Positions 1-64,000 of a stretch of DNA of 64,000 nt are shown here, one piece after another. This stretch comes from an uncultured Candidatus Saccharibacteria bacterium (GTDB lineage: Bacteria; Patescibacteriota; Minisyncoccia; Phycocordibacterales; CAIZLB01): assembly GCA_964550955.1 (NCBI GenBank), contig CAZKAF010000001.1, forward strand, positions 318,197-382,196. Direction: 5' to 3'. Under the pieces are notes generated by a model, which worked only from the letters and a program-made list of their open reading frames with translations, made no database searches and had not been told where the DNA came from. A program made the translations under genes and the position numbers. Every line of letters begins with the position of its first letter. Within the stretch, counting starts at the first letter, position 1.

Positions 1-1
1 C

Positions 2-496
2 GTAAGAGACCGTTTTAAAACATCTCTTCAAGATAGAGATGCTGATAGAAAGAAACTCTCTAAACAGCTGACAAACCTAGAGGACCTTAAGAGGTCTCTT
101 ATCGATAAAAATCATAGAGGGGTTGTAAACGATGAAATTTTAAAAGAAGAGCTCGACAGAATCACGCTCGAAAAGTCTGATATTTCAGCAAAAATATACG
201 ATCATGAGGAAACATTACCCAAAATAGACGAGGTCCTAGCATATGCAGAAAAGTTTCTTAGATCACCTGGTACTTTCTGGGATGAAGCAGGAATCAGGAC
301 AAAGCTAGCATTACAGTGGTTCCAATTCCCTTCTGGAGTTGTATATTCTGGAGAAAAGTTTGGAACCACCGAAGTAGCTAGTCTTTTCAACACAAAAGAG
401 GCTTTTCAGCCTCTTCAGTCTTCTTTGGTGGACCCTACAGGACTCGAACCTGCCACCTCCTCAGTGCAAATGAGGCGCTCTAGCCAGATGAGCTAA
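2..496 (+). CDS. partial CDS with its N-terminus beyond the window edge; the C-terminal region resembles the tail of a large serine recombinase/integrase; AT-rich
   Basis: Frame 2 is open from the window edge to TAA at 494-496. It is absent from the ORF track because it has no internal Met start. A coiled-coil-like stretch (KEELDRITLEKSDISAKIYDHEE) is followed by FWDEAGIRTKLALQWFQFPSGVVYSGEKF, which resembles recombinase C-termini in pattern. The region is far more AT-rich than its neighbours. The last ~23 codons are antisense to tRNA-Ala, so the true stop is uncertain. Confidence 0.35.
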   Translation, partial: VRDRFKTSLQDRDADRKKLSKQLTNLEDLKRSLIDKNHRGVVNDEILKEELDRITLEKSDISAKIYDHEETLPKIDEVLAYAEKFLRSPGTFWDEAGIRTKLALQWFQFPSGVVYSGEKFGTTEVASLFNTKEAFQPLQSSLVDPTGLEPATSSVQMRRSSQMS

Positions 497-502
497 GGGC
501 CC
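426..502 (-). tRNA. tRNA-Ala(TGC), CCA encoded
   Basis: The reverse complement gives GGGCCCTTAGCTCA...CCTCATTTGCACTGAGG...GGTTCGAGTCC...GGGTCCACCA. It has a 7-bp acceptor stem with the G3:U70 Ala identity pair, anticodon loop TTTGCAC, a TTCGAGT T-loop and a 3' CCA. Confidence 0.85.
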
Positions 503-615
503 GTCTTGAAATTGCCCGCCGCCGGGCCGCATTCCCTTGTTCGCCTGACCTTGCCCGCAAGGGGCTTGAACCGGCTGATTCGGCGCCTGGCCGGCACCGA
601 ATGAGAACTATATTA

Positions 616-1782
616 CTATTTTCCTCGCTTTAGAGCAAGTCGTATCAGATGCTCGATGAATTCATGGTGCGGGATGCCCGCGGCATCGAGGGACTTGTAA
701 ATCGGAGCGTGCTCGTGGATATGCGGCAAGGCATTCACCTCGAGGATATACACCCCGCGCTTCGGATGAACGATGAAGTCGGCCGTGGCGAAATGCGACA
801 GGCCGAGCTCCTTCCGAACTGTTTTCATTGCATTTTCGACGGCCTGCTTTTCGGCCGGAGTAAGCGTCGAGGGACTGTGATGGTCATACGCCCCGGTGAA
901 CTTCTTGGACCAGTCGAACATGTTATGGTGCCCGTGATGCTTCTTGTGCCCGTGCCTCGATCCGCCGACGGCATATTCCCCCGCTTCCGCCAGCGTCTTT
1001 TCCCGGATTTCCTCTGCCAGCATCTGCTCTTCCGGCGAGAGGTCGCTCATCGTCACCTCGGCGCTTTTCGCATCCTCGACCGGGTCGCTCAAGTGAATCG
1101 GCTTCTTCTCCGGCTTAACTTCCACCGGAAACATGTGATACAGATCTTGCCCCCTGAAGTCATCTATGAACCCGGAGATGATTTCCTTGCCGGTTATGTG
1201 CTCCTCGACCAGAACCTCGTTTGAAAATCCGCGAGCGTGGTCAAGGGCCTCTATCAGTTCCTGAAAATTTGAAGCAAAGGAAACGCCGAGCGACGAGCCC
1301 ATGCCCTTCGGCTTTACCACCACGGGCATCGGAAATGACTTGAACAGGCCGTGCGCGATCGGCTCAAGGTCCTCTCCGTGAGGCAAGTTCAGCTCCTTGT
1401 GATACGGGGTCTTGATGCCATGCGCCTTGAAATGATCCTTGGTCAGGCCCTTGTTGAGCGTCAGGGCGGTGGCATACGCATCGGAGCCGACATACGGCAT
1501 CCTGAAAAGATTGAGAATGTTCTGGAGCTGGCCGCCCTCGTCCATTCCGCCCTTGAGGGCGTTAAAGACGATGTCCACCCGCCTGAGAGCAAGCTCGGGC
1601 GTCATGGGAAGTCCGTCTATGTGCCAGATGCCTTCCTTGTCGATGAAAATGTCCACCCCCTTGTACCGCTTCGAAAGCGGCTCCCTGTTTAGGATATTCA
1701 GGATATGCTGGCCCGTCTTCAAGGAAACCTCATATTCATGAGAGGGACCGCCCCGAAGCACGCCTACGCGAATGAGTGACAT
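616..1782 (-). CDS. ddl: D-alanine--D-alanine ligase (ATP-grasp) with a His-rich internal insertion
   Basis: The 388-aa ORF starts IRVGVLRGGPSHEYEVSLKTG and ends YILEVNALP, which are typical Ddl N- and C-terminal motifs. An insertion of about 85 aa (HGHKKHHGHH...) lies in the central domain. Confidence 0.85.
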   Translation of the reverse strand: MSLIRVGVLRGGPSHEYEVSLKTGQHILNILNREPLSKRYKGVDIFIDKEGIWHIDGLPMTPELALRRVDIVFNALKGGMDEGGQLQNILNLFRMPYVGSDAYATALTLNKGLTKDHFKAHGIKTPYHKELNLPHGEDLEPIAHGLFKSFPMPVVVKPKGMGSSLGVSFASNFQELIEALDHARGFSNEVLVEEHITGKEIISGFIDDFRGQDLYHMFPVEVKPEKKPIHLSDPVEDAKSAEVTMSDLSPEEQMLAEEIREKTLAEAGEYAVGGSRHGHKKHHGHHNMFDWSKKFTGAYDHHSPSTLTPAEKQAVENAMKTVRKELGLSHFATADFIVHPKRGVYILEVNALPHIHEHAPIYKSLDAAGIPHHEFIEHLIRLALKRGK

Positions 1783-1883
1783 ATGTAGATGATTATAGTC
1801 TATATCCCCCGTTGTCGAAACCGGATACGGCCCGCGGTCTGTGGACGGCTGGAATGCCAGGCCGAATTCAGGAAAGCACCGAA

Positions 1884-2408
1884 CTACTTGACGATGCTAA
1901 AATGCAGCACGTCAATCCTCTTTCCGGCCTTTGCCCTTGCGCCCTTAAACAAGCCGTCCTGTACGAATCCGGCTTTTTCGAAAACCTTCTGCATGGGAAC
2001 ATTCCCCTCTTCAACCTCCGCACCGATGTACTCGATGCCAAAACCCTGAAAGCTGCGCTCGACGAGCGACCTGATAACGTCGGTAGCCATTCCTTTCCCC
2101 TGATAGTTTTTGTCGCCAATCACGATGCCTAGCCCCGCGACCTTATGATGCGGATTGATATCGAACAGCGAAACCGTGCCGATGGCGGTGCCGTCTTTGG
2201 TTTCGATTGACCAATAATATCCTTCCTTGTCATCTTCGCATTCTTGCATGTAGTCATACTGTTCGCCGATATCTTGCGGCTCATTTTTAGGCTCGGGCAT
2301 ATGCGCTTGAATTTCAGGGTCAATGTCCCATGCCTGCCAAAGCAAGGCGTCTTCCTTCCTGAAAGGACGGAGAGTGCATTGTTCTGTCTGGATTATTGGG
2401 GAAATCAT
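1884..2408 (-). CDS. GNAT-family N-acetyltransferase (RimJ/RimL-like)
   Basis: 174 aa; CTLRPFRKEDA...VSLFDINPHHKVAGLGIVIGDKNYQGKGMATDV matches the acetyl-CoA binding pattern of RimL-type GNATs. Confidence 0.8.
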   Translation of the reverse strand: MISPIIQTEQCTLRPFRKEDALLWQAWDIDPEIQAHMPEPKNEPQDIGEQYDYMQECEDDKEGYYWSIETKDGTAIGTVSLFDINPHHKVAGLGIVIGDKNYQGKGMATDVIRSLVERSFQGFGIEYIGAEVEEGNVPMQKVFEKAGFVQDGLFKGARAKAGKRIDVLHFSIVK

Positions 2409-2469
2409 AACTTAGTACACATTAATTTTACCAAATTTTATCACGGATGCGACCCAACATCCCGAAAAT

Positions 2470-4041
2470 CTACGCAAACATGTTCTTCGATCTCAGCGCC
2501 TTATGGCTCTTGAGCGCGAACCTGTGGCATTCGGCGTTTATCTTTACCGCCTCATCGTTGCTGATGATGCTTTGCCTTCCATGTGGACGCGAACCAAAGC
2601 TCATGCCGCCTTTCGATTTATCTGTCCCTGTCCCAAAACTGCTGCCGCCCAACCTTGATCCGTTGCCAGAACCATTGCCAGCTCCGGGACGACGAGAAAG
2701 CGAAGACGACCTGAGCACCTCCCTTGCCTTATGCGACGAGTCCTTGACGATGGAAACTATCTCGATGAAATCGAGCTCTTTCGCCCTGTCCTGCCTGGCG
2801 AAGATTTCCTGCATGACTTTCTTGGCATGGAGCATATGCGTTTTTCCTCCATCAATGACTATGGCTTGCGGCAGATTACATTCGACATGAGAAAAGCGGC
2901 GCGTCAGGATTTCTTCAAGCGAAGACAGGTCATCGCCGCCCTTCGCCGTCTTTATATTAAATTTTCTATATTCATTCTTGTTAAATTCTCCCTCTTCGAG
3001 CACCACCATCGCTCCGACGGCGCTCGTGCCGGATATGTGCGCGACATCGTATGCCTCGATGCGCGCGATTCCCGCATCAAGATTTGAACCGAGATTTGAA
3101 ACTTTTTCCTTTCCGGACGCGACATCAGCGACTGACCCGAACTCAGCTTCCTTCTTGATCATTGAAATGTCGCGAATGTGAGAAAGCGAATAGAGGATGC
3201 GCTTCACCTCCTGCGCCTGCTCGAACTCCATCTTTTTTGCATGCTGATGCATGCGCTTTTCAAGATCCGCGACGACCTTCTCTTTCTTGCCTTGGAAGAA
3301 GAGCCTGAGGTCTTCGATTCTCTTGGCATACTGCGCCTTGCTCATTTCCCCGGTGCAGACGCCGGGACAAAGACCAATGCTCCGATTGAAGCACGGCTTG
3401 GCCAGCTGCTCTTTTTCCTTCACGACTCTTGCGCCAGACTCGTCGAGCTCGGCTTTCTTTCGCGCTACCGGCGGCCCGCTATACGGGATGCATTTGTCGC
3501 GGTACGGAAAAATTCTCCGGATGATTTTGAGGGCCTCCCTCAGCTCAGCGCCAAAGGGATACGGGCCGAATACGTCCGTGTATTCATACCCGAGCGCGGC
3601 CAGCTGCTCTTCCGAAGTCTTTCCGGCAAGCTTCAGGTTTCTTCCGCGCGCCACGAGCACTCTCGGAAAATCTTCCTTTGTAAAGACAACGTAGTTGAAG
3701 CTCTTGTTGTCTTTCTCTTTCGTATTGTACCGAGGCTGGTTTTCTTTTATGAGCTCGGTCTCGAGAATGAACGCTTCGAGAACCGAGTCCGTTTCCCGAT
3801 ACGTCACGGTATCCGCCTGCGCGATCATGTCCACCAGAAGCCGTCCCCGGGTCTTTATCAGATCATCGCTGAAATAGCTTCGCACGCGGTCCTTGAGCGA
3901 AGTCGCCTTGCCGATATATATGATTTCCTCGCCAACCCCCGCGCCCGGCTGCCGATCAATCTGCGCGGCAGCGGTTTTTTTGAAGAAATATACGCCCGGC
4001 GCGTCAGGAAAATCCAGTTTGTGAAAGTCAGTAAGCTGCAT
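2470..4041 (-). CDS. uvrC: excinuclease ABC subunit C, short form with a Gly/Ser-rich C-terminal tail
   Basis: GIY-YIG motif (GVYFFKK...IYIGKATSLKDRVRSYF), UvrBC-interaction region and an endonuclease domain. The start is assigned to ATG at 4041 (MQLTDF), because the longer track ORF to 4608 overlaps the upstream membrane-protein gene in another frame. The usual HhH tail is replaced by a GAGNGSGNGS low-complexity segment. Confidence 0.85.
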   Translation of the reverse strand: MQLTDFHKLDFPDAPGVYFFKKTAAAQIDRQPGAGVGEEIIYIGKATSLKDRVRSYFSDDLIKTRGRLLVDMIAQADTVTYRETDSVLEAFILETELIKENQPRYNTKEKDNKSFNYVVFTKEDFPRVLVARGRNLKLAGKTSEEQLAALGYEYTDVFGPYPFGAELREALKIIRRIFPYRDKCIPYSGPPVARKKAELDESGARVVKEKEQLAKPCFNRSIGLCPGVCTGEMSKAQYAKRIEDLRLFFQGKKEKVVADLEKRMHQHAKKMEFEQAQEVKRILYSLSHIRDISMIKKEAEFGSVADVASGKEKVSNLGSNLDAGIARIEAYDVAHISGTSAVGAMVVLEEGEFNKNEYRKFNIKTAKGGDDLSSLEEILTRRFSHVECNLPQAIVIDGGKTHMLHAKKVMQEIFARQDRAKELDFIEIVSIVKDSSHKAREVLRSSSLSRRPGAGNGSGNGSRLGGSSFGTGTDKSKGGMSFGSRPHGRQSIISNDEAVKINAECHRFALKSHKALRSKNMFA

Positions 4042-4046
4042 GTGCG

Positions 4047-4385
4047 TTAGTTGAGATAAGCGTATGACAGAAGCGCCACGATGACGGCCAAGCCGATGAC
4101 CGCCGCCACGCCTCCGAGAAAGATTCTGCCGAATGTCTTGACTGCCCATCGGACAAGAATGAAAGCCCAGATGATGCCTGCAACCAATGCTGTCATGCCG
4201 ACATGAATATTCCATTTTGCCTGACACGGGATAGAGTCGCCAGCACCCTGAACGCAAGGCGCGAGCAGGTTGAAGAAATCGCCGACCAGATGGCTGTACC
4301 CGGAATGCAAGGCAAGCCAGTATACGAGCGCGGAGACGATGATGCCGATGGAAGCGGTCACGGGATTGAGCAGGAATGAAATCAT
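4047..4385 (-). CDS. small hydrophobic membrane protein (start uncertain; alternatives up to 4517)
   Basis: Three predicted TM helices (MISFLLNPVTASIGIIVSALVYWLAL...). The stop lies 5 nt before the uvrC start. Confidence 0.4.
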   Translation of the reverse strand: MISFLLNPVTASIGIIVSALVYWLALHSGYSHLVGDFFNLLAPCVQGAGDSIPCQAKWNIHVGMTALVAGIIWAFILVRWAVKTFGRIFLGGVAAVIGLAVIVALLSYAYLN

Positions 4386-4513
4386 GACTAAAGTATATCC
4401 ATAACGGCAAAGAAGTAAAATCTGATTCCGAAATATCATGCGTTGAAAATAAAAGCCCTGCACGCCGAAGCATGCAGGGTTTTGGCAGTCTTTGCCATGC
4501 AGCCGATGCCATT

Positions 4514-5437
4514 TCACGGCAAGGGCCAGGAATTGCGGACGGCGAGCACCCGCAGTTCCAGGCTGACCGCGCGCCAGTCAGGCTCGAAAGAAGAAGCATC
4601 GGAAACATGCCCGGCGACTTGATCCAAGGAGGCGCATTCCGTCCTTCGGCAGATCATTTCCGCCAACATGTCGAGCTCCGCCTTGTCGAGCGGAAGGCGG
4701 TCAATCAGGGAATGGTCGATGCGGGCCAAATCCGTGAATGCCTCCCACTTCTTGATCCGCGCCAGGCTTTTGGCGCGGTCCGAATCGTCATCATGCCCTG
4801 CCTTCAGGGCATCGCTTGCCCATATCGCGGAGAAGAGGTTGCCGATGAATTTCCTCATCACGTCCGTCGCGCCTTCGCCCGCCATGGACAGAGGATGTCC
4901 CTGCGGCGCCAGATATTCGAACGGATTGCTCAGGTTCTGAACAGTTCTCGCCGCAACCGGATCCGGCTTGAAGAATGTCACGATGTCATCGTAAAATCCC
5001 CGTATCAGGACGTATTCTTCAAGCTGGACAGAAGCTGCGAGCCGCGCGGAGGCAGCCCTGTTCATGCGGTCAAAAAACCGCAGCAGGACAAGCATCGCCT
5101 CCTTCTGAACGGACAGAAGGAGATCAGACTTTTTTCTGACGGAATGCGGCTCTCCTTTCATGGAATGCGCCGCGTCGGACAGGCCGTCGGCCCAATCAAG
5201 AATGACGTTCCTGAGAACGAGCGTCCATTCCTGAGGAGACAGGGTCTCCGGAATCCCGCGCAGCATTCCCAAGCGCTCCTCATGGCTGGTTCTGGCATCC
5301 TTGAATCTTCTCATCCACCTGGTCAGATTGAAATCCCCGACATTCCTGTATCTCTCGCGAAGCCGAGTTTTCGCTCTGACCCAAGGCACCACTTTCCGGG
5401 TGACGCCGTCCGATCCAACCTCTTTCGATATAGTCAT
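4514..5437 (-). CDS. hypothetical protein with no recognisable domain
   Basis: 307-aa ORF with balanced amino-acid composition, co-oriented with its neighbours. The antisense 338-aa ORF is Arg/Pro/Gly-rich, typical of a GC-rich antisense artefact. Confidence 0.5.
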   Translation of the reverse strand: MTISKEVGSDGVTRKVVPWVRAKTRLRERYRNVGDFNLTRWMRRFKDARTSHEERLGMLRGIPETLSPQEWTLVLRNVILDWADGLSDAAHSMKGEPHSVRKKSDLLLSVQKEAMLVLLRFFDRMNRAASARLAASVQLEEYVLIRGFYDDIVTFFKPDPVAARTVQNLSNPFEYLAPQGHPLSMAGEGATDVMRKFIGNLFSAIWASDALKAGHDDDSDRAKSLARIKKWEAFTDLARIDHSLIDRLPLDKAELDMLAEMICRRTECASLDQVAGHVSDASSFEPDWRAVSLELRVLAVRNSWPLP

Positions 5438-5658
5438 GGCAACTGCCCTCGCTTTCTATGTTTGACGTTAGTTAAGCACAATGGCTGATTTATATGGCAC
5501 GCGGGCGCGGCACGAGGCCGAACTCGCAGCATTATGACAAAGTTCTATGGGAACTTGCCCCTTATTCAAAAGTAATGATACACGCGCTTTCCTAGAATGC
5601 AACGCCGTCTTTGAGCTTTGCCGCGAGATCTGCTTGCCCGCCCATCTTTTGCAACATC

Positions 5659-8520
5659 CTACCGCTTCTTCAGCACCCTTCTCAAATATTCGCCGGTATG
5701 GCTCTTCGGATTATTGGCAACTTCTTCGGGAGTTCCCTTCGCCACTATCTTTCCGCCGCCGATGCCGCCGAGAGGGCCGATGTCGATAACGTAGTCCGAT
5801 GACTTGATGATATCCATGCTGTGCTCGATGACCACGACGGTGTTACCTTTCTGCACGAGCTTTTGCATGATTTCTATGAGCTTTCGCACGTCTTCGTAGT
5901 GAAGGCCGATGGTCGGCTCGTCGAGCAGATACATGGTTTTCTGGACATGAGGCCGATACAGTTCCGCTGACACCTTCACTCGCTGCGCCTCTCCGCCGGA
6001 AAGCGTAGTCGCGGACTGGCCGAGCTCGAGATATCCAAGACCTACTTCGTTCAAGGTATTCAAACGATCAGAAATTGAAGGGACATCTTCGAAGAACGCG
6101 AGAGCCTCTTCAACCGTCATCTTGAGCACTTCATAGATGTTCTTCTTCTTGTATCGCACTTCGAGCGTTTCCTTCATGAACCTCTTTCCGTTGCAGACAT
6201 CGCAGGTCACGTATACCGTCGGGAGGAAATGCATTTCCACTTCGATCATTCCGTTACCCTGGCAGTTCTCGCATCGCCCGCCTTTGACGTTGAAGGAGAA
6301 CCTGCTCGCCTTCCAGCCTCTGGCGCGCGCCTCGACGGTCTCGGCAAACATGTCCCGGATATGCGTCCAGGCGCCCGTATATGTCGCGGGGTTCGATCTT
6401 GGCGTCCGGCCGATAGGACTCTGATCGATGAGAATGGTTCGTCCCAAATACTCGGTGCCGGAGAAGCTTGCGCAGTTATAAATATTCGCGGACCGATGAT
6501 CCCGGTCGAGCCTTGCCAGCAAGTTCTTGTGAAGAATTTCGTATACAAATGAAGACTTGCCCGAGCCCGAAACGCCCGTAACCGTCGTCAGCCTTCCAAG
6601 AGGAACCTCGATGTTCATATTGTCGATATTGTTCACCTTGCCTCCGACGACCTTGATCCACCCCTTGTCCGCATCCCTTCTCTTTTCGGGAATTTCAATG
6701 ACCCTGTCTCCCCGAAGATAATCGAGCGTCACCGATTCGGTCGGATTAGTCTTGGCAGTCAGGAGCTCGCTGAGCCAGCCCGAAGCGATGACGTGCCCGC
6801 CATGAACTCCGGCGCCCGGCCCGATGTCTATGATGTAGTCAGCCGCGAAGATGGTGTCCTCGTCATGCTCCACGACGACGAGCGTATTCCCGAGGTCCCG
6901 AAGCTGAAGCAAGGTCTTGATGAGCCGGTCGTTGTCGCGCTGATGAAGGCCGATGGTCGGCTCGTCGAGCACGTAGAGCGCGCCCACCAGTCCGGAACCG
7001 AGCTGCGATGCCAGCCGGATGCGCTGGGCTTCGCCTCCCGAGAGCGTGTTCGCCTTTCGGTTAAGGGAAAGATATTCGATGCCGACGTCGTTCATGAACA
7101 CCAGTCGGGCCACGATTTCCTTGATGACGACTTTGGCAATTTCCGCGTCAACTTCGTTCAGCGGCAGATTGTTGAAGAAATGCAGGGAGCTTTCGATCGA
7201 AAGCGCGGTGAGGTCCACGATATTGATTCTCTTTTCAACTGTCTTTCCCTTGGCGTCAGTCTCGATTCCCATCAAGAAAACATGAAGGGCTTCGGGTCGA
7301 AGCCTGTCTCCCTTGCAGACAGGGCACGGATCGTTTATGAAAAAATGCCTTGTTCCGAGACCGTTGCATTCAGGGCAGGCGCCGTGCGGCGAGTTGAACG
7401 AGAAAAGCCTCGGCTCGACCTCGGGGAAGGAAAACCCGTCATGCGGACACATGAACTTCGAAGAGACCAGCTGATCGGTAGTCGTTGCCGGATTCTGCGT
7501 ATCGCCGTCATCCACGACGATGCGGATAAGGCCGTCAGCCTCATGGAGCGCGCGCTCGACCGACTCGTTGAGCCGCTCCCGGAAGCTCGCCGAGTTGTCG
7601 CTGATTTCCGAAATGTAAAACTGGTCGACGAGAATGTCGATGTCATGCTTCTTGGTCTTCGAGAGCACGATCTGTTCCCGCAGCTTCTTCACCGCCCCGT
7701 CCACTCGAGCCTCGTCATATCCCTTGCCGAGCATGTCATAGAGAAGCTGATAGTATTCGCCCTTCCTGCCGACGACGACCGGCGCGTAAATCTTGAACAT
7801 CCGCGTATCGAGCTCGACGCCCATCACCTTCTTTACCTTTGCGGCGGCTTTCTTTGAAGCGGAGGCGGCTGTAGCCGCACCCAAGGTAGCTGCTGCAGAA
7901 GCATCGCCTGATTTTGCCGAAGAATCCGAAGGACCTGAAGAAGCGCTGCTTTCCACGATATTGAAAATGGTCTGAAGAATTTCCTCTTTCGAGAGCTTCT
8001 TTATTTCCCTTCCGCACTCCAAGCAATGCGGCTTGCCGACTCGGGCGAAGAGAATTCGCAAGTAGTCGTAGATTTCGGTAATGGTCGCGACCGTTGATCG
8101 AGGATTGTTTGACCTGGACTTCTGGTCAATCGAGATGGCGGGAGAAAGGCCGACGATTTCGTCGACATCAGGCTTCTGCATCTGCCTTAGGAATTGCCGC
8201 GCATACGAAGAGAGCGATTCGACGTATCGCCTTTGGCCTTCGGCAAAAATAGTATCGAATGCAAGCGATGATTTTCCTGAACCGGAAAGCCCCGTGATGA
8301 CGACCATCTTGTTTCGCGGCATCTCAACCGAGATGTTTTTCAAGTTATGAGTCCTGGCGCCGCGCACGATGATGCTGTCTCCGACGGACATGTCAGTTCG
8401 GACTTTCTGCGCGACCAAGGGCTTTGAAGGCTTCTTTGCAGGCTCAAACCTTTGCCCGGATTTTGATGCAGCGCCAGGTTCAGATTGAGGATTTTTTGAG
8501 CTTTTTTTCATAATATCCAT
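5659..8520 (-). CDS. uvrA: excinuclease ABC subunit A
   Basis: 953 aa with two ABC ATPase modules ([14 protein letters not shown]...[12 protein letters not shown]; [11 protein letters not shown]...[12 protein letters not shown]) and zinc-finger CxxC pairs. Confidence 0.95.
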
Positions 8521-8622
8521 ACAGTATACATAAAATCAGGATAAAATGAACCGCGGTTCATCATCTTTAATGACCTGATTGATTCCGGCTTTATGCAGAG
8601 TCTGCTGGCTGTCGCCCCATGG

Positions 8623-10307
8623 CTATTTCAGCCCGTTCATTGCGCCCCGAGATATGGGGCCGAAGTATCCGACAGCAGGACTGATGCCGCTTGCTGCCTG
8701 AAAGCGGGCCAGCGCATTGCGAGTAAGCGCTCCGAATGTTGTCGTCTCGCTGCCCGGAGAACCGGGACCGCTTGGCGCAATCGCAAAACCGAGGGCATTC
8801 AGCCTGATTTGCAGGAGCCTGACTTCCGGATCATGGGATCCGATCTGCAAGTCCTTGGAGAACATGATTCCGACGGCATCGGAAGACGGGCTTGAGGAAC
8901 CGCCGCAACGGATTCCCGTCAAGACATTGAACAGGTCACCAGGACCGCAAACAGAAACGGGGCTTGTAGATGCGGGTGAATTAAAATAATTTCCAAATAT
9001 TTTGAATATTTCAGACGGAGAAAGGGCCGAGGAAGAGACAGCCGTGCGGCCTGAGACTACCGGAGGGGCGGCATCATTTCCACTCCCTGATTCCGGATCC
9101 GGCTCATCGCTTTCTTCAATCAGCCTGACCAAATAATTCACAGGATTACCATCAAATGACGCGAACTGTCCGGCGGCATAGATTCTTCCAAGCGAGTCAA
9201 CGCTCACATCATCAACGATTGCGCCGAACCCCGCATTGCCGATATCGAAACTTTCATCTCGCGATCCGTCCAGATTCAAACGGACCATGCGAGGCGCGAA
9301 TTCGCCGTTATACGCGGTGAAATTGCCGCCGCAAGTATCTTATTATTTGAATCGAGATCAAGCGCGCCATAGTACGGAGCAAAGATGTTAAGCCCTGATC
9401 CTGGAGGAAAGGAAACGTCTCTCGTTCCGTCCTCGTTAAGCAGAATCATGGTGGAAGACGCGGTCGTTGAGGACACCCCGTCATATGAAGTGTAGGTGCT
9501 GGCGATAAGTATCTTGTTATTCGGGAGCTGCAACATTGAATGCGTGAGAGCTGAGCCTGCCGCAGCAGTTGTTCCCAGATAAAAACTTTCATCGAGAGTG
9601 CCATCTTCGTTGAGTCTGACAATCCTTGAGGGAGTGGCAGTTCCGTTGAACGTTCCGAACGTGCCGCCTATCACGATCTTGCCGTCCGCCTGCTGCAGGA
9701 CGGCGCCGGGATATGTCGGGAAACCTGTGCCAGTATTCGCAGCGAACGCCTGATCCAATGTTCCGTCAGCATTGATTCTTGCCACCCGGGCTGACGAGCT
9801 TCCGTTATACGAACCAAAATTTCCTACGAAGACAATGCGGCCCGAACTATCGGCCTTGGCATGGTACGTCGTATTATTGAATCCCGTGCCCGCATTAAAG
9901 GTATTATCCCTCGTGCCGTCCGGATTGAGCCGAAGAATCCTGCCTGCAGCAACGCCTCCGAATGTCGTAAAATTACCAAATGCAACTATTTTGTCATCAG
10001 GGAGCAAGACAAACCCCCGGACCTGATTGTTGAAAATTAGGCTGTCTGGGTTAAAGCTGAGGTCATGCGTACCGTCGGCGTTCAAGCGCGCAATGCGGCT
10101 GGCGCTTGTTGTCGCCCCGTTAATCGCCGTGAAATTTCCAGCGACTATTATCTTTCCGTTCGACTGAACTTCGACTTGATACGGCGTAGCATTAAATGTC
10201 GGAGGAGTAAAACTCGAATCCAGAACAACGGATTGCGCGCTTGTAATTATTGGTAATGCCGCAAAAAAAGCTATGGCAAAAAACAAGAGTGGAATTTTAT
10301 TTCTCAT
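8623..10307 (-). pseudogene. secreted delta-60-repeat protein with a C-terminal peptidoglycan-binding domain, interrupted by a single-base frameshift near 9338
   Basis: A signal peptide (MRNKIPLLFFAIAFFAALPIITSAQS) is followed by more than 8 repeats of xRLNxDGTLDxSF. Track ORFs 9276..10391 and 8623..9288 overlap. The repeat pattern continues seamlessly (..NNKILAGGNFTAYNGEFAPRMVRLNLDGS..) if one base is restored in CTTGC-GGCGGC. The C-terminus carries a PG_binding_1-like motif (LQIRLNALGF...TFGALTRNALARFQAASGI). Confidence 0.6.
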
Positions 10308-10405
10308 GTTTTCATGATAGCATATTCGAAAAATTCCAAGTACCCGCGTATTCATAAACGAGGGCGCGCTGCGCACTTTTGCATCAGGCATACTGTTATT
10401 CCGCC

Positions 10406-11161
10406 TTACCCCTTTCTTGTCTCGGCTTCATGGATATGGAACAAGTCCTCAAGTATCCGGGAATGAACTTCCCCTTCGCCGTGATGCCCGTGAAAATCAT
10501 GAATTTCTGCTGATTTTTCCTTCAGGAGATTTTCAAGCATGTGCATTCTTTCGAAATAAATGGCAAGCCGCTGCTGAATGGCCTCGTCGGTATCGTCCGG
10601 CCGAACCGGTCCGCCGGAACGCCGCGCGCTTTCGGCCCTGTCCAGGCACCTCTTCTTCGAGGCCTCCGGAGTAAGATTGATCCGGATGACTCCGACCTTC
10701 GGGTCCCGCCCGTGATATGCCCGCCCGAGCTCGAACAGATGATGCACCTGCTTGTCGCTTCTCGGAAATCCGTCGAAAATCAGGACGTGCTTCGTGCCGC
10801 CCGCCTCCCGCTGGACGGCAAAATGATTCATGAGCGCATTGAATGTCACGTCATCGTTGAGCATTCGGCCGGCCAGCATGTCCGTCTTGGCCTGCCGAAG
10901 CTCCTCATTCAGGTTGTCCGAGGTAAGGAGAATCGACCTTAGAATATCGCCGACAGCCGCAAAATCGGCATCCGTCTTCTTGAGAATCTTCTTAAGCTGG
11001 GTAGTCTTCCCCGACCCCTGCGGACCGACCAGGGCAATCACGTCGTATTTGCTCTTATGCGTATGGGACGCCTGTGTCGGCGCCTTCGAATCTGCGCGAG
11101 CGAGCGCATGCGAGGCCGAGTTTTTAGAACTTGTATTTTCTGAATTATTTTTATTTGGCAT
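10406..11161 (-). CDS. adenylate kinase family protein (short-LID type)
   Basis: P-loop VIALVGPQGSGKTTQ, NMP-binding GDILR and LIFDGFPR motifs. Start taken at MPNKNN; a low-complexity N-terminal extension is possible up to 11230. Confidence 0.7.
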   Translation of the reverse strand: MPNKNNSENTSSKNSASHALARADSKAPTQASHTHKSKYDVIALVGPQGSGKTTQLKKILKKTDADFAAVGDILRSILLTSDNLNEELRQAKTDMLAGRMLNDDVTFNALMNHFAVQREAGGTKHVLIFDGFPRSDKQVHHLFELGRAYHGRDPKVGVIRINLTPEASKKRCLDRAESARRSGGPVRPDDTDEAIQQRLAIYFERMHMLENLLKEKSAEIHDFHGHHGEGEVHSRILEDLFHIHEAETRKG

Positions 11162-11291
11162 TGATTCACTATAGCACAGCGGTTTGGCAGGGGGTGTGAA
11201 CAACGGACATCGCAGCTGCGATGTCATCAAATAAAAAAGCCGCGCGACTCACCGGATTTTACCAGTGAGCGCGCGACTCCGAACCGTCGGC

Positions 11292-11915
11292 TTACTCGGC
11301 GATGACGGGACATTCGATGCCGTAAATGCAGCAAAGCCCGTTCGCATAGCGAAGACCGTTGGCCATCATTTCTTCCCCATCCAGCGTGACAAGATCAACG
11401 CGGCCGGAATGCTCGGACAGCATCTTCCCCATGGCAGGAATCGTCTCCTTGCCGAAATCCCCGAGGCGGCGATAGAACTCCTCGAGCTCGTCATCCGACC
11501 GGTTTTCGCGGACCGGACGCTTCGCGCACTCATCGTCAGTCGTATCGACGTGGATGATGACGATGCTGTGGAATCCGTGCTCCTCGGCCAGGCTGATGAT
11601 GCGCGGCACCTGGTCGGGCTTCCTCAGCAGGCCGTCGGCGACGACGATCTGCTGATCCTTGTGATTTTCAAATTGCTGGCCGAAAGCGAGGAAAAGCTCG
11701 GTCGAAGGCCACAGAGTGCTTTGATGCTTCTCCATGTACCTTTGAGCCGCCCGAGCGATCTCGCTGTTATTCTGAATTTCGGCGCGGCAAACTTCCCCGA
11801 CGCCGATAATCGGAATCTGGGGAGCTATCTGCCCGAGAAACTTCAGAAGAGTCCCCTTTCCCGATTTCGGCTTGCCGAGCGGAATGAACAGCCTTTTCAA
11901 ACATTTCTTACTCAC
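11292..11915 (-). CDS. second nucleoside-monophosphate kinase family paralog (ADK-like, specificity unknown)
   Basis: IPLGKPKSGKGTLLKF P-loop, VADGLLRKPDQ (equivalent to LDGFPR) and an R..R..DD.E.....RL tail. Lies in tandem with the preceding ADK-like gene. Confidence 0.55.
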   Translation of the reverse strand: MSKKCLKRLFIPLGKPKSGKGTLLKFLGQIAPQIPIIGVGEVCRAEIQNNSEIARAAQRYMEKHQSTLWPSTELFLAFGQQFENHKDQQIVVADGLLRKPDQVPRIISLAEEHGFHSIVIIHVDTTDDECAKRPVRENRSDDELEEFYRRLGDFGKETIPAMGKMLSEHSGRVDLVTLDGEEMMANGLRYANGLCCIYGIECPVIAE

Positions 11916-12181
11916 TAGTTTTATCCTCCTGAATGGTTGTTGGTTGCCTTGCCTCGGATAAACGACTAAAAGCGACTAGGCTTAAGAATCACCTTAAGTC
12001 CCTTGCCTTGAGCCGGATACGCGAAGCTTCAATGTACGAATGTCCCCATCCCCAGATATTGGGGCGAGACCCGAGCAATATACACGAACAGGCCTTTATT
12101 TTCAACCCGTTTTGCCGTAAACTAAAGACTCTTATAAGCGGCCTGAGAGACGGCCTCAATCAAAATTCAGCAGATATTCAT

Positions 12182-13729
12182 ATGACAAATAACATCGATC
12201 CTAAAAAGCAGTCAGTCCTCATCGTCCTGGACGGATGGGGCTACCGGGAAGACAGCAAGGATAATGCCGTGCTTCAGGCCAAGACTCCGAACTTTGATGC
12301 ATATTGGGCGAAATATCCGCATGCGCTCCTCGAAGCCAGCGGTCTTGCCGTCGGGCTGCCGGAAGGCCAGATGGGAAACAGCGAAATCGGGCACATGACT
12401 ATCGGCGCCGGAAAAGCCATGGACACCGACCTGGTACGAATCAAGAAAGCCATACAATCCGGAGAATACGATAAAAATCACGCGTTCGTTGCCCTATTCG
12501 AGCATGTCAAAAAGCATGATTCCGTTCTTCACGTTCAGGGCCTTCTCGGCGAGGGAGGAGTGCACAGCCATTCGGATCACCTCTTCGCGTTCATCAAGGC
12601 TGCCAAAAAAGCCGGAGTTAAAAAAGTTGCCATTCACATATTCACGGATGGGCGAGACACCGCGCCGCAAAGCGCAGCGCAATACATCTCCGAACTGGAA
12701 GATCTTTTGCATGAAATCAATGACGAGACGCACATGTCATTCATAGCGACGGTATCAGGACGATTCTTCGCCATGGACCGGGACAACAACTGGGACAGGC
12801 TCTCCAAAGTTGAAAAAGTGTTGTTCGAATGCGAGGGAGGAGTGTGCGAAGTCAAGCCTTCGGATTTCATCAAGACCCTGTACAAGGATGGAAAATTGGA
12901 CGAGCACCTTGAGCCGCATGTCGTCGCGGGCCCTCACGGCAACGGCGTCAGGATATCCGAAAATGACGGCATATTCTTTTTCAACTTCAGGGCGGACCGG
13001 GCGCGAATGCTTTCCCGTAAAATCATGGAGCGGGCAAAATCTCAAAACGTATGCTTCGTGACGCTTACGTCATACGGATCCGAATATTCCCTTGAAGCCG
13101 GATATCTCGTCGCATTTGAACCTGCATCTATCGAGACGACGCTGGCCAAAGAAATCTCGGCGGCCGGCCTGACGCAGGCGCATATTGCCGAGACGGAAAA
13201 ATTTCCTCACGCGACGTATTTCCTAAACGGCGGAATTGAAAAACTCTATGATGGCGAAAAGCATATCCTGCTCGACAGCCGGAAGGACGTGCAGACGCAT
13301 GACCAGGCGCCTGAAATGCGAGCTGAAGCCATTGCGGACAAGGCCATTGAGGAAATTAACAATGGCACGAACTTTATTTTCATAAACTTTGCGAACCCTG
13401 ACATGGTCGGACATACGGCAAATGTCCCGGCGATCATCGCAGCCGTCGAAAAAGTTGACCTTGAGCTCGGACGAGTCATAAGCGCCCTTGAGGCGCGAGG
13501 CGGAACTGCGTTCATCACTGCTGACCATGGAAATGCGGAGCTGAACATTGACCCTGTCACGGGCGAGAAGCATACGGCCCACACTATCAATCCGGTTCCG
13601 GCCATTGTCACCGACGCTTCGGTCTCCCTCAAGCCGACAGGAACGCTCGCTGACATCGCGCCGACAATGCTCGCCGTTCACGGCATCGCTTCGCCTGACA
13701 AGATGACCGGAGCAAGCCTTATCTCATAA
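12182..13729 (+). CDS. gpmI: 2,3-bisphosphoglycerate-independent phosphoglycerate mutase
   Basis: VLIVLDGWGYREDSKDNAV, GNSEIGHMTIGAG, FTDGRDT and ITADHGNAE are diagnostic iPGM motifs. Start taken at MTNNIDPKK (ATG 12182). Confidence 0.9.
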   Translation: MTNNIDPKKQSVLIVLDGWGYREDSKDNAVLQAKTPNFDAYWAKYPHALLEASGLAVGLPEGQMGNSEIGHMTIGAGKAMDTDLVRIKKAIQSGEYDKNHAFVALFEHVKKHDSVLHVQGLLGEGGVHSHSDHLFAFIKAAKKAGVKKVAIHIFTDGRDTAPQSAAQYISELEDLLHEINDETHMSFIATVSGRFFAMDRDNNWDRLSKVEKVLFECEGGVCEVKPSDFIKTLYKDGKLDEHLEPHVVAGPHGNGVRISENDGIFFFNFRADRARMLSRKIMERAKSQNVCFVTLTSYGSEYSLEAGYLVAFEPASIETTLAKEISAAGLTQAHIAETEKFPHATYFLNGGIEKLYDGEKHILLDSRKDVQTHDQAPEMRAEAIADKAIEEINNGTNFIFINFANPDMVGHTANVPAIIAAVEKVDLELGRVISALEARGGTAFITADHGNAELNIDPVTGEKHTAHTINPVPAIVTDASVSLKPTGTLADIAPTMLAVHGIASPDKMTGASLIS

Positions 13730-13790
13730 GCGAACCTGCCCGGCGGCCTCAGCTCACACGGACATGGGGCCGTTCGAAGATCTCAGACAA

Positions 13791-13846
13791 ATAAAAAGAG
13801 CCTCACCCGTTCGCTTGCGCAAATAAGTGAGGCTTTTGTTTTTTGA
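13791..13846. terminator. bidirectional rho-independent terminator between gpmI and the 13866-14210 gene
   Basis: GCCTCAC (13801-13807) pairs with GTGAGGC (13828-13834). It is followed by TTTTGTTTTTT and preceded by AATAAAAAGA. Confidence 0.6.
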
Positions 13847-13865
13847 AATGGGTACAGGTCTGATT

Positions 13866-14210
13866 TCAGTCCACGTCCCAGAGCCAGATGCCGCCGACCA
13901 AAGTGCCGGCCCGACCTTGATGGGCGCAACCACCACTGCTCACGCCGTGATCTTTGATAAGTCGGGCACCACCATCGCTTTGGATGCGACCGGTGGCGTC
14001 CATGACAAATCCCGCAGTTTTGTGAATCGCGATCAGAGTCCAAGCGTCATCCGCTTCGAGTTCAGCCTGATCTTTTCGGTCTGGAGCACCCTCAAAGCGG
14101 CCGATGACAATGATCCAGTCCTCAGATGCCTGCACGCTGCTTTTCAACATTGCCCATGCACCTTTTTGGCTTTCATCTGCAAGCAAGGCTTGCGCTTCCG
14201 ATTTTTTCAT
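13866..14210 (-). CDS. hypothetical small protein
   Basis: 114-aa ORF ending at the terminator. No recognisable motif. Confidence 0.4.
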   Translation of the reverse strand: MKKSEAQALLADESQKGAWAMLKSSVQASEDWIIVIGRFEGAPDRKDQAELEADDAWTLIAIHKTAGFVMDATGRIQSDGGARLIKDHGVSSGGCAHQGRAGTLVGGIWLWDVD

Positions 14211-14356
14211 AATCTTATTGAGTTGATTTGAATTTAGTGAGAAAAGTCACGATTTACCAAGCAGGATGCCGGCAGATTATCAGGACCCTTCATTCTAAAT
14301 TCAAATAACGAAAAAGATTGTCTGGATATATAATATCATTATATACGTATTATGTC

Positions 14357-14392
14357 AATATAAAAGCCCCTGCCGATTTCTCGGCAGGGGCG
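14357..14392 (-). terminator. rho-independent terminator downstream of the purM-like gene
   Basis: A perfect 11-bp stem GCCCCTGCCGA/TCGGCAGGGGC is followed on the minus strand by TTTTATATT. Confidence 0.6.
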
Positions 14393-14433
14393 ATTTGAGT
14401 TTTGGGCTCACAAGCAAGAGAACGCAGGTCTCG

Positions 14434-15567
14434 TTACTGCCGGATAGACATGTCCTTTTCTTCAAAGGCGACATCGACCGGCTCAATGATCACGCGTTTT
14501 GGACCAGCTTCGACTTCTCCGATTTCCAATGCCCTGTATCCGGTATCTGCGGCGACGGCATAGATTGATCCGACGGCTTGCGGCCGGACGATCAACGCGA
14601 AGCCTGTCCCCATGTTGTAATTGCCCCACATTTCCTCTTTTTCGACATTCCCCAGCGACTGGATGTCGCCGAAGATTTCGTGCTCAGGCTGAAGGCGCGT
14701 GATGCGGTACGTGAACGAAGGCTTTGCCCTCATGATCTTCCTCCAGCCATGGCCCGTCACATGAATGACGTAGCTGGGCCGAATGCCCCTGCGAATCAGC
14801 TCATTGACGAGCTTCACGTAATTCACGGTCGGCACCAAGGCTTTCCAATAGATATCCAGGGCGCGATCTTCAGGCAAAGACGATGCGATCTTGCGAACCA
14901 GGCTGATGCCGTTGGCATGCACGCCCGAACTTTCAAAGCCGATGATCTTGTCGCCAGCTTCAATCTCCTCCCTGAAGGGAACGTGCGGGTTCGGAAGATA
15001 GCCGGCCGCCGAACCTGCCAAGACGGCAGTTCCGGGATCGACGATATCCTTGAGTGCCGGAGTTTCGCCGCCGGTCCAGGCGGCCCCGCTTTGAATGCAG
15101 GCATCCCTCCATCCATGCATGAGCGCTTCGACTCGCGGAACGTCCCTGAGCCAATTGCCGCTCCCGACTGCCAGATGCATCTGGAGGGAGACAGGCGGAA
15201 TGCCCAAGGTAATCATGTCGTTCACGATCATGGCGACCGTGTCCTGGGCCGCGCAAGCGTAGCCGGAAGCATCGCCCGTCAAGTCATAGAGGAGGTCGGC
15301 CATGAGAACCTTCGTCCCCAAACCTTCCTCGACATGCGAGATGAATCCTCCGGGAATCATGAGTATCGGCGCGCTTTCGCCCCGATACCCTTCGAGTTGC
15401 ATCACCCCGAGCCAGTTCGGGCCCTTGCCAGTCTGCTCTCCGAGGCGCTGCCCAAGAACCTTTGCCGGGTCCAAGTCACCATAGTCAACGCCCGATGAGG
15501 CGTATGTAAGCGGTTTAATATCAGTCACGACTAATTCCTCCTTGTATGTTTCTTTGCGGTTTTCCAA
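14434..15567 (-). CDS. purM: AIR-synthase-related protein, PurM-like (phosphoribosylformylglycinamidine cyclo-ligase family)
   Basis: GGETPALKDIV...AGSAAG and GFESSGVHANGISLVRKI match PurM GGETAEMPG and SSGLHSNGYSLVRK. Confidence 0.6.
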   Translation of the reverse strand: MENRKETYKEELVVTDIKPLTYASSGVDYGDLDPAKVLGQRLGEQTGKGPNWLGVMQLEGYRGESAPILMIPGGFISHVEEGLGTKVLMADLLYDLTGDASGYACAAQDTVAMIVNDMITLGIPPVSLQMHLAVGSGNWLRDVPRVEALMHGWRDACIQSGAAWTGGETPALKDIVDPGTAVLAGSAAGYLPNPHVPFREEIEAGDKIIGFESSGVHANGISLVRKIASSLPEDRALDIYWKALVPTVNYVKLVNELIRRGIRPSYVIHVTGHGWRKIMRAKPSFTYRITRLQPEHEIFGDIQSLGNVEKEEMWGNYNMGTGFALIVRPQAVGSIYAVAADTGYRALEIGEVEAGPKRVIIEPVDVAFEEKDMSIRQ

Positions 15568-15660
15568 ATAAGCTTTGGGATGCTAGAGACCTTAACTTGA
15601 AATGAGCTCTGCCCCAAAGCATACTTTTTCCAGCGGCCTTGTAAAGCCGATGCAAGGAAA

Positions 15661-15696
15661 GCCCGTCAGCAGTTCGCATGCTGACGGGCTTTTATT
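15661..15696. terminator. terminator-like hairpin with ambiguous orientation
   Basis: An 11-bp stem GCCCGTCAGCA/TGCTGACGGGC is followed by TTTTATTAATT on the plus strand, yet both flanking genes are on the minus strand. Confidence 0.35.
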
Positions 15697-15713
15697 AATT
15701 CCGGAAGGAGTGC

Positions 15714-16139
15714 CTAAGATTCGATATTGTCCGCAAGCTTCTCAACCAGGGCGTCTATCTGATTCCGCACGCTCCTCGTAAACTCCAGGTCTTTGCCTTT
15801 CGGATCAAGAACATGCCATCTTGAAACCTTCGGATTGTCGAGCAGATAGTCAGGCACAGGATCCTCATCATCGACGACAAGAATCACCTTGTCGGCGTCG
15901 CTTGCCATTTCTTCCGTGATTTGCCTGCGAGGACTGCCAGACACGTCGATGCCGACTTCCTTCATCGCTTCGATGACTTCGTTAATCGCCGGAGCAAGCT
16001 CGCCGATTGGCTGTTCGGGACCGCTCAGCTTCGTCCCAGCCGAAGAGACTTTAATCGAACCGCCGGCTTTCGCCCTGAGCAGCGCCTCGGCCATCTGGCT
16101 CCTTCCGACATTTCCCCTGCAAACGAACAGTATTTTCAT
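15714..16139 (-). CDS. low-molecular-weight protein-tyrosine phosphatase / ArsC-type arsenate reductase family
   Basis: N-terminal CX5R P-loop VCRGNVGRSQMAE; 141 aa. Confidence 0.75.
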   Translation of the reverse strand: MKILFVCRGNVGRSQMAEALLRAKAGGSIKVSSAGTKLSGPEQPIGELAPAINEVIEAMKEVGIDVSGSPRRQITEEMASDADKVILVVDDEDPVPDYLLDNPKVSRWHVLDPKGKDLEFTRSVRNQIDALVEKLADNIES

Positions 16140-16246
16140 ATGCCTATTCTATATCGAAAGCTCAATTGATTAAAGTGGGCGCAGATGCATGATTCCAGAA
16201 TCCGGCTCATCGGCGAGAACTTGGGTCAAAAGATGGATTACGAATT

Positions 16247-17068
16247 CTATTTATAGTCTTCCCCGCTTTCAGCCTCAAATTCTTTTCGATACTGCTTCCA
16301 GCCTACGAAGTTGCCGGCTCTCTCCCTTGTCCGCATCGCTTGAGCGACATGCTCAAAGGGGCTCCAGTGTCCCGATGACGACAGCTTTTCACACAATTTC
16401 AAATCACTTGCAATGTCGGAGGCTGTCCCGTCGAACAGCGAGTAGCTGACGCGAGCACAACGTGCGGCACTTACCTTCTTCTTGATTTCCAAATCAATAT
16501 CTCGTTCACCATCAAGGACAAACGGCATGTGCCAGTCTCCAGCGCTGAGTCTTTTCGGCACCTGTTCCTTCATGAGAAAATCAATCTGTTCTGCCACATA
16601 TCGAATTTCCGGCTGGGCATCCCCATTTGCCCTAAGGGATAAAAAGTTGGACCATTCCGTTGCAGTAACCACGATGTCCACCATGAGCCACGGCTCAATA
16701 ATCCTGTTAACCACCTCCTTATGAATTCCTACAGCTTCCCCAAGATAGTGAAAAAATACAGGAATATATCTAGACCAAAGCCATATTTTCTGCGCCAACC
16801 AAAGGCTTGTGCCCCTGAGCGGTTTTCCCGACTGCATGCCGGGTTTATTTTTACCGAAGTATACAGGGACAAAGGGATCAGCAAGGACGCTCTTCCTGAT
16901 TCGCTTCGCTGGGATAGCCCTACTGGAAGCTGAGTTTCTAGACAGCACCCTATGGCTAATGACGTGCCCCCAAATGAACTTTGGAATCTTCAGGGAAAAA
17001 GTAGCCAATCGCTTGCCTGTTTCAGATGATTCAGAATACGAAATAAGTTTTACTTCTATCTTATTCAT
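16247..17068 (-). CDS. thyX: flavin-dependent thymidylate synthase
   Basis: ThyX signature region ATFSLKIPKFIWGHVISHRVLSRNSASSRAI aligns with [30 protein letters not shown], and the C-terminal NFLSLRANGDAQPEI aligns with NFLNLRADSHAQWEI. Start taken at MNKIEV (ATG 17068), 4 nt after the upstream gene's stop. Confidence 0.75.
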   Translation of the reverse strand: MNKIEVKLISYSESSETGKRLATFSLKIPKFIWGHVISHRVLSRNSASSRAIPAKRIRKSVLADPFVPVYFGKNKPGMQSGKPLRGTSLWLAQKIWLWSRYIPVFFHYLGEAVGIHKEVVNRIIEPWLMVDIVVTATEWSNFLSLRANGDAQPEIRYVAEQIDFLMKEQVPKRLSAGDWHMPFVLDGERDIDLEIKKKVSAARCARVSYSLFDGTASDIASDLKLCEKLSSSGHWSPFEHVAQAMRTRERAGNFVGWKQYRKEFEAESGEDYK

Positions 17069-18185
17069 GTTTTTCCAATATATCCGTAACCAAGACTGGC
17101 ACCTCAACAAAGCCAGTCGGCACGACATTCCTTGTAACGGCCTCAAGCGTCGATCCGTAGAGCAGGCCGATTGTTCTCTCAATTTCTTCAGGGGTAGATT
17201 CGTACCGGTTTCCCTTGAACGTAATAGGAAATCCGTTATTGATAAGGACAAGGTCGTTCCATGCGACATCGCCATGAACATCAGGCGAAAGGATTCCCTT
17301 CTTTCTGATGCAGACCGCGGGAAATTCCCGGTCAGCAGAGGACATGCTTATAAAATACAGCTTGCGACTGAAAGCATTTTCTAGCGCTTGAAGCTGTCGC
17401 TCATTCAAAATATTACTTCCAGTAGCCCCGACAACCATATTGATGTCGTTGTTTCTGATCAAGTCTATGAGTTCTGCTTGACCGTGATGAGCAATGTCAT
17501 ATCCAAGTGTAAAATAACCCTGACTTTCAAGTATCGCAAGAGTATTGCTGCCCATCGGACCCAGGCCGACTACAAGTATTCTAGGTTCGGCGATGGAGTA
17601 TTTGTTGATTACGTCACCAATCCTCCTGCACCCCAGATCAGCGATGAGAGGGCTCTCTTTGATTAATTTAACGGCTGAACGGGCGACATTGAATACAGGG
17701 AAATGAAGCTGGGTATTTTCGAGCTTTCTGAATCCAGAGGAAGTCTGCTCGACGCCGACAACAGAGACACCTTGCGGCATTGATTTAAAATTGTCATTCA
17801 CCGCCTTTAAAAGTTCTCCGCCGTCATCCAGAATGACTATTTTTGACGGAGACTCGATTGAGGACAGGAATGCGCGGAGTTCATTTATGCAATTCTTATT
17901 ATGTTCAACATCAAAGGATACTTCCGGGTTGAATACCGGCTTTGACACTTTAAAATCTTCTCGTATCAGTTCGCTCAAAACCTCATCGCTTGTCGAGTAG
18001 ATTTTTCCAAAAATATGGATGTTTTCCTTCGGAACACCGAAATCAGATATTAAATTGAACATCTTTGCCTGAGGCTCAAGGATATGCTGGCATGCCAAAA
18101 TATAGACATTGGCAAATGATCCTTGTTCCATTTTGTATGCTTGAGTAATTTCTCGAAGCAAAGAATATGCGTATTTTGAAGACAT
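17061..18185 (-). CDS. divergent adenosylhomocysteinase-fold NAD-binding protein (function unknown)
   Basis: VEQTSSGFRKL...FPVFNVARSAVK...LGCRR...ILVVGLGPMGSNTLA follows the S-adenosylhomocysteine hydrolase pattern (TTTGV.RL...PAINVNDSVTK...YGCRESL...VVAGYGDVGKGCA). It is too divergent to be a canonical enzyme. AT-rich. Confidence 0.4.
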   Translation of the reverse strand: MSSKYAYSLLREITQAYKMEQGSFANVYILACQHILEPQAKMFNLISDFGVPKENIHIFGKIYSTSDEVLSELIREDFKVSKPVFNPEVSFDVEHNKNCINELRAFLSSIESPSKIVILDDGGELLKAVNDNFKSMPQGVSVVGVEQTSSGFRKLENTQLHFPVFNVARSAVKLIKESPLIADLGCRRIGDVINKYSIAEPRILVVGLGPMGSNTLAILESQGYFTLGYDIAHHGQAELIDLIRNNDINMVVGATGSNILNERQLQALENAFSRKLYFISMSSADREFPAVCIRKKGILSPDVHGDVAWNDLVLINNGFPITFKGNRYESTPEEIERTIGLLYGSTLEAVTRNVVPTGFVEVPVLVTDILEKHE

Positions 18186-18434
18186 ATAACTTATCTATTT
18201 TACACCCGTTGTTCATTAGCCCTACCTCGTTATAGTCGATCCAACACCCATGGAATTTCCGGCGCCACAGGACATCTACGGACTGGCAGAGATTGAACTT
18301 TTGTGGACATATCTTACATTTAGTTGTATTATCAGTATACTATTCGTCGAATTCCGAATACATATTATAAAAATAGCTCATCGCAGGAACATATGACTGT
18401 GAATCAGCCCGTATTTCAACATTAAACTACCAAT

Positions 18435-19214
18435 ATGAACAAAGAGCTCGAACAAAGCCTGTCTTTGCTTGGCCTAAAACCTCAGGCACAAAAAGTCCTT
18501 ATCTCCCTCATTGAATTAGGCAACTCCCCCGCCGCGCCCATTGCCACAAAACTGAGTCTGCCGAAATCAACAGTATATGACGCCCTTGAAGAGCTCGTCT
18601 CAAATAGCTTGGTAGTTGAATTTAGCGGCGAACAGGGCAAAGTTTTTAGCATTGCGGACGCCGCGCGTCTTGCAGAACTGCATCAACAGCGCATGAAAGA
18701 ATTGCAGGACGCCCAAACAACGTTCCTGCATTTTATGGAGAATCATGCCTCGGAAACCGGCACATTCAAGCCGAAAATAAAATTTTACTCTGGCATCAGC
18801 GGCATGCGTCAAGCCTTCCGGGACATGTCGTGGCAGAAGGACATCAAGACTGCATACCTGATGTGGCCCATGCAGGACATGATCGACGTCTTAGGCGAAC
18901 CGTTTCTAGAGCACCACGGCAGCCAACGTCACAAGTTCGGCGTGCACCTTAAATCAATTCGCAAAGAAAGCGACAAAAGGCTTAACACCGCGGAACATCA
19001 GTGGCTTATCAGGCATGACCCGAAAGAACAAGCCCGGACAGTTCGTTACGCCCCGCCCTCGGTTGATTGGAGCATGAGTTATTGGATTTACGGTGACAAG
19101 TGCCTGTTCGCCGGCGGAGACAAGGAGCGCTTCGCATTCACGGTGCACAGCCGAGAATTCGCATCGCTCATGCGGTTGTTGTGGGAGCAAATGTGGAATA
19201 TTTCCAAGGAATAA
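18435..19214 (+). CDS. TrmB-family HTH transcriptional regulator
   Basis: N-terminal winged helix LSLLGLKPQAQKVLISLIELGNSPAAPIATKLSLPKSTVYDALEELVSNSLV is typical of TrmB. Transcribed divergently from the thyX/adenosylhomocysteinase-like pair across a 249-bp AT-rich intergenic region. Confidence 0.6.
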   Translation: MNKELEQSLSLLGLKPQAQKVLISLIELGNSPAAPIATKLSLPKSTVYDALEELVSNSLVVEFSGEQGKVFSIADAARLAELHQQRMKELQDAQTTFLHFMENHASETGTFKPKIKFYSGISGMRQAFRDMSWQKDIKTAYLMWPMQDMIDVLGEPFLEHHGSQRHKFGVHLKSIRKESDKRLNTAEHQWLIRHDPKEQARTVRYAPPSVDWSMSYWIYGDKCLFAGGDKERFAFTVHSREFASLMRLLWEQMWNISKE

Positions 19215-19231
19215 CAGCAGGAGGTCGCCCC

Positions 19232-21604
19232 TTACATAAAACTCTGCCTCTTTGCCCGAATGCCTTTCGTCTCGTCTTTTTTTGCCTTCGCGGCTCGCTT
19301 GGCCGTCTGCTCCATCCGCTTTTCAAGCTCAAGCACCTCGTCGCGCAAGATAGCGGCCGTCTCAAAGTCCAGAATCTTGACCGCCTCGGCCATCTGCTCT
19401 TTCTTTTCTTTTATAAATTTCTTGGGATCCTTGTTAAAATCTGACGCGTCGAGCACGAGCATGTTCTTCACGGTCTTTTGATGCTCGCTTAATATCTGCT
19501 CGGTAATGTCATGTATCTTCTTGGCAATGGTCTTCGGAGTGATGCCGTGCTTCTCATTGTAGGCAAGCTGAATCTCCCGTCTTCGGTTCGTCTCCTGGAT
19601 TGCCCGCTCAAGCGAGCCGGTCATCTGATCCGCGTATAAAATGACCCGGCCGTCCACGTTTCGCGCGGCTCGCCCTATAGTCTGGATGAGCGACGTTTCA
19701 GAACGCAGGAATCCTTCCTTGTCCGCGTCGAGAATGCCGATGAGCGAAACCTCCGGCAAGTCGAGCCCTTCTCGAAGGAGATTCACGCCGACAAGCACGT
19801 CGAATGTTCCTTTTCGAAAATCCGTCAGGATCTTGATGCGATCCAATGTCTCGACGTCGCTGTGCACGTAGTTCGTCTTGATGCCCTTTTCTTTCAGGTA
19901 CTCGGTCAGGTCTTCCGCCATCTTCTTCGTAAGCGTCGTCGCGATTGCCCGCTGGTCGTTCTTGATGACTTTTTCAGCTTCTGCGATGAAGTCGAAGATC
20001 TGTCCCATGTATCCAGGGTCCGCCTGCTCAATTTTCCGCGAAGCGGTCAGCGCCTCCTTGTCCAGGCTTTTTTGCGACCTTTTTCGAGGAGCCTTGCCGC
20101 CCGCCCGTATCTTCTCTTCAGCCTGCCGCGTGAGCTCGGCTTCAAGCTCCGCCCTCTTTTTTGAAACCTCAGTCGATGCCCTCAAGGAAGTTACTGGCTT
20201 GACGATGAGCACGGGATCGATAAGGCCCGTCGGCCGGATGATCTGCTCGGCCACGTTCTTGCTGTGTTCCGCTTCGAATTTGCCGGGAGTCGCGGACGTG
20301 AATACGACCTGCCCTACCCGCTCCTCGAATTCGTTAAACTTGAGCGGCCGATTGTCGGCAGCTGACGGAAGCCTGAAGCCGTAGTCAATGAGATTCTTTT
20401 TTCGCGACGCGTCGCCCGCGAACATGCCTCCGATTTGCGGAATGCTCACATGCGACTCGTCGATGACAGTCAGGAAGTCAGGAACTTTTTTCGTTTCCTC
20501 CTTGCCCGTCTTCGGATTCTTGACTGTCACGGTTTTGTGCGGGAAGTATGAAAGCAGCGTGTCAGGAGCCTCTCCCGGACCCTTTCCGGAGAAATGCCTG
20601 GAATAGTTCTCAATGCCGTTGCAGTAGCCTATTTCGCGAATAAGCGCGAGGTCGTAATTCGTTCTTCGCTTGATCCGTTCCGCTTCGATGACCTTGCCTT
20701 CCTGCTTGAACTTTTCAAGCTGCGCGTCGAGCTCGGCCTTAATGTCAATGATGGCCCGCTGCCGCTCGTCTTCGGGAGTCATGAAGTGCTTTGCCGGAAA
20801 AATGTACAGGGCTTCCATCTCTCCTTCGATAACTCGGGTTATCTCGTTGATCACGTATGCCGTGTCGATGATGCCATGCGGGCCCGATCCGGCAAAGACA
20901 AGCCTGTAAATGACGCGCTCGTTGATCGGCATTATCTCAAGCGAGTTTCCGATAGCCCTGAAAGATCCGGGCGTAAGGTCGGCGCTTGTCCGGGTGAACT
21001 GCATGGTTATGAGCTTGCGCATCAGGTCGGAACGATCGGCTTTCTGGCCCTTGAGCAGCTTGAGATTCACCTTTTCATATTCTTCCGGCGAGCCCAAGCC
21101 GTAGATGCACGAAACCGAAGCGACGATTATCACGTCCTTTCGCGTCAGGAGCGCCTGCGTCGAAGCATGTCGGAGCCGGTCGATTTCTTCGTTGATCTGG
21201 GCTTCTTTTTCTATGAACGTATCCGAATGCGCGATGTACGCTTCGGGCTGATAATAGTCATAGTACGAGACGAAATAATGCACCGCGTTTTCAGGGAAAA
21301 ATTCCCGATATTCCTGCGCAAGCTGCGCCGCGAGCGTCTTGTTGTGCGCGATGACGAGCGTAGGCTTGCCAACCTGGTTGATGATATTTGCGGCCGTATA
21401 CGTCTTTCCGGAGCCGGTCACGCCAAGCAATGTCTGATACTTGTGACCTTCCCTGATGCCGTCCACAAGGCTCCTGATGGCAGCGGGCTGGTCTCCGGCA
21501 GGCGTGTATTCCGTGCTCATCTTGAAAACGCCCGCTCCGGCGCTCTTGCCGGACGCAGACTTGGATTTGCCATTCTCTTCAGTTTTAGGAGAGTTCCTTG
21601 GCAT
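19232..21604 (-). CDS. uvrB: excinuclease ABC subunit B
   Basis: FK..EYTPAGDQPAAIRSLVDGI, helicase motifs (GVTGSGKTYT, DESH) and a C-terminal UvrC-interaction coil. N-terminal low-complexity extension; an alternative start MSTEY lies at 21520. Confidence 0.95.
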   Translation of the reverse strand: MPRNSPKTEENGKSKSASGKSAGAGVFKMSTEYTPAGDQPAAIRSLVDGIREGHKYQTLLGVTGSGKTYTAANIINQVGKPTLVIAHNKTLAAQLAQEYREFFPENAVHYFVSYYDYYQPEAYIAHSDTFIEKEAQINEEIDRLRHASTQALLTRKDVIIVASVSCIYGLGSPEEYEKVNLKLLKGQKADRSDLMRKLITMQFTRTSADLTPGSFRAIGNSLEIMPINERVIYRLVFAGSGPHGIIDTAYVINEITRVIEGEMEALYIFPAKHFMTPEDERQRAIIDIKAELDAQLEKFKQEGKVIEAERIKRRTNYDLALIREIGYCNGIENYSRHFSGKGPGEAPDTLLSYFPHKTVTVKNPKTGKEETKKVPDFLTVIDESHVSIPQIGGMFAGDASRKKNLIDYGFRLPSAADNRPLKFNEFEERVGQVVFTSATPGKFEAEHSKNVAEQIIRPTGLIDPVLIVKPVTSLRASTEVSKKRAELEAELTRQAEEKIRAGGKAPRKRSQKSLDKEALTASRKIEQADPGYMGQIFDFIAEAEKVIKNDQRAIATTLTKKMAEDLTEYLKEKGIKTNYVHSDVETLDRIKILTDFRKGTFDVLVGVNLLREGLDLPEVSLIGILDADKEGFLRSETSLIQTIGRAARNVDGRVILYADQMTGSLERAIQETNRRREIQLAYNEKHGITPKTIAKKIHDITEQILSEHQKTVKNMLVLDASDFNKDPKKFIKEKKEQMAEAVKILDFETAAILRDEVLELEKRMEQTAKRAAKAKKDETKGIRAKRQSFM

Positions 21605-21784
21605 GTGTGCTTATCATACTGTACTTAGAGAAAACTTCAAATGCGCACGTTCGCCCGCCTTGGGGGGCTTAAATAAGCATTCACGCTGGTCATATATACT
21701 GTGCACTTCCTCAGCCTTTCTTTATCGAAAATTCATGTGCATGAGCTAAGCTGGGTCCCATACGAGCTGATAACATCAAGGCGA

Positions 21785-22210
21785 ATGAACAAATTATCTA
21801 TGAGAAAATACAATGGCGCAGACAAGGACGAACCCGTCACGAAAAGGACATTTTTTGATTTACTCAAGGAGGCGCTTGCTGACTATCCAACGAAACCTGA
21901 CATGCTCGAAGCTTTATCGGACAAGGCAACGAGGGGTTTCGTACTAGAGACCATTGCGAACTATCCCACTCCTGAAATTATCGACGGGCGATATGTATCC
22001 AAGGACTACCTGCTGGAAGACTACACGAAAGTTATAAGCGAAGTTATGGATATGAAAATCGAAAAGCGCATCATCCAAGCCGAAGAGAGATGGGAAAAGC
22101 GGACCAAAGAAAATCAAGAATTTTTAGCAGAGCTCAAAGAAATGAACAAAGATTCAAAAATCAGAATCTCTTTGCTCGAAAAGCATGTTTTCGAGCGCGC
22201 CTCTGCATGA
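21785..22210 (+). CDS. hypothetical protein (start uncertain)
   Basis: ORF 21701..22210; first plausible start is MNKLSMRKYNG. C-terminal coiled coil; no motif recognised. Confidence 0.4.
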   Translation: MNKLSMRKYNGADKDEPVTKRTFFDLLKEALADYPTKPDMLEALSDKATRGFVLETIANYPTPEIIDGRYVSKDYLLEDYTKVISEVMDMKIEKRIIQAEERWEKRTKENQEFLAELKEMNKDSKIRISLLEKHVFERASA

Positions 22211-22264
22211 AAAATCTACATGAGAAAACAGCCATAGGGACAACCGGGCACGCGAACAAAAAAC

Positions 22265-23602
22265 CTATCTTTCCTTCAAATACAGACCAAGAAACTTATT
22301 CTTAAAATCCACAAACCTGTCCTCAAGAATCGCCCTTCGCATTTCCTTCACCAGATTGATTAGAAAATAAAGATTATGGACAGACGCAAGCGTGCCGGCG
22401 AGCATTTCCTTCGCATGGAACAGGTGCGCAACATACGCCCGGCTGTAATTCGCGCACGCATAGCAGCCGCAGCCTTCGTCAATCGGACCGAGATCGTCCC
22501 GATACTTCGCATTGCCGATATTCACCTTCCCGTATTTGGTGAACACGGTACCTGTCCTGCCGTTTCGAGTCGGAATCACGCAGTCGAAAAGGTCGCAGCC
22601 TTGCTCCACCGCCATGAACAGGTCCTCCGGCTCGCCGATGCCCAGCAGATGCCGCGGCTTGTCCTCCGGAAGCACGGAGTTGACCCATGCGACCGCGCTC
22701 GACATGTCTTCCTTGGCAAATGAACCTCCTATGCCGAATCCGTCAAATCCTTGCTCGATGCCATTTCTGTCAGTCACTTTCATGGCCGAGAGGACCTGAG
22801 CGCTCTCTTTTCTCAATTCTTCATGTCGTCCGCCCTGAAGAACGCCAAAAAGCGCTTGTCGCTCAGCGTTATCTTTACTGTGGTGATATTGCAGGCATTG
22901 TTTTGCCCATCTATGCGTCCGGTCGAGTGACTGCCTCTGGTATGCAAAAGTTTCAGTCGGCGACGTGCATTCGTCGAATGCAAAGATCATGTCGGCGCCG
23001 ATGTCATGCTGAATCTCGATGGATTTTTCCGGAGAAAAATAATGGGCGCTTCCATCTATGACGGACCGGAACATCACTCCGTTCTCGTCTATCTGCGCCG
23101 GCTTTAGGGCCGAGCCGTCCTCGGCAATTGAAGAATCTCTGCCGCCGTTAGTCTTTTTGGCGGCAAGAGCGGTGTCAGTGACTTCAGAAAGCTGTATCTC
23201 GTCAACGCGTCCTTTTCCTTTAACTAATTTTCCCAGATCTTTGCCGAACGCCGCGCCAAGAGAAAACGCTTGAAAACCGCCGGAGTCAGTCATGGTCGGA
23301 CCGGGCCAGTTGGAGAATTTTCCCAAGCCCCCCGCCTTGCGCATCAGTTCGTGGCCAGGCTGAAGATACAGGTGGTACGTATTCGCAAGCATGACCTCCG
23401 CGCCAGTGCTCGCCAGCATCTCAGGGGTGATGCCCTTAACCGTGGCCTTTGTTCCCACGGTCACGAAAGCAGGAGTTTCTATGTCTCCGTGCGCAGTTGA
23501 AATAACCCCGGCCCGGGCAAGGGATTCGGGAGCCTTTTCGCTCATCTTTTTCACGATATCGAACTTGATGGCACTCATTCGTAATGCATTTATATCACAC
23601 AT
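22265..23602 (-). CDS. tgt: queuine tRNA-ribosyltransferase (tRNA-guanine transglycosylase) with an internal insertion
   Basis: GDIETPAFVTVGTKATVKG, ANTYHLYLQPG and the C-terminal zinc site CGCYAC...H. An alternative start lies at 23578. Confidence 0.85.
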   Translation of the reverse strand: MCDINALRMSAIKFDIVKKMSEKAPESLARAGVISTAHGDIETPAFVTVGTKATVKGITPEMLASTGAEVMLANTYHLYLQPGHELMRKAGGLGKFSNWPGPTMTDSGGFQAFSLGAAFGKDLGKLVKGKGRVDEIQLSEVTDTALAAKKTNGGRDSSIAEDGSALKPAQIDENGVMFRSVIDGSAHYFSPEKSIEIQHDIGADMIFAFDECTSPTETFAYQRQSLDRTHRWAKQCLQYHHSKDNAERQALFGVLQGGRHEELRKESAQVLSAMKVTDRNGIEQGFDGFGIGGSFAKEDMSSAVAWVNSVLPEDKPRHLLGIGEPEDLFMAVEQGCDLFDCVIPTRNGRTGTVFTKYGKVNIGNAKYRDDLGPIDEGCGCYACANYSRAYVAHLFHAKEMLAGTLASVHNLYFLINLVKEMRRAILEDRFVDFKNKFLGLYLKER

Positions 23603-23683
23603 TTCGGACTTGAACTATATGCCTGCTTAGTATAAACTCATGCGCGGAACAGTAACAACGAACTGATTGAAAGGACCTGATAC

Positions 23684-24367
23684 ATGGAAAGAATAATCGA
23701 AGAGCTGACAGTCACTGCCGACAAAATCAGAAAGCTGACCAGGGACATCGGCTGCCTCAAAGGTTTTGCCGATGAAAAGAAAGCAGAGCTTGATGGCGAG
23801 CTGGCGAGGCTCAAATCATTCCCTCTCGCGATCATGCAGGAGGTAACCTTCCAGGCAGAAGGCAGGCCGATTAAATGCTTCTCGATAAAGCTGCTCAGGG
23901 AGACAACCCCTGTCGAAGCCATCGAAAGCGTCCTGAAGGTTCGGCTCCAAAAACCGAAGTTTCAGAAAGGGGAATGTTCCTATGTGCTCGAGGCCGGCAG
24001 TCCCAGCTTTGAGGAACAGAATATGTCCACCCTGGCACAAGGAAGGCTTACGCTGCCTGCAAAGAAGGCGGTGGCAATCCTGTCCCATCTCGTGAAAGGA
24101 TTCGACGAAGATCCGCTCCGCGGAAGCGAAAGAGCGGCAATCCTCATTGCGACTCACGATTTCAAGGTCGAAGTGTACCGCGGAGGCCCCGTTACAAGAC
24201 GCGTGCCGACGGTCTGTCTGCCGATCCATTCGGTCGACGGCAAGCCATGCCAAGGACGAATGCTCGATATCTACGGCCGAGGAACCGTCATTATCCTCAA
24301 TAGGCCACGAGAGCATCCGAAGGCCAGGCCGCCGACCGGGAAATGGAAGAAGGCCCTGAAAGAATGA
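23684..24367 (+). CDS. hypothetical protein
   Basis: 227-aa ORF followed by a rho-independent terminator. No motif recognised. Confidence 0.5.
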   Translation: MERIIEELTVTADKIRKLTRDIGCLKGFADEKKAELDGELARLKSFPLAIMQEVTFQAEGRPIKCFSIKLLRETTPVEAIESVLKVRLQKPKFQKGECSYVLEAGSPSFEEQNMSTLAQGRLTLPAKKAVAILSHLVKGFDEDPLRGSERAAILIATHDFKVEVYRGGPVTRRVPTVCLPIHSVDGKPCQGRMLDIYGRGTVIILNRPREHPKARPPTGKWKKALKE

Positions 24368-24389
24368 ATGGGGCGAAGACAGGGACTCG

Positions 24390-24423
24390 GCGCCGCCAAG
24401 CGAAAGCATGGCGGCGCTTTTTT
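24390..24423 (+). terminator. rho-independent terminator
   Basis: GCGCCGCC (24390-24397) pairs with GGCGGCGC (24410-24417), followed by TTTTTT. Confidence 0.6.
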
Positions 24424-24544
24424 AGTTTTCAATCAGATAAAATAAAAAGCCGCCTCGTGAGAGGCAGCTTCGGGTTTTGAAAAATTGTTGATTAAGACAA
24501 TCTTTCGCATTTGATATTGAGACTGGGATCAAGACTGAGATTGG

Positions 24545-24754
24545 CTAGCGGGCCCAATCAGGAAGCGGAGCGGAGGCAGGAATGTAATTGACTCCGGCAG
24601 ATCCCATTTGCGTGACGCTTTGCGGCGTGTACGCGAAGACTTCGTTTACCAATGAAAAGAACTTGATGAGCGTATGTTCGAATGCGTGGAACACATCCGG
24701 CATGAGCACTCGTATGGCAATGAGACCGATCACAAAACCTATTGCTTTGAACAT
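24545..24754 (-). CDS. possible small membrane protein
   Basis: 69-aa ORF with a hydrophobic N-terminus (MFKAIGFVIGLIAIRVLM). Weak evidence. Confidence 0.25.
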   Translation of the reverse strand: MFKAIGFVIGLIAIRVLMPDVFHAFEHTLIKFFSLVNEVFAYTPQSVTQMGSAGVNYIPASAPLPDWAR

Positions 24755-25100
24755 AGGATTTTGGCGGAAGGGTTTATTAATCGCTTAGCAGACTATGCTA
24801 AGTGTCGGCTCATTGCCAACTCCCCTCCCAAGAAAAAGTCATGTGCGGCTTGGCAGGCGTCAGGAACCTGCGCGATGCATGAAAGGCCCGGCCGCCGGGC
24901 GGAAATTGGCCCGCTCGGCAGAAGCAATAGAAATAGGCCATTCACATGACTCCTTTTCTGGAGGGACGTTGGCTTCCGGCTGAAGTTCGTCGATTCATGT
25001 CAATGACCTTGACATAGCAATAATAGCATGACGGTTTAAGTCATGCAAGCCTTTCGTCTTTCGCCGCCCATCAATCGGGGACGGCAGCCTGCCGTGCGGC

Positions 25101-26189
25101 TTAGTTTATCGGAGGCTCGTATACGGCGTTCTTCTTCAGGAAGTCCATGATCTTTACGGCATCCCCTTCCCGGTCGTCGCTTCTCAATATGACTATCACT
25201 ACGGGCCTCTTGCCGCCCTTGGCCATCGTGACGTCAAAGAGCGACACGGTCGTCTTCTTGGCCTCGTCGATGAATCCGTTCTTGCCGCCCATGAAAGTGT
25301 CGTAGTTCAAGAACCTGTTCGCGTTCACCCACGTATGCTTGAGGATGGAGTATTGCCGAACCCGGGTCATGTCGTAGATAGTCGGCGCCTTTTCATGGAT
25401 ATATCGCCCGAGCTTCATCAGGTCCCGAATGGAAGAGACGTTCTTCGGGTTAAGGCCGCTCGGATCCTCGAAGTAGGTGTCAGTCATGCCGATTTCCCGA
25501 GCCCTCTTGTTCATCTCGGCCATGAATGCGGCATTTCCCTCCGGATATGCGTCCGCGATGACTTCGGCGGCATCATTGCTCGATTCCATGAGAAGCGGAT
25601 ACATCAGGTCGTAGATGCGGATTTTCTCCCCGACATTGAGCTTTCCTTGCGCCCCGTATGTATTGTAGGAATCGCGGGAGACGATGGCCATTCGCTGCAT
25701 GTCGAGCTTTTCAACGGCTACCAGCGCGGTCATGAGCTTGGACACGGAGGCGATCGGCGCGACCAGCTGCTCGTTCCTTTCCAGGATAATTTCTCCCGTC
25801 GCGAGGTCGGCCGCAAGATATGCCTGCCCTGAAAGCCTCGCCATGACCGTCTGATTCGTTATCGTATAGTCATGCCTCGGGCCGCTCGAGGAATTGCCTC
25901 GGGCGGAATCGTCCGACCCCCTCGGCTCCTGCTCGAATCGCATGGCCTGGTCGCCCTGCGCATTCACCTGATTGACAGCCGGTCGGTCGGACGATTCCTG
26001 TATTCCGGCCACCCTGTTATCCGACCCGCCGAAAGCCATGTCTTTCAAAGTCAGGACTCCCTGCGTGACGAGCGACATCGCGGAGATGCCGAAAAACATC
26101 AGGACCAGTCCCCATTTTGCATACGTGCCGGTCGTCGGCTCGCCGTGCGTGTCAGTCTTTATCAGCCTGAAGTTCAAAAATCTTTTCAT
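25101..26189 (-). CDS. dacA: D-alanyl-D-alanine carboxypeptidase (peptidase S11, PBP5/6-like) with an N-terminal membrane anchor
   Basis: SxxK active-site motif IASVSKLMTALV, SGN-like and KTG-like motifs downstream, and an N-terminal TM segment. An alternative start lies at 26216. Confidence 0.8.
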   Translation of the reverse strand: MKRFLNFRLIKTDTHGEPTTGTYAKWGLVLMFFGISAMSLVTQGVLTLKDMAFGGSDNRVAGIQESSDRPAVNQVNAQGDQAMRFEQEPRGSDDSARGNSSSGPRHDYTITNQTVMARLSGQAYLAADLATGEIILERNEQLVAPIASVSKLMTALVAVEKLDMQRMAIVSRDSYNTYGAQGKLNVGEKIRIYDLMYPLLMESSNDAAEVIADAYPEGNAAFMAEMNKRAREIGMTDTYFEDPSGLNPKNVSSIRDLMKLGRYIHEKAPTIYDMTRVRQYSILKHTWVNANRFLNYDTFMGGKNGFIDEAKKTTVSLFDVTMAKGGKRPVVIVILRSDDREGDAVKIMDFLKKNAVYEPPIN

Positions 26190-26270
26190 AGGTCCGCTTG
26201 GTTCCATTCCTTCCATTGTATCAAGGAATGTTATTTTTTCAATTATAATGTCATGAAGAGGCGCTCGATC

Positions 26271-27200
26271 CTACCTGAGCTTGTAAAATACCTTGTTTCC
26301 GAATCGAGTGTCTATGTATTCAAAAGGCGCAGGTCTCGGCGCGAAGACGTCCGACTTCAGCGCCGTGACCAGGTTTTCATATGACTGCCCGAGAGGCCGC
26401 CTCTGATTGAAGATGATTCTGCCGTTGCCAAGAACCTTGTAGACAATCTCGTCCTCGCTGCGGAATTCAATCTCGCGCACCTTCAAGCCGTACCCGTCGA
26501 GACCGGTCGCGATTTCGCGCACCTTTTTCAGCAATTCGACGGGCATCAGCGTCTTTCCGACCGGCTTGGTTCCGACCACCTCATCAAGGCCCGTTATCCT
26601 CAGAAGAGCGCTCGACCCGGGCTTTCGAATTTTCTCGACTGCCCGAACCTCGGCTTTGGCATCGGCATCGCCGGCAACCTCTTCCGTTGAAGTGGCGACG
26701 GAGTCGCCTGAAGCCGTCGAAGTGGAAGTGGAGGCAGCTTCCAAGGCTTCCGTCCGCTTTGCCTCGCCTTGCTCAGTATCGCTTTCGACCATGCTGAAAA
26801 TGTATCCGCTCTCGTCGACGAAATAGCAGTGTATGGCATTGCACCATTCCACCGCGGGAGCGCGTTCCCGTATCCTGACGTTCAGATAGCCGAAGGATTC
26901 GGTCTCGATATCAAGGGATTCTATTTTCGGAAACGTGCTTATGAGAGTCTTTGAAATCTGGTCTTTCGGAAAGATGAGGCTGTTTCGCTTCGGAAAAACG
27001 CCCATATAGGAGGCATCGAGTATCACATTCGACACTTTCTCGATTTCCTCGCCCGACACCGTCTCGTTTCCGACCACCACCACCTTCTTGATTTGGACGG
27101 TTTCCATGCGGGACGCATACGCAAGGCCCGTTACGAGCAGGATTCCGGCAAAGGAGATGAGATAAAGCTTAAGAAGTCTTTTTTTTCTTCTTTTTTTCAT
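26271..27200 (-). CDS. ftsQ: FtsQ/DivIB-like cell-division protein with a POTRA domain
   Basis: KKRRKKRLLKLYLISFAGILLV TM anchor, then a POTRA-like segment VQIKKVVVVGNETVSGEEIE...FPKIESLDIE. Acidic low-complexity linker. The start may instead be 27254. Confidence 0.6.
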   Translation of the reverse strand: MKKRRKKRLLKLYLISFAGILLVTGLAYASRMETVQIKKVVVVGNETVSGEEIEKVSNVILDASYMGVFPKRNSLIFPKDQISKTLISTFPKIESLDIETESFGYLNVRIRERAPAVEWCNAIHCYFVDESGYIFSMVESDTEQGEAKRTEALEAASTSTSTASGDSVATSTEEVAGDADAKAEVRAVEKIRKPGSSALLRITGLDEVVGTKPVGKTLMPVELLKKVREIATGLDGYGLKVREIEFRSEDEIVYKVLGNGRIIFNQRRPLGQSYENLVTALKSDVFAPRPAPFEYIDTRFGNKVFYKLR

Positions 27201-27253
27201 CACGGACTGTGATTTCAATAAATCCCTTGTTGTAAGCCTTGATGTTGATTTCA

Positions 27254-28522
27254 TTATTTACCGATGTATTCTTTATTGCCCATGTATGGCTGGAGAATTT
27301 CTGGTAGCCTGATTGTGCCGTCTTCCTGCTGATAATTTTCTATAAGCGAAACGAGAATTCGCGGAGTCGGAATGGCCGTGCAGTTCAGCGAGTGGACGAA
27401 TCTTGATTTCTGTTCCTGATCCCGATACTTGATGTTGAGCCTTCGAGACTGGAAGTCATGGAAGTATGAAGCAGAACTGATTTCCCTGTATTTCTCTTCT
27501 CCGGGAACCCAAAGCTCGATGTCATACTTCTTGACCTGACCAAGTCCCAGGTCGCCGCCGCAGTTCACCACCGTATGGTACGCGATGCCGAGCGACTCTA
27601 TGAATTCTTCGGTATTCCTGTTGATTTCCTCATGCAGCTTCACGCTTTCTTCATGGCTCGCTTCGCAGAGCACGACCTGTTCCATCTTGAAGAATTCATG
27701 CACCCGAATAAGACCTTTTACGTCCTTGCCGTGCGAACCGGCTTCCCGCCGGAAACACGGAGAAAAGGCGAGAATCTTCTTGGGCAATTCACTGGCCGGA
27801 ATTTCCGTGTCGGCAAAATAGGCCATGGTGGCAACCTCGCCTGTACCCGCCAAAAAGTCTCCGTCCTGCGTCTTATAGAGGTCGTCCTCGCCTTGCGGCA
27901 GATATCCGGTCCCGAAAAGAGTCTCTCTCCGCACCAACGAAGGAACGATCATGAATGAGAAGCCCTTCTTCGTCCAAAAGTCCCGCGCATACATCCAGAT
28001 GGCAAGCGAAAGTTCGGCAGCGCCGTTCTTGAGGAAATAACCCCGAAAGCCTGAAACTTCGGTCCCTTTCTTGAAATCGGCGAGATCGAGCTCTTCCATG
28101 ATGTCGATATGGCTCTTTGCCGCGAACGGGAACGTCTTCGCCTCGCCCCAGACCTTGACCTCGACATTGTCCGCATCGCTTTCGCCTTCGGGAACCGACA
28201 TGTCGGGAATATTCGGAACGGAAACCATCAGAAGCTGCCATTCTTTCATCACTTCGGCCAATCGCTCCTCATCCGCCTTGATTGATTCCTTGAGAACTCG
28301 CATCTCCTCGATGAGCGCGCTTCTCTTTTCAGGATCAGCTTCCGCCTGAATCTGCTGGCTTACTTTATTCTGATCGGCCTTTCGTCCTTCCACCGAAGTG
28401 ACGAGCTCCTTTCGGATAGTATCGACGGACAGCAATTTCTCCACATCGAATTCCATTCGCTTTTTCTGCGCGCCTGCCTGAACGAGGTCCTTGTTTTCCC
28501 TGATGAATTTAATGTCGAGCAT
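27254..28522 (-). CDS. serS: seryl-tRNA synthetase
   Basis: N-terminal coiled coil MLDIKFIRENKDLV and class II motifs (FRREAGS, GLGQVKKYDIELW..EISSAS). Confidence 0.9.
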   Translation of the reverse strand: MLDIKFIRENKDLVQAGAQKKRMEFDVEKLLSVDTIRKELVTSVEGRKADQNKVSQQIQAEADPEKRSALIEEMRVLKESIKADEERLAEVMKEWQLLMVSVPNIPDMSVPEGESDADNVEVKVWGEAKTFPFAAKSHIDIMEELDLADFKKGTEVSGFRGYFLKNGAAELSLAIWMYARDFWTKKGFSFMIVPSLVRRETLFGTGYLPQGEDDLYKTQDGDFLAGTGEVATMAYFADTEIPASELPKKILAFSPCFRREAGSHGKDVKGLIRVHEFFKMEQVVLCEASHEESVKLHEEINRNTEEFIESLGIAYHTVVNCGGDLGLGQVKKYDIELWVPGEEKYREISSASYFHDFQSRRLNIKYRDQEQKSRFVHSLNCTAIPTPRILVSLIENYQQEDGTIRLPEILQPYMGNKEYIGK

Positions 28523-28576
28523 GATTTTAACTTTATTTTATGGCTTCATCATATCAAATCGTTAGTATTTTAGCCA

Positions 28577-29593
28577 ATGAATACAACGCAACCGAACAAT
28601 TCTTCAAAAAAGGCGATTCCCGAAGCATGCGCCGAGGAATCCATTCAAAACGCCGGCATAACCGGGCACGATTCCTCGGTTTCATATCTGCTCGACCAAA
28701 TACCCGACAAGCCCAAGAAAATATACATTTCCGGCAACCCCTCGATCCTTAACGATCCGGGCATGAAGTTCTTGTGCGTAATAGGCTCAAGAAAGCACAC
28801 CTCCTACGGACAAGATGCATGCGAGCACCTGATGCGGGCGCTGAAAGGGCACAAGGTTGCCATCGTCTCGGGGCTGGCGCTCGGCATCGACGGGCTCGCC
28901 CATGCATTGGCCATGGAAAACGGCCTGCCCTGCATTGCGGTTCCGGGATCGGGCATCGACATGGCTTCCCTTTATCCGAGAAGCCATGTCCACTTGGCCG
29001 AACAGATACTTTCGACGAAAGACGGCATCCTGCTGTCGGAATTCGAGCCGGGCACGAGGGCCAGCCCGTGGAGCTTTCCCATGCGAAACAGGATCATGGC
29101 AGGCTTGAGCCATGCCGTGCTCATCATAGAGGGCGAGGAAGATTCCGGAACGCTCATAACCGCAAAGCTTGCCCTCGAATACAACAGAGACGTGTTCGCC
29201 ATTCCCGGAAGCATCTTCTCTCAGACATCAAGAGGGCCCCTGAATCTGATCAAGAACGGCGCGGTGCCGATCTGCTCGCAGGAAGACCTGCTGAGCGCGC
29301 TTGGCATTCAGAAATCTGATTCGCGGGCAGGGTCGCTGTTCGAGGATCATGCCGGCGAGCGCGAAGCGTATGTCCGGCTTACCGACGAGGAACGGTCCGT
29401 GATCGAGACCCTGGACGAGCCGCGCGACAAGGACAGCATGCAGCAGAAATCCGGATTGCCGATATCCAAAATGCAGATTGTCCTGTCCATGCTTGAAGTC
29501 AAGGATGTCGCGAATGAATTATACGGGAAGATTCATCTTACGGAGCGCGGCAAAAATATTTTCAAAAACTTGAATGCCGGCCGGAAAACATGA
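28577..29593 (+). CDS. dprA: DNA-processing protein DprA (Smf)
   Basis: VSGLALGIDGLAHALA, CIAVPGSGID and VLIIEGEEDSGTLITAKLALEYNRDVFAIPG are the DprA Rossmann-like core. Confidence 0.85.
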   Translation: MNTTQPNNSSKKAIPEACAEESIQNAGITGHDSSVSYLLDQIPDKPKKIYISGNPSILNDPGMKFLCVIGSRKHTSYGQDACEHLMRALKGHKVAIVSGLALGIDGLAHALAMENGLPCIAVPGSGIDMASLYPRSHVHLAEQILSTKDGILLSEFEPGTRASPWSFPMRNRIMAGLSHAVLIIEGEEDSGTLITAKLALEYNRDVFAIPGSIFSQTSRGPLNLIKNGAVPICSQEDLLSALGIQKSDSRAGSLFEDHAGEREAYVRLTDEERSVIETLDEPRDKDSMQQKSGLPISKMQIVLSMLEVKDVANELYGKIHLTERGKNIFKNLNAGRKT

Positions 29594-29691
29594 GGCGGAA
29601 GGAAAACGCCCCTTGCATGAATCTTGGAACGGGCAAACGGGCAGAATTTGCCCAATGCATAATATATGTGTAATACTAACCAAACAAGCAT

Positions 29692-32133
29692 ATGAAAAAA
29701 CAGAAACTCCTCATTGTCGAGTCCCCTGCGAAGGCGAAGACCATCAACAAGTACCTCGGCGACGAATACAAAGTCGTCGCGTCCGTCGGGCACGTGCGAG
29801 ACCTTCCGAAGAGCAACAAGACGGCCATAGACATCAAGGCAGGCTTCATCCCTCGCTACGTCGTCTCGCCCGGAAAGGAGAAGGTCATTTCGGAAATCGA
29901 GCATCTGGCGTCGAGAGCGAGCGAGGTCATTCTCGCGACCGACCCCGACCGAGAAGGAGAAGCTATCGCATGGCACATTCAGCAAGCCACGAACTTGAAG
30001 AGCCCGAAACGAGTCGTTTTTCATGAAATCACGGAATCAGCCATCAAGGAAGCGCTGCTCCATCCGCGCGTCATCGATCAGAACCTCAGGAAAGCGCAGG
30101 AGGCGCGGCGCGTGCTCGACAGGCTTGTCGGATACGACCTGTCCGGCCTCATTTGGAAGAAAGTGCGATACGGGCTTTCCGCGGGACGCGTGCAGTCGCC
30201 CGCCCTTCGGATCATCATGGAACGCGAACGGGAAATCCGTTCTTTCGTTCCCGTCCAGTATTTCGTAATCGAAGCGGACCTTGAAGGCGCGAAAAATAAA
30301 GGCAGGATGACTTTTACCTGCACGAAGGAGCCTGCGGAACAGGCGGAAGCTGACCGAATCGTTAAGGTCGCGAAGGAAAATTCCTGGGTCATTGCCGACA
30401 TAGAGCAGACGAAAGCCAAGCGCTCGCCGAAGCCGCCGTTCATCACGTCGACGCTTCAGCAGACTGCCAGCTCGCGGCTCGGCTTCTCTCCGTCGAGAAC
30501 AATGGGCATAGCCCAGAAGCTGTACGAAGCCGGACACATCACATACATGAGAACTGACAGCATCATGCTGAGCAAGACGGCAATCGCGGATTCCATAAGG
30601 ACAATCGACTCGGAATTCGGCGCGGGCTATTCGGAAGCGCGAGGATACGCTTCGAAAAGCAAGAATGCGCAGGAGGCGCACGAGGCCATCAGGCCGTCAA
30701 AAGTTTCGGTCGTCTCGGCCGGCGCAAATGAAGACGAGAAGAAACTGTACAGGCTCATCAGGGCAAGAACGCTCGCTTCGCAGATGAAAGATGCCGAGCT
30801 GCTTCGGACCCGAATCACGGCGAACGTAAGCGGCGCCGATTCGAAAGATGCCATACCGGATTTCACGGTTACGGGAAGCCAGGTCAAGTTCGAAGGATGG
30901 CTGAAGGCTGACCCTGACGCGCGAGGCGAAGACGTCGAGCTTCCTGCGGTTGAGAAAGGCGAAGCTGCAAAACTTTTGGATATTCGAAATACGGAGAAAT
31001 GGACCGAGCCGCCCGGACGCTACACGGAAGCAGGACTCATCAAGGAATTGGAGAAGCGAGGCATCGGCCGGCCGTCGACATATGCAAGCACCATTCGGAC
31101 CCTTGAAGACCGCGAATACGTCACGAAGGTGAACAAGTCGCTCATCCCCACTGACACCGGCGATGTCGTCAGCTCATTCTTGGAACTGTATTTCCCAAGC
31201 TACATCAGCGATGACTTCACGGCGCTGATGGAAGACAAGCTCGACGACGTGGCGCTCGGCAATGCGGAATACGAAAAGACGCTGGAAGATTTTTACACTC
31301 CGTTCCACAAAGACGTCGAGTCGAAGGAAGACATCGAGAAAGCGACGAACCTCGGCGAAGCTGACGCCAAGTACAAATGCCCTAAATGCGGCAGCTCGAT
31401 GATCATAAAGCTGGGGCGAGGCGGAAAGTTCCTCAGCTGCTCGACATACCCCGAGTGCGTCGGCGCGCTCACGCTCGACGGGCAGGAAATCAAGGGCGAT
31501 GAGCCTATCGGCCATGATCCGAAAACAGGTCTCCCTATTTTCGTCAAAGTTGGAAAGTACGGTCCGTACGTTCAGCTCGGCGACAAGGAGACGCTTGAAA
31601 AAGCGATTGCGGAAGGCATCGATGTCGGCATCGCAAAACCTGAGCCGGAACCGGCGACAGAAACAGCGGCGGAGGCGGCGCCTGAGAAAACTGAAGAGGC
31701 GGAAGCGGGCACGGACGGCGCGACAGGTTCGGCCAAGACAGGCAGCGCCGACAGCAGCGCAAAGACAAAGAAAGCGGCGAAGGTAAAAAAACCGCGGGCT
31801 AAAAAGCCCAAGAAAGTTGTTCTCAAGCCCCGCATGGCAAGCATCCCCAAAGGCAAGGACATCACGACGGTAAGCGTCGAGGAAGCGCTCGTGTATCTCA
31901 GCCTTCCGAAGCAGCTCGGCAGGCATCCTGAAACAGGAAAAGTCATCACGGCGAACATCGGAAGATTCGGTCCGTACATTGTCCATGACGGGGATTTCCG
32001 ATCGCTCAAAGGCGATGACAGCCCGTACACCATTACATACGAAAGAGCTGTGGAGATACTCAAGGAGCCGAAGAAAGTCAGCACTCGCGGACGATGGGCC
32101 AAGAAGAAGTCGGAACCCGAAGCCAAGGCTTAG
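29692..32133 (+). CDS. topA: DNA topoisomerase I
   Basis: Toprim N-terminus KLLIVESPAKAKTINKYLG and C-terminal zinc-ribbon CPKCGS..CS..C; 813 aa. Confidence 0.95.
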   Translation: MKKQKLLIVESPAKAKTINKYLGDEYKVVASVGHVRDLPKSNKTAIDIKAGFIPRYVVSPGKEKVISEIEHLASRASEVILATDPDREGEAIAWHIQQATNLKSPKRVVFHEITESAIKEALLHPRVIDQNLRKAQEARRVLDRLVGYDLSGLIWKKVRYGLSAGRVQSPALRIIMEREREIRSFVPVQYFVIEADLEGAKNKGRMTFTCTKEPAEQAEADRIVKVAKENSWVIADIEQTKAKRSPKPPFITSTLQQTASSRLGFSPSRTMGIAQKLYEAGHITYMRTDSIMLSKTAIADSIRTIDSEFGAGYSEARGYASKSKNAQEAHEAIRPSKVSVVSAGANEDEKKLYRLIRARTLASQMKDAELLRTRITANVSGADSKDAIPDFTVTGSQVKFEGWLKADPDARGEDVELPAVEKGEAAKLLDIRNTEKWTEPPGRYTEAGLIKELEKRGIGRPSTYASTIRTLEDREYVTKVNKSLIPTDTGDVVSSFLELYFPSYISDDFTALMEDKLDDVALGNAEYEKTLEDFYTPFHKDVESKEDIEKATNLGEADAKYKCPKCGSSMIIKLGRGGKFLSCSTYPECVGALTLDGQEIKGDEPIGHDPKTGLPIFVKVGKYGPYVQLGDKETLEKAIAEGIDVGIAKPEPEPATETAAEAAPEKTEEAEAGTDGATGSAKTGSADSSAKTKKAAKVKKPRAKKPKKVVLKPRMASIPKGKDITTVSVEEALVYLSLPKQLGRHPETGKVITANIGRFGPYIVHDGDFRSLKGDDSPYTITYERAVEILKEPKKVSTRGRWAKKKSEPEAKA

Positions 32134-32243
32134 CGCAGTTCCGCCAGGGCGGCATCATCCGGCAAGCGGGCGGACCTTATCAACTTATCAATATGGCACG
32201 CAAAGGCATGTCGGGCGCGCCTATTTTCGGCATGCCGGGAAAA

Positions 32244-32272
32244 TTGACATGGGCAGCTAACGCGGGTATGGT
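32244..32272 (+). promoter_or_regulatory. sigma70-like promoter
   Basis: TTGACA (32244-32249), a 17-nt spacer and TATGGT (32267-32272). Confidence 0.4.
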
Positions 32273-32425
32273 ATTTCCGACTTGTTCATTCAGGACATGA
32301 GGCTTTTCGAGCTTGTCAGGCGGAACGGACGACTTGTTTTAGGAAAATGGCGCTCAATTCGAAATTCGAATTTGATCAGTCCGTCAGGATTGAGCCCCGC
32401 TTCCCTACAAACAAGGGATCCGAAC

Positions 32426-32866
32426 ATGAAATCATCAACAACAGCAGAGGAAAAGCAATTGTTACCGGAACCGCCTTCAATCACCTATCTCGATGCCAGC
32501 ATCCGCCGGCATCTGGACAAGGGATGGACGATTACCCGGTCGGAAGGCCAGCCGAGCGACGTCCACTTTTCGACGGGATGCATCGTCGGGGCAGAACTCG
32601 TCCATGAGGCCGAAGGAAGCCAGGAAGAAGGAGAGGGAGAGTTCCTCGGAGGCGAAATCAGAGGAACGCTTAACATCTACGAAGAGCTGTCGCTTCCTGA
32701 AATGGGAGAAGGTCTCGTGGAGATGCCGATCAGATACGACAATGAGGCAAACGCCTTCGTCGAATTCGGCAGCGGAACCAGAATAACGGCAATGCCGCGC
32801 GTCATCGAGCTTTATCCGAGCGGAAGGATGACCGCGCACTTCGCCCCGTCGAAGAATGTCGAGTAA
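32426..32866 (+). CDS. hypothetical acidic protein
   Basis: ATG at 32426 (MKSSTTAEEK). The track ORF starts at a TTG at 32282, which is rejected. Followed by a strong terminator. Confidence 0.45.
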   Translation: MKSSTTAEEKQLLPEPPSITYLDASIRRHLDKGWTITRSEGQPSDVHFSTGCIVGAELVHEAEGSQEEGEGEFLGGEIRGTLNIYEELSLPEMGEGLVEMPIRYDNEANAFVEFGSGTRITAMPRVIELYPSGRMTAHFAPSKNVE

Positions 32867-32936
32867 GCATCCGCGCGCGGGCGCTCAAGAACCTGGCTTA
32901 ACGGCTCAAAGGCTCAAGGCGGCTCCAGACATTCAA

Positions 32937-32979
32937 ATCCCCAGCCATCTTGCGAAAGATAAGGCTGGGGATTTTTTTA
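32937..32979 (+). terminator. rho-independent terminator
   Basis: CCCCAGCC (32939-32946) pairs with GGCTGGGG (32963-32970), followed by ATTTTTTTAT. Confidence 0.65.
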
Positions 32980-33027
32980 TATTCAAAAAGCCGGATGAGG
33001 ACGTACGGGGATTTTAGAAATCAGCGT

Positions 33028-33181
33028 ACCGATATAGCAATTTTGCTATATCGGTGGCGACAGAATGTTGGCTTAACCCTTAAGCCTTACTTAATTAAGC
33101 CAGCCAGACTGGTCCGAATGACGCCTTGCTTGATGGCGCACCAGATGACACCAACAGGAATGTTTACTTAAGCCAACATTC
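33028..33181. repeat. region of nested dyad symmetries (possible structured RNA or miniature-element remnant)
   Basis: A perfect 12-bp inverted repeat ACCGATATAGCA..TGCTATATCGGT (33028-33055). A 14-bp inverted repeat GAATGTTGGCTTAA (33063-33076) / TTAAGCCAACATTC (33168-33181) with a ~91-nt spacer. A local hairpin GGAATGTT-tacttaagcc-AACATTCC. Confidence 0.4.
33158..33174 (+). repeat. copy 1 of intergenic motif GAAkGTTTACTTAAGCC
   Basis: GAATGTTTACTTAAGCC; identical 17-mer in reverse orientation at 39157-39173. Confidence 0.5.
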
Positions 33182-33191
33182 CGGAGACGCC

Positions 33192-33353
33192 GCACTATCT
33201 CCCGGTTCCGTCATCCGTAAACGGGGCGATGATGACCTTGACTATCGAATTGGACTGAATCGGCCGGCCGTCTTGGTACAGGGCCAGCATCATGAAAAAC
33301 CTGAAAGTCAGAAGCCCCAAGACCGCCAGCACGATAAGTGAAAATAGTCGGAT
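33192..33353 (-). CDS. possible 53-aa single-TM peptide (below the ORF-track cutoff)
   Basis: MIRLFSLIVLAVLGLLTFRFFMMLALYQDGRPIQ... read on the minus strand between the motif/dyad region and the parB stop. Confidence 0.25.
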
Positions 33354-33371
33354 CATGCTCTCTGCGATGTA

Positions 33372-34583
33372 TTACAGGCTAAAATTCTTGATCGAATAAA
33401 GGCTCTCGTCTTCAGCCTGGTCGGAAGGAGTCGAATCGTCGACAGGAACGGATTCGGCATTGGCGGAAGCCGCGCTCGCGGATTCAGGAACGCTCACGGC
33501 CGGCTCAATCTCGGACAATGTCATTTCAGCTGGCGTCAGGTACGCCGATTGCGCCGCCTCGACCGTCTCGGCCGGCGCCTCTGAGGCAAGCATTACCGGC
33601 GCCGCGGCAGCTGCAAAGCTTGCAGGGGCAGACGAGGCCGAAGCGCTGGCAGGCTGCGGCGAGTACGCTTCAGTCATCGACGCCGCGAAAATTTTCGCGA
33701 TATCGTTGCCGGAACCTTTTTCCCTATTCTCAAGCACGTCGAGCAAGTGCCGAAGGTCGTCATTGTTGAAGTAATCTATGACCACCTTGCCTCCCCTTTC
33801 CCGCTTCTCGATCATCACGCGAGTGCCGAGCGCCTGATTCAGCTTCTTCTCGAATTCTACGAGCTCGGGGTCGCTCGCGAACGAGTCTTTCTTCCTTGTC
33901 CGCTCGACGGCGACGCGCCTCGCTATCTGTTCCGCCTCCCGCACCGTTATTTTCTTGTAAATGATTTCCTTGAACAAGGTCTCCTGCTCTTCGGGCTTGC
34001 CGACAAGCATCAGCAGCGGCCGCGAATGGCCTTCCGTGATCTTTTTCTCGGAAAGCGCCTGAAGCATGTGCTCAGGGAGCGCAAGAAGGCGAATGCTGTT
34101 CGTCACGTATTCCCGGCTCTTCCCCATCTTCTCCGCAATCTGAACGTGCTTGAGGCCGAACTCGTCTGCCAGCCTCTGGAACGAGCGCGCCCTGTCTACC
34201 GCATTCAGGTCTTCTCGCTGGAGATTCTCTATGATGGCAAGCTCGAGCTTGACCCGCGCGTCTTCCTCGCCGGCCCGAATGATGACAGGAGCCTGGGCAA
34301 GACCGGCAAGCTTGGAGGCCCTAAGGCGCCGCTCCCCCGAAATGAGCTCATACTGGACATTCAAGCCGCCGTCCTCCTTGATGACTTCCTTTCGGGTCAC
34401 GACAAGAGGCTGCAGCAGGCCGTACATGCGGATAGAGTCCGCCAAGTCCTTGAGCGCATGCTGATCGAATTCTCTTCTCGGCTGATACGGGTTCGGCACG
34501 ATCTTTTCCAGTTCGATCCAGAAGATGGAGTTGTTAAAGTAATTCGATTTAGATGTTGGTTCCATAGACTGACATTCTAGCAT
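33372..34583 (-). CDS. parB: ParB/Spo0J-family partition protein with a long low-complexity C-terminal extension
   Basis: ParB box GLLQPLVVTRK...YELISGERRLRASKLAGL and HTH region. Ala/Ser-rich tail. Confidence 0.85.
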   Translation of the reverse strand: MLECQSMEPTSKSNYFNNSIFWIELEKIVPNPYQPRREFDQHALKDLADSIRMYGLLQPLVVTRKEVIKEDGGLNVQYELISGERRLRASKLAGLAQAPVIIRAGEEDARVKLELAIIENLQREDLNAVDRARSFQRLADEFGLKHVQIAEKMGKSREYVTNSIRLLALPEHMLQALSEKKITEGHSRPLLMLVGKPEEQETLFKEIIYKKITVREAEQIARRVAVERTRKKDSFASDPELVEFEKKLNQALGTRVMIEKRERGGKVVIDYFNNDDLRHLLDVLENREKGSGNDIAKIFAASMTEAYSPQPASASASSAPASFAAAAAPVMLASEAPAETVEAAQSAYLTPAEMTLSEIEPAVSVPESASAASANAESVPVDDSTPSDQAEDESLYSIKNFSL

Positions 34584-34690
34584 GCAGGCGCTCGTTCCGG
34601 CAGTTCACATGTACATAAAAATGTTGAAAAAATGGGGATAAGAAAAGCCGGTCGCATGGTTGATGCGACCGGCCGATTGAGAAATGCGGA

Positions 34691-35014
34691 CTAGCCCGCC
34701 GCTGGCTTAATCTGGTAAGCCGCCGGCGTCTCGGGGTTTTCGATCTGGTCCTGTCGAGCCTTGCTGTTCTTGTCGAGACTCTCCGCGACAAGGCGAAAGC
34801 AGAGGCATATCATGACCAGCGCAAATGCCGCCCAGATGGCATGAATCGCGTACATGTCGGCAATCTCAAGCATCGTCTTGCCCTCCCAAGCCGGCTTCTT
34901 TGCCTGCTTGGCCAGCTTGCCTGTGGCAGACCCGGAACCGGGCTCGCCGTCGTCCAAAATGATTCTTGTGGTTTTGAGGCCATCCGGTTTCCGGTGAACT
35001 GTGTCATCTGACAT
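34691..35014 (-). CDS. small membrane protein with a C-terminal TM
   Basis: ATG at 35014 preceded by AGGAGG 8 nt upstream. TM helix IHAIWAAFALVMICLCF. Confidence 0.5.
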   Translation of the reverse strand: MSDDTVHRKPDGLKTTRIILDDGEPGSGSATGKLAKQAKKPAWEGKTMLEIADMYAIHAIWAAFALVMICLCFRLVAESLDKNSKARQDQIENPETPAAYQIKPAAG

Positions 35015-35185
35015 ATAAGTAATCCTCCTGCGAATTTGAATTTGTTGGCTGCGTGAATGAACATGGTGCCCATCCATCTGGTTTTAATAATACCATACTT
35101 TACTATATTTGTACATATCCGCTTGGCCGCGGCCGCCTCGCCCATGCCCGATTGCATGCAACGCAAAGAAACAAAATTCATGCTT

Positions 35186-35214
35186 TTGCAAGTATGGCAG
35201 TATTGCCGTATAAT
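35186..35214 (+). promoter_or_regulatory. near-consensus sigma70 promoter for tRNA-Leu(CAA), and probably miaA
   Basis: TTGCAA (35186-35191), a 17-nt spacer and TATAAT (35209-35214), about 15 nt upstream of the tRNA 5' end. Confidence 0.55.
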
Positions 35215-35228
35215 GCCCGTATTCAAAT

Positions 35229-35309
35229 GCCGGAGTGGCGAAATGGTATACGCACTCGACTCAAAATCGGGCGTCGCAAGACATGTGGGTTCAAGTCCCA
35301 CCTCCGGCA
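35229..35309 (+). tRNA. tRNA-Leu(CAA) with a long variable arm
   Basis: Acceptor GCCGGAG/CTCCGGC, anticodon stem CTCGA/TCGGG with loop CTCAAAA, a long variable arm and T-arm GTGGG-TTCAAGT-CCCAC. No encoded CCA. Confidence 0.8.
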
Positions 35310-35360
35310 CAATTCAAGGATCCGACTCGATGCCCTATCCGGGCATGGCAGATTAATTTC

Positions 35361-36338
35361 ATGAAAAACTCGCAACTTCCCAAGATGATAGTCGTTCTCG
35401 GACCAACAGCTACGGGCAAGAGCGACTTGGCCGTCAATATTGCCCGGGCAATTAGCGCTGGCAGTTCCAGTTCTGGCAAATCGCCCAAATCGCCGAAGAA
35501 GAGAGGCTTTGGAGCCGAGATAATCTCAGCGGACTCGAGGCAGATTTACGCAGGCCTGGACATCGGGTCAGGAAAGATTACCAAGAAAGAAATGAGGGGC
35601 GTTCCCCATCACGGACTGGACATTCTGTCGCCCAGGCGAAAGCAGATGTTCACCGCTTCAAAATTTCAAGATTACGCATATGCAAAAGCCAATGAAATCA
35701 TGGCTCGCGGAAATGTGCCGATTCTCTGCGGAGGAACGGGCTTTTATATCCAGGCCGTCGCTGACGGCATCGTGCTGCCCGACGTGCCAGTGAATCCCGA
35801 ACTGCGCGCAAAGCTTAGGAAGCTGAGCCTGGAAAAATTGCAGCAAAGGCTCCTGAAGCTGGATTCAAAAAGATATGAGGAAATAGACAAGCAGAACCCG
35901 GTTCGGCTTATACGCGCCATCGAGATAGCGACAGCGCTCGGCACGGTTCCAAAAGCAAAGCATGAGCCGAAGTTCGAGACCTTGCGCATCGGGCTGGACA
36001 CAAGCGACAGCGTCCTCAAGGACAAGATTTTAAGAAGAATTCACGCCCGCTTGAAGAAAGGCATGATCGCCGAAGCAAAGCGACTGCACGGCGAAGGCCT
36101 GTCGTGGAAGCGCATGCGCGAATTCGGACTGGAATACGGCCTGCTGGCCGACTTGCTGCAAGGCAGGCTTACGAAAGAGCAGTTCGTCGAGCGACTGTCG
36201 TTCGACATCCGGCATTATGTAAGAAGACAGAGGGCCTGGTTCAGGAAGGATGAGAGCATCATTTGGGTCGATGCGTCCAAAAAGCCTGAGCTGAAAAGAG
36301 CCGAGAAGTTGGCAAAAAAGTTTCTGCTGGAGCCTTAA
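35361..36338 (+). CDS. miaA: tRNA dimethylallyltransferase
   Basis: MIVVLGPTATGKSDLAV P-loop, AEIISADSRQIYAGLDIGSGKITKKE and ILCGGTGFYIQAV. Contains a Ser/Lys-rich insertion (SAGSSSSGKSPKSPKK). Start at MKNSQLPK (ATG 35361). Confidence 0.85.
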   Translation: MKNSQLPKMIVVLGPTATGKSDLAVNIARAISAGSSSSGKSPKSPKKRGFGAEIISADSRQIYAGLDIGSGKITKKEMRGVPHHGLDILSPRRKQMFTASKFQDYAYAKANEIMARGNVPILCGGTGFYIQAVADGIVLPDVPVNPELRAKLRKLSLEKLQQRLLKLDSKRYEEIDKQNPVRLIRAIEIATALGTVPKAKHEPKFETLRIGLDTSDSVLKDKILRRIHARLKKGMIAEAKRLHGEGLSWKRMREFGLEYGLLADLLQGRLTKEQFVERLSFDIRHYVRRQRAWFRKDESIIWVDASKKPELKRAEKLAKKFLLEP

Positions 36339-36549
36339 TTGGCTTTTTTCATTTTCGAAGTAATATCTTGCCTGGATCTTTTCAGGCTAGCGCGCCCGGG
36401 TTTAGTCTTAAGCCCACTTCCGGGACCCTGATGAGAAAGTTTGGAAAAAGGCCGCATAGCGGAACGCCGCCTTGATCCATGAGCCGCCCCACGAAACGTG
36501 AGGGCGGTTTTTCATATCCCCTCTTTTTTTCGGCCGAACTTTGGCAGTT

Positions 36550-37038
36550 TCAAATATTTCTTATTTCGACATATCCAGCAGGCTTTTCTCTATACAGCTT
36601 CAGCAGATACACATGCGAATCAAGCGTATCGACGGGCTCTTGTGCCAAACTGAACCATCCGGCTTCAATTATTTCTTTTGTATCAAGCGTAAGGATGGAT
36701 TCGGATGATACAGGTTCGGCAACCAAAGTTATTTCGATTCGAAAAGCAAATCCGCTTCGAATCCGAAGAACCCTTTCAATTTCTATGTCCAAGCCAAGCT
36801 CCTCTTTCGCTTCCCGTTTCGCGGCATCATATATATTTTCATTTTTATTTATATATCCGCCAACAAGCCGCCACGGCTTTTCTCCGCTGAATACATGCTT
36901 GGCAAGAAGCAGGCGACCATCTTTATCCGGAATAATTATGGAAATTCCAACATTGAACTTCGAGTGCGCGAGCCACATGAGGCGCCACTGCGTTTTTTTA
37001 CCGAGAATCTTCCATAATTTAGAGAGCGAAGAAATCAT
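36550..37038 (-). CDS. NUDIX hydrolase (paralog 1)
   Basis: Nudix box GGYINKNENIYDAAKREAKEELGL. Confidence 0.75.
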   Translation of the reverse strand: MISSLSKLWKILGKKTQWRLMWLAHSKFNVGISIIIPDKDGRLLLAKHVFSGEKPWRLVGGYINKNENIYDAAKREAKEELGLDIEIERVLRIRSGFAFRIEITLVAEPVSSESILTLDTKEIIEAGWFSLAQEPVDTLDSHVYLLKLYREKPAGYVEIRNI

Positions 37039-37054
37039 ATTTCAGAGGTTTAGG

Positions 37055-37624
37055 TTATCGTATAATTTTACTCTTAAGTCCAACCCGTATAGCATTTCCT
37101 GAAAAATGCTCCATGAATCGGTTGACGCCTATCTCTTTCTCCGGCCACTGACGGTCATCGCGCGAAGACGTATGATTCAATATTACCGACAAGACCTCTC
37201 CTGCATGCTCGACGTAGCCGATAACCAGGACCAAGTGCCCATTTTTCTTTCCGCCGGCAAGGCCGGTGCCGATTGAAACTATCAGGATATTTCCTTGATC
37301 GATAGATTCGCTGATCTGTCGAATCTCGCTTACCTGCATTCTTTGCGAATCGATGTTTCGATTATTTAATTCATCAACGATTCCTTGGTGCACGCATCCG
37401 ACACCGTCTTTATATACCCCCTTCCCTTCCATCTCCCGTATCAAGTCGGCGAACCTTTGACCTTTGTGATCTTCATGCATGTCCAAAATCATCTTCATGC
37501 ACGCGATGCCGCACGAGCGATTTTCCCAATATTTGGCATCTTCGGCATCCTTGAAACCCCGCTCTTTCCATTCATGGCGAGAAAGCTGAGAAAAAAATGG
37601 AATCTTGCGCAGAACCTTTTGCAT
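37055..37624 (-). CDS. putative papain-like / C39-like cysteine peptidase domain protein
   Basis: Catalytic-Cys context W.NRSCGIACMKMIL and a later HL.V..GY motif. Weak assignment. Confidence 0.4.
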   Translation of the reverse strand: MQKVLRKIPFFSQLSRHEWKERGFKDAEDAKYWENRSCGIACMKMILDMHEDHKGQRFADLIREMEGKGVYKDGVGCVHQGIVDELNNRNIDSQRMQVSEIRQISESIDQGNILIVSIGTGLAGGKKNGHLVLVIGYVEHAGEVLSVILNHTSSRDDRQWPEKEIGVNRFMEHFSGNAIRVGLKSKIIR

Positions 37625-37625
37625 C

Positions 37626-38066
37626 CTATTTAAAAGTGCTCAAGTAGATATTCTCCCGATTCCCGCACCATTGGATTATTCTTTCCAAGAATTGGGCCGG
37701 AAGGAACGCGAACTCGCCGAGCTTGTCGAGCCGCTCAATCTCAATCCACTCAAACTCGATATGCTCTTCCTTCGATACGACGGCTTGGCTGTCGAGAGTT
37801 GCCGTGAATATCAGATTGTACTCGTGATGCGGAGGGACTTTTCCCCACTGATTTTCAAACACGCCGACGAAGGCAAGATTGCTGATGGCGACTCCGGTTT
37901 CCTCGACGAACTCCCGCTTGAGGGCGCTTTCAGCGCTTTCGCCGAACTCGACATGCCCGCCGGGCAGATAATAATGAGGCGTATCCTTGACGGCCTTGCA
38001 CAAGAGAATCTTTTCATCCTTTATAATGAGCGCCCGGGAAATTATTTCTATCATGATAGAGCTCAT
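37626..38066 (-). CDS. NUDIX hydrolase (paralog 2)
   Basis: Nudix box GGHVEFGESAESALKREFVEETGV. Confidence 0.75.
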   Translation of the reverse strand: MSSIMIEIISRALIIKDEKILLCKAVKDTPHYYLPGGHVEFGESAESALKREFVEETGVAISNLAFVGVFENQWGKVPPHHEYNLIFTATLDSQAVVSKEEHIEFEWIEIERLDKLGEFAFLPAQFLERIIQWCGNRENIYLSTFK

Positions 38067-38089
38067 TATAATGCATGCTGCGATTATGG

Positions 38090-39064
38090 CTAGATGCCGT
38101 CCTCCGCCTTTTGGACGGCCTTCCTCCTGCCTCTTTTCAGATGCGACAGCACGATTGACACCAAGGCCCTTTTCTCATACATCCGAAGCCCCCTGTGCAT
38201 CCGAAGAGCTTCCGCCACGGCGGAATTGACCCAGCCCTCGACGAGATTGGTCGTGTTCGGGCAGCCTTCGTGATTCAAGAACGTGAAAATATTAGGAAGG
38301 GCGCGGCGCACGATGAGCCGGGCGCTCCTGAGCTTCGGATACCTGAAGTTTCCTGATTCATTCTTTTCGATGAGCTGCCTTGCGTATTTTTTCTCCCAAG
38401 CCTTATACAGGAACATCCACATTTCCTTGCCCGCGTTCGTCTTCGCATATTTCAATTTATATAAAATGCCTATGAGCTGGATGCTCGCCTCTTCTTTCGG
38501 CCTTCGTCCGGTGTACTGAAGGGCGAAGGCGACCACGTGGAATTGGCAACGCTGTATCGGCACGTTCGGCCACAAGCCCCTCGTCGCGGCGAACAGCCCC
38601 TTCTGGCCGTCCATGATGACGACTTCCGGCTCGGCGAACGAGGAAAGAAAATCCGACCAGACCAGAAGCGACTCATACGGCGCGAATCGCCAGTACAGGT
38701 TGTCATCCTCGTCAATCGCAACGAGCGCGCAGAGCGAATGGCCGTGAACGTAGGTGCCGTCCAGAATGAGCACGCGCGCCTTGGTCTGAGGCGGAATGAC
38801 CGGCTCGGGCATCTCCCTCATCAAGGGATGCAATCGCTTCCAGAGGGCTTGCCGGGTCTTATGATCCTTCAGCGCCATTTTGCTCAGGCTGTCCTTGCCT
38901 CCGAGCCAGCGGTCGAGCTTATAAAGGAGATGCTTCTTCTCGACGGCATCTTTCTTGCGCGTCGAGCTGACGCGGCAGGCCAGGCAATAAAAACGGGGCA
39001 ACCCTTTGGCGGTACGCCCCCAGTGCTCCAGCACCCCGTTGCATATCGGGCATTTTTTCTTCAT
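38090..39064 (-). CDS. DDE transposase, IS1595-family-like with an N-terminal zinc ribbon
   Basis: CPICNG...CLACR zinc ribbon, then acidic residues in ILDGTYV and VVIMDGQKG and a C-terminal N..E.....R motif (NTTNLVEGWVNSAVAEALRMHRG). No clear terminal inverted repeats found. Confidence 0.55.
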   Translation of the reverse strand: MKKKCPICNGVLEHWGRTAKGLPRFYCLACRVSSTRKKDAVEKKHLLYKLDRWLGGKDSLSKMALKDHKTRQALWKRLHPLMREMPEPVIPPQTKARVLILDGTYVHGHSLCALVAIDEDDNLYWRFAPYESLLVWSDFLSSFAEPEVVIMDGQKGLFAATRGLWPNVPIQRCQFHVVAFALQYTGRRPKEEASIQLIGILYKLKYAKTNAGKEMWMFLYKAWEKKYARQLIEKNESGNFRYPKLRSARLIVRRALPNIFTFLNHEGCPNTTNLVEGWVNSAVAEALRMHRGLRMYEKRALVSIVLSHLKRGRRKAVQKAEDGI

Positions 39065-39156
39065 ATCCTTCTGAAGCTAGCAAATATCCCTCATTTGTCA
39101 AAAAAGTGTCGGATGCTGTCAAAAAACATGCAGGAGACATCCTGAAAGTTCATATC

Positions 39157-39173
39157 GGCTTAAGTAAACATTC
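39157..39173 (-). repeat. copy 2 of motif (reverse orientation)
   Basis: GGCTTAAGTAAACATTC is the reverse complement of GAATGTTTACTTAAGCC, 93 nt upstream of the transposase start. Confidence 0.5.
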
Positions 39174-39389
39174 ATGTTGGTCTTTTTTCTGCTATTTCGC
39201 GAAAAGAAAATCGACATGAGTATTTAACGCCTTAAAATATGAGCCGCATGGCGCATTTTAAATATATAAAGCAAGACCGATCGAACCAAAGCATAAATAG
39301 GCTATGGATAACTAGAATCAGTTCAAGACAGGCAAAAGAACTTTATTACTAAACGTAATTGAGTGCTTTTGTCTATTTTGACCTACACA

Positions 39390-39405
39390 GAAGTTTACTT
39401 AAGCC
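39390..39405 (+). repeat. copy 3 of motif
   Basis: GAAGTTTACTTAAGCC, followed at 39414-39440 by a perfect 11-bp hairpin AGACTGTTTTC-atcac-GAAAACAGTCT. Confidence 0.5.
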
Positions 39406-39551
39406 CGAGAGCAGAGACTGTTTTCATCACGAAAACAGTCTGAAACCCAGAGACAAAGTCGGCGCGATTTTGAGGCAATTTTAGGACGGTTTTTGCTTGG
39501 AGTGTTATCCGTCTATTTCCAGCTTCCCAGCTGTTTGAAACTACTTGTAAA

Positions 39552-40175
39552 CTATTTTCCGTGCTTGATTCCATTCCACTTTTCGCGCGGACACTTGTTC
39601 GGCCAATTTCTCCACTCACCGGCATTTCGGTATTTTGGAAACTCCTCCTTTTCAACCCAGTGAAGCTTGTCGTCATCTTTGATATGCATGGTAAATTCTT
39701 TTCCGTTCAGATGATCAATTTCATGCTGAAATATGCGAGCTGTATAACCGGAATATTCTTCCTCGACGACTGCGCCGTCTTCCGCATGCGCGCGCATTTT
39801 TATCTTGTCAGGACGAGAAACGATTCCGCATACTCTGCTTGTTGAAAAGCAGCCTTCGTACCATTCGCCTTCCTCGTCCGATGACCAGATAATTTCAGGA
39901 TTTATATACAATCGCAAATCGCCGACTGTTCCTTTGCCATCCGCGATGACATCGACGAGAATGATTCTCTTTGAAATGCCTATCTGAGGAGCAGCCAAGC
40001 CGACAAGAAGAGGCTTGCCCGCATCTTGCTGCTCGCCCAAAGCAACATCGAACATTTTGCGTATTGAATCCTGAGTTTCCGGCGACGACATGTCTTCGAC
40101 CGGCACCGCATCCGCTACATGGATAAGCACCGGATCGCTCGGCGGAACAAATTTGTCTAGTTTGAGGGCGGCCAT
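39552..40175 (-). CDS. def: peptide deformylase
   Basis: GLAAPQIGISKRI, EGCFS and QHEIDHLNG metal-binding motifs. C-terminal ~35-aa Trp-rich extension. Confidence 0.9.
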   Translation of the reverse strand: MAALKLDKFVPPSDPVLIHVADAVPVEDMSSPETQDSIRKMFDVALGEQQDAGKPLLVGLAAPQIGISKRIILVDVIADGKGTVGDLRLYINPEIIWSSDEEGEWYEGCFSTSRVCGIVSRPDKIKMRAHAEDGAVVEEEYSGYTARIFQHEIDHLNGKEFTMHIKDDDKLHWVEKEEFPKYRNAGEWRNWPNKCPREKWNGIKHGK

Positions 40176-40246
40176 GATTATACAGATTATAGCATTTAAA
40201 TATTGATTTTTAGCAAAAGCATTCTGCGCTATATTTATAATTTTAA

Positions 40247-41428
40247 CTAAATCCCCTTATACACCCTCATGATTCGCAGATGAAGCGCGGTCAATATGAC
40301 GCCTGAAATGATGCCTATGTAAAGGAAGCCCATTTCGTAAGAGAATGCCTGTATCAGCCAGCCGAGCAAGAAGCCGGCGCCGGCAGTCAAGACGCTTTCG
40401 ATCTGGGAACCCAAGGACAGCAGTGTTGCCTTGAATTTGCTTTTGCCCATGATTTTCATTTGATACCCTTCGTCTATTTTGCTCAGACCCCAGTGAATTC
40501 CGCTATTCAATATGAACAATGTCAGAATCACATACGTATTGCCGGCAAGGCCGATGCCGATGATAAGCAGGATGTGCAGCAGGTACTGAAACCGATAGAA
40601 TGAACTGAGCGTGAAATATTTTTCAAATTTGTAGCTGTAAAAAAGAATGAATGACGCCAATGCCCTCCCTATTCCGATAAAGACGCCGAACCACATCACG
40701 GCAACTCCCAATTCGACTTGAAAAGGCGCCCTGAACGCAGACACGCCGAGCAGCGTCGCGCTCATGAGTCCCGAAAAGATCGCGACGGTAAAATAATTTA
40801 TATTCCACGCTTCTTTTACGATCGTCTTAAAATTGGACGCCTGGACTTCCTCTATCTGCACTTGCGTAACTGGGGGCTTTTCAAGAGACAAAACCGCAAT
40901 CAAGCCGACGATGTCGACAATGGCCATGAGCAAAAATGGCACCTTGTAAGAGATTCCGACCAAGAAAGGCACCAGTACCGTAAGGGCTATCGGCACAGCG
41001 AACCCGACTGAGCTTATCTTGCCCATCACGGACGAATATTCGCCGTCACGATTCAGTCCTTTCAAGGTCTCGTGCATGAAAGCGCTTCCGGTTCCGCTGT
41101 TAAACGCCGATCCTATGCTCAATGCCACGGCAGCCATGATGAGCAGGAAAATATTATTCGAAAGCAAGAAGCAGACCGAAGATGCGAGCAGCATGATCCG
41201 GGACACGACCAGCGCCTGCTTGTGGCCTATCTTGTCCGAAACGTAGCCGCTCGGAATCTCGAACAAGAAACTGGCGAAGCTGCCGAATAAAGTTATGGTA
41301 CCGATGACCTGCGGAGTCACTCCGTCGATCGTCAGGTAGTAGGCGCCCAGTATCGCGACAAAGATTCGCTTGTTCGCAACCGACGCGATCGTGAATTTCC
41401 AGATATTGTTTTTTAGGGTGTTGCTCAT
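40247..41428 (-). CDS. MFS transporter
   Basis: 393 aa with about 12 predicted TM helices and a G.....D..GHK-type motif after TM2 (SGYVSDKIGHKQ). Confidence 0.8.
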   Translation of the reverse strand: MSNTLKNNIWKFTIASVANKRIFVAILGAYYLTIDGVTPQVIGTITLFGSFASFLFEIPSGYVSDKIGHKQALVVSRIMLLASSVCFLLSNNIFLLIMAAVALSIGSAFNSGTGSAFMHETLKGLNRDGEYSSVMGKISSVGFAVPIALTVLVPFLVGISYKVPFLLMAIVDIVGLIAVLSLEKPPVTQVQIEEVQASNFKTIVKEAWNINYFTVAIFSGLMSATLLGVSAFRAPFQVELGVAVMWFGVFIGIGRALASFILFYSYKFEKYFTLSSFYRFQYLLHILLIIGIGLAGNTYVILTLFILNSGIHWGLSKIDEGYQMKIMGKSKFKATLLSLGSQIESVLTAGAGFLLGWLIQAFSYEMGFLYIGIISGVILTALHLRIMRVYKGI

Positions 41429-41458
41429 ATTATGGGTTTGCTTGATAATGCCGGCTGT

Positions 41459-42052
41459 CTAAACTTTCTTATAAATAGAAACATGGAATATGCCTGAATA
41501 TTTGCGATATGATTGGACCTTCGCAAGGCTATTCATATTTTGAAATATTTCGTCATACGAACCCGCCAGATGGCAGCCATAGCTCCTTTTGTAAAGACTG
41601 TCCAGCACTTTTTGAATTCGGGCGATTATCTTATATTTTGAAAATCCATGCTGAAAAGAAATTATCGAGCCGTCATGGCGGAGCAGCGCGACTGACTTTT
41701 CCACAATTTCCGATGGATTATCGAAAACGCACAGGCATAAAGGCAAGACAACGGAGTCGTACTCTTCCGCATTTTTCGCGCTCAAAAAGCTTGTCACCTC
41801 GTCTTCGACAAAAATAAATTTTTCAAGCAGGCCCGGCTTGACTATTTGCTTGGAAAAATCCAATCTGGCACCGTTTTTGTCAACGACAGTAACCGAATCT
41901 ATGCTTTCATATTTATAGTAATCAAAGTTGACGCCCAAGCCGGAACAAAACTCCAAGACTGAACCGTGCGCATGCGGAATGCAGCTCTTTCTTAGATTTT
42001 CCAAGTGCGCGGCTCTTTTCTGGTTCTTATACTTTTTTAATAACTTGTTCAT
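41459..42052 (-). CDS. class I SAM-dependent methyltransferase
   Basis: Motif I VLEFCSGLGVN and a downstream acidic motif II. Confidence 0.7.
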   Translation of the reverse strand: MNKLLKKYKNQKRAAHLENLRKSCIPHAHGSVLEFCSGLGVNFDYYKYESIDSVTVVDKNGARLDFSKQIVKPGLLEKFIFVEDEVTSFLSAKNAEEYDSVVLPLCLCVFDNPSEIVEKSVALLRHDGSIISFQHGFSKYKIIARIQKVLDSLYKRSYGCHLAGSYDEIFQNMNSLAKVQSYRKYSGIFHVSIYKKV

Positions 42053-42062
42053 CCTTTTATAA

Positions 42063-42830
42063 TTAATGTCCAGAACGGAGACCGACGCCTCTTCTTAAAT
42101 ACTCCTCCATAAGGGCAATGTCTTCAAAATCTTTTGGCCTGCCGTAATCTTTCTTGAACTTGATAAGCTGATGCAGGCTTAAAAACGGCACGCCGTTGAC
42201 GATCTCGCCTTCTTTCATCAAATCCTTCGCCGTCATCGCCTCGTCTTCGAATCCCAATTCAAGCAGCAATTCGACCCCTTCCTTTTTAAGCCAGCTCTTT
42301 CCGACCTTGCCCGTCCGCGTCCATGGCCGCAATTCCCATCCATTTTCCAGACATTCGTCAAAAAGCTCTTGGGTCACGACGATATCGAGATCGTAAGCCG
42401 GGCGTATGCCTTTTGCCGACATGATTCCGCTTCCGGCAACTACATACTCGCCGATTGGAAAGTTAAGCTTTTCCAATTCCTTAAAGATATCGATCGGGGT
42501 CATTTCTTCCTTAACCCACCTCACGTCAGTCGCATATCCCCCTTTCTCCCCCGGCTTCGCAACCTGAGTCAGATCCTTCTTCTTGCCTCCGAACAGCAGG
42601 AACTCGCCCTCCTCGCCGAGTTTCTCAAGATTTCTCTCGTCCGCATGAAAGCCCGTCCGTTCCAGCAGCTCCCTGGCTGCCGCCTTCGCGGGAAGCTCAT
42701 TTTCTTCTATTTTTCCGGCCGGCAAATCATACTTGCCCGCGCGCAGATAATGATGCATGAGCACCTTGCCATCCTCATCGCTGATTTTTATTTTGACGAA
42801 TTTCCGCATCGCTTTCATTATTTTAATCAA
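42063..42830 (-). CDS. NUDIX domain (paralog 3) fused to a nucleotidyltransferase-like C-terminal domain
   Basis: Nudix box AGKIEENELPAKAAARELLERTGF in the N-terminus. The C-terminal half carries G.G...S..GIR...DLDIVV, resembling a minimal nucleotidyltransferase fold. Confidence 0.5.
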   Translation of the reverse strand: MIKIMKAMRKFVKIKISDEDGKVLMHHYLRAGKYDLPAGKIEENELPAKAAARELLERTGFHADERNLEKLGEEGEFLLFGGKKKDLTQVAKPGEKGGYATDVRWVKEEMTPIDIFKELEKLNFPIGEYVVAGSGIMSAKGIRPAYDLDIVVTQELFDECLENGWELRPWTRTGKVGKSWLKKEGVELLLELGFEDEAMTAKDLMKEGEIVNGVPFLSLHQLIKFKKDYGRPKDFEDIALMEEYLRRGVGLRSGH

Positions 42831-43225
42831 ACGTTTTCATCAAATACTCCGTCAGACTCAGCAGCCACCTCATCCATAAGTTTCATAATTTGGTCACCCT
42901 CTTCTTCAAGTCTTTCAATCAATGCGTATAATTGATCTATTTTATTACCTTCTTGCTCCCATGCAGTCCATTCTTCATCAGAACTCGGCATTTGAGTATA
43001 TTTTACTTTTAGGGCTTCGGCCAACATTTTAGCCTTTTCATAAAGTCCATTAACTATAACCTGTATTTCATTTAAATTCTTTAGACCTTCTTCTTGATCT
43101 GAAATCAGCTTCTCAGTCTTTTCAATCAGAGAACTTAAATGAGCTATTTTCTCTTCTGCCGCGACTATTTGTTTTTCTAAATTGGAATTTTGGTTTTCGT
43201 GATTCATTTGAGCACATTTTAGCAT
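42827..43225 (-). CDS. coiled-coil hypothetical protein
   Basis: 132 aa, Glu/Lys-rich heptad pattern throughout. Confidence 0.45.
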   Translation of the reverse strand: MLKCAQMNHENQNSNLEKQIVAAEEKIAHLSSLIEKTEKLISDQEEGLKNLNEIQVIVNGLYEKAKMLAEALKVKYTQMPSSDEEWTAWEQEGNKIDQLYALIERLEEEGDQIMKLMDEVAAESDGVFDENV

Positions 43226-43281
43226 ACCCTGGACCAGGTGTATCTAAGCTATTCCTGGTCGGACTTGTTCATATTAATACT

Positions 43282-44334
43282 TCAGATCACTCCCGTTTTG
43301 CATACTATTATCTTCGTCTTGAGATATGCGTTGGCGGAAGTCATTGCCTCAATCTCAACCGTCTTTACTATTTGAAATGAGGAATCGCGCGCCACGCTCT
43401 CGAAAACCCCATACTCGCTCGTGTATACTGCAAGCCTGCCGCCAACGCTGAGTTTCCTTTCAGCATACTGCATGAAATTCCGATAAAGTTCTTCTAAATT
43501 TTCTCCTTTGGAAATAGACATGCCGAATGGCAGATCCGATGCGATGACGTCAACCGTGCCAAAATCTGGGTTGTCGCGAATATCAGCCTCTTTGACCTGG
43601 GCTTTTCGTATGAGACCTGCTTCCTTGATGTTCTGAATCGACAAAGAAAGATGCTTTTTGCTATTGTCGAAGCCGATGAGCCGTTCAAGATTCGGATACG
43701 CAAGGCCGGCTTCGATCAATAAAGTTGCACTACCTGAGAATGCATTAAGATATGACTTGGCTTTATCCAATTCGCAAAAAGAATTGAGCGCATGCGCGAC
43801 CGTCGGATCCATGGCGCCGCTCATGTTTTGAACCTTGTAACTTCGCATCGAGAGCGGCCGAGAGGTGATTTGCATGCCAACTTCCCAAACATCTTCAGGC
43901 TTAATGATGTGAATCTTCAGGTCTGCCTCGTCGCTTTCTTTCAGCTTGAAAGCTTCCGCTACGTATGTCGCGAGACTCCGCACCTCAGGCGAATGCGCTC
44001 CGGCGCAAGATATTTTGAAAGTTTTGAACTCTTCGTCGCCTTTATTACCCCCTACGTTTTCGGCCAAAACTACCTCTATTAGATTTCCAAGGATAGATTT
44101 ATTTTTTGAAACGTACGTCGGATTATATCTCGAGCTTTGAACGACAAGATATGCACGTGCAATACTTCTGAGTTTTTTAATGTCAGCCAGAAGATTCCGA
44201 TCAAAAGCTGCGTAAAGAGAATCCGCCTCATGTCTCAAGATGCGCATGCCCTCGATTTTTTTAATCTCATTTAAGACGGCCTCTTGAAGTCCGGTCGCGT
44301 AGGATAGTTTGAGTTCTGGCTGGGTTAGGGTCAT
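43282..44334 (-). CDS. THUMP-domain RNA methyltransferase (Trm14/RlmL-like)
   Basis: N-terminal THUMP-like region, SAM motif I (GSATLLIEAG) and catalytic DLPFG (DPPF-type). Confidence 0.7.
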   Translation of the reverse strand: MTLTQPELKLSYATGLQEAVLNEIKKIEGMRILRHEADSLYAAFDRNLLADIKKLRSIARAYLVVQSSRYNPTYVSKNKSILGNLIEVVLAENVGGNKGDEEFKTFKISCAGAHSPEVRSLATYVAEAFKLKESDEADLKIHIIKPEDVWEVGMQITSRPLSMRSYKVQNMSGAMDPTVAHALNSFCELDKAKSYLNAFSGSATLLIEAGLAYPNLERLIGFDNSKKHLSLSIQNIKEAGLIRKAQVKEADIRDNPDFGTVDVIASDLPFGMSISKGENLEELYRNFMQYAERKLSVGGRLAVYTSEYGVFESVARDSSFQIVKTVEIEAMTSANAYLKTKIIVCKTGVI

Positions 44335-44510
44335 TGGTTTATCTTGCGTTTTTTCAGGTCCTAGCTTTTCATTCTATAAACCTCAACAAAGTGGTTTTTC
44401 CTGCCAGCAGCTTCAAATTTTTGAGCGGCAAATTGTCTGGCTAATTCGATTTGGTTCATACTCTGGACATATTGCAATTCTATCGCATATTAATTGGATT
44501 CTATCATACT

Positions 44511-45008
44511 TTAGACGATACGCTTAAGAGCCTTTTTTATCATCGCATCGCTCCGCTCACCCCAATCAAAATACTGCTTATAATCCAATGGGTCGATGAG
44601 CTTGATTTCAGTAATTTCCCCATCTTCAGCGGCGTCTTTTGTAAAATCCCCGTAAGGTTCAACTATGGCAGCATAGCGAAGTATATACACAATTTCATCC
44701 GTTTCTTCGCTCGCGTATGTCTCATAACCTAGAGGAAACAGCTCAAGAACTTTCATATTTGATTCCTCTTTTATTTCCCTAGCAATACAGCCTTCGAATG
44801 TTTCCCCTTCTTCACGACCACCGCCGGGCATTTCCCAAACATCCCTGCCATGAGCATAACCTAATACTAATTTATCATTATAAAAACACAGCGCTCCCGC
44901 TGCACCTACAGGTAAAGACCGAATGGAGTCGAAAGTATCTAATTCTTCGTATCGTACGCTCCATTTTATACCTGTACGTTTTGATGTGTAAGTAGTGTTT
45001 GTAATCAT
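44511..45008 (-). CDS. NUDIX hydrolase (paralog 4)
   Basis: Nudix box GGGREEGETFEGCIAREIKEESNM. Confidence 0.75.
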   Translation of the reverse strand: MITNTTYTSKRTGIKWSVRYEELDTFDSIRSLPVGAAGALCFYNDKLVLGYAHGRDVWEMPGGGREEGETFEGCIAREIKEESNMKVLELFPLGYETYASEETDEIVYILRYAAIVEPYGDFTKDAAEDGEITEIKLIDPLDYKQYFDWGERSDAMIKKALKRIV

Positions 45009-45088
45009 AATCGTAAACTTGCCCCGCGCTTAATTGGACACGCCGTCTCGAGCCAGAATCATGGTCGACCAAACACCGTTTAGTCCGT

Positions 45089-45922
45089 TTAGGACATTCT
45101 AGCATGCATAAGTTTGATCGTGCTCTTGAAATGGTCGACAAAAAATACCGGTATTTTTAATTCTGAAAACCTCCCAACGCAATATGAATTAATGGCGTCC
45201 GTTGCAATTTGAGTCTGATCAAGGTTGTTCAATTCAATATGACCTACGATGATTCCTTTAGGCGTATTTTGATTAATGACGTACATGAACTGGCTCAATA
45301 TGTACCCGAGATCATCGAGAGTTTCGCCAAGCGCACCGCTGTGATATTCAATAAATACATATTTGTCCTGCAGATGAGTCTTAAGGCCGTTTTGGAGAAG
45401 GATGAATCCTGGAAGATATCCTCCAATGACGTTAACCTCAAAGACGTTGGGCACTTCAGTAGTTCCGGCTGCGTCCAAAACCTTAAGCCTTTCGCAGGTC
45501 GGTTTATTTTCCTTCAAGAAGTCTACAATAAATTGACGGCCTGCTCTTTCCGGCAAGAAATCTTTTACGTACGCTAATCCTTGGCCGTAATAGCATGTTA
45601 CCCCTTTTGTTACTGCAATTGCTGCAAAATGAGTGAAGTCACTAAGGCCATAAAAAATCTTATTCGAACCGACAACCTTGTCCCAATCTATTTTATTCAA
45701 TACTCGAAGACAATCTGAACCCCCTCTAATAAACCAGACGAGGTCAGCGTCGCTATTCAATGCATCATTAAACAAGGTCACCTTTCCATCAAGATTGTCA
45801 GCCCCTGTCGCAAAGTCAAGATAATCAATCTTCTCCTCCACAAGAAAATCAATCGAATCTTTATAAGAGCGATGTTTCTTAAAGTCTGACTCCTGACACA
45901 AATCCACTAGCGCGATTTTCAT
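45089..45922 (-). CDS. LD-carboxypeptidase-like (peptidase S66) protein; AT-rich
   Basis: IRGGSDCLRVL and the GLSDFTHF Ser motif, with a later EYHSG, in the order of S66 catalytic residues. Confidence 0.5.
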   Translation of the reverse strand: MKIALVDLCQESDFKKHRSYKDSIDFLVEEKIDYLDFATGADNLDGKVTLFNDALNSDADLVWFIRGGSDCLRVLNKIDWDKVVGSNKIFYGLSDFTHFAAIAVTKGVTCYYGQGLAYVKDFLPERAGRQFIVDFLKENKPTCERLKVLDAAGTTEVPNVFEVNVIGGYLPGFILLQNGLKTHLQDKYVFIEYHSGALGETLDDLGYILSQFMYVINQNTPKGIIVGHIELNNLDQTQIATDAINSYCVGRFSELKIPVFFVDHFKSTIKLMHARMS

Positions 45923-46000
45923 AAACTAATTGTATCATAAGAAATTCCTAGCCAGATTTACCTCATGCCACGTAGAATATTCGAGCCGGCTTTTCTTGGT

Positions 46001-46017
46001 GGGCCCACAAGGATTCG
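46001..46017. repeat. 17-nt direct repeat of the tRNA-Trp 3' end
   Basis: GGGCCCACAAGGATTCG is identical to 46216-46232 inside tRNA-Trp, 215 bp away. Confidence 0.7.
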
Positions 46018-46214
46018 GTCGTTACACGACCAGTATGCCTTTTAAACAGTCTGTTCGCCTCGTTTATGTACCCAAATAATATCACAACATCACCCCTCGG
46101 CTCGATACTGTGCTCAAAAGCCCTTCTCATCCTTGTCGAAAGCACCCCGTGCTTCCTTGGACCCTTCGATGGAGGTAAAATACCGCCCAATAAATTAGGC
46201 GGTATTTTACTCTG

Positions 46215-46286
46215 CGGGCCCACAAGGATTCGAACCTTGAACCTCGCGTTTGGAGTGCGATGTTTTACCATTGAAACTATGGACCC
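46215..46286 (-). tRNA. tRNA-Trp(CCA)
   Basis: Reverse complement GGGTCCA..TCGCA-CTCCAAA-CGCGA..CAAGG-TTCGAAT-CCTTG-TGGGCCC-G. Discriminator G73; no encoded CCA. Confidence 0.8.
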
Positions 46287-46594
46287 GTTTTAATTTGATT
46301 GTGCTGATACAGGCGTCGGCATTCATCCGAAAGGCTTGCCGGACAGAGAACGCAATTCCGTAACTTGCTGATATTCTCAACGCGCCGCCAACCCAGCAAC
46401 AACGCCAAAATCTATATCAGATACGCAACATACTAATCTAAATCGCCTGAAAACTCAACAAATGACAGGGTGCCAGATTGGAGAGATGACACCCAAATCT
46501 CCGGCGACAACTTGAGAAACCAAAGCAAAAAGCACCTCGTACGTGTGCTTTTTGCAGGAGTAAGGAGTTCTGCGAACAACCAGACAAATACGTC

Positions 46595-46750
46595 TTACTT
46601 TTTAGACTCTGAAAAGTCCACTCTCTTTCGGAGTTTTTTGCTGTATTTCTTTAGTTTGATTTTTCGTTCTACGCCTTTTTTGTTCTTTCGAGTGAAGATC
46701 ACTTCTCCAGTTGGCTTATGTACGATTTTGATGAGTCTATCTTGTGACAT
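46595..46750 (-). CDS. rpmG: 50S ribosomal protein L33 (51 aa; absent from ORF track)
   Basis: MSQDRLIKIVHKPTGEVIFTRKNKKGVERKIKLKKYSKKLRKRVDFSESKK aligns in pattern with L33 ([21 protein letters not shown]...[20 protein letters not shown]). Confidence 0.7.
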   Translation of the reverse strand: MSQDRLIKIVHKPTGEVIFTRKNKKGVERKIKLKKYSKKLRKRVDFSESKK

Positions 46751-46848
46751 GGTTGTATATTATGTTTACATAAAATGCTATTTCTAAGTTGTTCGTCTTT
46801 GACCTTATTTAAGCCTTTGATGAACGCTTCCTTACATTTTACTGGTGT

Positions 46849-46862
46849 GCAGAGCAGGATTC
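46849..46862. repeat. 14-nt direct repeat of the tRNA-Tyr 3' region
   Basis: GCAGAGCAGGATTC is identical to 47014-47027 inside tRNA-Tyr, ~150 bp away. Confidence 0.6.
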
Positions 46863-46985
46863 TCCGACTACGTCGGCAGGTGCTTTTCGATCTCATCTTC
46901 GCTTGATACCAAGCTCGATTCGATAACGAAAAGCCTTTCTCATCCTGCACGAAAGTCATAAATGACTTTCTTATGCTTACCTAAT

Positions 46986-47010
46986 AAAAAGGACATTTGT
47001 CCTTTTTTTG
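46986..47010. terminator. bidirectional rho-independent terminator abutting the tRNA-Tyr 3' end
   Basis: AAAAAGGACAtttGTCCTTTTTTT; the GGACA/TGTCC stem has U-runs on both strands. Confidence 0.5.
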
Positions 47011-47094
47011 TGCGCAGAGCAGGATTCGAACCTGCGAAGCCCAATGGGCGTTTGATTTACAGTCAAATGCGATTGACCACTCCGCCATCTGCGC
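47011..47094 (-). tRNA. tRNA-Tyr(GTA) with a long variable arm
   Basis: Reverse complement GCGCAGA..TTTGA-CTGTAAA-TCAAA..long variable arm..CAGG-TTCGAAT-CCTG-CTCTGCGC-A. Confidence 0.8.
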
Positions 47095-47355
47095 ATGCGT
47101 CTAGCCTGTCTTGCAGGAACCAGCACGTAGAAGTGAATATAACATATATTTCAGAAATTTCCACATTCAGGCGCTATTGACGGCCCTTTGAGCCGTGTAG
47201 TATGGTATTTGCCGGAAAACCAACTGAACCCAAACACGCCCACCCACCCTGCCAATAATCGGCGGGTCCTTGAATGAAAGCGAAGAGCTCCGGAGCGACT
47301 GCCGGGGCTCTTTTTATTTGCATGCCTTGCGAAATCGCCATCAACTGTCTTTATA

Positions 47356-50067
47356 TCATGCGCCGACCGCTACCAGGCTTTCCTTGGCGCCGATCGTCTT
47401 CTTCCCGCCTTTTTTCACGGTGAAGGTAAACTCGCTCGTTTTCGCATCCACCCCGACCGTAACCGTTCCTCCTCTCATGACGCCCTGATCTATGATAAGC
47501 GAGGCGACCTGATTCAGGATCTTGTTCTGGATGAGGCGCTTGAGCGGCCGAGCGCCGTACTGCGGGTTATACCCTTCTTTCGCCAAGTACTGCACCGCAG
47601 GCTCTGAGAATTCGAGCTTGATGTCCTTGTCGCTGAGCCTCGCCTTGACCTTCGTAAGCTCAATCTCCACGATGTTTCGGATAGCTTCCTGGCTGAGGAT
47701 GTCGAAAATGACAATCTCGTCGAGCCGGTTGATGAACTCCGGTCGGAAATGCTCCTTGAGGGATTCCATCACCTTCTCCTTGGTCTCCGCATAGTTTTCT
47801 TTGTCAGTTCCACTGGCCGAGAAGCCGATCTTCTGCATTCGGTCGATGTATTGTGCGCCAATATTCGAAGTCATGATGATGATAGTGTTCTTGAAATTGA
47901 TCGTCCTGCCTTTCGAGTCAGTCAGCCGTCCGTTGTCGAGAACCTGCAAAAGCACGTTGAAGATTTCAGGATGCGCCTTCTCAATCTCGTCGAACAGGAT
48001 GACGGAGTACGGCCGATGCTTCACCGTCTCGGTCAAGCTTCCCGAGTCTTCATGGCCGACATAGCCCGGAGGCGCGCCGATGATTTTCGAGACCGCATGC
48101 TTTTCCATGTACTCCGACATGTCCACTCGGATAAGGGCCTTCTCGTCGTCGAACATGAACTTGGCAAGCGCTTTCGTCAGTTCCGTTTTTCCTACGCCGG
48201 TCGGGCCAAGGAAAATGAACGAACCGATAGGCCGGGCAGGATCGTTGATTCCCGCTCTCGATCGCTTGATGGTGTCGGCGATTTTCTTAACCGCCTCGTC
48301 CTGGCCGACAACCTGCTCCTTGAGGCCGTCCTCCATTCGCGAGAGCTTCTGCGCTTCCTCCTCAAGCATTCTTGAAACCGGAATGCCAGTCCATCGAGCC
48401 ACCACTTGCGCGATTTCCTGCTCGTTGATTTCCTCCTTGAGGATGCGCCTGAATACCTGAAGCTTCTTGAGCTTCTTCGTCTTCGTATCTAAATCCTTCT
48501 CGAGCATCGGAATCTTTCCATAGCGAATCTCCGCGACTTTTGAAAGGTCCGCCTTTGATTCGGCCCGCTCGGATTCCTGCCGAGCCGTCTCGAGCTGCTT
48601 CTTGATATTCTTGATGTCGGAGAGAGTTTCCCGCTCATTGATCCATTTCGCTTCGATCTCGGAAGTGCCCGCCTTGAGGTTGGCTATTTCCTCTTCGATG
48701 ACCTTGAGCCGCGCCTTTGACTTTGCGACGAGGGGCGCGTCCGACCCGTTCTGGGCATCCTTGCTGAGCGCCTCTTTCTCTATTTCGAGCCGCATGATCT
48801 TCCGATGAGCGTCTTCGAGCTCGGCCGGCTTGTTTTCCAAAGAAATTTTAAGAGAAGAGGCCGCCTCATCAATGAGGTCAACCGCCTTGTCAGGAAGGAA
48901 CCTGTCGCTGATATACCTGCTTGAAAGATTCACCGCCGAAACGATGGCGTCATCCGTGATGCGCACGCCGTGATACAGCTCGTATTTTTCCTTGAGGCCG
49001 CGAAGGATGGCGACCGCATCCTCAATGGAAGGCTCGTTGACATACACGGGCTGGAAGCGTCGCTGAAGCGCGGGGTCCTTTTCGATATGCTTCTGATACT
49101 CCTTGAGCGTAGTGGCGCCGACTGCCCTTAGCTCGCCTCGCGCGAGCGCAGGCTTGAGCATGTTCGAAGCGTCAAGCGACCCTTCGGCAGCTCCTGCGCC
49201 CACTATGGTATGAATCTCGTCTATGAAAAGGATGATCTTGCCGTCCGACTTCTCTATCTCTTTAAGAATATTTTTAAGCCGCTCCTCAAACTCTCCCCTG
49301 TACTTCGTGCCGGCAATGAGAATGCCGAGGTCAAGCGAGACCAGCTCCTTTTCCCTCAAGGACTCGGGCACGTCGCCGAGCGCGATGCGATTCGCCAAGC
49401 CTTCGATGATGGCCGTCTTGCCGACGCCTGCCTCGCCGATTAGTATCGGATTGTTCTTCGTCCGCCTCGAAAGAATCTGAATCACGCGCATGATTTCAGT
49501 ATCCCTTCCGATGACCGGGTCGAGCTTGTGCTCTCGGGCGAGAGCCGTCAGGTTTCTCGTATACTTGACGATGGCCTTCATTTTTTTTGAGCCGCCCTCG
49601 CCGTTTCCTGATGTCTTGCTCTGCTTTATCTCCTGAAGCGCCTTATGAATGCTGTCTTTCTCGATCTTGAACCGGGCGAGCATGTCGCGCGCGGGGTTCG
49701 ACGTATCAAAAAGCGCGAGGAAAAGATGCTCCACGTTCACGAACTCGTCTTTCATGCCCGCCGCGACTTTTGCAGAATTTTCTATGATTTGCGCGAGTTC
49801 CGGCGTCAGGTACAGCTGATACGAAGGCGCGATCGTAGCCCCGCCGTCGCCGTTGTCGATGGCCTCAAGAACGTTGTCCGTGAGGAGGATGGTATCCACG
49901 TCCAGCCGCTCAAGCACGGAGAAGACGATGCTGTCTTCCTGAACAAGCAGCGCGGTGAGCAAATGAACGGGGCTGACATGGTTCTGAGCGCGCTCGATGG
50001 CCAATTCATGGGCTTTTTTAATGACTTCCTTGGCTTTTGTTGTGAAATTGTTGAATGGTGGCATCAT
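47356..50067 (-). CDS. clpB: ATP-dependent chaperone ClpB
   Basis: 903 aa with an N-terminal Clp repeat, two AAA+ modules ([10 protein letters not shown]; [10 protein letters not shown]) and a long middle coiled-coil domain characteristic of ClpB. Confidence 0.9.
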
Positions 50068-50079
50068 ATTTTTGGAGTA

Positions 50080-51444
50080 TTATAACATAGTGGTCAAGAC
50101 CTGGCTGATAATCATTTTCGCCCGTTCGACTTCGTCCTTCGTCGTATGTTTTCCGAGCGTGATCCTGAGCGAGCTTTTCGAGCAATTTTTCTTATTTTTC
50201 TGACCTTCGACCGAAGCGCTGAGCGCTTCTACTACATATGAAGACGAATCTTCCTTCTTTGACTTACAGCTCGTCACCGACGAGACAAAAACGCCTTTCG
50301 CGTCGAGCCGAATGACCGCGAATTCCGCATCCATATTTTCCAAGCACACATTTATGTTGTTCGGCAGGCGCTCCTTCATGCTTCCGTTTACCTTGAGAGA
50401 GGGAACTTGCTCAAGCAGATGCGAGAGCAGGCCGTCTCTCAATTCCCCGACCCTTGCCGACTCGGCTTCCCTGTCCTTCTGGCAAAGCTCGAGCGCTTCG
50501 GCGAAGCCGACGATGTTCGCCACCGGCTCAGTTCCCGGCCGGACGTATTCTTCCTGAGCGCCTCCGAAAAGCAGAGGCCTCAGCTTGATGCCTTTCTTGG
50601 CAAACAAGACGCCCGTTCCCCGCGGACCGTAAAACTTGGAGCTGTCGAGCGTCATCATGTCCACTCCGAGGCTCGGAACGCGAAGGCTGCAGTAGGCGGG
50701 AGCTTGGCATGCGTCCGTGTGAAATGCCGGCAAAGTTTTTTCGAAAATTTCTTCAGGAGACGATCCTTCGCCGCCGACCTCGCTCTTGTTCTTGCGATGG
50801 TGCCGTATGGCCTTGGCAATTTCGTGAATCGGCTGCAACGTTCCGATTTCATTGTTCGCGTATTGAATCGTGACCAAGGCCGTCTCGCGCCTAAGCGCCG
50901 ACTTGAGTTCCTTGAGATCGACGATGCCGTCTTCCGTCACCGGAACGTATGTAATGTCGCACATGCCCGAGCGGCCCATGTCTTTCAGGACTTCCAGCAC
51001 CGACGGGTGCTCTATCGTCGAAGTGACGATATGCGGCTTGAAATATACATTTGAAATGACGGCCGAGAAGAATCCCCTGATTGCCAGGTTATTCGATTCC
51101 GTCCCTCCGGACGTGAAATACAGCTCGTTCGCATGGACCTCCAGGCACCTTGCCGCGGCGCCCCGCGCCTCCTCGAGTTTTTTCGAGGATCTTACTCCGG
51201 CCGAGTACAGCGACGACGGATTGGCATAGAATTCCCTTGAAGCCTCGTGCATCTTGGCAAGGACGGCCGGATCGACGGGCGTAACCGAGGCATAGTCCAG
51301 GTAAATGTCTTTTTCGTCCTGAGTCGAGCCTCCGAAGCCACCCTCAACCGCCCCTTTCGCGGATTCTGCCTCCGCGCTTTTTGCGCCCTCAGCGGCCAAG
51401 CTCTTCGCCGGCCCGTCCTTAAAGATGGATTTGAAAAAGTTCAT
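50080..51444 (-). CDS. cysteine desulfurase (NifS/IscS family, class V aminotransferase)
   Basis: SGGTESNNLAIRG, the PLP-Lys region (KFYGPRGTGVLFAKK) and an Ala/Glu-rich N-terminal extension. Start taken at ATG 51444; a TTG start lies at 51468. Confidence 0.8.
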   Translation of the reverse strand: MNFFKSIFKDGPAKSLAAEGAKSAEAESAKGAVEGGFGGSTQDEKDIYLDYASVTPVDPAVLAKMHEASREFYANPSSLYSAGVRSSKKLEEARGAAARCLEVHANELYFTSGGTESNNLAIRGFFSAVISNVYFKPHIVTSTIEHPSVLEVLKDMGRSGMCDITYVPVTEDGIVDLKELKSALRRETALVTIQYANNEIGTLQPIHEIAKAIRHHRKNKSEVGGEGSSPEEIFEKTLPAFHTDACQAPAYCSLRVPSLGVDMMTLDSSKFYGPRGTGVLFAKKGIKLRPLLFGGAQEEYVRPGTEPVANIVGFAEALELCQKDREAESARVGELRDGLLSHLLEQVPSLKVNGSMKERLPNNINVCLENMDAEFAVIRLDAKGVFVSSVTSCKSKKEDSSSYVVEALSASVEGQKNKKNCSKSSLRITLGKHTTKDEVERAKMIISQVLTTML

Positions 51445-51514
51445 ATGTTTATATCCCCAACTATACAAAAAAGTCAGGCGTCTGTATACTTTTCAGGTAC
51501 ATACCAAAAACCAT

Positions 51515-52009
51515 ATGAACTCAATACAGAATCTCTCAATCGAACTCATCGGAATCATCGCCTTGGCAGTCTTCTGCCTCGTGCTCCTGTCGCTCTTCGT
51601 CTATCAGCAAAGGAGAATCTCAAGGCTCCTTCGGGGAAAAAATACGGTCAACATCGAGGATTCGATCATCGAGCTCGCGAAGGAGCTCGACTCGCTTTCG
51701 AATTTCAGGGAAGAATCTGAAAAATATTTCGCCATCGTCGAAAAAAGGCTTCGAAAATCGGTTCAGGCCATCGAGACGAAGCGATTCAATCCGTTCAAGG
51801 GAACGGGAGCCGGAGGAAATCAGAGCTTCGCGTCGGCATTCGTGAATGAAAACGGCGACGGCCTCATTCTTTCGAGCCTGTACTCAAGCGACCGGGTGAG
51901 CATGTTCGCGAAGCCTGTCGAAAAATTCAAGTCATCATACGAGCTGACGGAAGAGGAGCAGGAAGCGCTGACTGACGCGGAGACGCGAGCGACGCAGTAT
52001 CATCTTTAG
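51515..52009 (+). CDS. DUF4446-like protein with an N-terminal TM anchor
   Basis: TM helix IELIGIIALAVFCLVLLSLFVY followed by ..RFNPFKGTGAGGNQSFASAFVNENGDGLILSSLYSSDRV.., the conserved core pattern of DUF4446-type proteins. Confidence 0.5.
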   Translation: MNSIQNLSIELIGIIALAVFCLVLLSLFVYQQRRISRLLRGKNTVNIEDSIIELAKELDSLSNFREESEKYFAIVEKRLRKSVQAIETKRFNPFKGTGAGGNQSFASAFVNENGDGLILSSLYSSDRVSMFAKPVEKFKSSYELTEEEQEALTDAETRATQYHL

Positions 52010-52050
52010 GCTTAAGCTTCTAAATCTTGAAGTTTGTTTTTTGTAATGAA

Positions 52051-52091
52051 AATAAAAAAGGCCGAGCGATGTTTTTCAACATGGCTCGGCC
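52051..52091 (-). terminator. rho-independent terminator for the 52109-52726 gene
   Basis: Long hairpin GGCCGAGCGATGTT-tttc-AACATGGCTCGGCC, followed on the minus strand by TTTTTTATTTT. Confidence 0.55.
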
Positions 52092-52108
52092 TCATGCCTT
52101 GCAGCCGC

Positions 52109-52726
52109 CTAATTGACGGCCTTCGGGCTGTACGTGTACAAGGTCTTGACCCTGAAACGCTGACTTTCAAACCATTGCACCCAGGCACCGTACTCGCGAG
52201 GATTTGCCATCGTGAGCTTGCCGGTGCAATCCTTGATCAGGAGCACCCCGTCCGTACATTCGGGAATCGCTCTGGTGTCCCAGCGCATGTTCACCTGATT
52301 CGGAGGAGGGCAAGGAACGCTCAGGTCCCTTGACTGCCAGCGGCCGGGAACATGAACGATGGGTGCCTGGTACTGCCGCGATCCGCTTTGCGAAAAACGA
52401 GCGTAGCCTGGAGCAGGCGCCCGCGCGGCCGCGACTTGCTGCCGCGCCGGGGCTTTCGGAGCCGGAGGCCTCTCATAGACCGGCGAGACGGCGGGCCGAT
52501 AATTCTGCCCCTGGCTCGCATGATGATGGCCGGCTTGCTGCTGACCAGCGTGCTGGTAGCCATAACCGTAGCCGCCGTAATAACCATACGGTCCGTAAGG
52601 GCTGCAGCTGCTCATGACAAGCAGGCTTGCCGCGGACAACGACAGGCGGACGACTTTTCCCTGAAGGCCTGACAGGAGCAGGCCGACTGACGACTTGAAT
52701 GAACTAAGCGAAGCTGATTGCTTCAT
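52109..52726 (-). CDS. secreted protein or lipoprotein with a Tyr/Gly-rich low-complexity region
   Basis: Signal peptide with a possible lipobox (LLVMSSCS). YGPYGYYGGYGYGYQH repeat, Pro/Ala-rich linker and a Cys-containing C-terminal domain. Confidence 0.55.
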   Translation of the reverse strand: MKQSASLSSFKSSVGLLLSGLQGKVVRLSLSAASLLVMSSCSPYGPYGYYGGYGYGYQHAGQQQAGHHHASQGQNYRPAVSPVYERPPAPKAPARQQVAAARAPAPGYARFSQSGSRQYQAPIVHVPGRWQSRDLSVPCPPPNQVNMRWDTRAIPECTDGVLLIKDCTGKLTMANPREYGAWVQWFESQRFRVKTLYTYSPKAVN

Positions 52727-53107
52727 GACTGTTATTTCCCTTTCTGCCTATGGGTTTGCTGCACACGTCAGGGATCAACTGATCCTTGCGACCTCGCTCG
52801 CGCTGCCGGCAAGACTGCCAGCCGCCCTCGTTTGGTGGCAAATACCTCCGTGTTTGGAAAATAGGCATTTCCAGCACCGATTATCTATTATAAGCCTGGA
52901 ATGTCAATCTTTATTGCTAAATTAGGCAAAATGTTGTATCTTTTTAGCAAGCGTTTCTTTATCTCGCTTTTATTTTATTTTCATCTAGTCATTTATCAAC
53001 GCAGGTCGGAGCATGCAGGCAACCGGGAGGTCTTACCAAGATTTTCATGCAAGGCGCTCAGAGTACGGATATCTGGATATTATAGATGATGCCTAACCCA
53101 ACCACTC

Positions 53108-54673
53108 ATGAGCAAAAAAACTACACAATCGAATACGAGTAACATTCAAGCTCGGCCTCCGGTTGTCGTAGTCATGGGACATGTCGATCACGGCAAGTCC
53201 ACTCTCCTCGACTACATTCGAAGCTCGAAGGTGGTGGACAAGGAAGTCGGCGGCATCACGCAGAGGATGTCCGCGTACGAAGTCGTTCGCAAGATTGACG
53301 CCGACGGCAAAAAAGCAGACAAGACGATCACCTTCCTCGACACCCCGGGCCACGAGTCGTTCAATGCCATCCGGGCGCGCGGAGCCAATGCTGCTGACAT
53401 AGCAATTCTCGTCGTATCGGCGGAAGACGGCGTCAAGCCGCAGACACTGGACGCGTACAAGGCGATCAAGTCATCCGCCGTGCCGTTCATAGTCGGCATC
53501 AGCAAGATCGACAAGCCGAATGCGAACCTCGAGCGGGTAAAGCTTTCCCTTGCGGAAAATGAAATCTACGTCGAGGGATACGGAGGGACGATTCCCTTTG
53601 TTCCCTTCTCCGGAAAGACGGGCCAAGGAGTCGACGATTTGCTCGACATGATTCTTCTTACGGCCGAAGTCGAGAACTTTTCCGCTGACTACGGCGCCCA
53701 GGCGGAATGTCTTGTCGTAGAATCCAACCGCGACAAGGTCCGGGGAACGTCGGCGACGCTCATCGTCAAGAACGGGGTCCTCCGGACTGGTTCCGTGGCC
53801 GTTGCGGGCCTCGCCATGTCCCCTGTCCGAATCATGGAAAGCTGTGCCGGCAAGCCGCTCAAGGAAGCCACGCCGTCCATGCCCATAAGAATCGTCGGAT
53901 GGGATAGCGAGCCCGAAGTGGGAGGCATGTGCTTCACCTTCGCCACAAAGAAGGAAGCCGAGAAATACATCGAGGCCGAAAAGGAGAAAATTGCGGCAGC
54001 AGATGAGAAAAGCAAGAACAACGGCGCGCCGAACAATCCCATCGGCATGTACAATTCAACGGAAGAAAACAAGATCATTCCGCTGATCGTGCGGGCGGAC
54101 ACGTCGGGATCAATCGAAGCCGTCAAGTACGAGATATCCAAGATTCAGGTCGAGCGGGCCACGCTCAAGATAGTTCAGGCGGGCATCGGGGACATCAACG
54201 AGAACGACGTGAAGTCGGCCATCGGCGTGCCGGGAACGCTCATCGTCGGCTTCACGGTCAAGACCGACGCGTCGGCGAAGCGGTTCGCCGAGCAGCACGG
54301 AGTTGAGATCCAGGTATTTGACATAATCTACAAGCTTACAGAATGGCTCGAATCAGAAGCCAGGAACAGGGCCGGAAAGATACGGGTCGAGGAGCAGAAA
54401 GGGATCGCCAAGGTGCTGAAATTCTTCAGCGCCATCCGGGACAAGCAGGTCATCGGAGCTCGCGTCGAGGCCGGCACCCTCTCCATCAACGACGAGGTCC
54501 GCATCGTCAGGCGAGACCATGAAATCGCGCGAGGCAGAATCCGGGAGCTTCAGCACATGAAGAGCAAGGTCGGCTCGATCGAGGAAGGAAAGGAATTCGG
54601 AACGATGATCGAATCGAAGATAGAGCTTGCGCCCGGCGACAAGATAGAAGCGATTCACGTCGTCGTGAGATAG
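53108..54673 (+). CDS. infB: translation initiation factor IF-2, short form lacking the N-terminal domains
   Basis: G domain ([30 protein letters not shown]), then domain II and the C1/C2 domains; 521 aa. Confidence 0.9.
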
Positions 54674-54737
54674 GCATCGGGCAGCCCTTAGCTTTGCCCG
54701 ATGGAAAGCATCCGTCCGGCAAGAAAATACAAACCAA

Positions 54738-55064
54738 ATGAACACTCCCAGATCATACAGAAACCAAAGAGCCGAAGACGTTCTCAAGGAGCTCGCGATG
54801 AACTTCATCAAGCTCGAGTCGAACGGCACCTCTCTCGTGACGGTCACGAACATCTCAGTGCAGAACAGGGGCAAGAATGCCACCATCCTGTTCACCGTGC
54901 TTCCGGAAGACAAGGAAGAGGTAGTCCTGGACTTCCTCAAGCGAAAGAGGCCCGAGTTCAGGGGGTTCATCAAGGAAAACTCCAGAGTCGGCATTATCCC
55001 CTTTATCGACTTCGAAATCGACCTCGGCGAGAAAAATCGACAAAATGTGGACAGGTTGCTATAG
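54738..55064 (+). CDS. rbfA: ribosome-binding factor A
   Basis: 108-aa KH-like protein immediately downstream of infB (conserved order); R...V...I..L..I.... pattern. Confidence 0.7.
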   Translation: MNTPRSYRNQRAEDVLKELAMNFIKLESNGTSLVTVTNISVQNRGKNATILFTVLPEDKEEVVLDFLKRKRPEFRGFIKENSRVGIIPFIDFEIDLGEKNRQNVDRLL

Positions 55065-55180
55065 TATCTGAGTATTTTAGCTGTTCAAGCAGTCGAAATA
55101 CGCTCATTCCGGCGGCGGAGCCAGGATGTCAGGGACTTCCCTGCTCGAAAGCTCAGCATGCGGGATGAATGCAAATAAAT

Positions 55181-55257
55181 GGCGTAGTGGCGAAGTTGGT
55201 CAACGCGGCAGTCTGCAAAACTGCTATGCGCCGGTTCGATCCCGGCCTACGCCTCCA
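55181..55257 (+). tRNA. tRNA-Cys(GCA), CCA encoded
   Basis: Acceptor GGCGTAG/CTACGCC, anticodon stem GCAGT/ACTGC with loop CTGCAAA, discriminator U73 and 3' CCA. Confidence 0.8.
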
Positions 55258-55275
55258 GGACAGGAAAGCAAGATT

Positions 55276-55359
55276 GCCCGGGTGGCGAAATGGTAAACGC
55301 GTGACACTTAAAATGTCATGACTTAAACAGTCTTGTGGGTTCGAGTCCCACCCCGGGCA
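55276..55359 (+). tRNA. tRNA-Leu(TAA) with a long variable arm
   Basis: Acceptor GCCCGGG/CCCGGGC, anticodon stem TGACA/TGTCA with loop CTTAAAA, and T-arm GTGGG-TTCGAGT-CCCAC. Confidence 0.8.
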
Positions 55360-55527
55360 CAGAATGCGGCGCAAGCACGGTGTCATGGCGGTCCTGAGAA
55401 ACCCCCGGACGGCACTTTTTCTTTTCTTTCTTTTATGCTATAAAGTACTTACTTTTATAGTGCAGGGAAACGAAGACGGAAGTCGCGGGACGGAGGAATT
55501 CGAGAAACGCATGATAAAATCACATAT

Positions 55528-55603
55528 CCGCCCGTAGCTCAGTTGGTAGAGCAACTCCCTCTTAAGGAGATGGTCGTAGGTTCGAATCCTACCGGGCGGA
55601 CCA
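55528..55603 (+). tRNA. tRNA-Lys(CTT), CCA encoded
   Basis: Acceptor CCGCCCG/CGGGCGG (C1-G72), D-stem GCTC/GAGC, anticodon loop CTCTTAA, and T-arm GTAGG-TTCGAAT-CCTAC. A27/A43 mismatch. Confidence 0.7.
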
Positions 55604-55777
55604 TAAACAAAAGAATACTTTTCAAGTGTTGCTTTTGTTTATTTGAAGCCCGAGTGCATAATTTATTATGCACGTGCAGGATTCGAAAGGGTTCTCCTGT
55701 ATTTTTGAGAAACGAGCAAAGTTCATGGCTGAGCGAGTTTTGAAAAAATAGGAAACCCGTACTGGTCCTGTAAGGAC

Positions 55778-55796
55778 CGAATCCTACCGGGCGGAC
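55778..55796. repeat. 19-nt direct repeat of the tRNA-Lys 3' end
   Basis: CGAATCCTACCGGGCGGAC is identical to 55583-55601 inside tRNA-Lys, ~195 bp downstream. Confidence 0.7.
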
Positions 55797-55869
55797 ACGT
55801 CGCAAGTCATGAAACCGCCGTTCGCGAGAATGCGGCAAAATGATTGTACGTAAAAAGTTGGGCGAGTGG

Positions 55870-55955
55870 TGAAACGGTAGACACGTCAGTCTTAGGAACT
55901 GATTCCCGCAAGGGAGTGGAGGTTCAAGTCCTCTCTCGCCCACCAGCAAAAAGCA
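55870..55955 (+). tRNA. tRNA-Leu(TAG) with a long variable arm, CCA encoded
   Basis: Acceptor GGGCGAG/CTCGCCC, anticodon stem TCAGT/ACTGA with loop CTTAGGA, and T-arm GGAGG-TTCAAGT-CCTCT. Confidence 0.8.
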
Positions 55956-56158
55956 GCCAAGCCGAAGCCTGACTGCTTTTTACGTTCTGCCCCGCTTGAC
56001 TGCTGAAGCTCCGGAGGTATATTTAGATTAGATTTGACCGTTTTCTCCATTGCTTCAAACAGGACGAATGGCCACGACAAGCAAATGGCGCCTTTTTCCT
56101 GCTTGATGCAATGGAGCCCTTCCAGTGCACATTAACCTAACATGCGGAGTACAGCTTT

Positions 56159-56395
56159 ATGGCAATGCATATTATCAGACCAGGAAAAGTTAATTTAGAG
56201 ACAGCTTATGTTGCAAACTGCAATCATTGCAAATGTCGCTTCACCTTCACGCTCAGTGACGTGAAAGAAATCCCCGATTTCCGCGATGGCAACTATCATG
56301 AGGCGAGATGCCCGGAGACCTCCTGCAAGCAGACCGTCAGGATTTTCAAGCTGACAATTCACAGAAGGCCCGAGCCGAAAAAGAACAAGCGATGA
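56159..56395 (+). CDS. small Cys-rich protein (possible zinc ribbon)
   Basis: 78 aa with CNHCKC ... CPETSCKQ cysteine pairs and a basic C-terminus. Confidence 0.4.
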   Translation: MAMHIIRPGKVNLETAYVANCNHCKCRFTFTLSDVKEIPDFRDGNYHEARCPETSCKQTVRIFKLTIHRRPEPKKNKR

Positions 56396-56431
56396 GTCCT
56401 GAACGGAAGCTCGACCGCAAGACCAGACACG

Positions 56432-56447
56432 GAAGTTTACTTAAGCC
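56432..56447 (+). repeat. copy 4 of motif
   Basis: GAAGTTTACTTAAGCC, followed by the short hairpin AAGCC-agacac-GGCTT. Confidence 0.5.
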
Positions 56448-56595
56448 AGACACGGCTTGAGCGAGACAGAATGCGCCCTATCCTTTACCGGACGGGCGCT
56501 TTAATATTCAGAATACGGGCTAGGACGGAAATCAATGGAGGCATTTTCTCGAATTTTCCGGGCAGGGCCGGACAAAAATCAGCGGCGCATGATGC

Positions 56596-56625
56596 TTGAC
56601 AAATAGCTATATTATGTTATATAAT
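56596..56625 (+). promoter_or_regulatory. sigma70-like promoter with a ~140-nt leader
   Basis: TTGACA (56596-56601), an 18-nt spacer and TATAAT (56620-56625). The leader contains the hairpin GCTTGGC-ccaaa-GCCAAGC. Confidence 0.45.
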
Positions 56626-56769
56626 ATACACAGTTAACTCCTCCCCTCCTGACGCAGCTTGGCCCAAAGCCAAGCTCGTCCGGAAAACACTCAAGACAAC
56701 AAAAAACCCGGAGATCCGCCTTCTGGGAGGAAGGAAGGTCTTTGAAAACCAAATAGAAGAACTGAAAAA

Positions 56770-58182
56770 ATGATCTACATCATTACCATCGGAGTGCTTG
56801 CACTCATCATCATGGCCTGCTTTGCCTACCGGGCAAAGTCACGGGAACTGGAAAACTTCGATGCTCGGCCTGAGGATAACACCTCCAGCCAAGCATCAGG
56901 CAACCCCGCTCCTCGACCAACTGACGCGCGGAACATTCCGGGCGCTCAAAGCCACCGGGTGCCCGCTCAAGGAACTGTCGGTCCGGAAGCAGAAGATCCC
57001 AGGCCTTCAAAATCGCCGAGCAAGGAAGAAAAGAAATTCGCGAAATTCAAAGAGGCTGAAAAATTGCCGAAGGACGAAACAGAAGATGAAGGCGACCTGC
57101 CTACCATCTCTCCGCTGACTCTCTCGGCGTTCGGGCTCATCGCGATGACCTTTTTATGGCTAATCGGCATCAAGCTGACCACAACTCAGTTTGATGCGAA
57201 ATTAGTTACGCTTGCCGGAGGAATCCTCGTAGTAACGTTGTGGTTCTTGTGCTGGAAATCTGAACCTGAAAAGAAAGATGATAAAAAAGGCGACAAGGAT
57301 AAGAAAGATGACAAGCCTGCCTCGGAAGTGCCGGATGGGCACGTAGCCATCCTCGAAATACTCGGGATACCAATCAAATGGTTTACCTTGTCCGAAGGAA
57401 GGCTCTGGCTGATTCCCTTCGTCATGGACGTAAAAATCAGGGACATTCGCGAGGAAAACATCAAGATACCCCTGACGCCGGAAGAGGCGGGATTCACCAT
57501 CAGCTCGTCTGATGGCATAGCATTGCGGGTGCACGTCAGTGCAACCGTGAAGGTTGATGGCAACAAGCTCTACCGGGCAATCTTCGGCATCAAGGCAGGA
57601 AGCGCAATTCAGTCCTTCAAGGACGAGTACGTGACCGCGATTCGAGAGCTCGCGCTCTTGTTCCCGGTTGCCGACCTCATCAATGCAGGTCATGAATCAA
57701 GAAAGATGCTGCTTGACGGGTTTTTCATGATAGAAAACGGAAAAGAGATTCCCTACCACGGAATTATCTACCGCTTATATGTGAGAGCCCGAGCGATGGC
57801 GCTTACGGTCATCGACAACTCCATATCGATCGTGAAGATTGATTTCGAAAGCCAGGCAATGCGGGACTACATGTCTCAAAATGCTCAGCGGAAGATGGAG
57901 GCAAGCGCAAATGAAACTCGCGCAGCCGCGGTTAACGCCAGGGCTCAGGAAATCAGGAATCTCAGCGAAGGCAACATGTCCTATGGGGACGCGCTCAGCG
58001 CAGCTCAGCAGGAATTCAACATCGTTACCAAGAGGGTCATCGCCTTCGAGGGCAAGCCTCCGTCAGGAGTCCTGATTAACATCGACGACAAGCCAGACCA
58101 GGGACAAAATCCCAAGCAGGACAACCAACCAGAAAAAGAGAAGAAGAAAGACGGAAAAGACAAGAAAAAAGATCAGAAGTAA
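56770..58182 (+). CDS. SPFH/band-7 (stomatin/HflKC-like) domain membrane protein with Lys/Asp-rich tails
   Basis: N-terminal TM, low-complexity Pro/Lys region, a second TM pair, then a band-7-like core (VAILEILGIPIKWFTLSEGRLWLIPFVMDVKIRDIREE...). KKDDKKGDKDKKDDKP and KEKKKDGKDKKKDQK repeats. Confidence 0.5.
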   Translation: MIYIITIGVLALIIMACFAYRAKSRELENFDARPEDNTSSQASGNPAPRPTDARNIPGAQSHRVPAQGTVGPEAEDPRPSKSPSKEEKKFAKFKEAEKLPKDETEDEGDLPTISPLTLSAFGLIAMTFLWLIGIKLTTTQFDAKLVTLAGGILVVTLWFLCWKSEPEKKDDKKGDKDKKDDKPASEVPDGHVAILEILGIPIKWFTLSEGRLWLIPFVMDVKIRDIREENIKIPLTPEEAGFTISSSDGIALRVHVSATVKVDGNKLYRAIFGIKAGSAIQSFKDEYVTAIRELALLFPVADLINAGHESRKMLLDGFFMIENGKEIPYHGIIYRLYVRARAMALTVIDNSISIVKIDFESQAMRDYMSQNAQRKMEASANETRAAAVNARAQEIRNLSEGNMSYGDALSAAQQEFNIVTKRVIAFEGKPPSGVLINIDDKPDQGQNPKQDNQPEKEKKKDGKDKKKDQK

Positions 58183-58209
58183 AACCGAAAGTCTAAACCG
58201 AACACCTGT

Positions 58210-58779
58210 ATGAAGAAAGCAAAAACAGCATTAGGATACGTGGCCGCGACATTGATAATCGGAGGAGTGCTCTACTTTGCATTTCCTCCCTTATTTCACT
58301 GGCTCTTCGACAAAGAAGTCAGCGTCGCTGCCGAGGAAATAGCTGACAAGGTCGACGACCTGGCCCGCAAGGCGCCAGGCGTCGCCAAGAAGGTTCTCCC
58401 TCCGGTCGAGACGGAAGTTTCGCTGAAAAAGGGCGAAAAATCCGACTGGTATGTCTCCGGATACACCTGCACTTTGCGGGTACCGGACTACGGCATCGTC
58501 AGGGTCAAGCACCTCGACGGGACCGTGACCGAATACCGGGACTACCTGGTCGTGAGCGAAAGCCGGTCCGCCTTCCAAAAGAAGGTGGACGACGAATGGA
58601 CCGAACATGAGTACGGTCCGGGCTGCTATGGCGACAACATGCTTGCCATGCAGTTCGAAGCTGCAGGCATCGGCACATCGACCTTCAAAGTGACCTACCC
58701 GGAAGGGACAGTCATCCAGAAGGAAGAGCCGGCAAGTCCGTCAGTGCCAGCCGCCGCCACGGCCAGTTCTTCAAAATAG
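58210..58779 (+). CDS. hypothetical membrane-anchored protein
   Basis: N-terminal TM (ALGYVAATLIIGGVLYFAF) and an extracytoplasmic domain with Cys residues. Followed by a terminator. Confidence 0.5.
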   Translation: MKKAKTALGYVAATLIIGGVLYFAFPPLFHWLFDKEVSVAAEEIADKVDDLARKAPGVAKKVLPPVETEVSLKKGEKSDWYVSGYTCTLRVPDYGIVRVKHLDGTVTEYRDYLVVSESRSAFQKKVDDEWTEHEYGPGCYGDNMLAMQFEAAGIGTSTFKVTYPEGTVIQKEEPASPSVPAAATASSSK

Positions 58780-58798
58780 ACTCTAAAAAGCGGAGTCT

Positions 58799-58815
58799 GT
58801 AGGTTCTAATCCTAC
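58799..58815. repeat. orphan tRNA T-arm-like fragment
   Basis: GTAGGTTCTAATCCTAC differs by one base from the tRNA-Lys T-arm GTAGGTTCGAATCCTAC. It is preceded by a 6-bp hairpin AGACTC..GAGTCT. There is no complete tRNA. Confidence 0.45.
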
Positions 58816-58821
58816 AACACG

Positions 58822-58868
58822 GGCATTGAGGCCTCGGTTAACCCCGATCTCAATGCCTGTTTTTTATT
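58822..58868 (+). terminator. rho-independent terminator
   Basis: GGCATTGAG...CTCAATGCC stem followed by TGTTTTTTATT. Confidence 0.6.
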
Positions 58869-59024
58869 GCAAGAATATCCGCAGGAAAATATTCGAACCC
58901 GGCGCCGGCGGCGCACGACTGTTCCATCTTTCTTCATGCTCACGAAACGCGAAAACAGCCCCTTTCGAGGCTGTTCTGCTTAGAATCAATCTTGCCGATT
59001 GGCCGTTTCCCCTTCAGGCCGATC

Positions 59025-59309
59025 CTACCGGCTGATGATTTCATTCACTCCGTTTTCCTGAGGATTCGCTCCGATGGTATTCATTATGACGTTCATGATG
59101 CCGAAGACGGAAATCATGATGAAGAGTCCTACCACGCCCGCTATCATGTGCCGGCTTCCCGTGGAGCGAGCGTCGTCGCTCCCGGATCCTTTCACATACT
59201 CGAACACTCCGTACACGAAAACAAGCACCGCGATGCCGAACAAAAGACTGATGATCGGGTTGATGATGACTTGATTTACCTTATGAATGAATTCGATGGC
59301 TGAGGACAT
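59025..59309 (-). CDS. two-helix small membrane protein, member 6 of the VirB2/TrbC-pilin-like array (no signal peptide)
   Basis: Two hydrophobic helices separated by the GSGSDDARSTGS loop; same topology as upstream paralogs. Confidence 0.55.
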   Translation of the reverse strand: MSSAIEFIHKVNQVIINPIISLLFGIAVLVFVYGVFEYVKGSGSDDARSTGSRHMIAGVVGLFIMISVFGIMNVIMNTIGANPQENGVNEIISR

Positions 59310-59338
59310 GGCAATGCGGAATCAGATTCTTTTTAGGA

Positions 59339-59713
59339 TTACTGCGAGATGAAATATCCTGCTGAAGTCGGAAGACCGGGCGCAGGCGGAGCCGTGTTGT
59401 CGAGGTTGACGCTTCTGACGAGGATGTTCACCAGGCCCCATACGGATACCATCACGAAGAGGGCCACGATGCCCCAGATGATGTATCCCTGCGCCTCCTT
59501 TCGAGCTTCCCCGTCTCCTCCGGCGATGACGAACTTGAAGATACCCCAAAGGAAGATCAATACCGTCAATGCGATGATGAACGGGATCAATCGGTTGATA
59601 AGATCGCTTGCCTGAGCCAAAAGCCCGAGAACCCCACCGATACTCTGGGCACCCGCAATTGCAGGAACGGCTGCAAGCGAGAGAACACCGAGTTTGAGCA
59701 ATGTCTTTTTCAT
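59339..59713 (-). CDS. signal peptide + two-helix small membrane protein, VirB2/TrbC-pilin-like (member 5)
   Basis: Signal peptide MKKTLLKLGVLSLAAVPAIAGAQS, helix 1 LIPFIIALTVLIFLWGIF, loop AGGDGEARKEA, helix 2 IIWGIVALFVMVSVWGLVNIL. Confidence 0.6.
   Translation of the reverse strand: MKKTLLKLGVLSLAAVPAIAGAQSIGGVLGLLAQASDLINRLIPFIIALTVLIFLWGIFKFVIAGGDGEARKEAQGYIIWGIVALFVMVSVWGLVNILVRSVNLDNTAPPAPGLPTSAGYFISQ
59426..59461. repeat. 36-nt identical segment shared by three pilin-like paralogs (copy 1)
   Basis: GTTCACCAGGCCCCATACGGATACCATCACGAAGAG also occurs at 59897-59932 and 60194-60229. It encodes the conserved FVMVSVWGLVN helix. Confidence 0.8.
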
Positions 59714-59806
59714 CTTTTAATTTAAGAATTATTATGTATTAAGCGACCCTTAACTGCTTAAAAGCCGATGATGAAATTATATCACACTTTGCATCGCGCC
59801 CATGCC

Positions 59807-60136
59807 CTATGAGATGCGGGCTGTGGATGTGACGGAAGCCTTTATGTCAGGAATGGCCGGAAGAGGAGGCATGGTGTTATCGAGCCTGAATGATGCCACG
59901 AGCAGGTTCACCAGGCCCCATACGGATACCATCACGAAGAGCGAGACGATGCCCCATGTCATGTACCCCCTGGCTTCCTTCCGCCCATCAGAATCCCCTG
60001 CCGCCGTCACGTACTTGAAGATGCCCCAGATGAAGACGAGCACGGTGAGCGAGATCACGAGCGGCGCCAATCGATTGATCAGATCGAATGCGAGCGCGAT
60101 TACCTTGAAAAGTCCGGTTCCTGATTGATTTAGCAT
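59807..60136 (-). CDS. two-helix small membrane protein, VirB2/TrbC-pilin-like (member 4; no signal peptide in this ORF)
   Basis: DLINRLAPLVISLTVLVFIWGIF..AAGDSDGRKEA..MTWGIVSLFVMVSVWGLVNLL. Start is 4 nt after the stop of member 3. Confidence 0.55.
   Translation of the reverse strand: MLNQSGTGLFKVIALAFDLINRLAPLVISLTVLVFIWGIFKYVTAAGDSDGRKEARGYMTWGIVSLFVMVSVWGLVNLLVASFRLDNTMPPLPAIPDIKASVTSTARIS
59897..59944. repeat. 36/48-nt paralog repeat (copy 2)
   Basis: 48 nt identical to 60194-60241. Confidence 0.8.
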
Positions 60137-60140
60137 GCTT

Positions 60141-60488
60141 TTATTTTAATTGAGGGATAATGAGGGCTCCGCCGAAGAACGTCGAGGTCAGGATGTTCAC
60201 CAGGCCCCATACGGATACCATCACGAAGAGCGAGACGATGCCATATGTGATGACAGAGATGGCCTCCTTTCGGGCATCCTCGCTGCCGCTTCGGACGAGC
60301 TGGAAGATTCCCCACATGAAGACAAGAAGCGTGAGCGCGACCACCAGCGGAATCAGCATCCGAATGAAGCTGAGTATCAGCTTGATGACGTCGCCGAAGT
60401 TCTGCACGTTCTGCGCAAAAGCCAGGGCCGGCAGAAGGACGGCAGCGAGCGCCAGGACGTGGGATGCGAATGAGATTGTTTTTTTCAT
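60141..60488 (-). CDS. signal peptide + two-helix small membrane protein, VirB2/TrbC-pilin-like (member 3)
   Basis: Signal peptide MKKTISFASHVLALAAVLLPALAFAQN, then LIPLVVALTLLVFMWGIF..SGSEDARKEA..ITYGIVSLFVMVSVWGLVNIL. Confidence 0.6.
   Translation of the reverse strand: MKKTISFASHVLALAAVLLPALAFAQNVQNFGDVIKLILSFIRMLIPLVVALTLLVFMWGIFQLVRSGSEDARKEAISVITYGIVSLFVMVSVWGLVNILTSTFFGGALIIPQLK
60194..60241. repeat. 36/48-nt paralog repeat (copy 3)
   Basis: See copies 1 and 2. Confidence 0.8.
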
Positions 60489-60508
60489 ATGTTTAAATTA
60501 TGACTCTG

Positions 60509-61024
60509 CTATGACCCAAGCTGGGTAATGGTTCCCTGTATGACTCGGGCAATGACCTGCGCGCCGAGGATGACAGCGGCCCCCACGGCTGTCCAGGTAA
60601 ACGTCTGAGTCGCTGCGGATATCTTCGCGCTGTCGCCGCGGGCCGTGACGTAGTTGAAACCGGCAAGGATGAAGAAGAATACGACGACGATGGAACCGAG
60701 TATGGTCACGATCCTGAGAAGGTCATTCAGGAGAGCGGCAAGGCTTGTCGCCTTTATCGGATTCGCGAACCGCAGATTCTGAGACGACGGCCTGTTCGCA
60801 CTCCCCAGGCCAGTCTGGCCTCCGGTACCAGGACTGCCCAAGTCCGTCTGGCCTCCCGTATTCTGACTTCCAAGCCCGGTCTGTTCAGCGAACGTTTGGC
60901 TCGGGCCGATGCTCAAGGACCCAAGAGACATCACGGCGACCAAAGCCAGCGTCAGACAGATATGTCCCAAGACCGTTTTTGAATGCTGATATGCGGACTG
61001 CGCTGTTTTTTTCATGATGTTCAA
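60509..61024 (-). CDS. signal peptide + Gly/Thr-rich repeat + two-helix membrane protein, same family (member 2)
   Basis: GGQTDLGSPGTGGQTGLGS repeats, then RIVTILGSIVVVFFFILAGFNYV..TARGDSAKISAA..TFTWTAVGAAVILGAQVI. Confidence 0.55.
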   Translation of the reverse strand: MNIMKKTAQSAYQHSKTVLGHICLTLALVAVMSLGSLSIGPSQTFAEQTGLGSQNTGGQTDLGSPGTGGQTGLGSANRPSSQNLRFANPIKATSLAALLNDLLRIVTILGSIVVVFFFILAGFNYVTARGDSAKISAATQTFTWTAVGAAVILGAQVIARVIQGTITQLGS

Positions 61025-61050
61025 TTTATAAATTAAGTATACCTTAAATC

Positions 61051-61467
61051 CTATTCTAATAAACTATAGCCGCTCAAAGCCGGGTTCAGCAGCAGCTTCA
61101 GCACTTCGCTGACAATCAGCCATGCGCCGAGCATGAAAAAGAGGCCGATGGCGACTTTCGTGAAGATGCCATGCGCCTTGGAAATCTGGCTGCTATTGCC
61201 CTGAGAAGTTATGTACAGCCAGCCGGCATACGTTATGGAAACGACCACGGCTATCGAAGCCAGGTAAAGCGCTATATGCAAAAAATTTTGACCGAGAAAG
61301 ACTATTTCATTCCATCCGCATCCGCCGGGATTCGTGAAGCACGCATTCGGAATAAGCGGCTGGCCGGGGCTCCAAGCCAGCGAGACGCTCGGAACGACTG
61401 AAAACAGCAGGAGCAGGGCTGGAACAAAACGGAGGGAGGGCCGAAGAAACTTCTGTAGATTTGACAT
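61051..61467 (-). CDS. signal peptide + two-helix membrane protein, same family (member 1; contains a CxxxxxxGGC motif)
   Basis: Signal peptide, IPNACFTNPGGCGW, then HIALYLASIAVVVSITYAGWLYI..SQGNSSQISKA..IFTKVAIGLFFMLGAWLIV. Confidence 0.5.
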   Translation of the reverse strand: MSNLQKFLRPSLRFVPALLLLFSVVPSVSLAWSPGQPLIPNACFTNPGGCGWNEIVFLGQNFLHIALYLASIAVVVSITYAGWLYITSQGNSSQISKAHGIFTKVAIGLFFMLGAWLIVSEVLKLLLNPALSGYSLLE

Positions 61468-61569
61468 GATTAGTGTTAAGTATATCAGTCTTTACGGCAG
61501 TTTCATCGAATTTTCATCAATACTTATCCACATAAATGCGCGCCGGAAATGAAGCCTTGATGCTCTCGC

Positions 61570-62862
61570 TTACCTGAGAAGACGCTCAAGCCTTTGCCGC
61601 GCCTCAGAAATGGAGTCGGTAATCTTCTTCCTGCCGGATGTCACCGATTCGATCATCTCGGCAAAGATCCTGTCCGTTTCGGCGCTGTTCGGATCGAACC
61701 AGGTCTGGCTCTGGATTGCTGCCCGGTTGAATACGGACATGTATGCGTTCGTCGCCGGCTGAGAGAGGATGTCAGTTCGAACTGCCGGAAGGCTCGTGAG
61801 GTCGCTCCACATCTGAATTGAATTCCTGTCGGTCAGCCTTGAGATGACGGCGATCGCGCCGGCCTGATTTCGGCTTTGCCTTACAATCGAAAACGCCGTC
61901 ATCTTGCCGTACGTGACGGGGATGCCTTCGGCGAACTGCGGCATGAGAGCCACGTCGAAGTTCAGGTTCGGATTCTTGTCCTGCAGGCGATTCAATTCGC
62001 TTGCGTATCCGAAGTACATGGCGAGATTTCCGGCCAAAAACGCATCTTCGGATGTCGGCAAGGACCTGTTCCATGTGTAGAGGGCCTTCGAAGGATTGGC
62101 GAATGACGTATAGTAATCCACGACCGATTCGGGAGACGAGACGGCGCGGGTTCCGTTTCCGTCAAGCGTCGAGAAAATGGCTCCGTTGTCCGCATTTCTT
62201 GAAGTGATGGGGTTTCCTGACTGGAAGAAGAGCGTGGCAAGGACGCCTTTCGCATTCGTGATGTTGGTATATTCTCCCATCGGGACCATGGCCCGAGTAA
62301 TGCTTGAGGCGTCGGTCCTGACAATGAGCGAAGGGCCGACAGTCGCAAGGTCCGCCCATGTCCTCGGAACCTGCGCCACGCCCGCGCCGGCAAAGATGTT
62401 CTTGTTCCAATACATGACGAGCGGATTCACGGAAAGCGGAACGCCGAGGATGCCGTCAGGCGCGACGAAGTGCCGGGCGCCATCTATGAACGTGCTCCTG
62501 AACGTCCTTTCGTCGAACATCGTGAACGGAATGGGCTGCAGCTTGTTCCTCTGCGCATACAGCATGTCGTCGGTGAGAAGCACGGCGTCCGGTCCGCGGC
62601 CTTCCGCCAGCGCGTTCACGAACTCATTTTCAAACGTTTCCGGAGCTTTCTGGACGTAATCGACTTCGATCACGTTGTCCGCGATGTTTATGTTTCGCAC
62701 CAGCTCGCTGATGACCTGCCCGGGCACGGTGCCCCAAATGGTAGCTTTCGGAATCGCGCCCCTGCTTGCCCCTCCGAAGCTCGCGAAGATGGCTATGCCG
62801 ACAACCGCCAGGAACATGAACCCCGCAAGCACCACTATTTGAAATACGCTGATATTTTTCAT
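61570..62862 (-). CDS. extracellular solute-binding-protein-like (SBP family 1 fold) secreted protein, co-oriented with the pilin-like array
   Basis: N-terminal signal anchor IVVLAGFMFLAVVGIAIFA. 430 aa with maltose/oligosaccharide-SBP-like composition (..WNKNIF..DLATVGP..). No permease or ATPase genes adjacent. Confidence 0.6.
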   Translation of the reverse strand: MKNISVFQIVVLAGFMFLAVVGIAIFASFGGASRGAIPKATIWGTVPGQVISELVRNINIADNVIEVDYVQKAPETFENEFVNALAEGRGPDAVLLTDDMLYAQRNKLQPIPFTMFDERTFRSTFIDGARHFVAPDGILGVPLSVNPLVMYWNKNIFAGAGVAQVPRTWADLATVGPSLIVRTDASSITRAMVPMGEYTNITNAKGVLATLFFQSGNPITSRNADNGAIFSTLDGNGTRAVSSPESVVDYYTSFANPSKALYTWNRSLPTSEDAFLAGNLAMYFGYASELNRLQDKNPNLNFDVALMPQFAEGIPVTYGKMTAFSIVRQSRNQAGAIAVISRLTDRNSIQMWSDLTSLPAVRTDILSQPATNAYMSVFNRAAIQSQTWFDPNSAETDRIFAEMIESVTSGRKKITDSISEARQRLERLLR

Positions 62863-62867
62863 GAATG

Positions 62868-63422
62868 TTAATTATCTGCTAAAGACGCCAGGTCCTGCAC
62901 GTACATCAGCCCGTAATGATGCGTCCCCGCATCGAGATATGATTCGAGCTTGAACCCGTTCGATTCGAACAGGCCTTTCGTCTCGTCGAGAGTCAGGACA
63001 TGGTCAGGATGAGGCCCTATCTGGGAAAACGAGTCGGCCCAATCGACAACGGCGACCTTGCCGTCATGCTTGAGGACCCTTTTCGCTTCCTTGATGATGA
63101 GTTCGGGCTTCTCGGACTGAAACAGCACGTTGCTTATGATGATCCGGTCCGCGGATGCGGACACCAGTCCCGAGCCCTTCTGAGCTTCGAGGTCGCCCTG
63201 GATGACCTCGACCTGCTCGTATCCTGCGCGAACGGCTTCGTTTTTAATTTTCCTGAGATAATCCGGATGCGCGTCGATCGCGAAGACCCTTCCGTACGGC
63301 CCGACTTTTTTCGCCAGCCTGAGCGCATAGAATCCTACTCCCGCACCGAAGTCGGCGACAGTCATGCCCTCGGCCACGAACATCTGACCGATAACTTTTT
63401 CAGGATCTGAGAACATGAGCAT
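62868..63422 (-). CDS. class I SAM-dependent methyltransferase
   Basis: Motif I VADFGAGVGFYALRLA and motif II RVFAIDAHPDY; 184 aa. Confidence 0.7.
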   Translation of the reverse strand: MLMFSDPEKVIGQMFVAEGMTVADFGAGVGFYALRLAKKVGPYGRVFAIDAHPDYLRKIKNEAVRAGYEQVEVIQGDLEAQKGSGLVSASADRIIISNVLFQSEKPELIIKEAKRVLKHDGKVAVVDWADSFSQIGPHPDHVLTLDETKGLFESNGFKLESYLDAGTHHYGLMYVQDLASLADN

Positions 63423-63475
63423 ATTCTAGCAATAAACCCCCTCAGCCGCTAGCAGAAAATTTTGCAAAACTTTTC

Positions 63476-64000
63476 TTACAGGCAGATAACGCTTGCCAAG
63501 CTGTCGCCTTCCCTCAGTTTCATCACGCGCACCCCTTGGGTGTCTCGTCCGAGAGTCGGGATTTCATCGAGACCGCATCTGATGACTTGCGACTTCTTGG
63601 AGATAGCAACGGCCTCTTCGAGCTCGCTCGTGACGATCTTTGCGGTAATAAGGTCTCCGGTCTTGTCCGTAACTTTCACCGTCTTGATGCCCGAACCGCC
63701 TCGTCCCTGTACCTTGTACTCCTTGAGCGGAGTCTTCTTTCCGTATCCGTTTGCGGAAACGACAAGTATGGCGCCCTCGTTTGAGCCCTTCTTCACCGTA
63801 TCAGCGCCGACGACGCTCACGCCCTTGTCGAGCTTCATCACGCGCACGCCTCCTGCGGCGCGGCCCATTTCCCTGACTTCATCCTGGTCAAACCTGATAG
63901 ACTGACCGTCCGAAGCGACAATCATGACGTTGTCGCCCTTCTCGACGAACGACGCGGAAACAAGCTCGTCGCCCGCATCCAGCCGGATGGCAATGATTCC
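63476..64000 (-). CDS. gyrA: DNA gyrase subunit A (or ParC), C-terminal beta-pinwheel domain; N-terminus beyond the window edge
   Basis: Repeated blades with RxxxGxxGVRVMKL..GD.LxSV (GRAAGGVRVMKLDKGVSVVGA; GRDTQGVRVMKLREGDSLASV). The reading frame stays open to the window end. Confidence 0.7.
   Translation of the reverse strand, partial: GIIAIRLDAGDELVSASFVEKGDNVMIVASDGQSIRFDQDEVREMGRAAGGVRVMKLDKGVSVVGADTVKKGSNEGAILVVSANGYGKKTPLKEYKVQGRGGSGIKTVKVTDKTGDLITAKIVTSELEEAVAISKKSQVIRCGLDEIPTLGRDTQGVRVMKLREGDSLASVICL

Follow-up and report, generated by a model that had tools for sequence, protein, structure and literature searches.

On the minus strand of the analysed window (the whole stretch of 64 kb), an array of six paralogous genes encoding small membrane proteins extends from position 61467 to 59025. 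The genes are introduced here as m1 to m6 in 5' to 3' order and assigned to four classes, A to D (Table 1). ORF calls returned all six where the original prediction had placed them. The intergenic gaps, given there as 4-93 nt, are 26, 20, 4, 93 and 29 nt from m1 to m6. The genes reported as linked to the array, for a protein with solute-binding-protein (SBP) fold, a methyltransferase (MTase) and gyrA, were likewise recovered.

Table 1. Features at and around the array; positions are those of the window.
Feature	Position	Strand	Remarks
Terminator-like hairpin, 11-13 bp stem, then UUUUCGCGUUUCG	58949..58979	-	~46 nt past m6 stop codon; RNA fold
m6, class D pilin-like, short, leaderless, last gene	59025..59309	-	94 aa; PF18895 23.7 bits, below gathering cut-off; local HMM E = 2.5e-34
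m5, class C pilin-like, penultimate gene	59339..59713	-	124 aa; PF18895 29.7 bits
33-nt tract coding LFVMVSVWGLV (helix 2) in m5	59429..59461	-	identical to 59909-59941 in m4 and 60198-60230 in m3
Extended -10 promoter-like motif TGATATAAT	59776..59784	-	93-nt gap before m5; read from sequence; consensus match only
m4, class C pilin-like, without signal peptide	59807..60136	-	109 aa; PF18895 38.6 bits
m3, class C pilin-like, with signal peptide	60141..60488	-	115 aa; PF18895 32.6 bits
m2, class B pilin-like	60509..61015	-	168 aa; PF18895 32.6 bits, above gathering cut-off
m1, class A pilin-like, first gene of the array	61051..61467	-	138 aa; PF18895 21.9 bits, below gathering cut-off; local family HMM E = 7.5e-28
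Promoter-like site ATGAAA-16-TATACT with TG	61479..61506	-	102-nt SBP-m1 gap; scan; consensus match only
SBP-fold protein, sugar type, N-terminal membrane anchor	61570..62862	-	430 aa; SBP_bac_8 1.5e-19, SBP_bac_1 1.4e-15
Class I SAM-dependent methyltransferase, cytoplasmic	62868..63422	-	184 aa; Methyltransf_31, _11, _25; PDB 3dh0 6.6e-20
gyrA 3' end	from 63476		

The first protein, m1, consists of a signal peptide, a Cys-x6-C loop (CFTNPGGC) and a two-helix hairpin. In m2, a ~60-aa linker rich in G, Q and T, containing a 33-nt tandem repeat, lies between signal peptide and hairpin; public gene calls start this gene with the ATG at 61015, and a TTG at 61024 would extend the protein to 171 aa. 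Among the class C proteins, m3 is 55-61% identical to m4 and m5. The m4 gene begins 4 nt past the stop codon of m3 and has leaderless orthologs in related arrays (P0015, P0032, P0073 and P0100 among them). The most conserved type among the array genes is m5, which is a candidate for the major subunit. Between classes, identity in the window is only 19-40%.

Signal peptides had been predicted for four members but not for m4 and m6, in agreement with hydropathy: m1, m2, m3 and m5 have an N-terminal signal-like segment followed by two hydrophobic helices, with the cleavage-type motifs SLA↓W, TFA↓E, AFA↓Q and AGA↓Q, respectively, and m4 and m6 have the two helices alone. All six proteins thus show the hairpin of two hydrophobic helices that is typical of the Pfam family T4SS_pilin (PF18895), and the charged loops quoted in the original prediction are present in them. 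The AlphaFold model of m5 consists of a signal helix and a helical hairpin (helices 28-63 and 68-102, 36 and 35 residues) with a pLDDT of ~90 in the hairpin. Neither a class III signal peptide (G↓F/M-x-x-x-E) nor the N_methyl domain (PF07963) was found in the six array proteins; their N-termini are classical AxA-type signal peptides or leaderless.

PF18895 is matched by all six proteins, m2 to m5 scoring above the gathering cut-off of 26.6 bits and m1 and m6 just below it. The latter two are joined to the family by a local HMM of the array and its relatives (E 1e-28 to 1e-34), and orthologs of both match PF18895. Since this local HMM picks only the six array ORFs in the whole 64 kb (E 1e-27 to 1e-42), the similarity within the array is not a matter of chance. 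When orthologous arrays are included, PF18895 is matched by 139 of 141 members and TrbC/VirB2 (PF04956) by 29 of 141 at E ≤ 0.01 (best E = 1.5e-8); the second gene of related arrays carries PF04956 matches. None of the six window proteins reaches the PF04956 cut-off of 27.9 bits, the best being m3 (14 bits, E = 0.058); their relationship to TrbC/VirB2 is at the superfamily level. Together with the predicted fold, these matches bear out the original assignment to VirB2/TrbC-type pilin-like paralogs. We also observed sub-threshold matches of m3, m4 and m6 to the Mycoplasma ICE pilin-like family NF045849 (E ~1e-5, 24-26 bits vs. a 40-bit cut-off), and the top PDB sequence match, non-significant, is the pKM101 pilin TraM (8cw4). 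The nearest homologs all come from Paceibacterota, Parcubacteria or Patescibacteria MAGs. The published definition of a Patescibacteria VirB2-like pilin array (PMC12102498) asks for at least two tandem genes matching PF18895, PF04956 or T4SS pilin profiles, which the locus has with its six tandem PF18895 genes, and for VirB4 in the same genome.

Directly upstream of the pilin genes lies the SBP gene. Its closest solved relatives are the sugar SBPs 4r9f and 4qrz, and its 1079 homologs are all about 430-450 aa long. The methyltransferase gene is the first of the conserved unit. In related loci the median gap is 3.5 nt between SBP and first pilin gene (66 loci) and 18 nt between methyltransferase and SBP (63 loci, never more than 209 nt). 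The linkage of methyltransferase and SBP holds even where inserted genes separate it from gyrA, and the flanks of the unit, both towards gyrA and downstream, are variable; because of these short gaps and variable flanks, we read the genes as an operon. Methyltransferase, membrane-anchored sugar-type SBP and pilins constitute a conserved core-genome operon; two arrays (L078 and L086) have no adjacent SBP. The locus sits between gyrA and IF-2/ClpB in a core block that is syntenic in about 79 species. All window ORFs of at least 400 aa, and most smaller ones, are housekeeping genes (UvrA/B/C, TopA, ClpB, IF-2, SerRS, Tgt, DprA, ParB, NifS, iPGM and others). A serine recombinase and a transposase occur elsewhere in, or next to, the window.

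Across related arrays, orthology tracks the position in the array. The order A-B-C(2-4)-D was found exactly in 47 of 66 arrays, most of the others being cut by contig ends. Class A is conserved at the first position and class D is last in 73 of 79 arrays, with two to four copies of class C between species. The four classes are ancient, with their order fixed across 79 species, and the array belongs to a core operon that has been inherited vertically in a Paceibacteria clade. Of 58 class A members, 56 contain a C-x(3-20)-C pair, consistent with an N-terminal part that faces outward. Nearly all class D members (76 of 77) show exactly two hydrophobic segments; among class C, 75 of 202 are limited to two. 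In some relatives, class A bears an N-terminal FN3-like domain of ~600 aa or class B has a long linker, and the C-terminal tails and the N-terminal parts of classes A and B vary widely. In natural fusions, which range from two to nine hairpins per chain, there are cases of three C hairpins following a single signal peptide, implying that C subunits are direct neighbours, with their linkers all outside. The gap preceding the penultimate gene, which in the window harbours a promoter-like motif, has a median length of 102 nt, compared with 4-19 nt for the other intra-array gaps, and TGnTAnnnT was found in 28 of 69 such gaps.

As originally predicted, VirB4, VirB6, the coupling protein VirD4, PilB and PilC are all missing from the 64-kb window, and no VirB3 or TrsD was found there. 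Nor were T4SS genes detected in ~10 kb past the array-side end of the window and ~5 kb past the other end, or in the 10 kb around the array at 79 related loci. The location inside or beside a T4SS gene cluster that is expected of TrbC/VirB2 pilins was thus not seen in the window, its flanks or the 79 related loci within 10 kb, and we infer the connection between array and T4SS from the family name and the literature. In a published survey (PMC12102498), 383 Patescibacteria assemblies contain VirB2-like arrays, with 2-11 genes each; of the 1,948 assemblies in which VirB2-like pilins and VirB4 are both present, only 1,135 have a pilin near virB4. Its Table S1 scores a Yonathbacteria genome with an orthologous array (L051) as VirB4-positive and a Kaiserbacteria genome, a draft MAG, with another (L057) as VirB4-negative. 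According to published surveys, the monoderm-type T4SS of Paceibacteria is usually located near dnaA. In Southlakia epibionticum ML1, the one Patescibacteria species tested genetically, an array of six pilin genes is essential (Wang et al. 2023, PMC10633639). The original remark that such arrays are reported from Patescibacteria holds; that their machinery and function are largely unknown was overstated, as arrays and an accompanying monoderm-type T4SS have been described (PMC12102498, PMC10633639, PMC7427843).

Given the observed family membership, hairpin topology, gene order and tight spacing, with no T4SS motor genes within 10 kb, we lean towards the proposal that the six genes encode VirB2/TrbC-superfamily pilin-like subunits of a Paceibacteria-type Patescibacterium, form the downstream part of a MTase→SBP→A→B→C(2-4)→D operon, and contribute to a surface filament or conduit assembled by a T4SS. 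According to this proposal, the proteins would be inserted into the membrane via Sec/YidC, and signal peptidase I would cleave A, B and some C members. Both termini would face outward and the short Arg/Lys-containing loop would point toward the cytoplasm. Like VirB2, the subunits would then be drawn from the membrane and assembled by a monoderm-type T4SS (VirB3/VirB4/VirB6/TrsD), presumably encoded elsewhere in the genome, and the product might be a heteromeric filament or conduit for host-cell contact. Class C would provide the bulk subunit, above all m5 with its own promoter-like site, whereas A, B and D would be low-copy specialised subunits, A and B displaying N-terminal extracellular domains in relatives. 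The co-transcribed sugar-binding-fold protein may act as a partner, e.g. as a glycan-binding adhesin or receptor. The T4SS genes absent near the array and the VirB4-negative L057 genome speak against this proposal, and fusions of up to nine hairpins bring to mind polytopic membrane proteins more readily than pilus monomers. We know of no Patescibacterium in which a pilus of this kind has been seen, which also counts against a filament.

The last points raise the question if the hairpin proteins stay in the membrane altogether, as a T4SS-independent hetero-oligomeric ring or channel resembling proteolipid c-subunits, which with the SBP would constitute an unconventional uptake or sensing device. 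The SBP is tightly linked, and no SBP-dependent ABC importer (BPD-type permease or importer ATPase) was found in the window or beside the SBP in related loci. Apart from the lack of T4SS genes within 10 kb in 79 loci, concatenation of two to nine hairpins per chain is a habit of ring-forming membrane hairpins, and weak Foldseek matches include ATP synthase c-subunits. DctQ, the small TRAP subunit, is matched by array members as well (best E = 2.9e-6), but such matches are rare (5/141) and may reflect hydrophobic composition only. On the other hand, the sequence family is the VirB2/TrbC superfamily, and PF18895-family genes lie inside T4SS clusters, and are essential there, in other Patescibacteria. 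Two-helix subunits are used by no known SBP-dependent transporter, and the two arrays without adjacent SBP also argue against such a device. We therefore regard a membrane ring as unlikely, if by no means far-fetched.

The proposal of T4SS-assembled pilin-like subunits can also be taken further. The methyltransferase-SBP-A-B-C(n)-D operon could be a self-contained Paceibacteria module that builds a heteromeric tube or filament of VirB2 type on a monoderm cell, i.e. one without outer membrane, with the sugar-binding SBP-fold protein and the domain-bearing minor subunits as host-glycan receptors. The task of the module would be attachment to a host or the transfer of nutrients, not the export of DNA or effectors, and it might need no dedicated VirB4 motor. 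We consider this version distinctly unlikely.

The identical stretch claimed for members 3-5 was found as 33 nt common to m3, m4 and m5, extending to 48 nt between m3 and m4. Within a genome, same-peptide pairs have 90% nucleotide identity and 23% of them are fully identical, compared with 79% and 0% between genomes, and we read the tract shared by the class C copies as gene conversion. The original prediction saw here a likeness to antigenically varying surface-protein families, and a published survey (PMC12102498) proposed surface variation as well: recently duplicated and converted copies would diversify antigens or host range, much as VirB2 paralogs do in Bartonella and Anaplasma. The variable class C copy number, the conversion itself and the divergent C-terminal tails and class A/B N-terminal parts would suit this role. 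However, the converted tract falls in invariant helix 2 and not in the variable, exposed part, the paralogs represent position-conserved classes of fixed order in 79 species, identity between the classes is low, and there was no sign of silent cassettes or invertible elements. The likeness is thus weak, and we give little credence to surface variation as the main role of the array.

For the TM7x array, McLean et al. 2020 (PMC7427843) proposed Sec-exported T4SS cargo, i.e. effector or toxin subunits by analogy to pertussis toxin rather than structural proteins, and four of our six proteins do carry signal peptides. Yet two have none, each member is essentially two transmembrane helices almost without soluble domain, the pilin families PF18895 and PF04956 are matched, and later work (PMC12102498) reinterpreted the TM7x array as VirB2-like pilins; a cargo role is very improbable. 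Holin-like or other small membrane proteins of a phage or mobile element, which the small size, the two transmembrane helices and the recombinase and transposase might suggest, are effectively refuted by the lack of PHROG matches at E ≤ 0.01 for the array proteins, the syntenic gyrA-IF-2/ClpB core-genome block in about 79 species and the absence of endolysin or phage genes near the array, whose setting is no lysis cassette.

VirB2-like pilin arrays of Patescibacteria are already published, and the array described here adds no new kind of system. It shares with them (Quiñonero-Coronel et al. 2025, PMC12102498; PMC10633639; PMC7427843) the family PF18895, the phylum, tandem sets of 2-11 small paralogs, the signal peptide plus two helices, and low identity between copies (19-65% here; published mean 25%, maximum 54%). 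In ML1, TM7x and Microgenomatia, the array is found inside or beside the virB4 cluster, whereas ours, in the gyrA-IF2 core block, has no T4SS gene closer than 10 kb. Unlike the published arrays, it shares an operon with genes for a sugar-type SBP and a methyltransferase. The cited array literature makes no mention of the fixed A-B-C(n)-D order, of an internal promoter-like site, of the conversion tract, or of relatives that are fused or carry extra domains.

TrbC/VirB2 pilins of diderm T4SS (T-pilus VirB2, RP4 TrbC, pKM101 TraM and F TraA) have the signal peptide, the hairpin of two hydrophobic helices and the short basic loop in common with the array proteins. These systems use one major pilin plus VirB5, whereas the array comprises several distinct classes in a monoderm, with no adjacent virB operon. 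Mature TrbC/VirB2 pilins have 70-78 aa and the mature array proteins are longer (about 100 aa); after processing by cyclisation or acetylation, TrbC/VirB2 pilins polymerise into an extracellular pilus with bound phospholipid. The Mycoplasma ICE Mbov_0395 family pilin-like conjugal transfer protein (NF045849) is likewise small, has two helices and belongs to an MPF-FATA-type conjugation system of a monoderm, but it is encoded by a lone gene on a mobile element, the array being chromosomal and multi-gene. Archaeal Ced/Ted pilins (PDB 8dfu, Aeropyrum pernix) have only 13% sequence identity, with a small margin over unrelated helical proteins, and belong to another domain of life and another gene context. 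Type IV pilus and type II secretion sets (GspG-K) offer an analogy only: an ordered operon with one abundant and several specialised paralogs, some with extra domains, whose fold and signal are unrelated to those of the array proteins.

A large part of bacterial diversity belongs to the Patescibacteria, which apparently live on other microbes. For a large clade of Paceibacteria, the locus shows the array to be a fixed, ordered four-class set that is inherited with the core genome and shares its operon with a sugar-binding-fold protein and a methyltransferase, and not a collection of loose, variable copies. From this arise the hypotheses of a division into major and minor subunits, of a glycan-binding partner, and of subunit neighbours as suggested by the natural fusions; the methyltransferase-SBP-pilin operon is a defined gene set for multimer modelling, proteomics and cryo-ET.

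Two minor features flank the array. In the SBP-m1 gap, promoter-like sites such as the one listed in Table 1 are no commoner than in shuffled sequence. The terminator-like hairpin downstream of m6 was not flagged by a simple terminator scan; RNA folding kept it in the centroid structure.

The six tandem minus-strand ORFs of the original prediction, designated m1 to m6 in order of transcription, are all present exactly where it placed them, with gaps of 26, 20, 4, 93 and 29 nt from m1 to m6. According to hydropathy, all six proteins consist of two strongly hydrophobic helices with a short intervening loop containing Asp/Glu and Arg/Lys. As had been proposed, four members (m1, m2, m3 and m5) carry a signal-peptide-like segment with an AxA-type cleavage motif, and m4 and m6 start straight at helix 1. 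An HMM trained on the array together with its relatives matched only the six array ORFs in the 64-kb window (E 1e-27 to 1e-42), and the array is thus not a chance pattern. The plus-strand ORFs overlapping it (58992-59303, 59802-60128 and 60160-60528) were treated as mirror-frame artefacts, as homology and conservation reside entirely in the minus-strand frames. The proteins fall into three identity groups: m1 and m2 are 37% identical to each other, m3, m4 and m5 share 55-65% mutual identity, and m6 is 34-40% identical to the m3-m5 group.

Genes of the pilin-like array and associated expression signals (positions in the window)
Feature	Position	Strand	Basis and remarks
m1	61051-61467	-	ORF, class A
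m2	60509-61024	-	ORF, class B; public gene calls begin at ATG 61015 (168 aa)
m3	60141-60488	-	ORF, class C
m4	59807-60136	-	ORF, class C
m5	59339-59713	-	ORF, class C
m6	59025-59309	-	ORF, class D
Extended -10-like motif TGATATAAT	59784-59776	-	consensus, lead only; 62 nt upstream of m5 start codon
Second promoter-like site	between SBP gene and m1	-	scan, lead only
Strong hairpin followed by U-rich run	~46 nt after m6	-	RNA folding; terminator-like, lead only

All six proteins match the T4SS_pilin family PF18895, m2-m5 over the curated cut-off and m1 and m6 just under it. For the TrbC/VirB2 family (PF04956), to which the array had also been likened, profile searches gave a weak match to m3 (E = 0.058), and members of other arrays match better. 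When 141 members (the window array and 25 orthologous arrays) were scanned singly, 139 matched PF18895 and 29 matched PF04956 (best E 1.5e-8), the PF04956 matches in related loci falling on the second array gene. Several members additionally gave sub-threshold matches to the NCBIfam "pilin-like conjugal transfer protein" of Mycoplasma ICEs. The predicted topology of a signal peptide plus two helices was borne out by an AlphaFold2 model of m5 (78 homologs), with a signal helix (residues 2-23) and a hairpin of helices 28-63 and 68-102, the hairpin at a pLDDT of ~90. The top PDB sequence match, although not significant, was the pKM101 pilin TraM; Foldseek retrieved nothing from the PDB at E <= 0.001, because the hairpin is too simple for this method. 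Judged from sequence and model, membership of the array proteins in the T4SS_pilin family is well supported, with VirB2/TrbC kinship at the superfamily level, and these matches together with the hairpin model support the reading as an array of pilin-like paralogs. A holin or phage origin was rejected on zero PHROG family matches and the syntenic housekeeping context, and a Type IV pilin identity on the Pfam scan.

For comparison, we screened GTDB species, each represented by a single genome, for the motif LF[VI]MVSVW, obtaining 351 confirmed matches, from which 79 loci with 10-kb flanks were kept. A same-strand array of two to ten pilin paralogs is present in all 79, the shortest ones ending at a contig edge. 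Nearly all loci with enough flank show the block gyrA -> methyltransferase -> SBP -> pilins ... IF-2 <- DUF4446 <- NifS -> ClpB ->, where SBP stands for a membrane-anchored protein with a sugar-type solute-binding-protein fold. Within this block, the conserved unit is methyltransferase-SBP-pilins: the median gap is 3.5 nt from the SBP gene to the first pilin gene (n = 66) and 18 nt from the methyltransferase to the SBP gene (maximum <= 209 nt, n = 63). The gap between gyrA and the methyltransferase gene exceeds 300 nt in 14 of 58 loci, several of them with inserted genes, and the flank downstream of the pilins varies by 2-9 kb. In two more distant loci (L078 and L086), the arrays lie in other housekeeping contexts and lack the SBP gene. 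The proposed lack of VirB4, VirB6, VirD4, PilB and PilC in the window holds on ORF annotation; likewise, no VirB4-like gene was found within 10 kb of the array in the 79 related loci or in any of the 86 fetched loci.

Orthology goes by the position of a gene within the array. In a best-hit classification, the first gene resembles m1 and the second m2, the penultimate gene is m5-like in 64 of 80 cases and the last one m6-like in 73 of 79. We therefore labelled the types represented by m1, m2, m3-m5 and m6 as classes A, B, C and D. The exact order A-B-C(2-4)-D is found in 47 of 66 arrays, and most of those that do not fit are truncated at contig ends. Class A is marked by a Cys-x(3-20)-Cys pair immediately before helix 1 (56/58; CFTNPGGC at 61330-61353 in m1), followed by D/G-W/F and rare in the other classes; such a pair fits an outward-facing N-terminal part. 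One class A relative of 737 aa (locus L054, 7134-9347) carries FN3-like (Pur_ac_phosph_N) repeats over ~600 aa in front of the hairpin and looks like an adhesin-bearing subunit. Class B relatives have long low-complexity linkers, the one in m2 being G/Q/T-rich; this linker, between signal peptide and hairpin, is encoded by a 33-nt tandem repeat (60800-60865) whose two copies are 73% identical. Class C comprises 118 members with and 75 without a signal peptide, and class D is leaderless in 76 of 77 cases.

The identical stretch in m3-m5, put at 36-48 nt in the original prediction, is real: a 33-nt tract encoding LFVMVSVWGLV is common to all three genes, and m3 and m4 share 48 nt. Where helix-2 motif copies code for one and the same peptide, their mean nucleotide identity is 90% within a genome (23% fully identical) versus 79% between genomes (none fully identical), and we thus ascribe the three-fold tract in the window to local homogenisation of class C copies. 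This tract sits in the invariant helix 2 and not in an exposed variable part. Its location and the ancient, ordered classes speak against antigenic variation, with which the original prediction had drawn a comparison, as the main purpose of the array. Two Logan assemblies built independently from the source samples stop inside m3 (~60200-60490; ends of L001, L002 and L003). Since the break falls on the stretch that recurs in m3, m4 and m5, arrays of this type may be undercounted in short-read assemblies.

All species have a long gap in front of the penultimate gene (median 102 nt, versus 4-19 nt for the other intra-array gaps), and 28 of 69 of these long gaps contain an extended -10-like motif, TGnTAnnnT. 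A simple scan of the region for sigma-70 promoters and terminators returned sites no more often than in shuffled sequence; the promoter-like and terminator-like sites in the table are therefore leads only, backed by gap conservation and folding. The arrangement fits a separate, possibly stronger expression of m5 and m6, m5 then being the bulk subunit.

Three related loci encode three class C hairpins in a single protein with one signal peptide (L037, 7917-8945; L039, 8417-9481; L040, 2661-3755), with 30-40 aa of hydrophilic linker between successive hairpins. Natural fusions of pilin hairpins include proteins P0241 and P0281. When 1.84 billion representative proteins were searched with a profile, 43,381 family members were retrieved at E <= 1e-3, and among the best 150 of these, many have two to nine hairpins per chain, with up to nine in one chain of 820 aa. 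These natural fusions indicate that the subunits are placed next to one another, with the two termini at the outer face.

Arrays of four to six small Sec-signal proteins were first described beside the T4SS of TM7x (McLean et al. 2020, PMC7427843), and the T4SS cluster of S. epibionticum includes a series of predicted pilins that is essential (Wang et al. 2023, PMC10633639). Quiñonero-Coronel et al. (2025, PMC12102498) surveyed 3,035 Patescibacteria genomes for PF18895 and PF04956, reported 441 pilin-gene arrays, each of 2-11 genes, from 383 assemblies and proposed a role of the paralogs in variation or host range. In their survey, a pilin lies near virB4 in only 1,135 of the 1,948 assemblies that have both VirB2-like pilins and VirB4. 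Of two genomes with an orthologous array in their Table S1, the Yonathbacteria one (L051) is VirB4-positive and the Kaiserbacteria one (L057), a draft MAG, negative. In Paceibacteria, virB4 is usually near dnaA and dnaN, and a 2025 review describes these systems as the only ones in monoderms with the potential to build conjugative pili. Arrays of this kind, which the original prediction had called enriched in small-genome Patescibacteria, have therefore been described before, and pilin genes distant from virB4 are nothing unusual. The present analysis contributes the partner genes of the operon, the order of the subunits and the natural fusions as useful new detail. The literature searched makes no mention of the SBP/methyltransferase linkage, the fixed class order or the fused forms, which is not proof of novelty.

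In the main alternative to a pilus, the proteins would stay in the membrane as a ring or channel, operating together with the SBP and independently of a T4SS. In favour of this are the close linkage to the SBP gene, the multi-hairpin fusions and the fact that no motor is encoded nearby; membership in the T4SS_pilin family and the T4SS-embedded arrays in other classes speak against it. A heteromeric VirB2-type assembly is the best-supported model. In such an assembly, Sec/YidC would insert the hairpins so that both termini face outward and the basic loop inward, and a distal monoderm-type T4SS would extract and polymerise them. Class C would form the bulk of the structure, and classes A, B and D would be specialised subunits, with A and B showing extracellular N-terminal parts. 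The co-transcribed, membrane-anchored SBP, kin of sugar-binding SBPs, is a plausible glycan-binding partner; no transporter genes are found beside it.

The window proteins are encoded on a 696,200-bp NCBI contig as well as on Logan contigs from SRR16797981 and SRR16797977, and the nearest relatives are all Paceibacterota, Parcubacteria or Patescibacteria MAGs. Rfam identified tRNAs only. All window ORFs of at least 400 aa and most of the smaller ones are housekeeping genes. The same holds for ~10 kb beyond the window on the array side and ~5 kb on the other, except for a serine recombinase by tRNA-Ala (426-502). This 516-aa large serine recombinase (Resolvase and Recombinase domains), which lies just past window position 1 (L091, 11287-15517) and abuts the tRNA gene, is followed by small unannotated ORFs, and the region may be an integrated element. 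An acquired island may also be represented by positions 36000-47000, where the GC content is 41-49% (52-55% elsewhere); this stretch encodes a Mutator-family transposase (38090-39064, minus strand), a C39-like peptidase, an MFS transporter, a NUDIX protein and methyltransferases. Two adjacent DUF5122 beta-propeller proteins (8623-10391), of which one has a peptidoglycan-binding domain, are probably secreted or associated with the cell wall. Convergent to the array, positions 56770-58779 encode an SPFH/Band-7 protein of 470 aa, whose ends are long, charged and of low complexity, together with a membrane-anchored protein of 189 aa; related loci have unannotated genes of like size at this position. 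Four tRNA genes (Cys, Leu, Lys, Leu; 55181-55945) lie between rbfA and the SPFH gene. In L086, which derives from a related Patescibacteria MAG, the pyruvate phosphate dikinase gene (10962-14621) is split by an intein with a LAGLIDADG domain.
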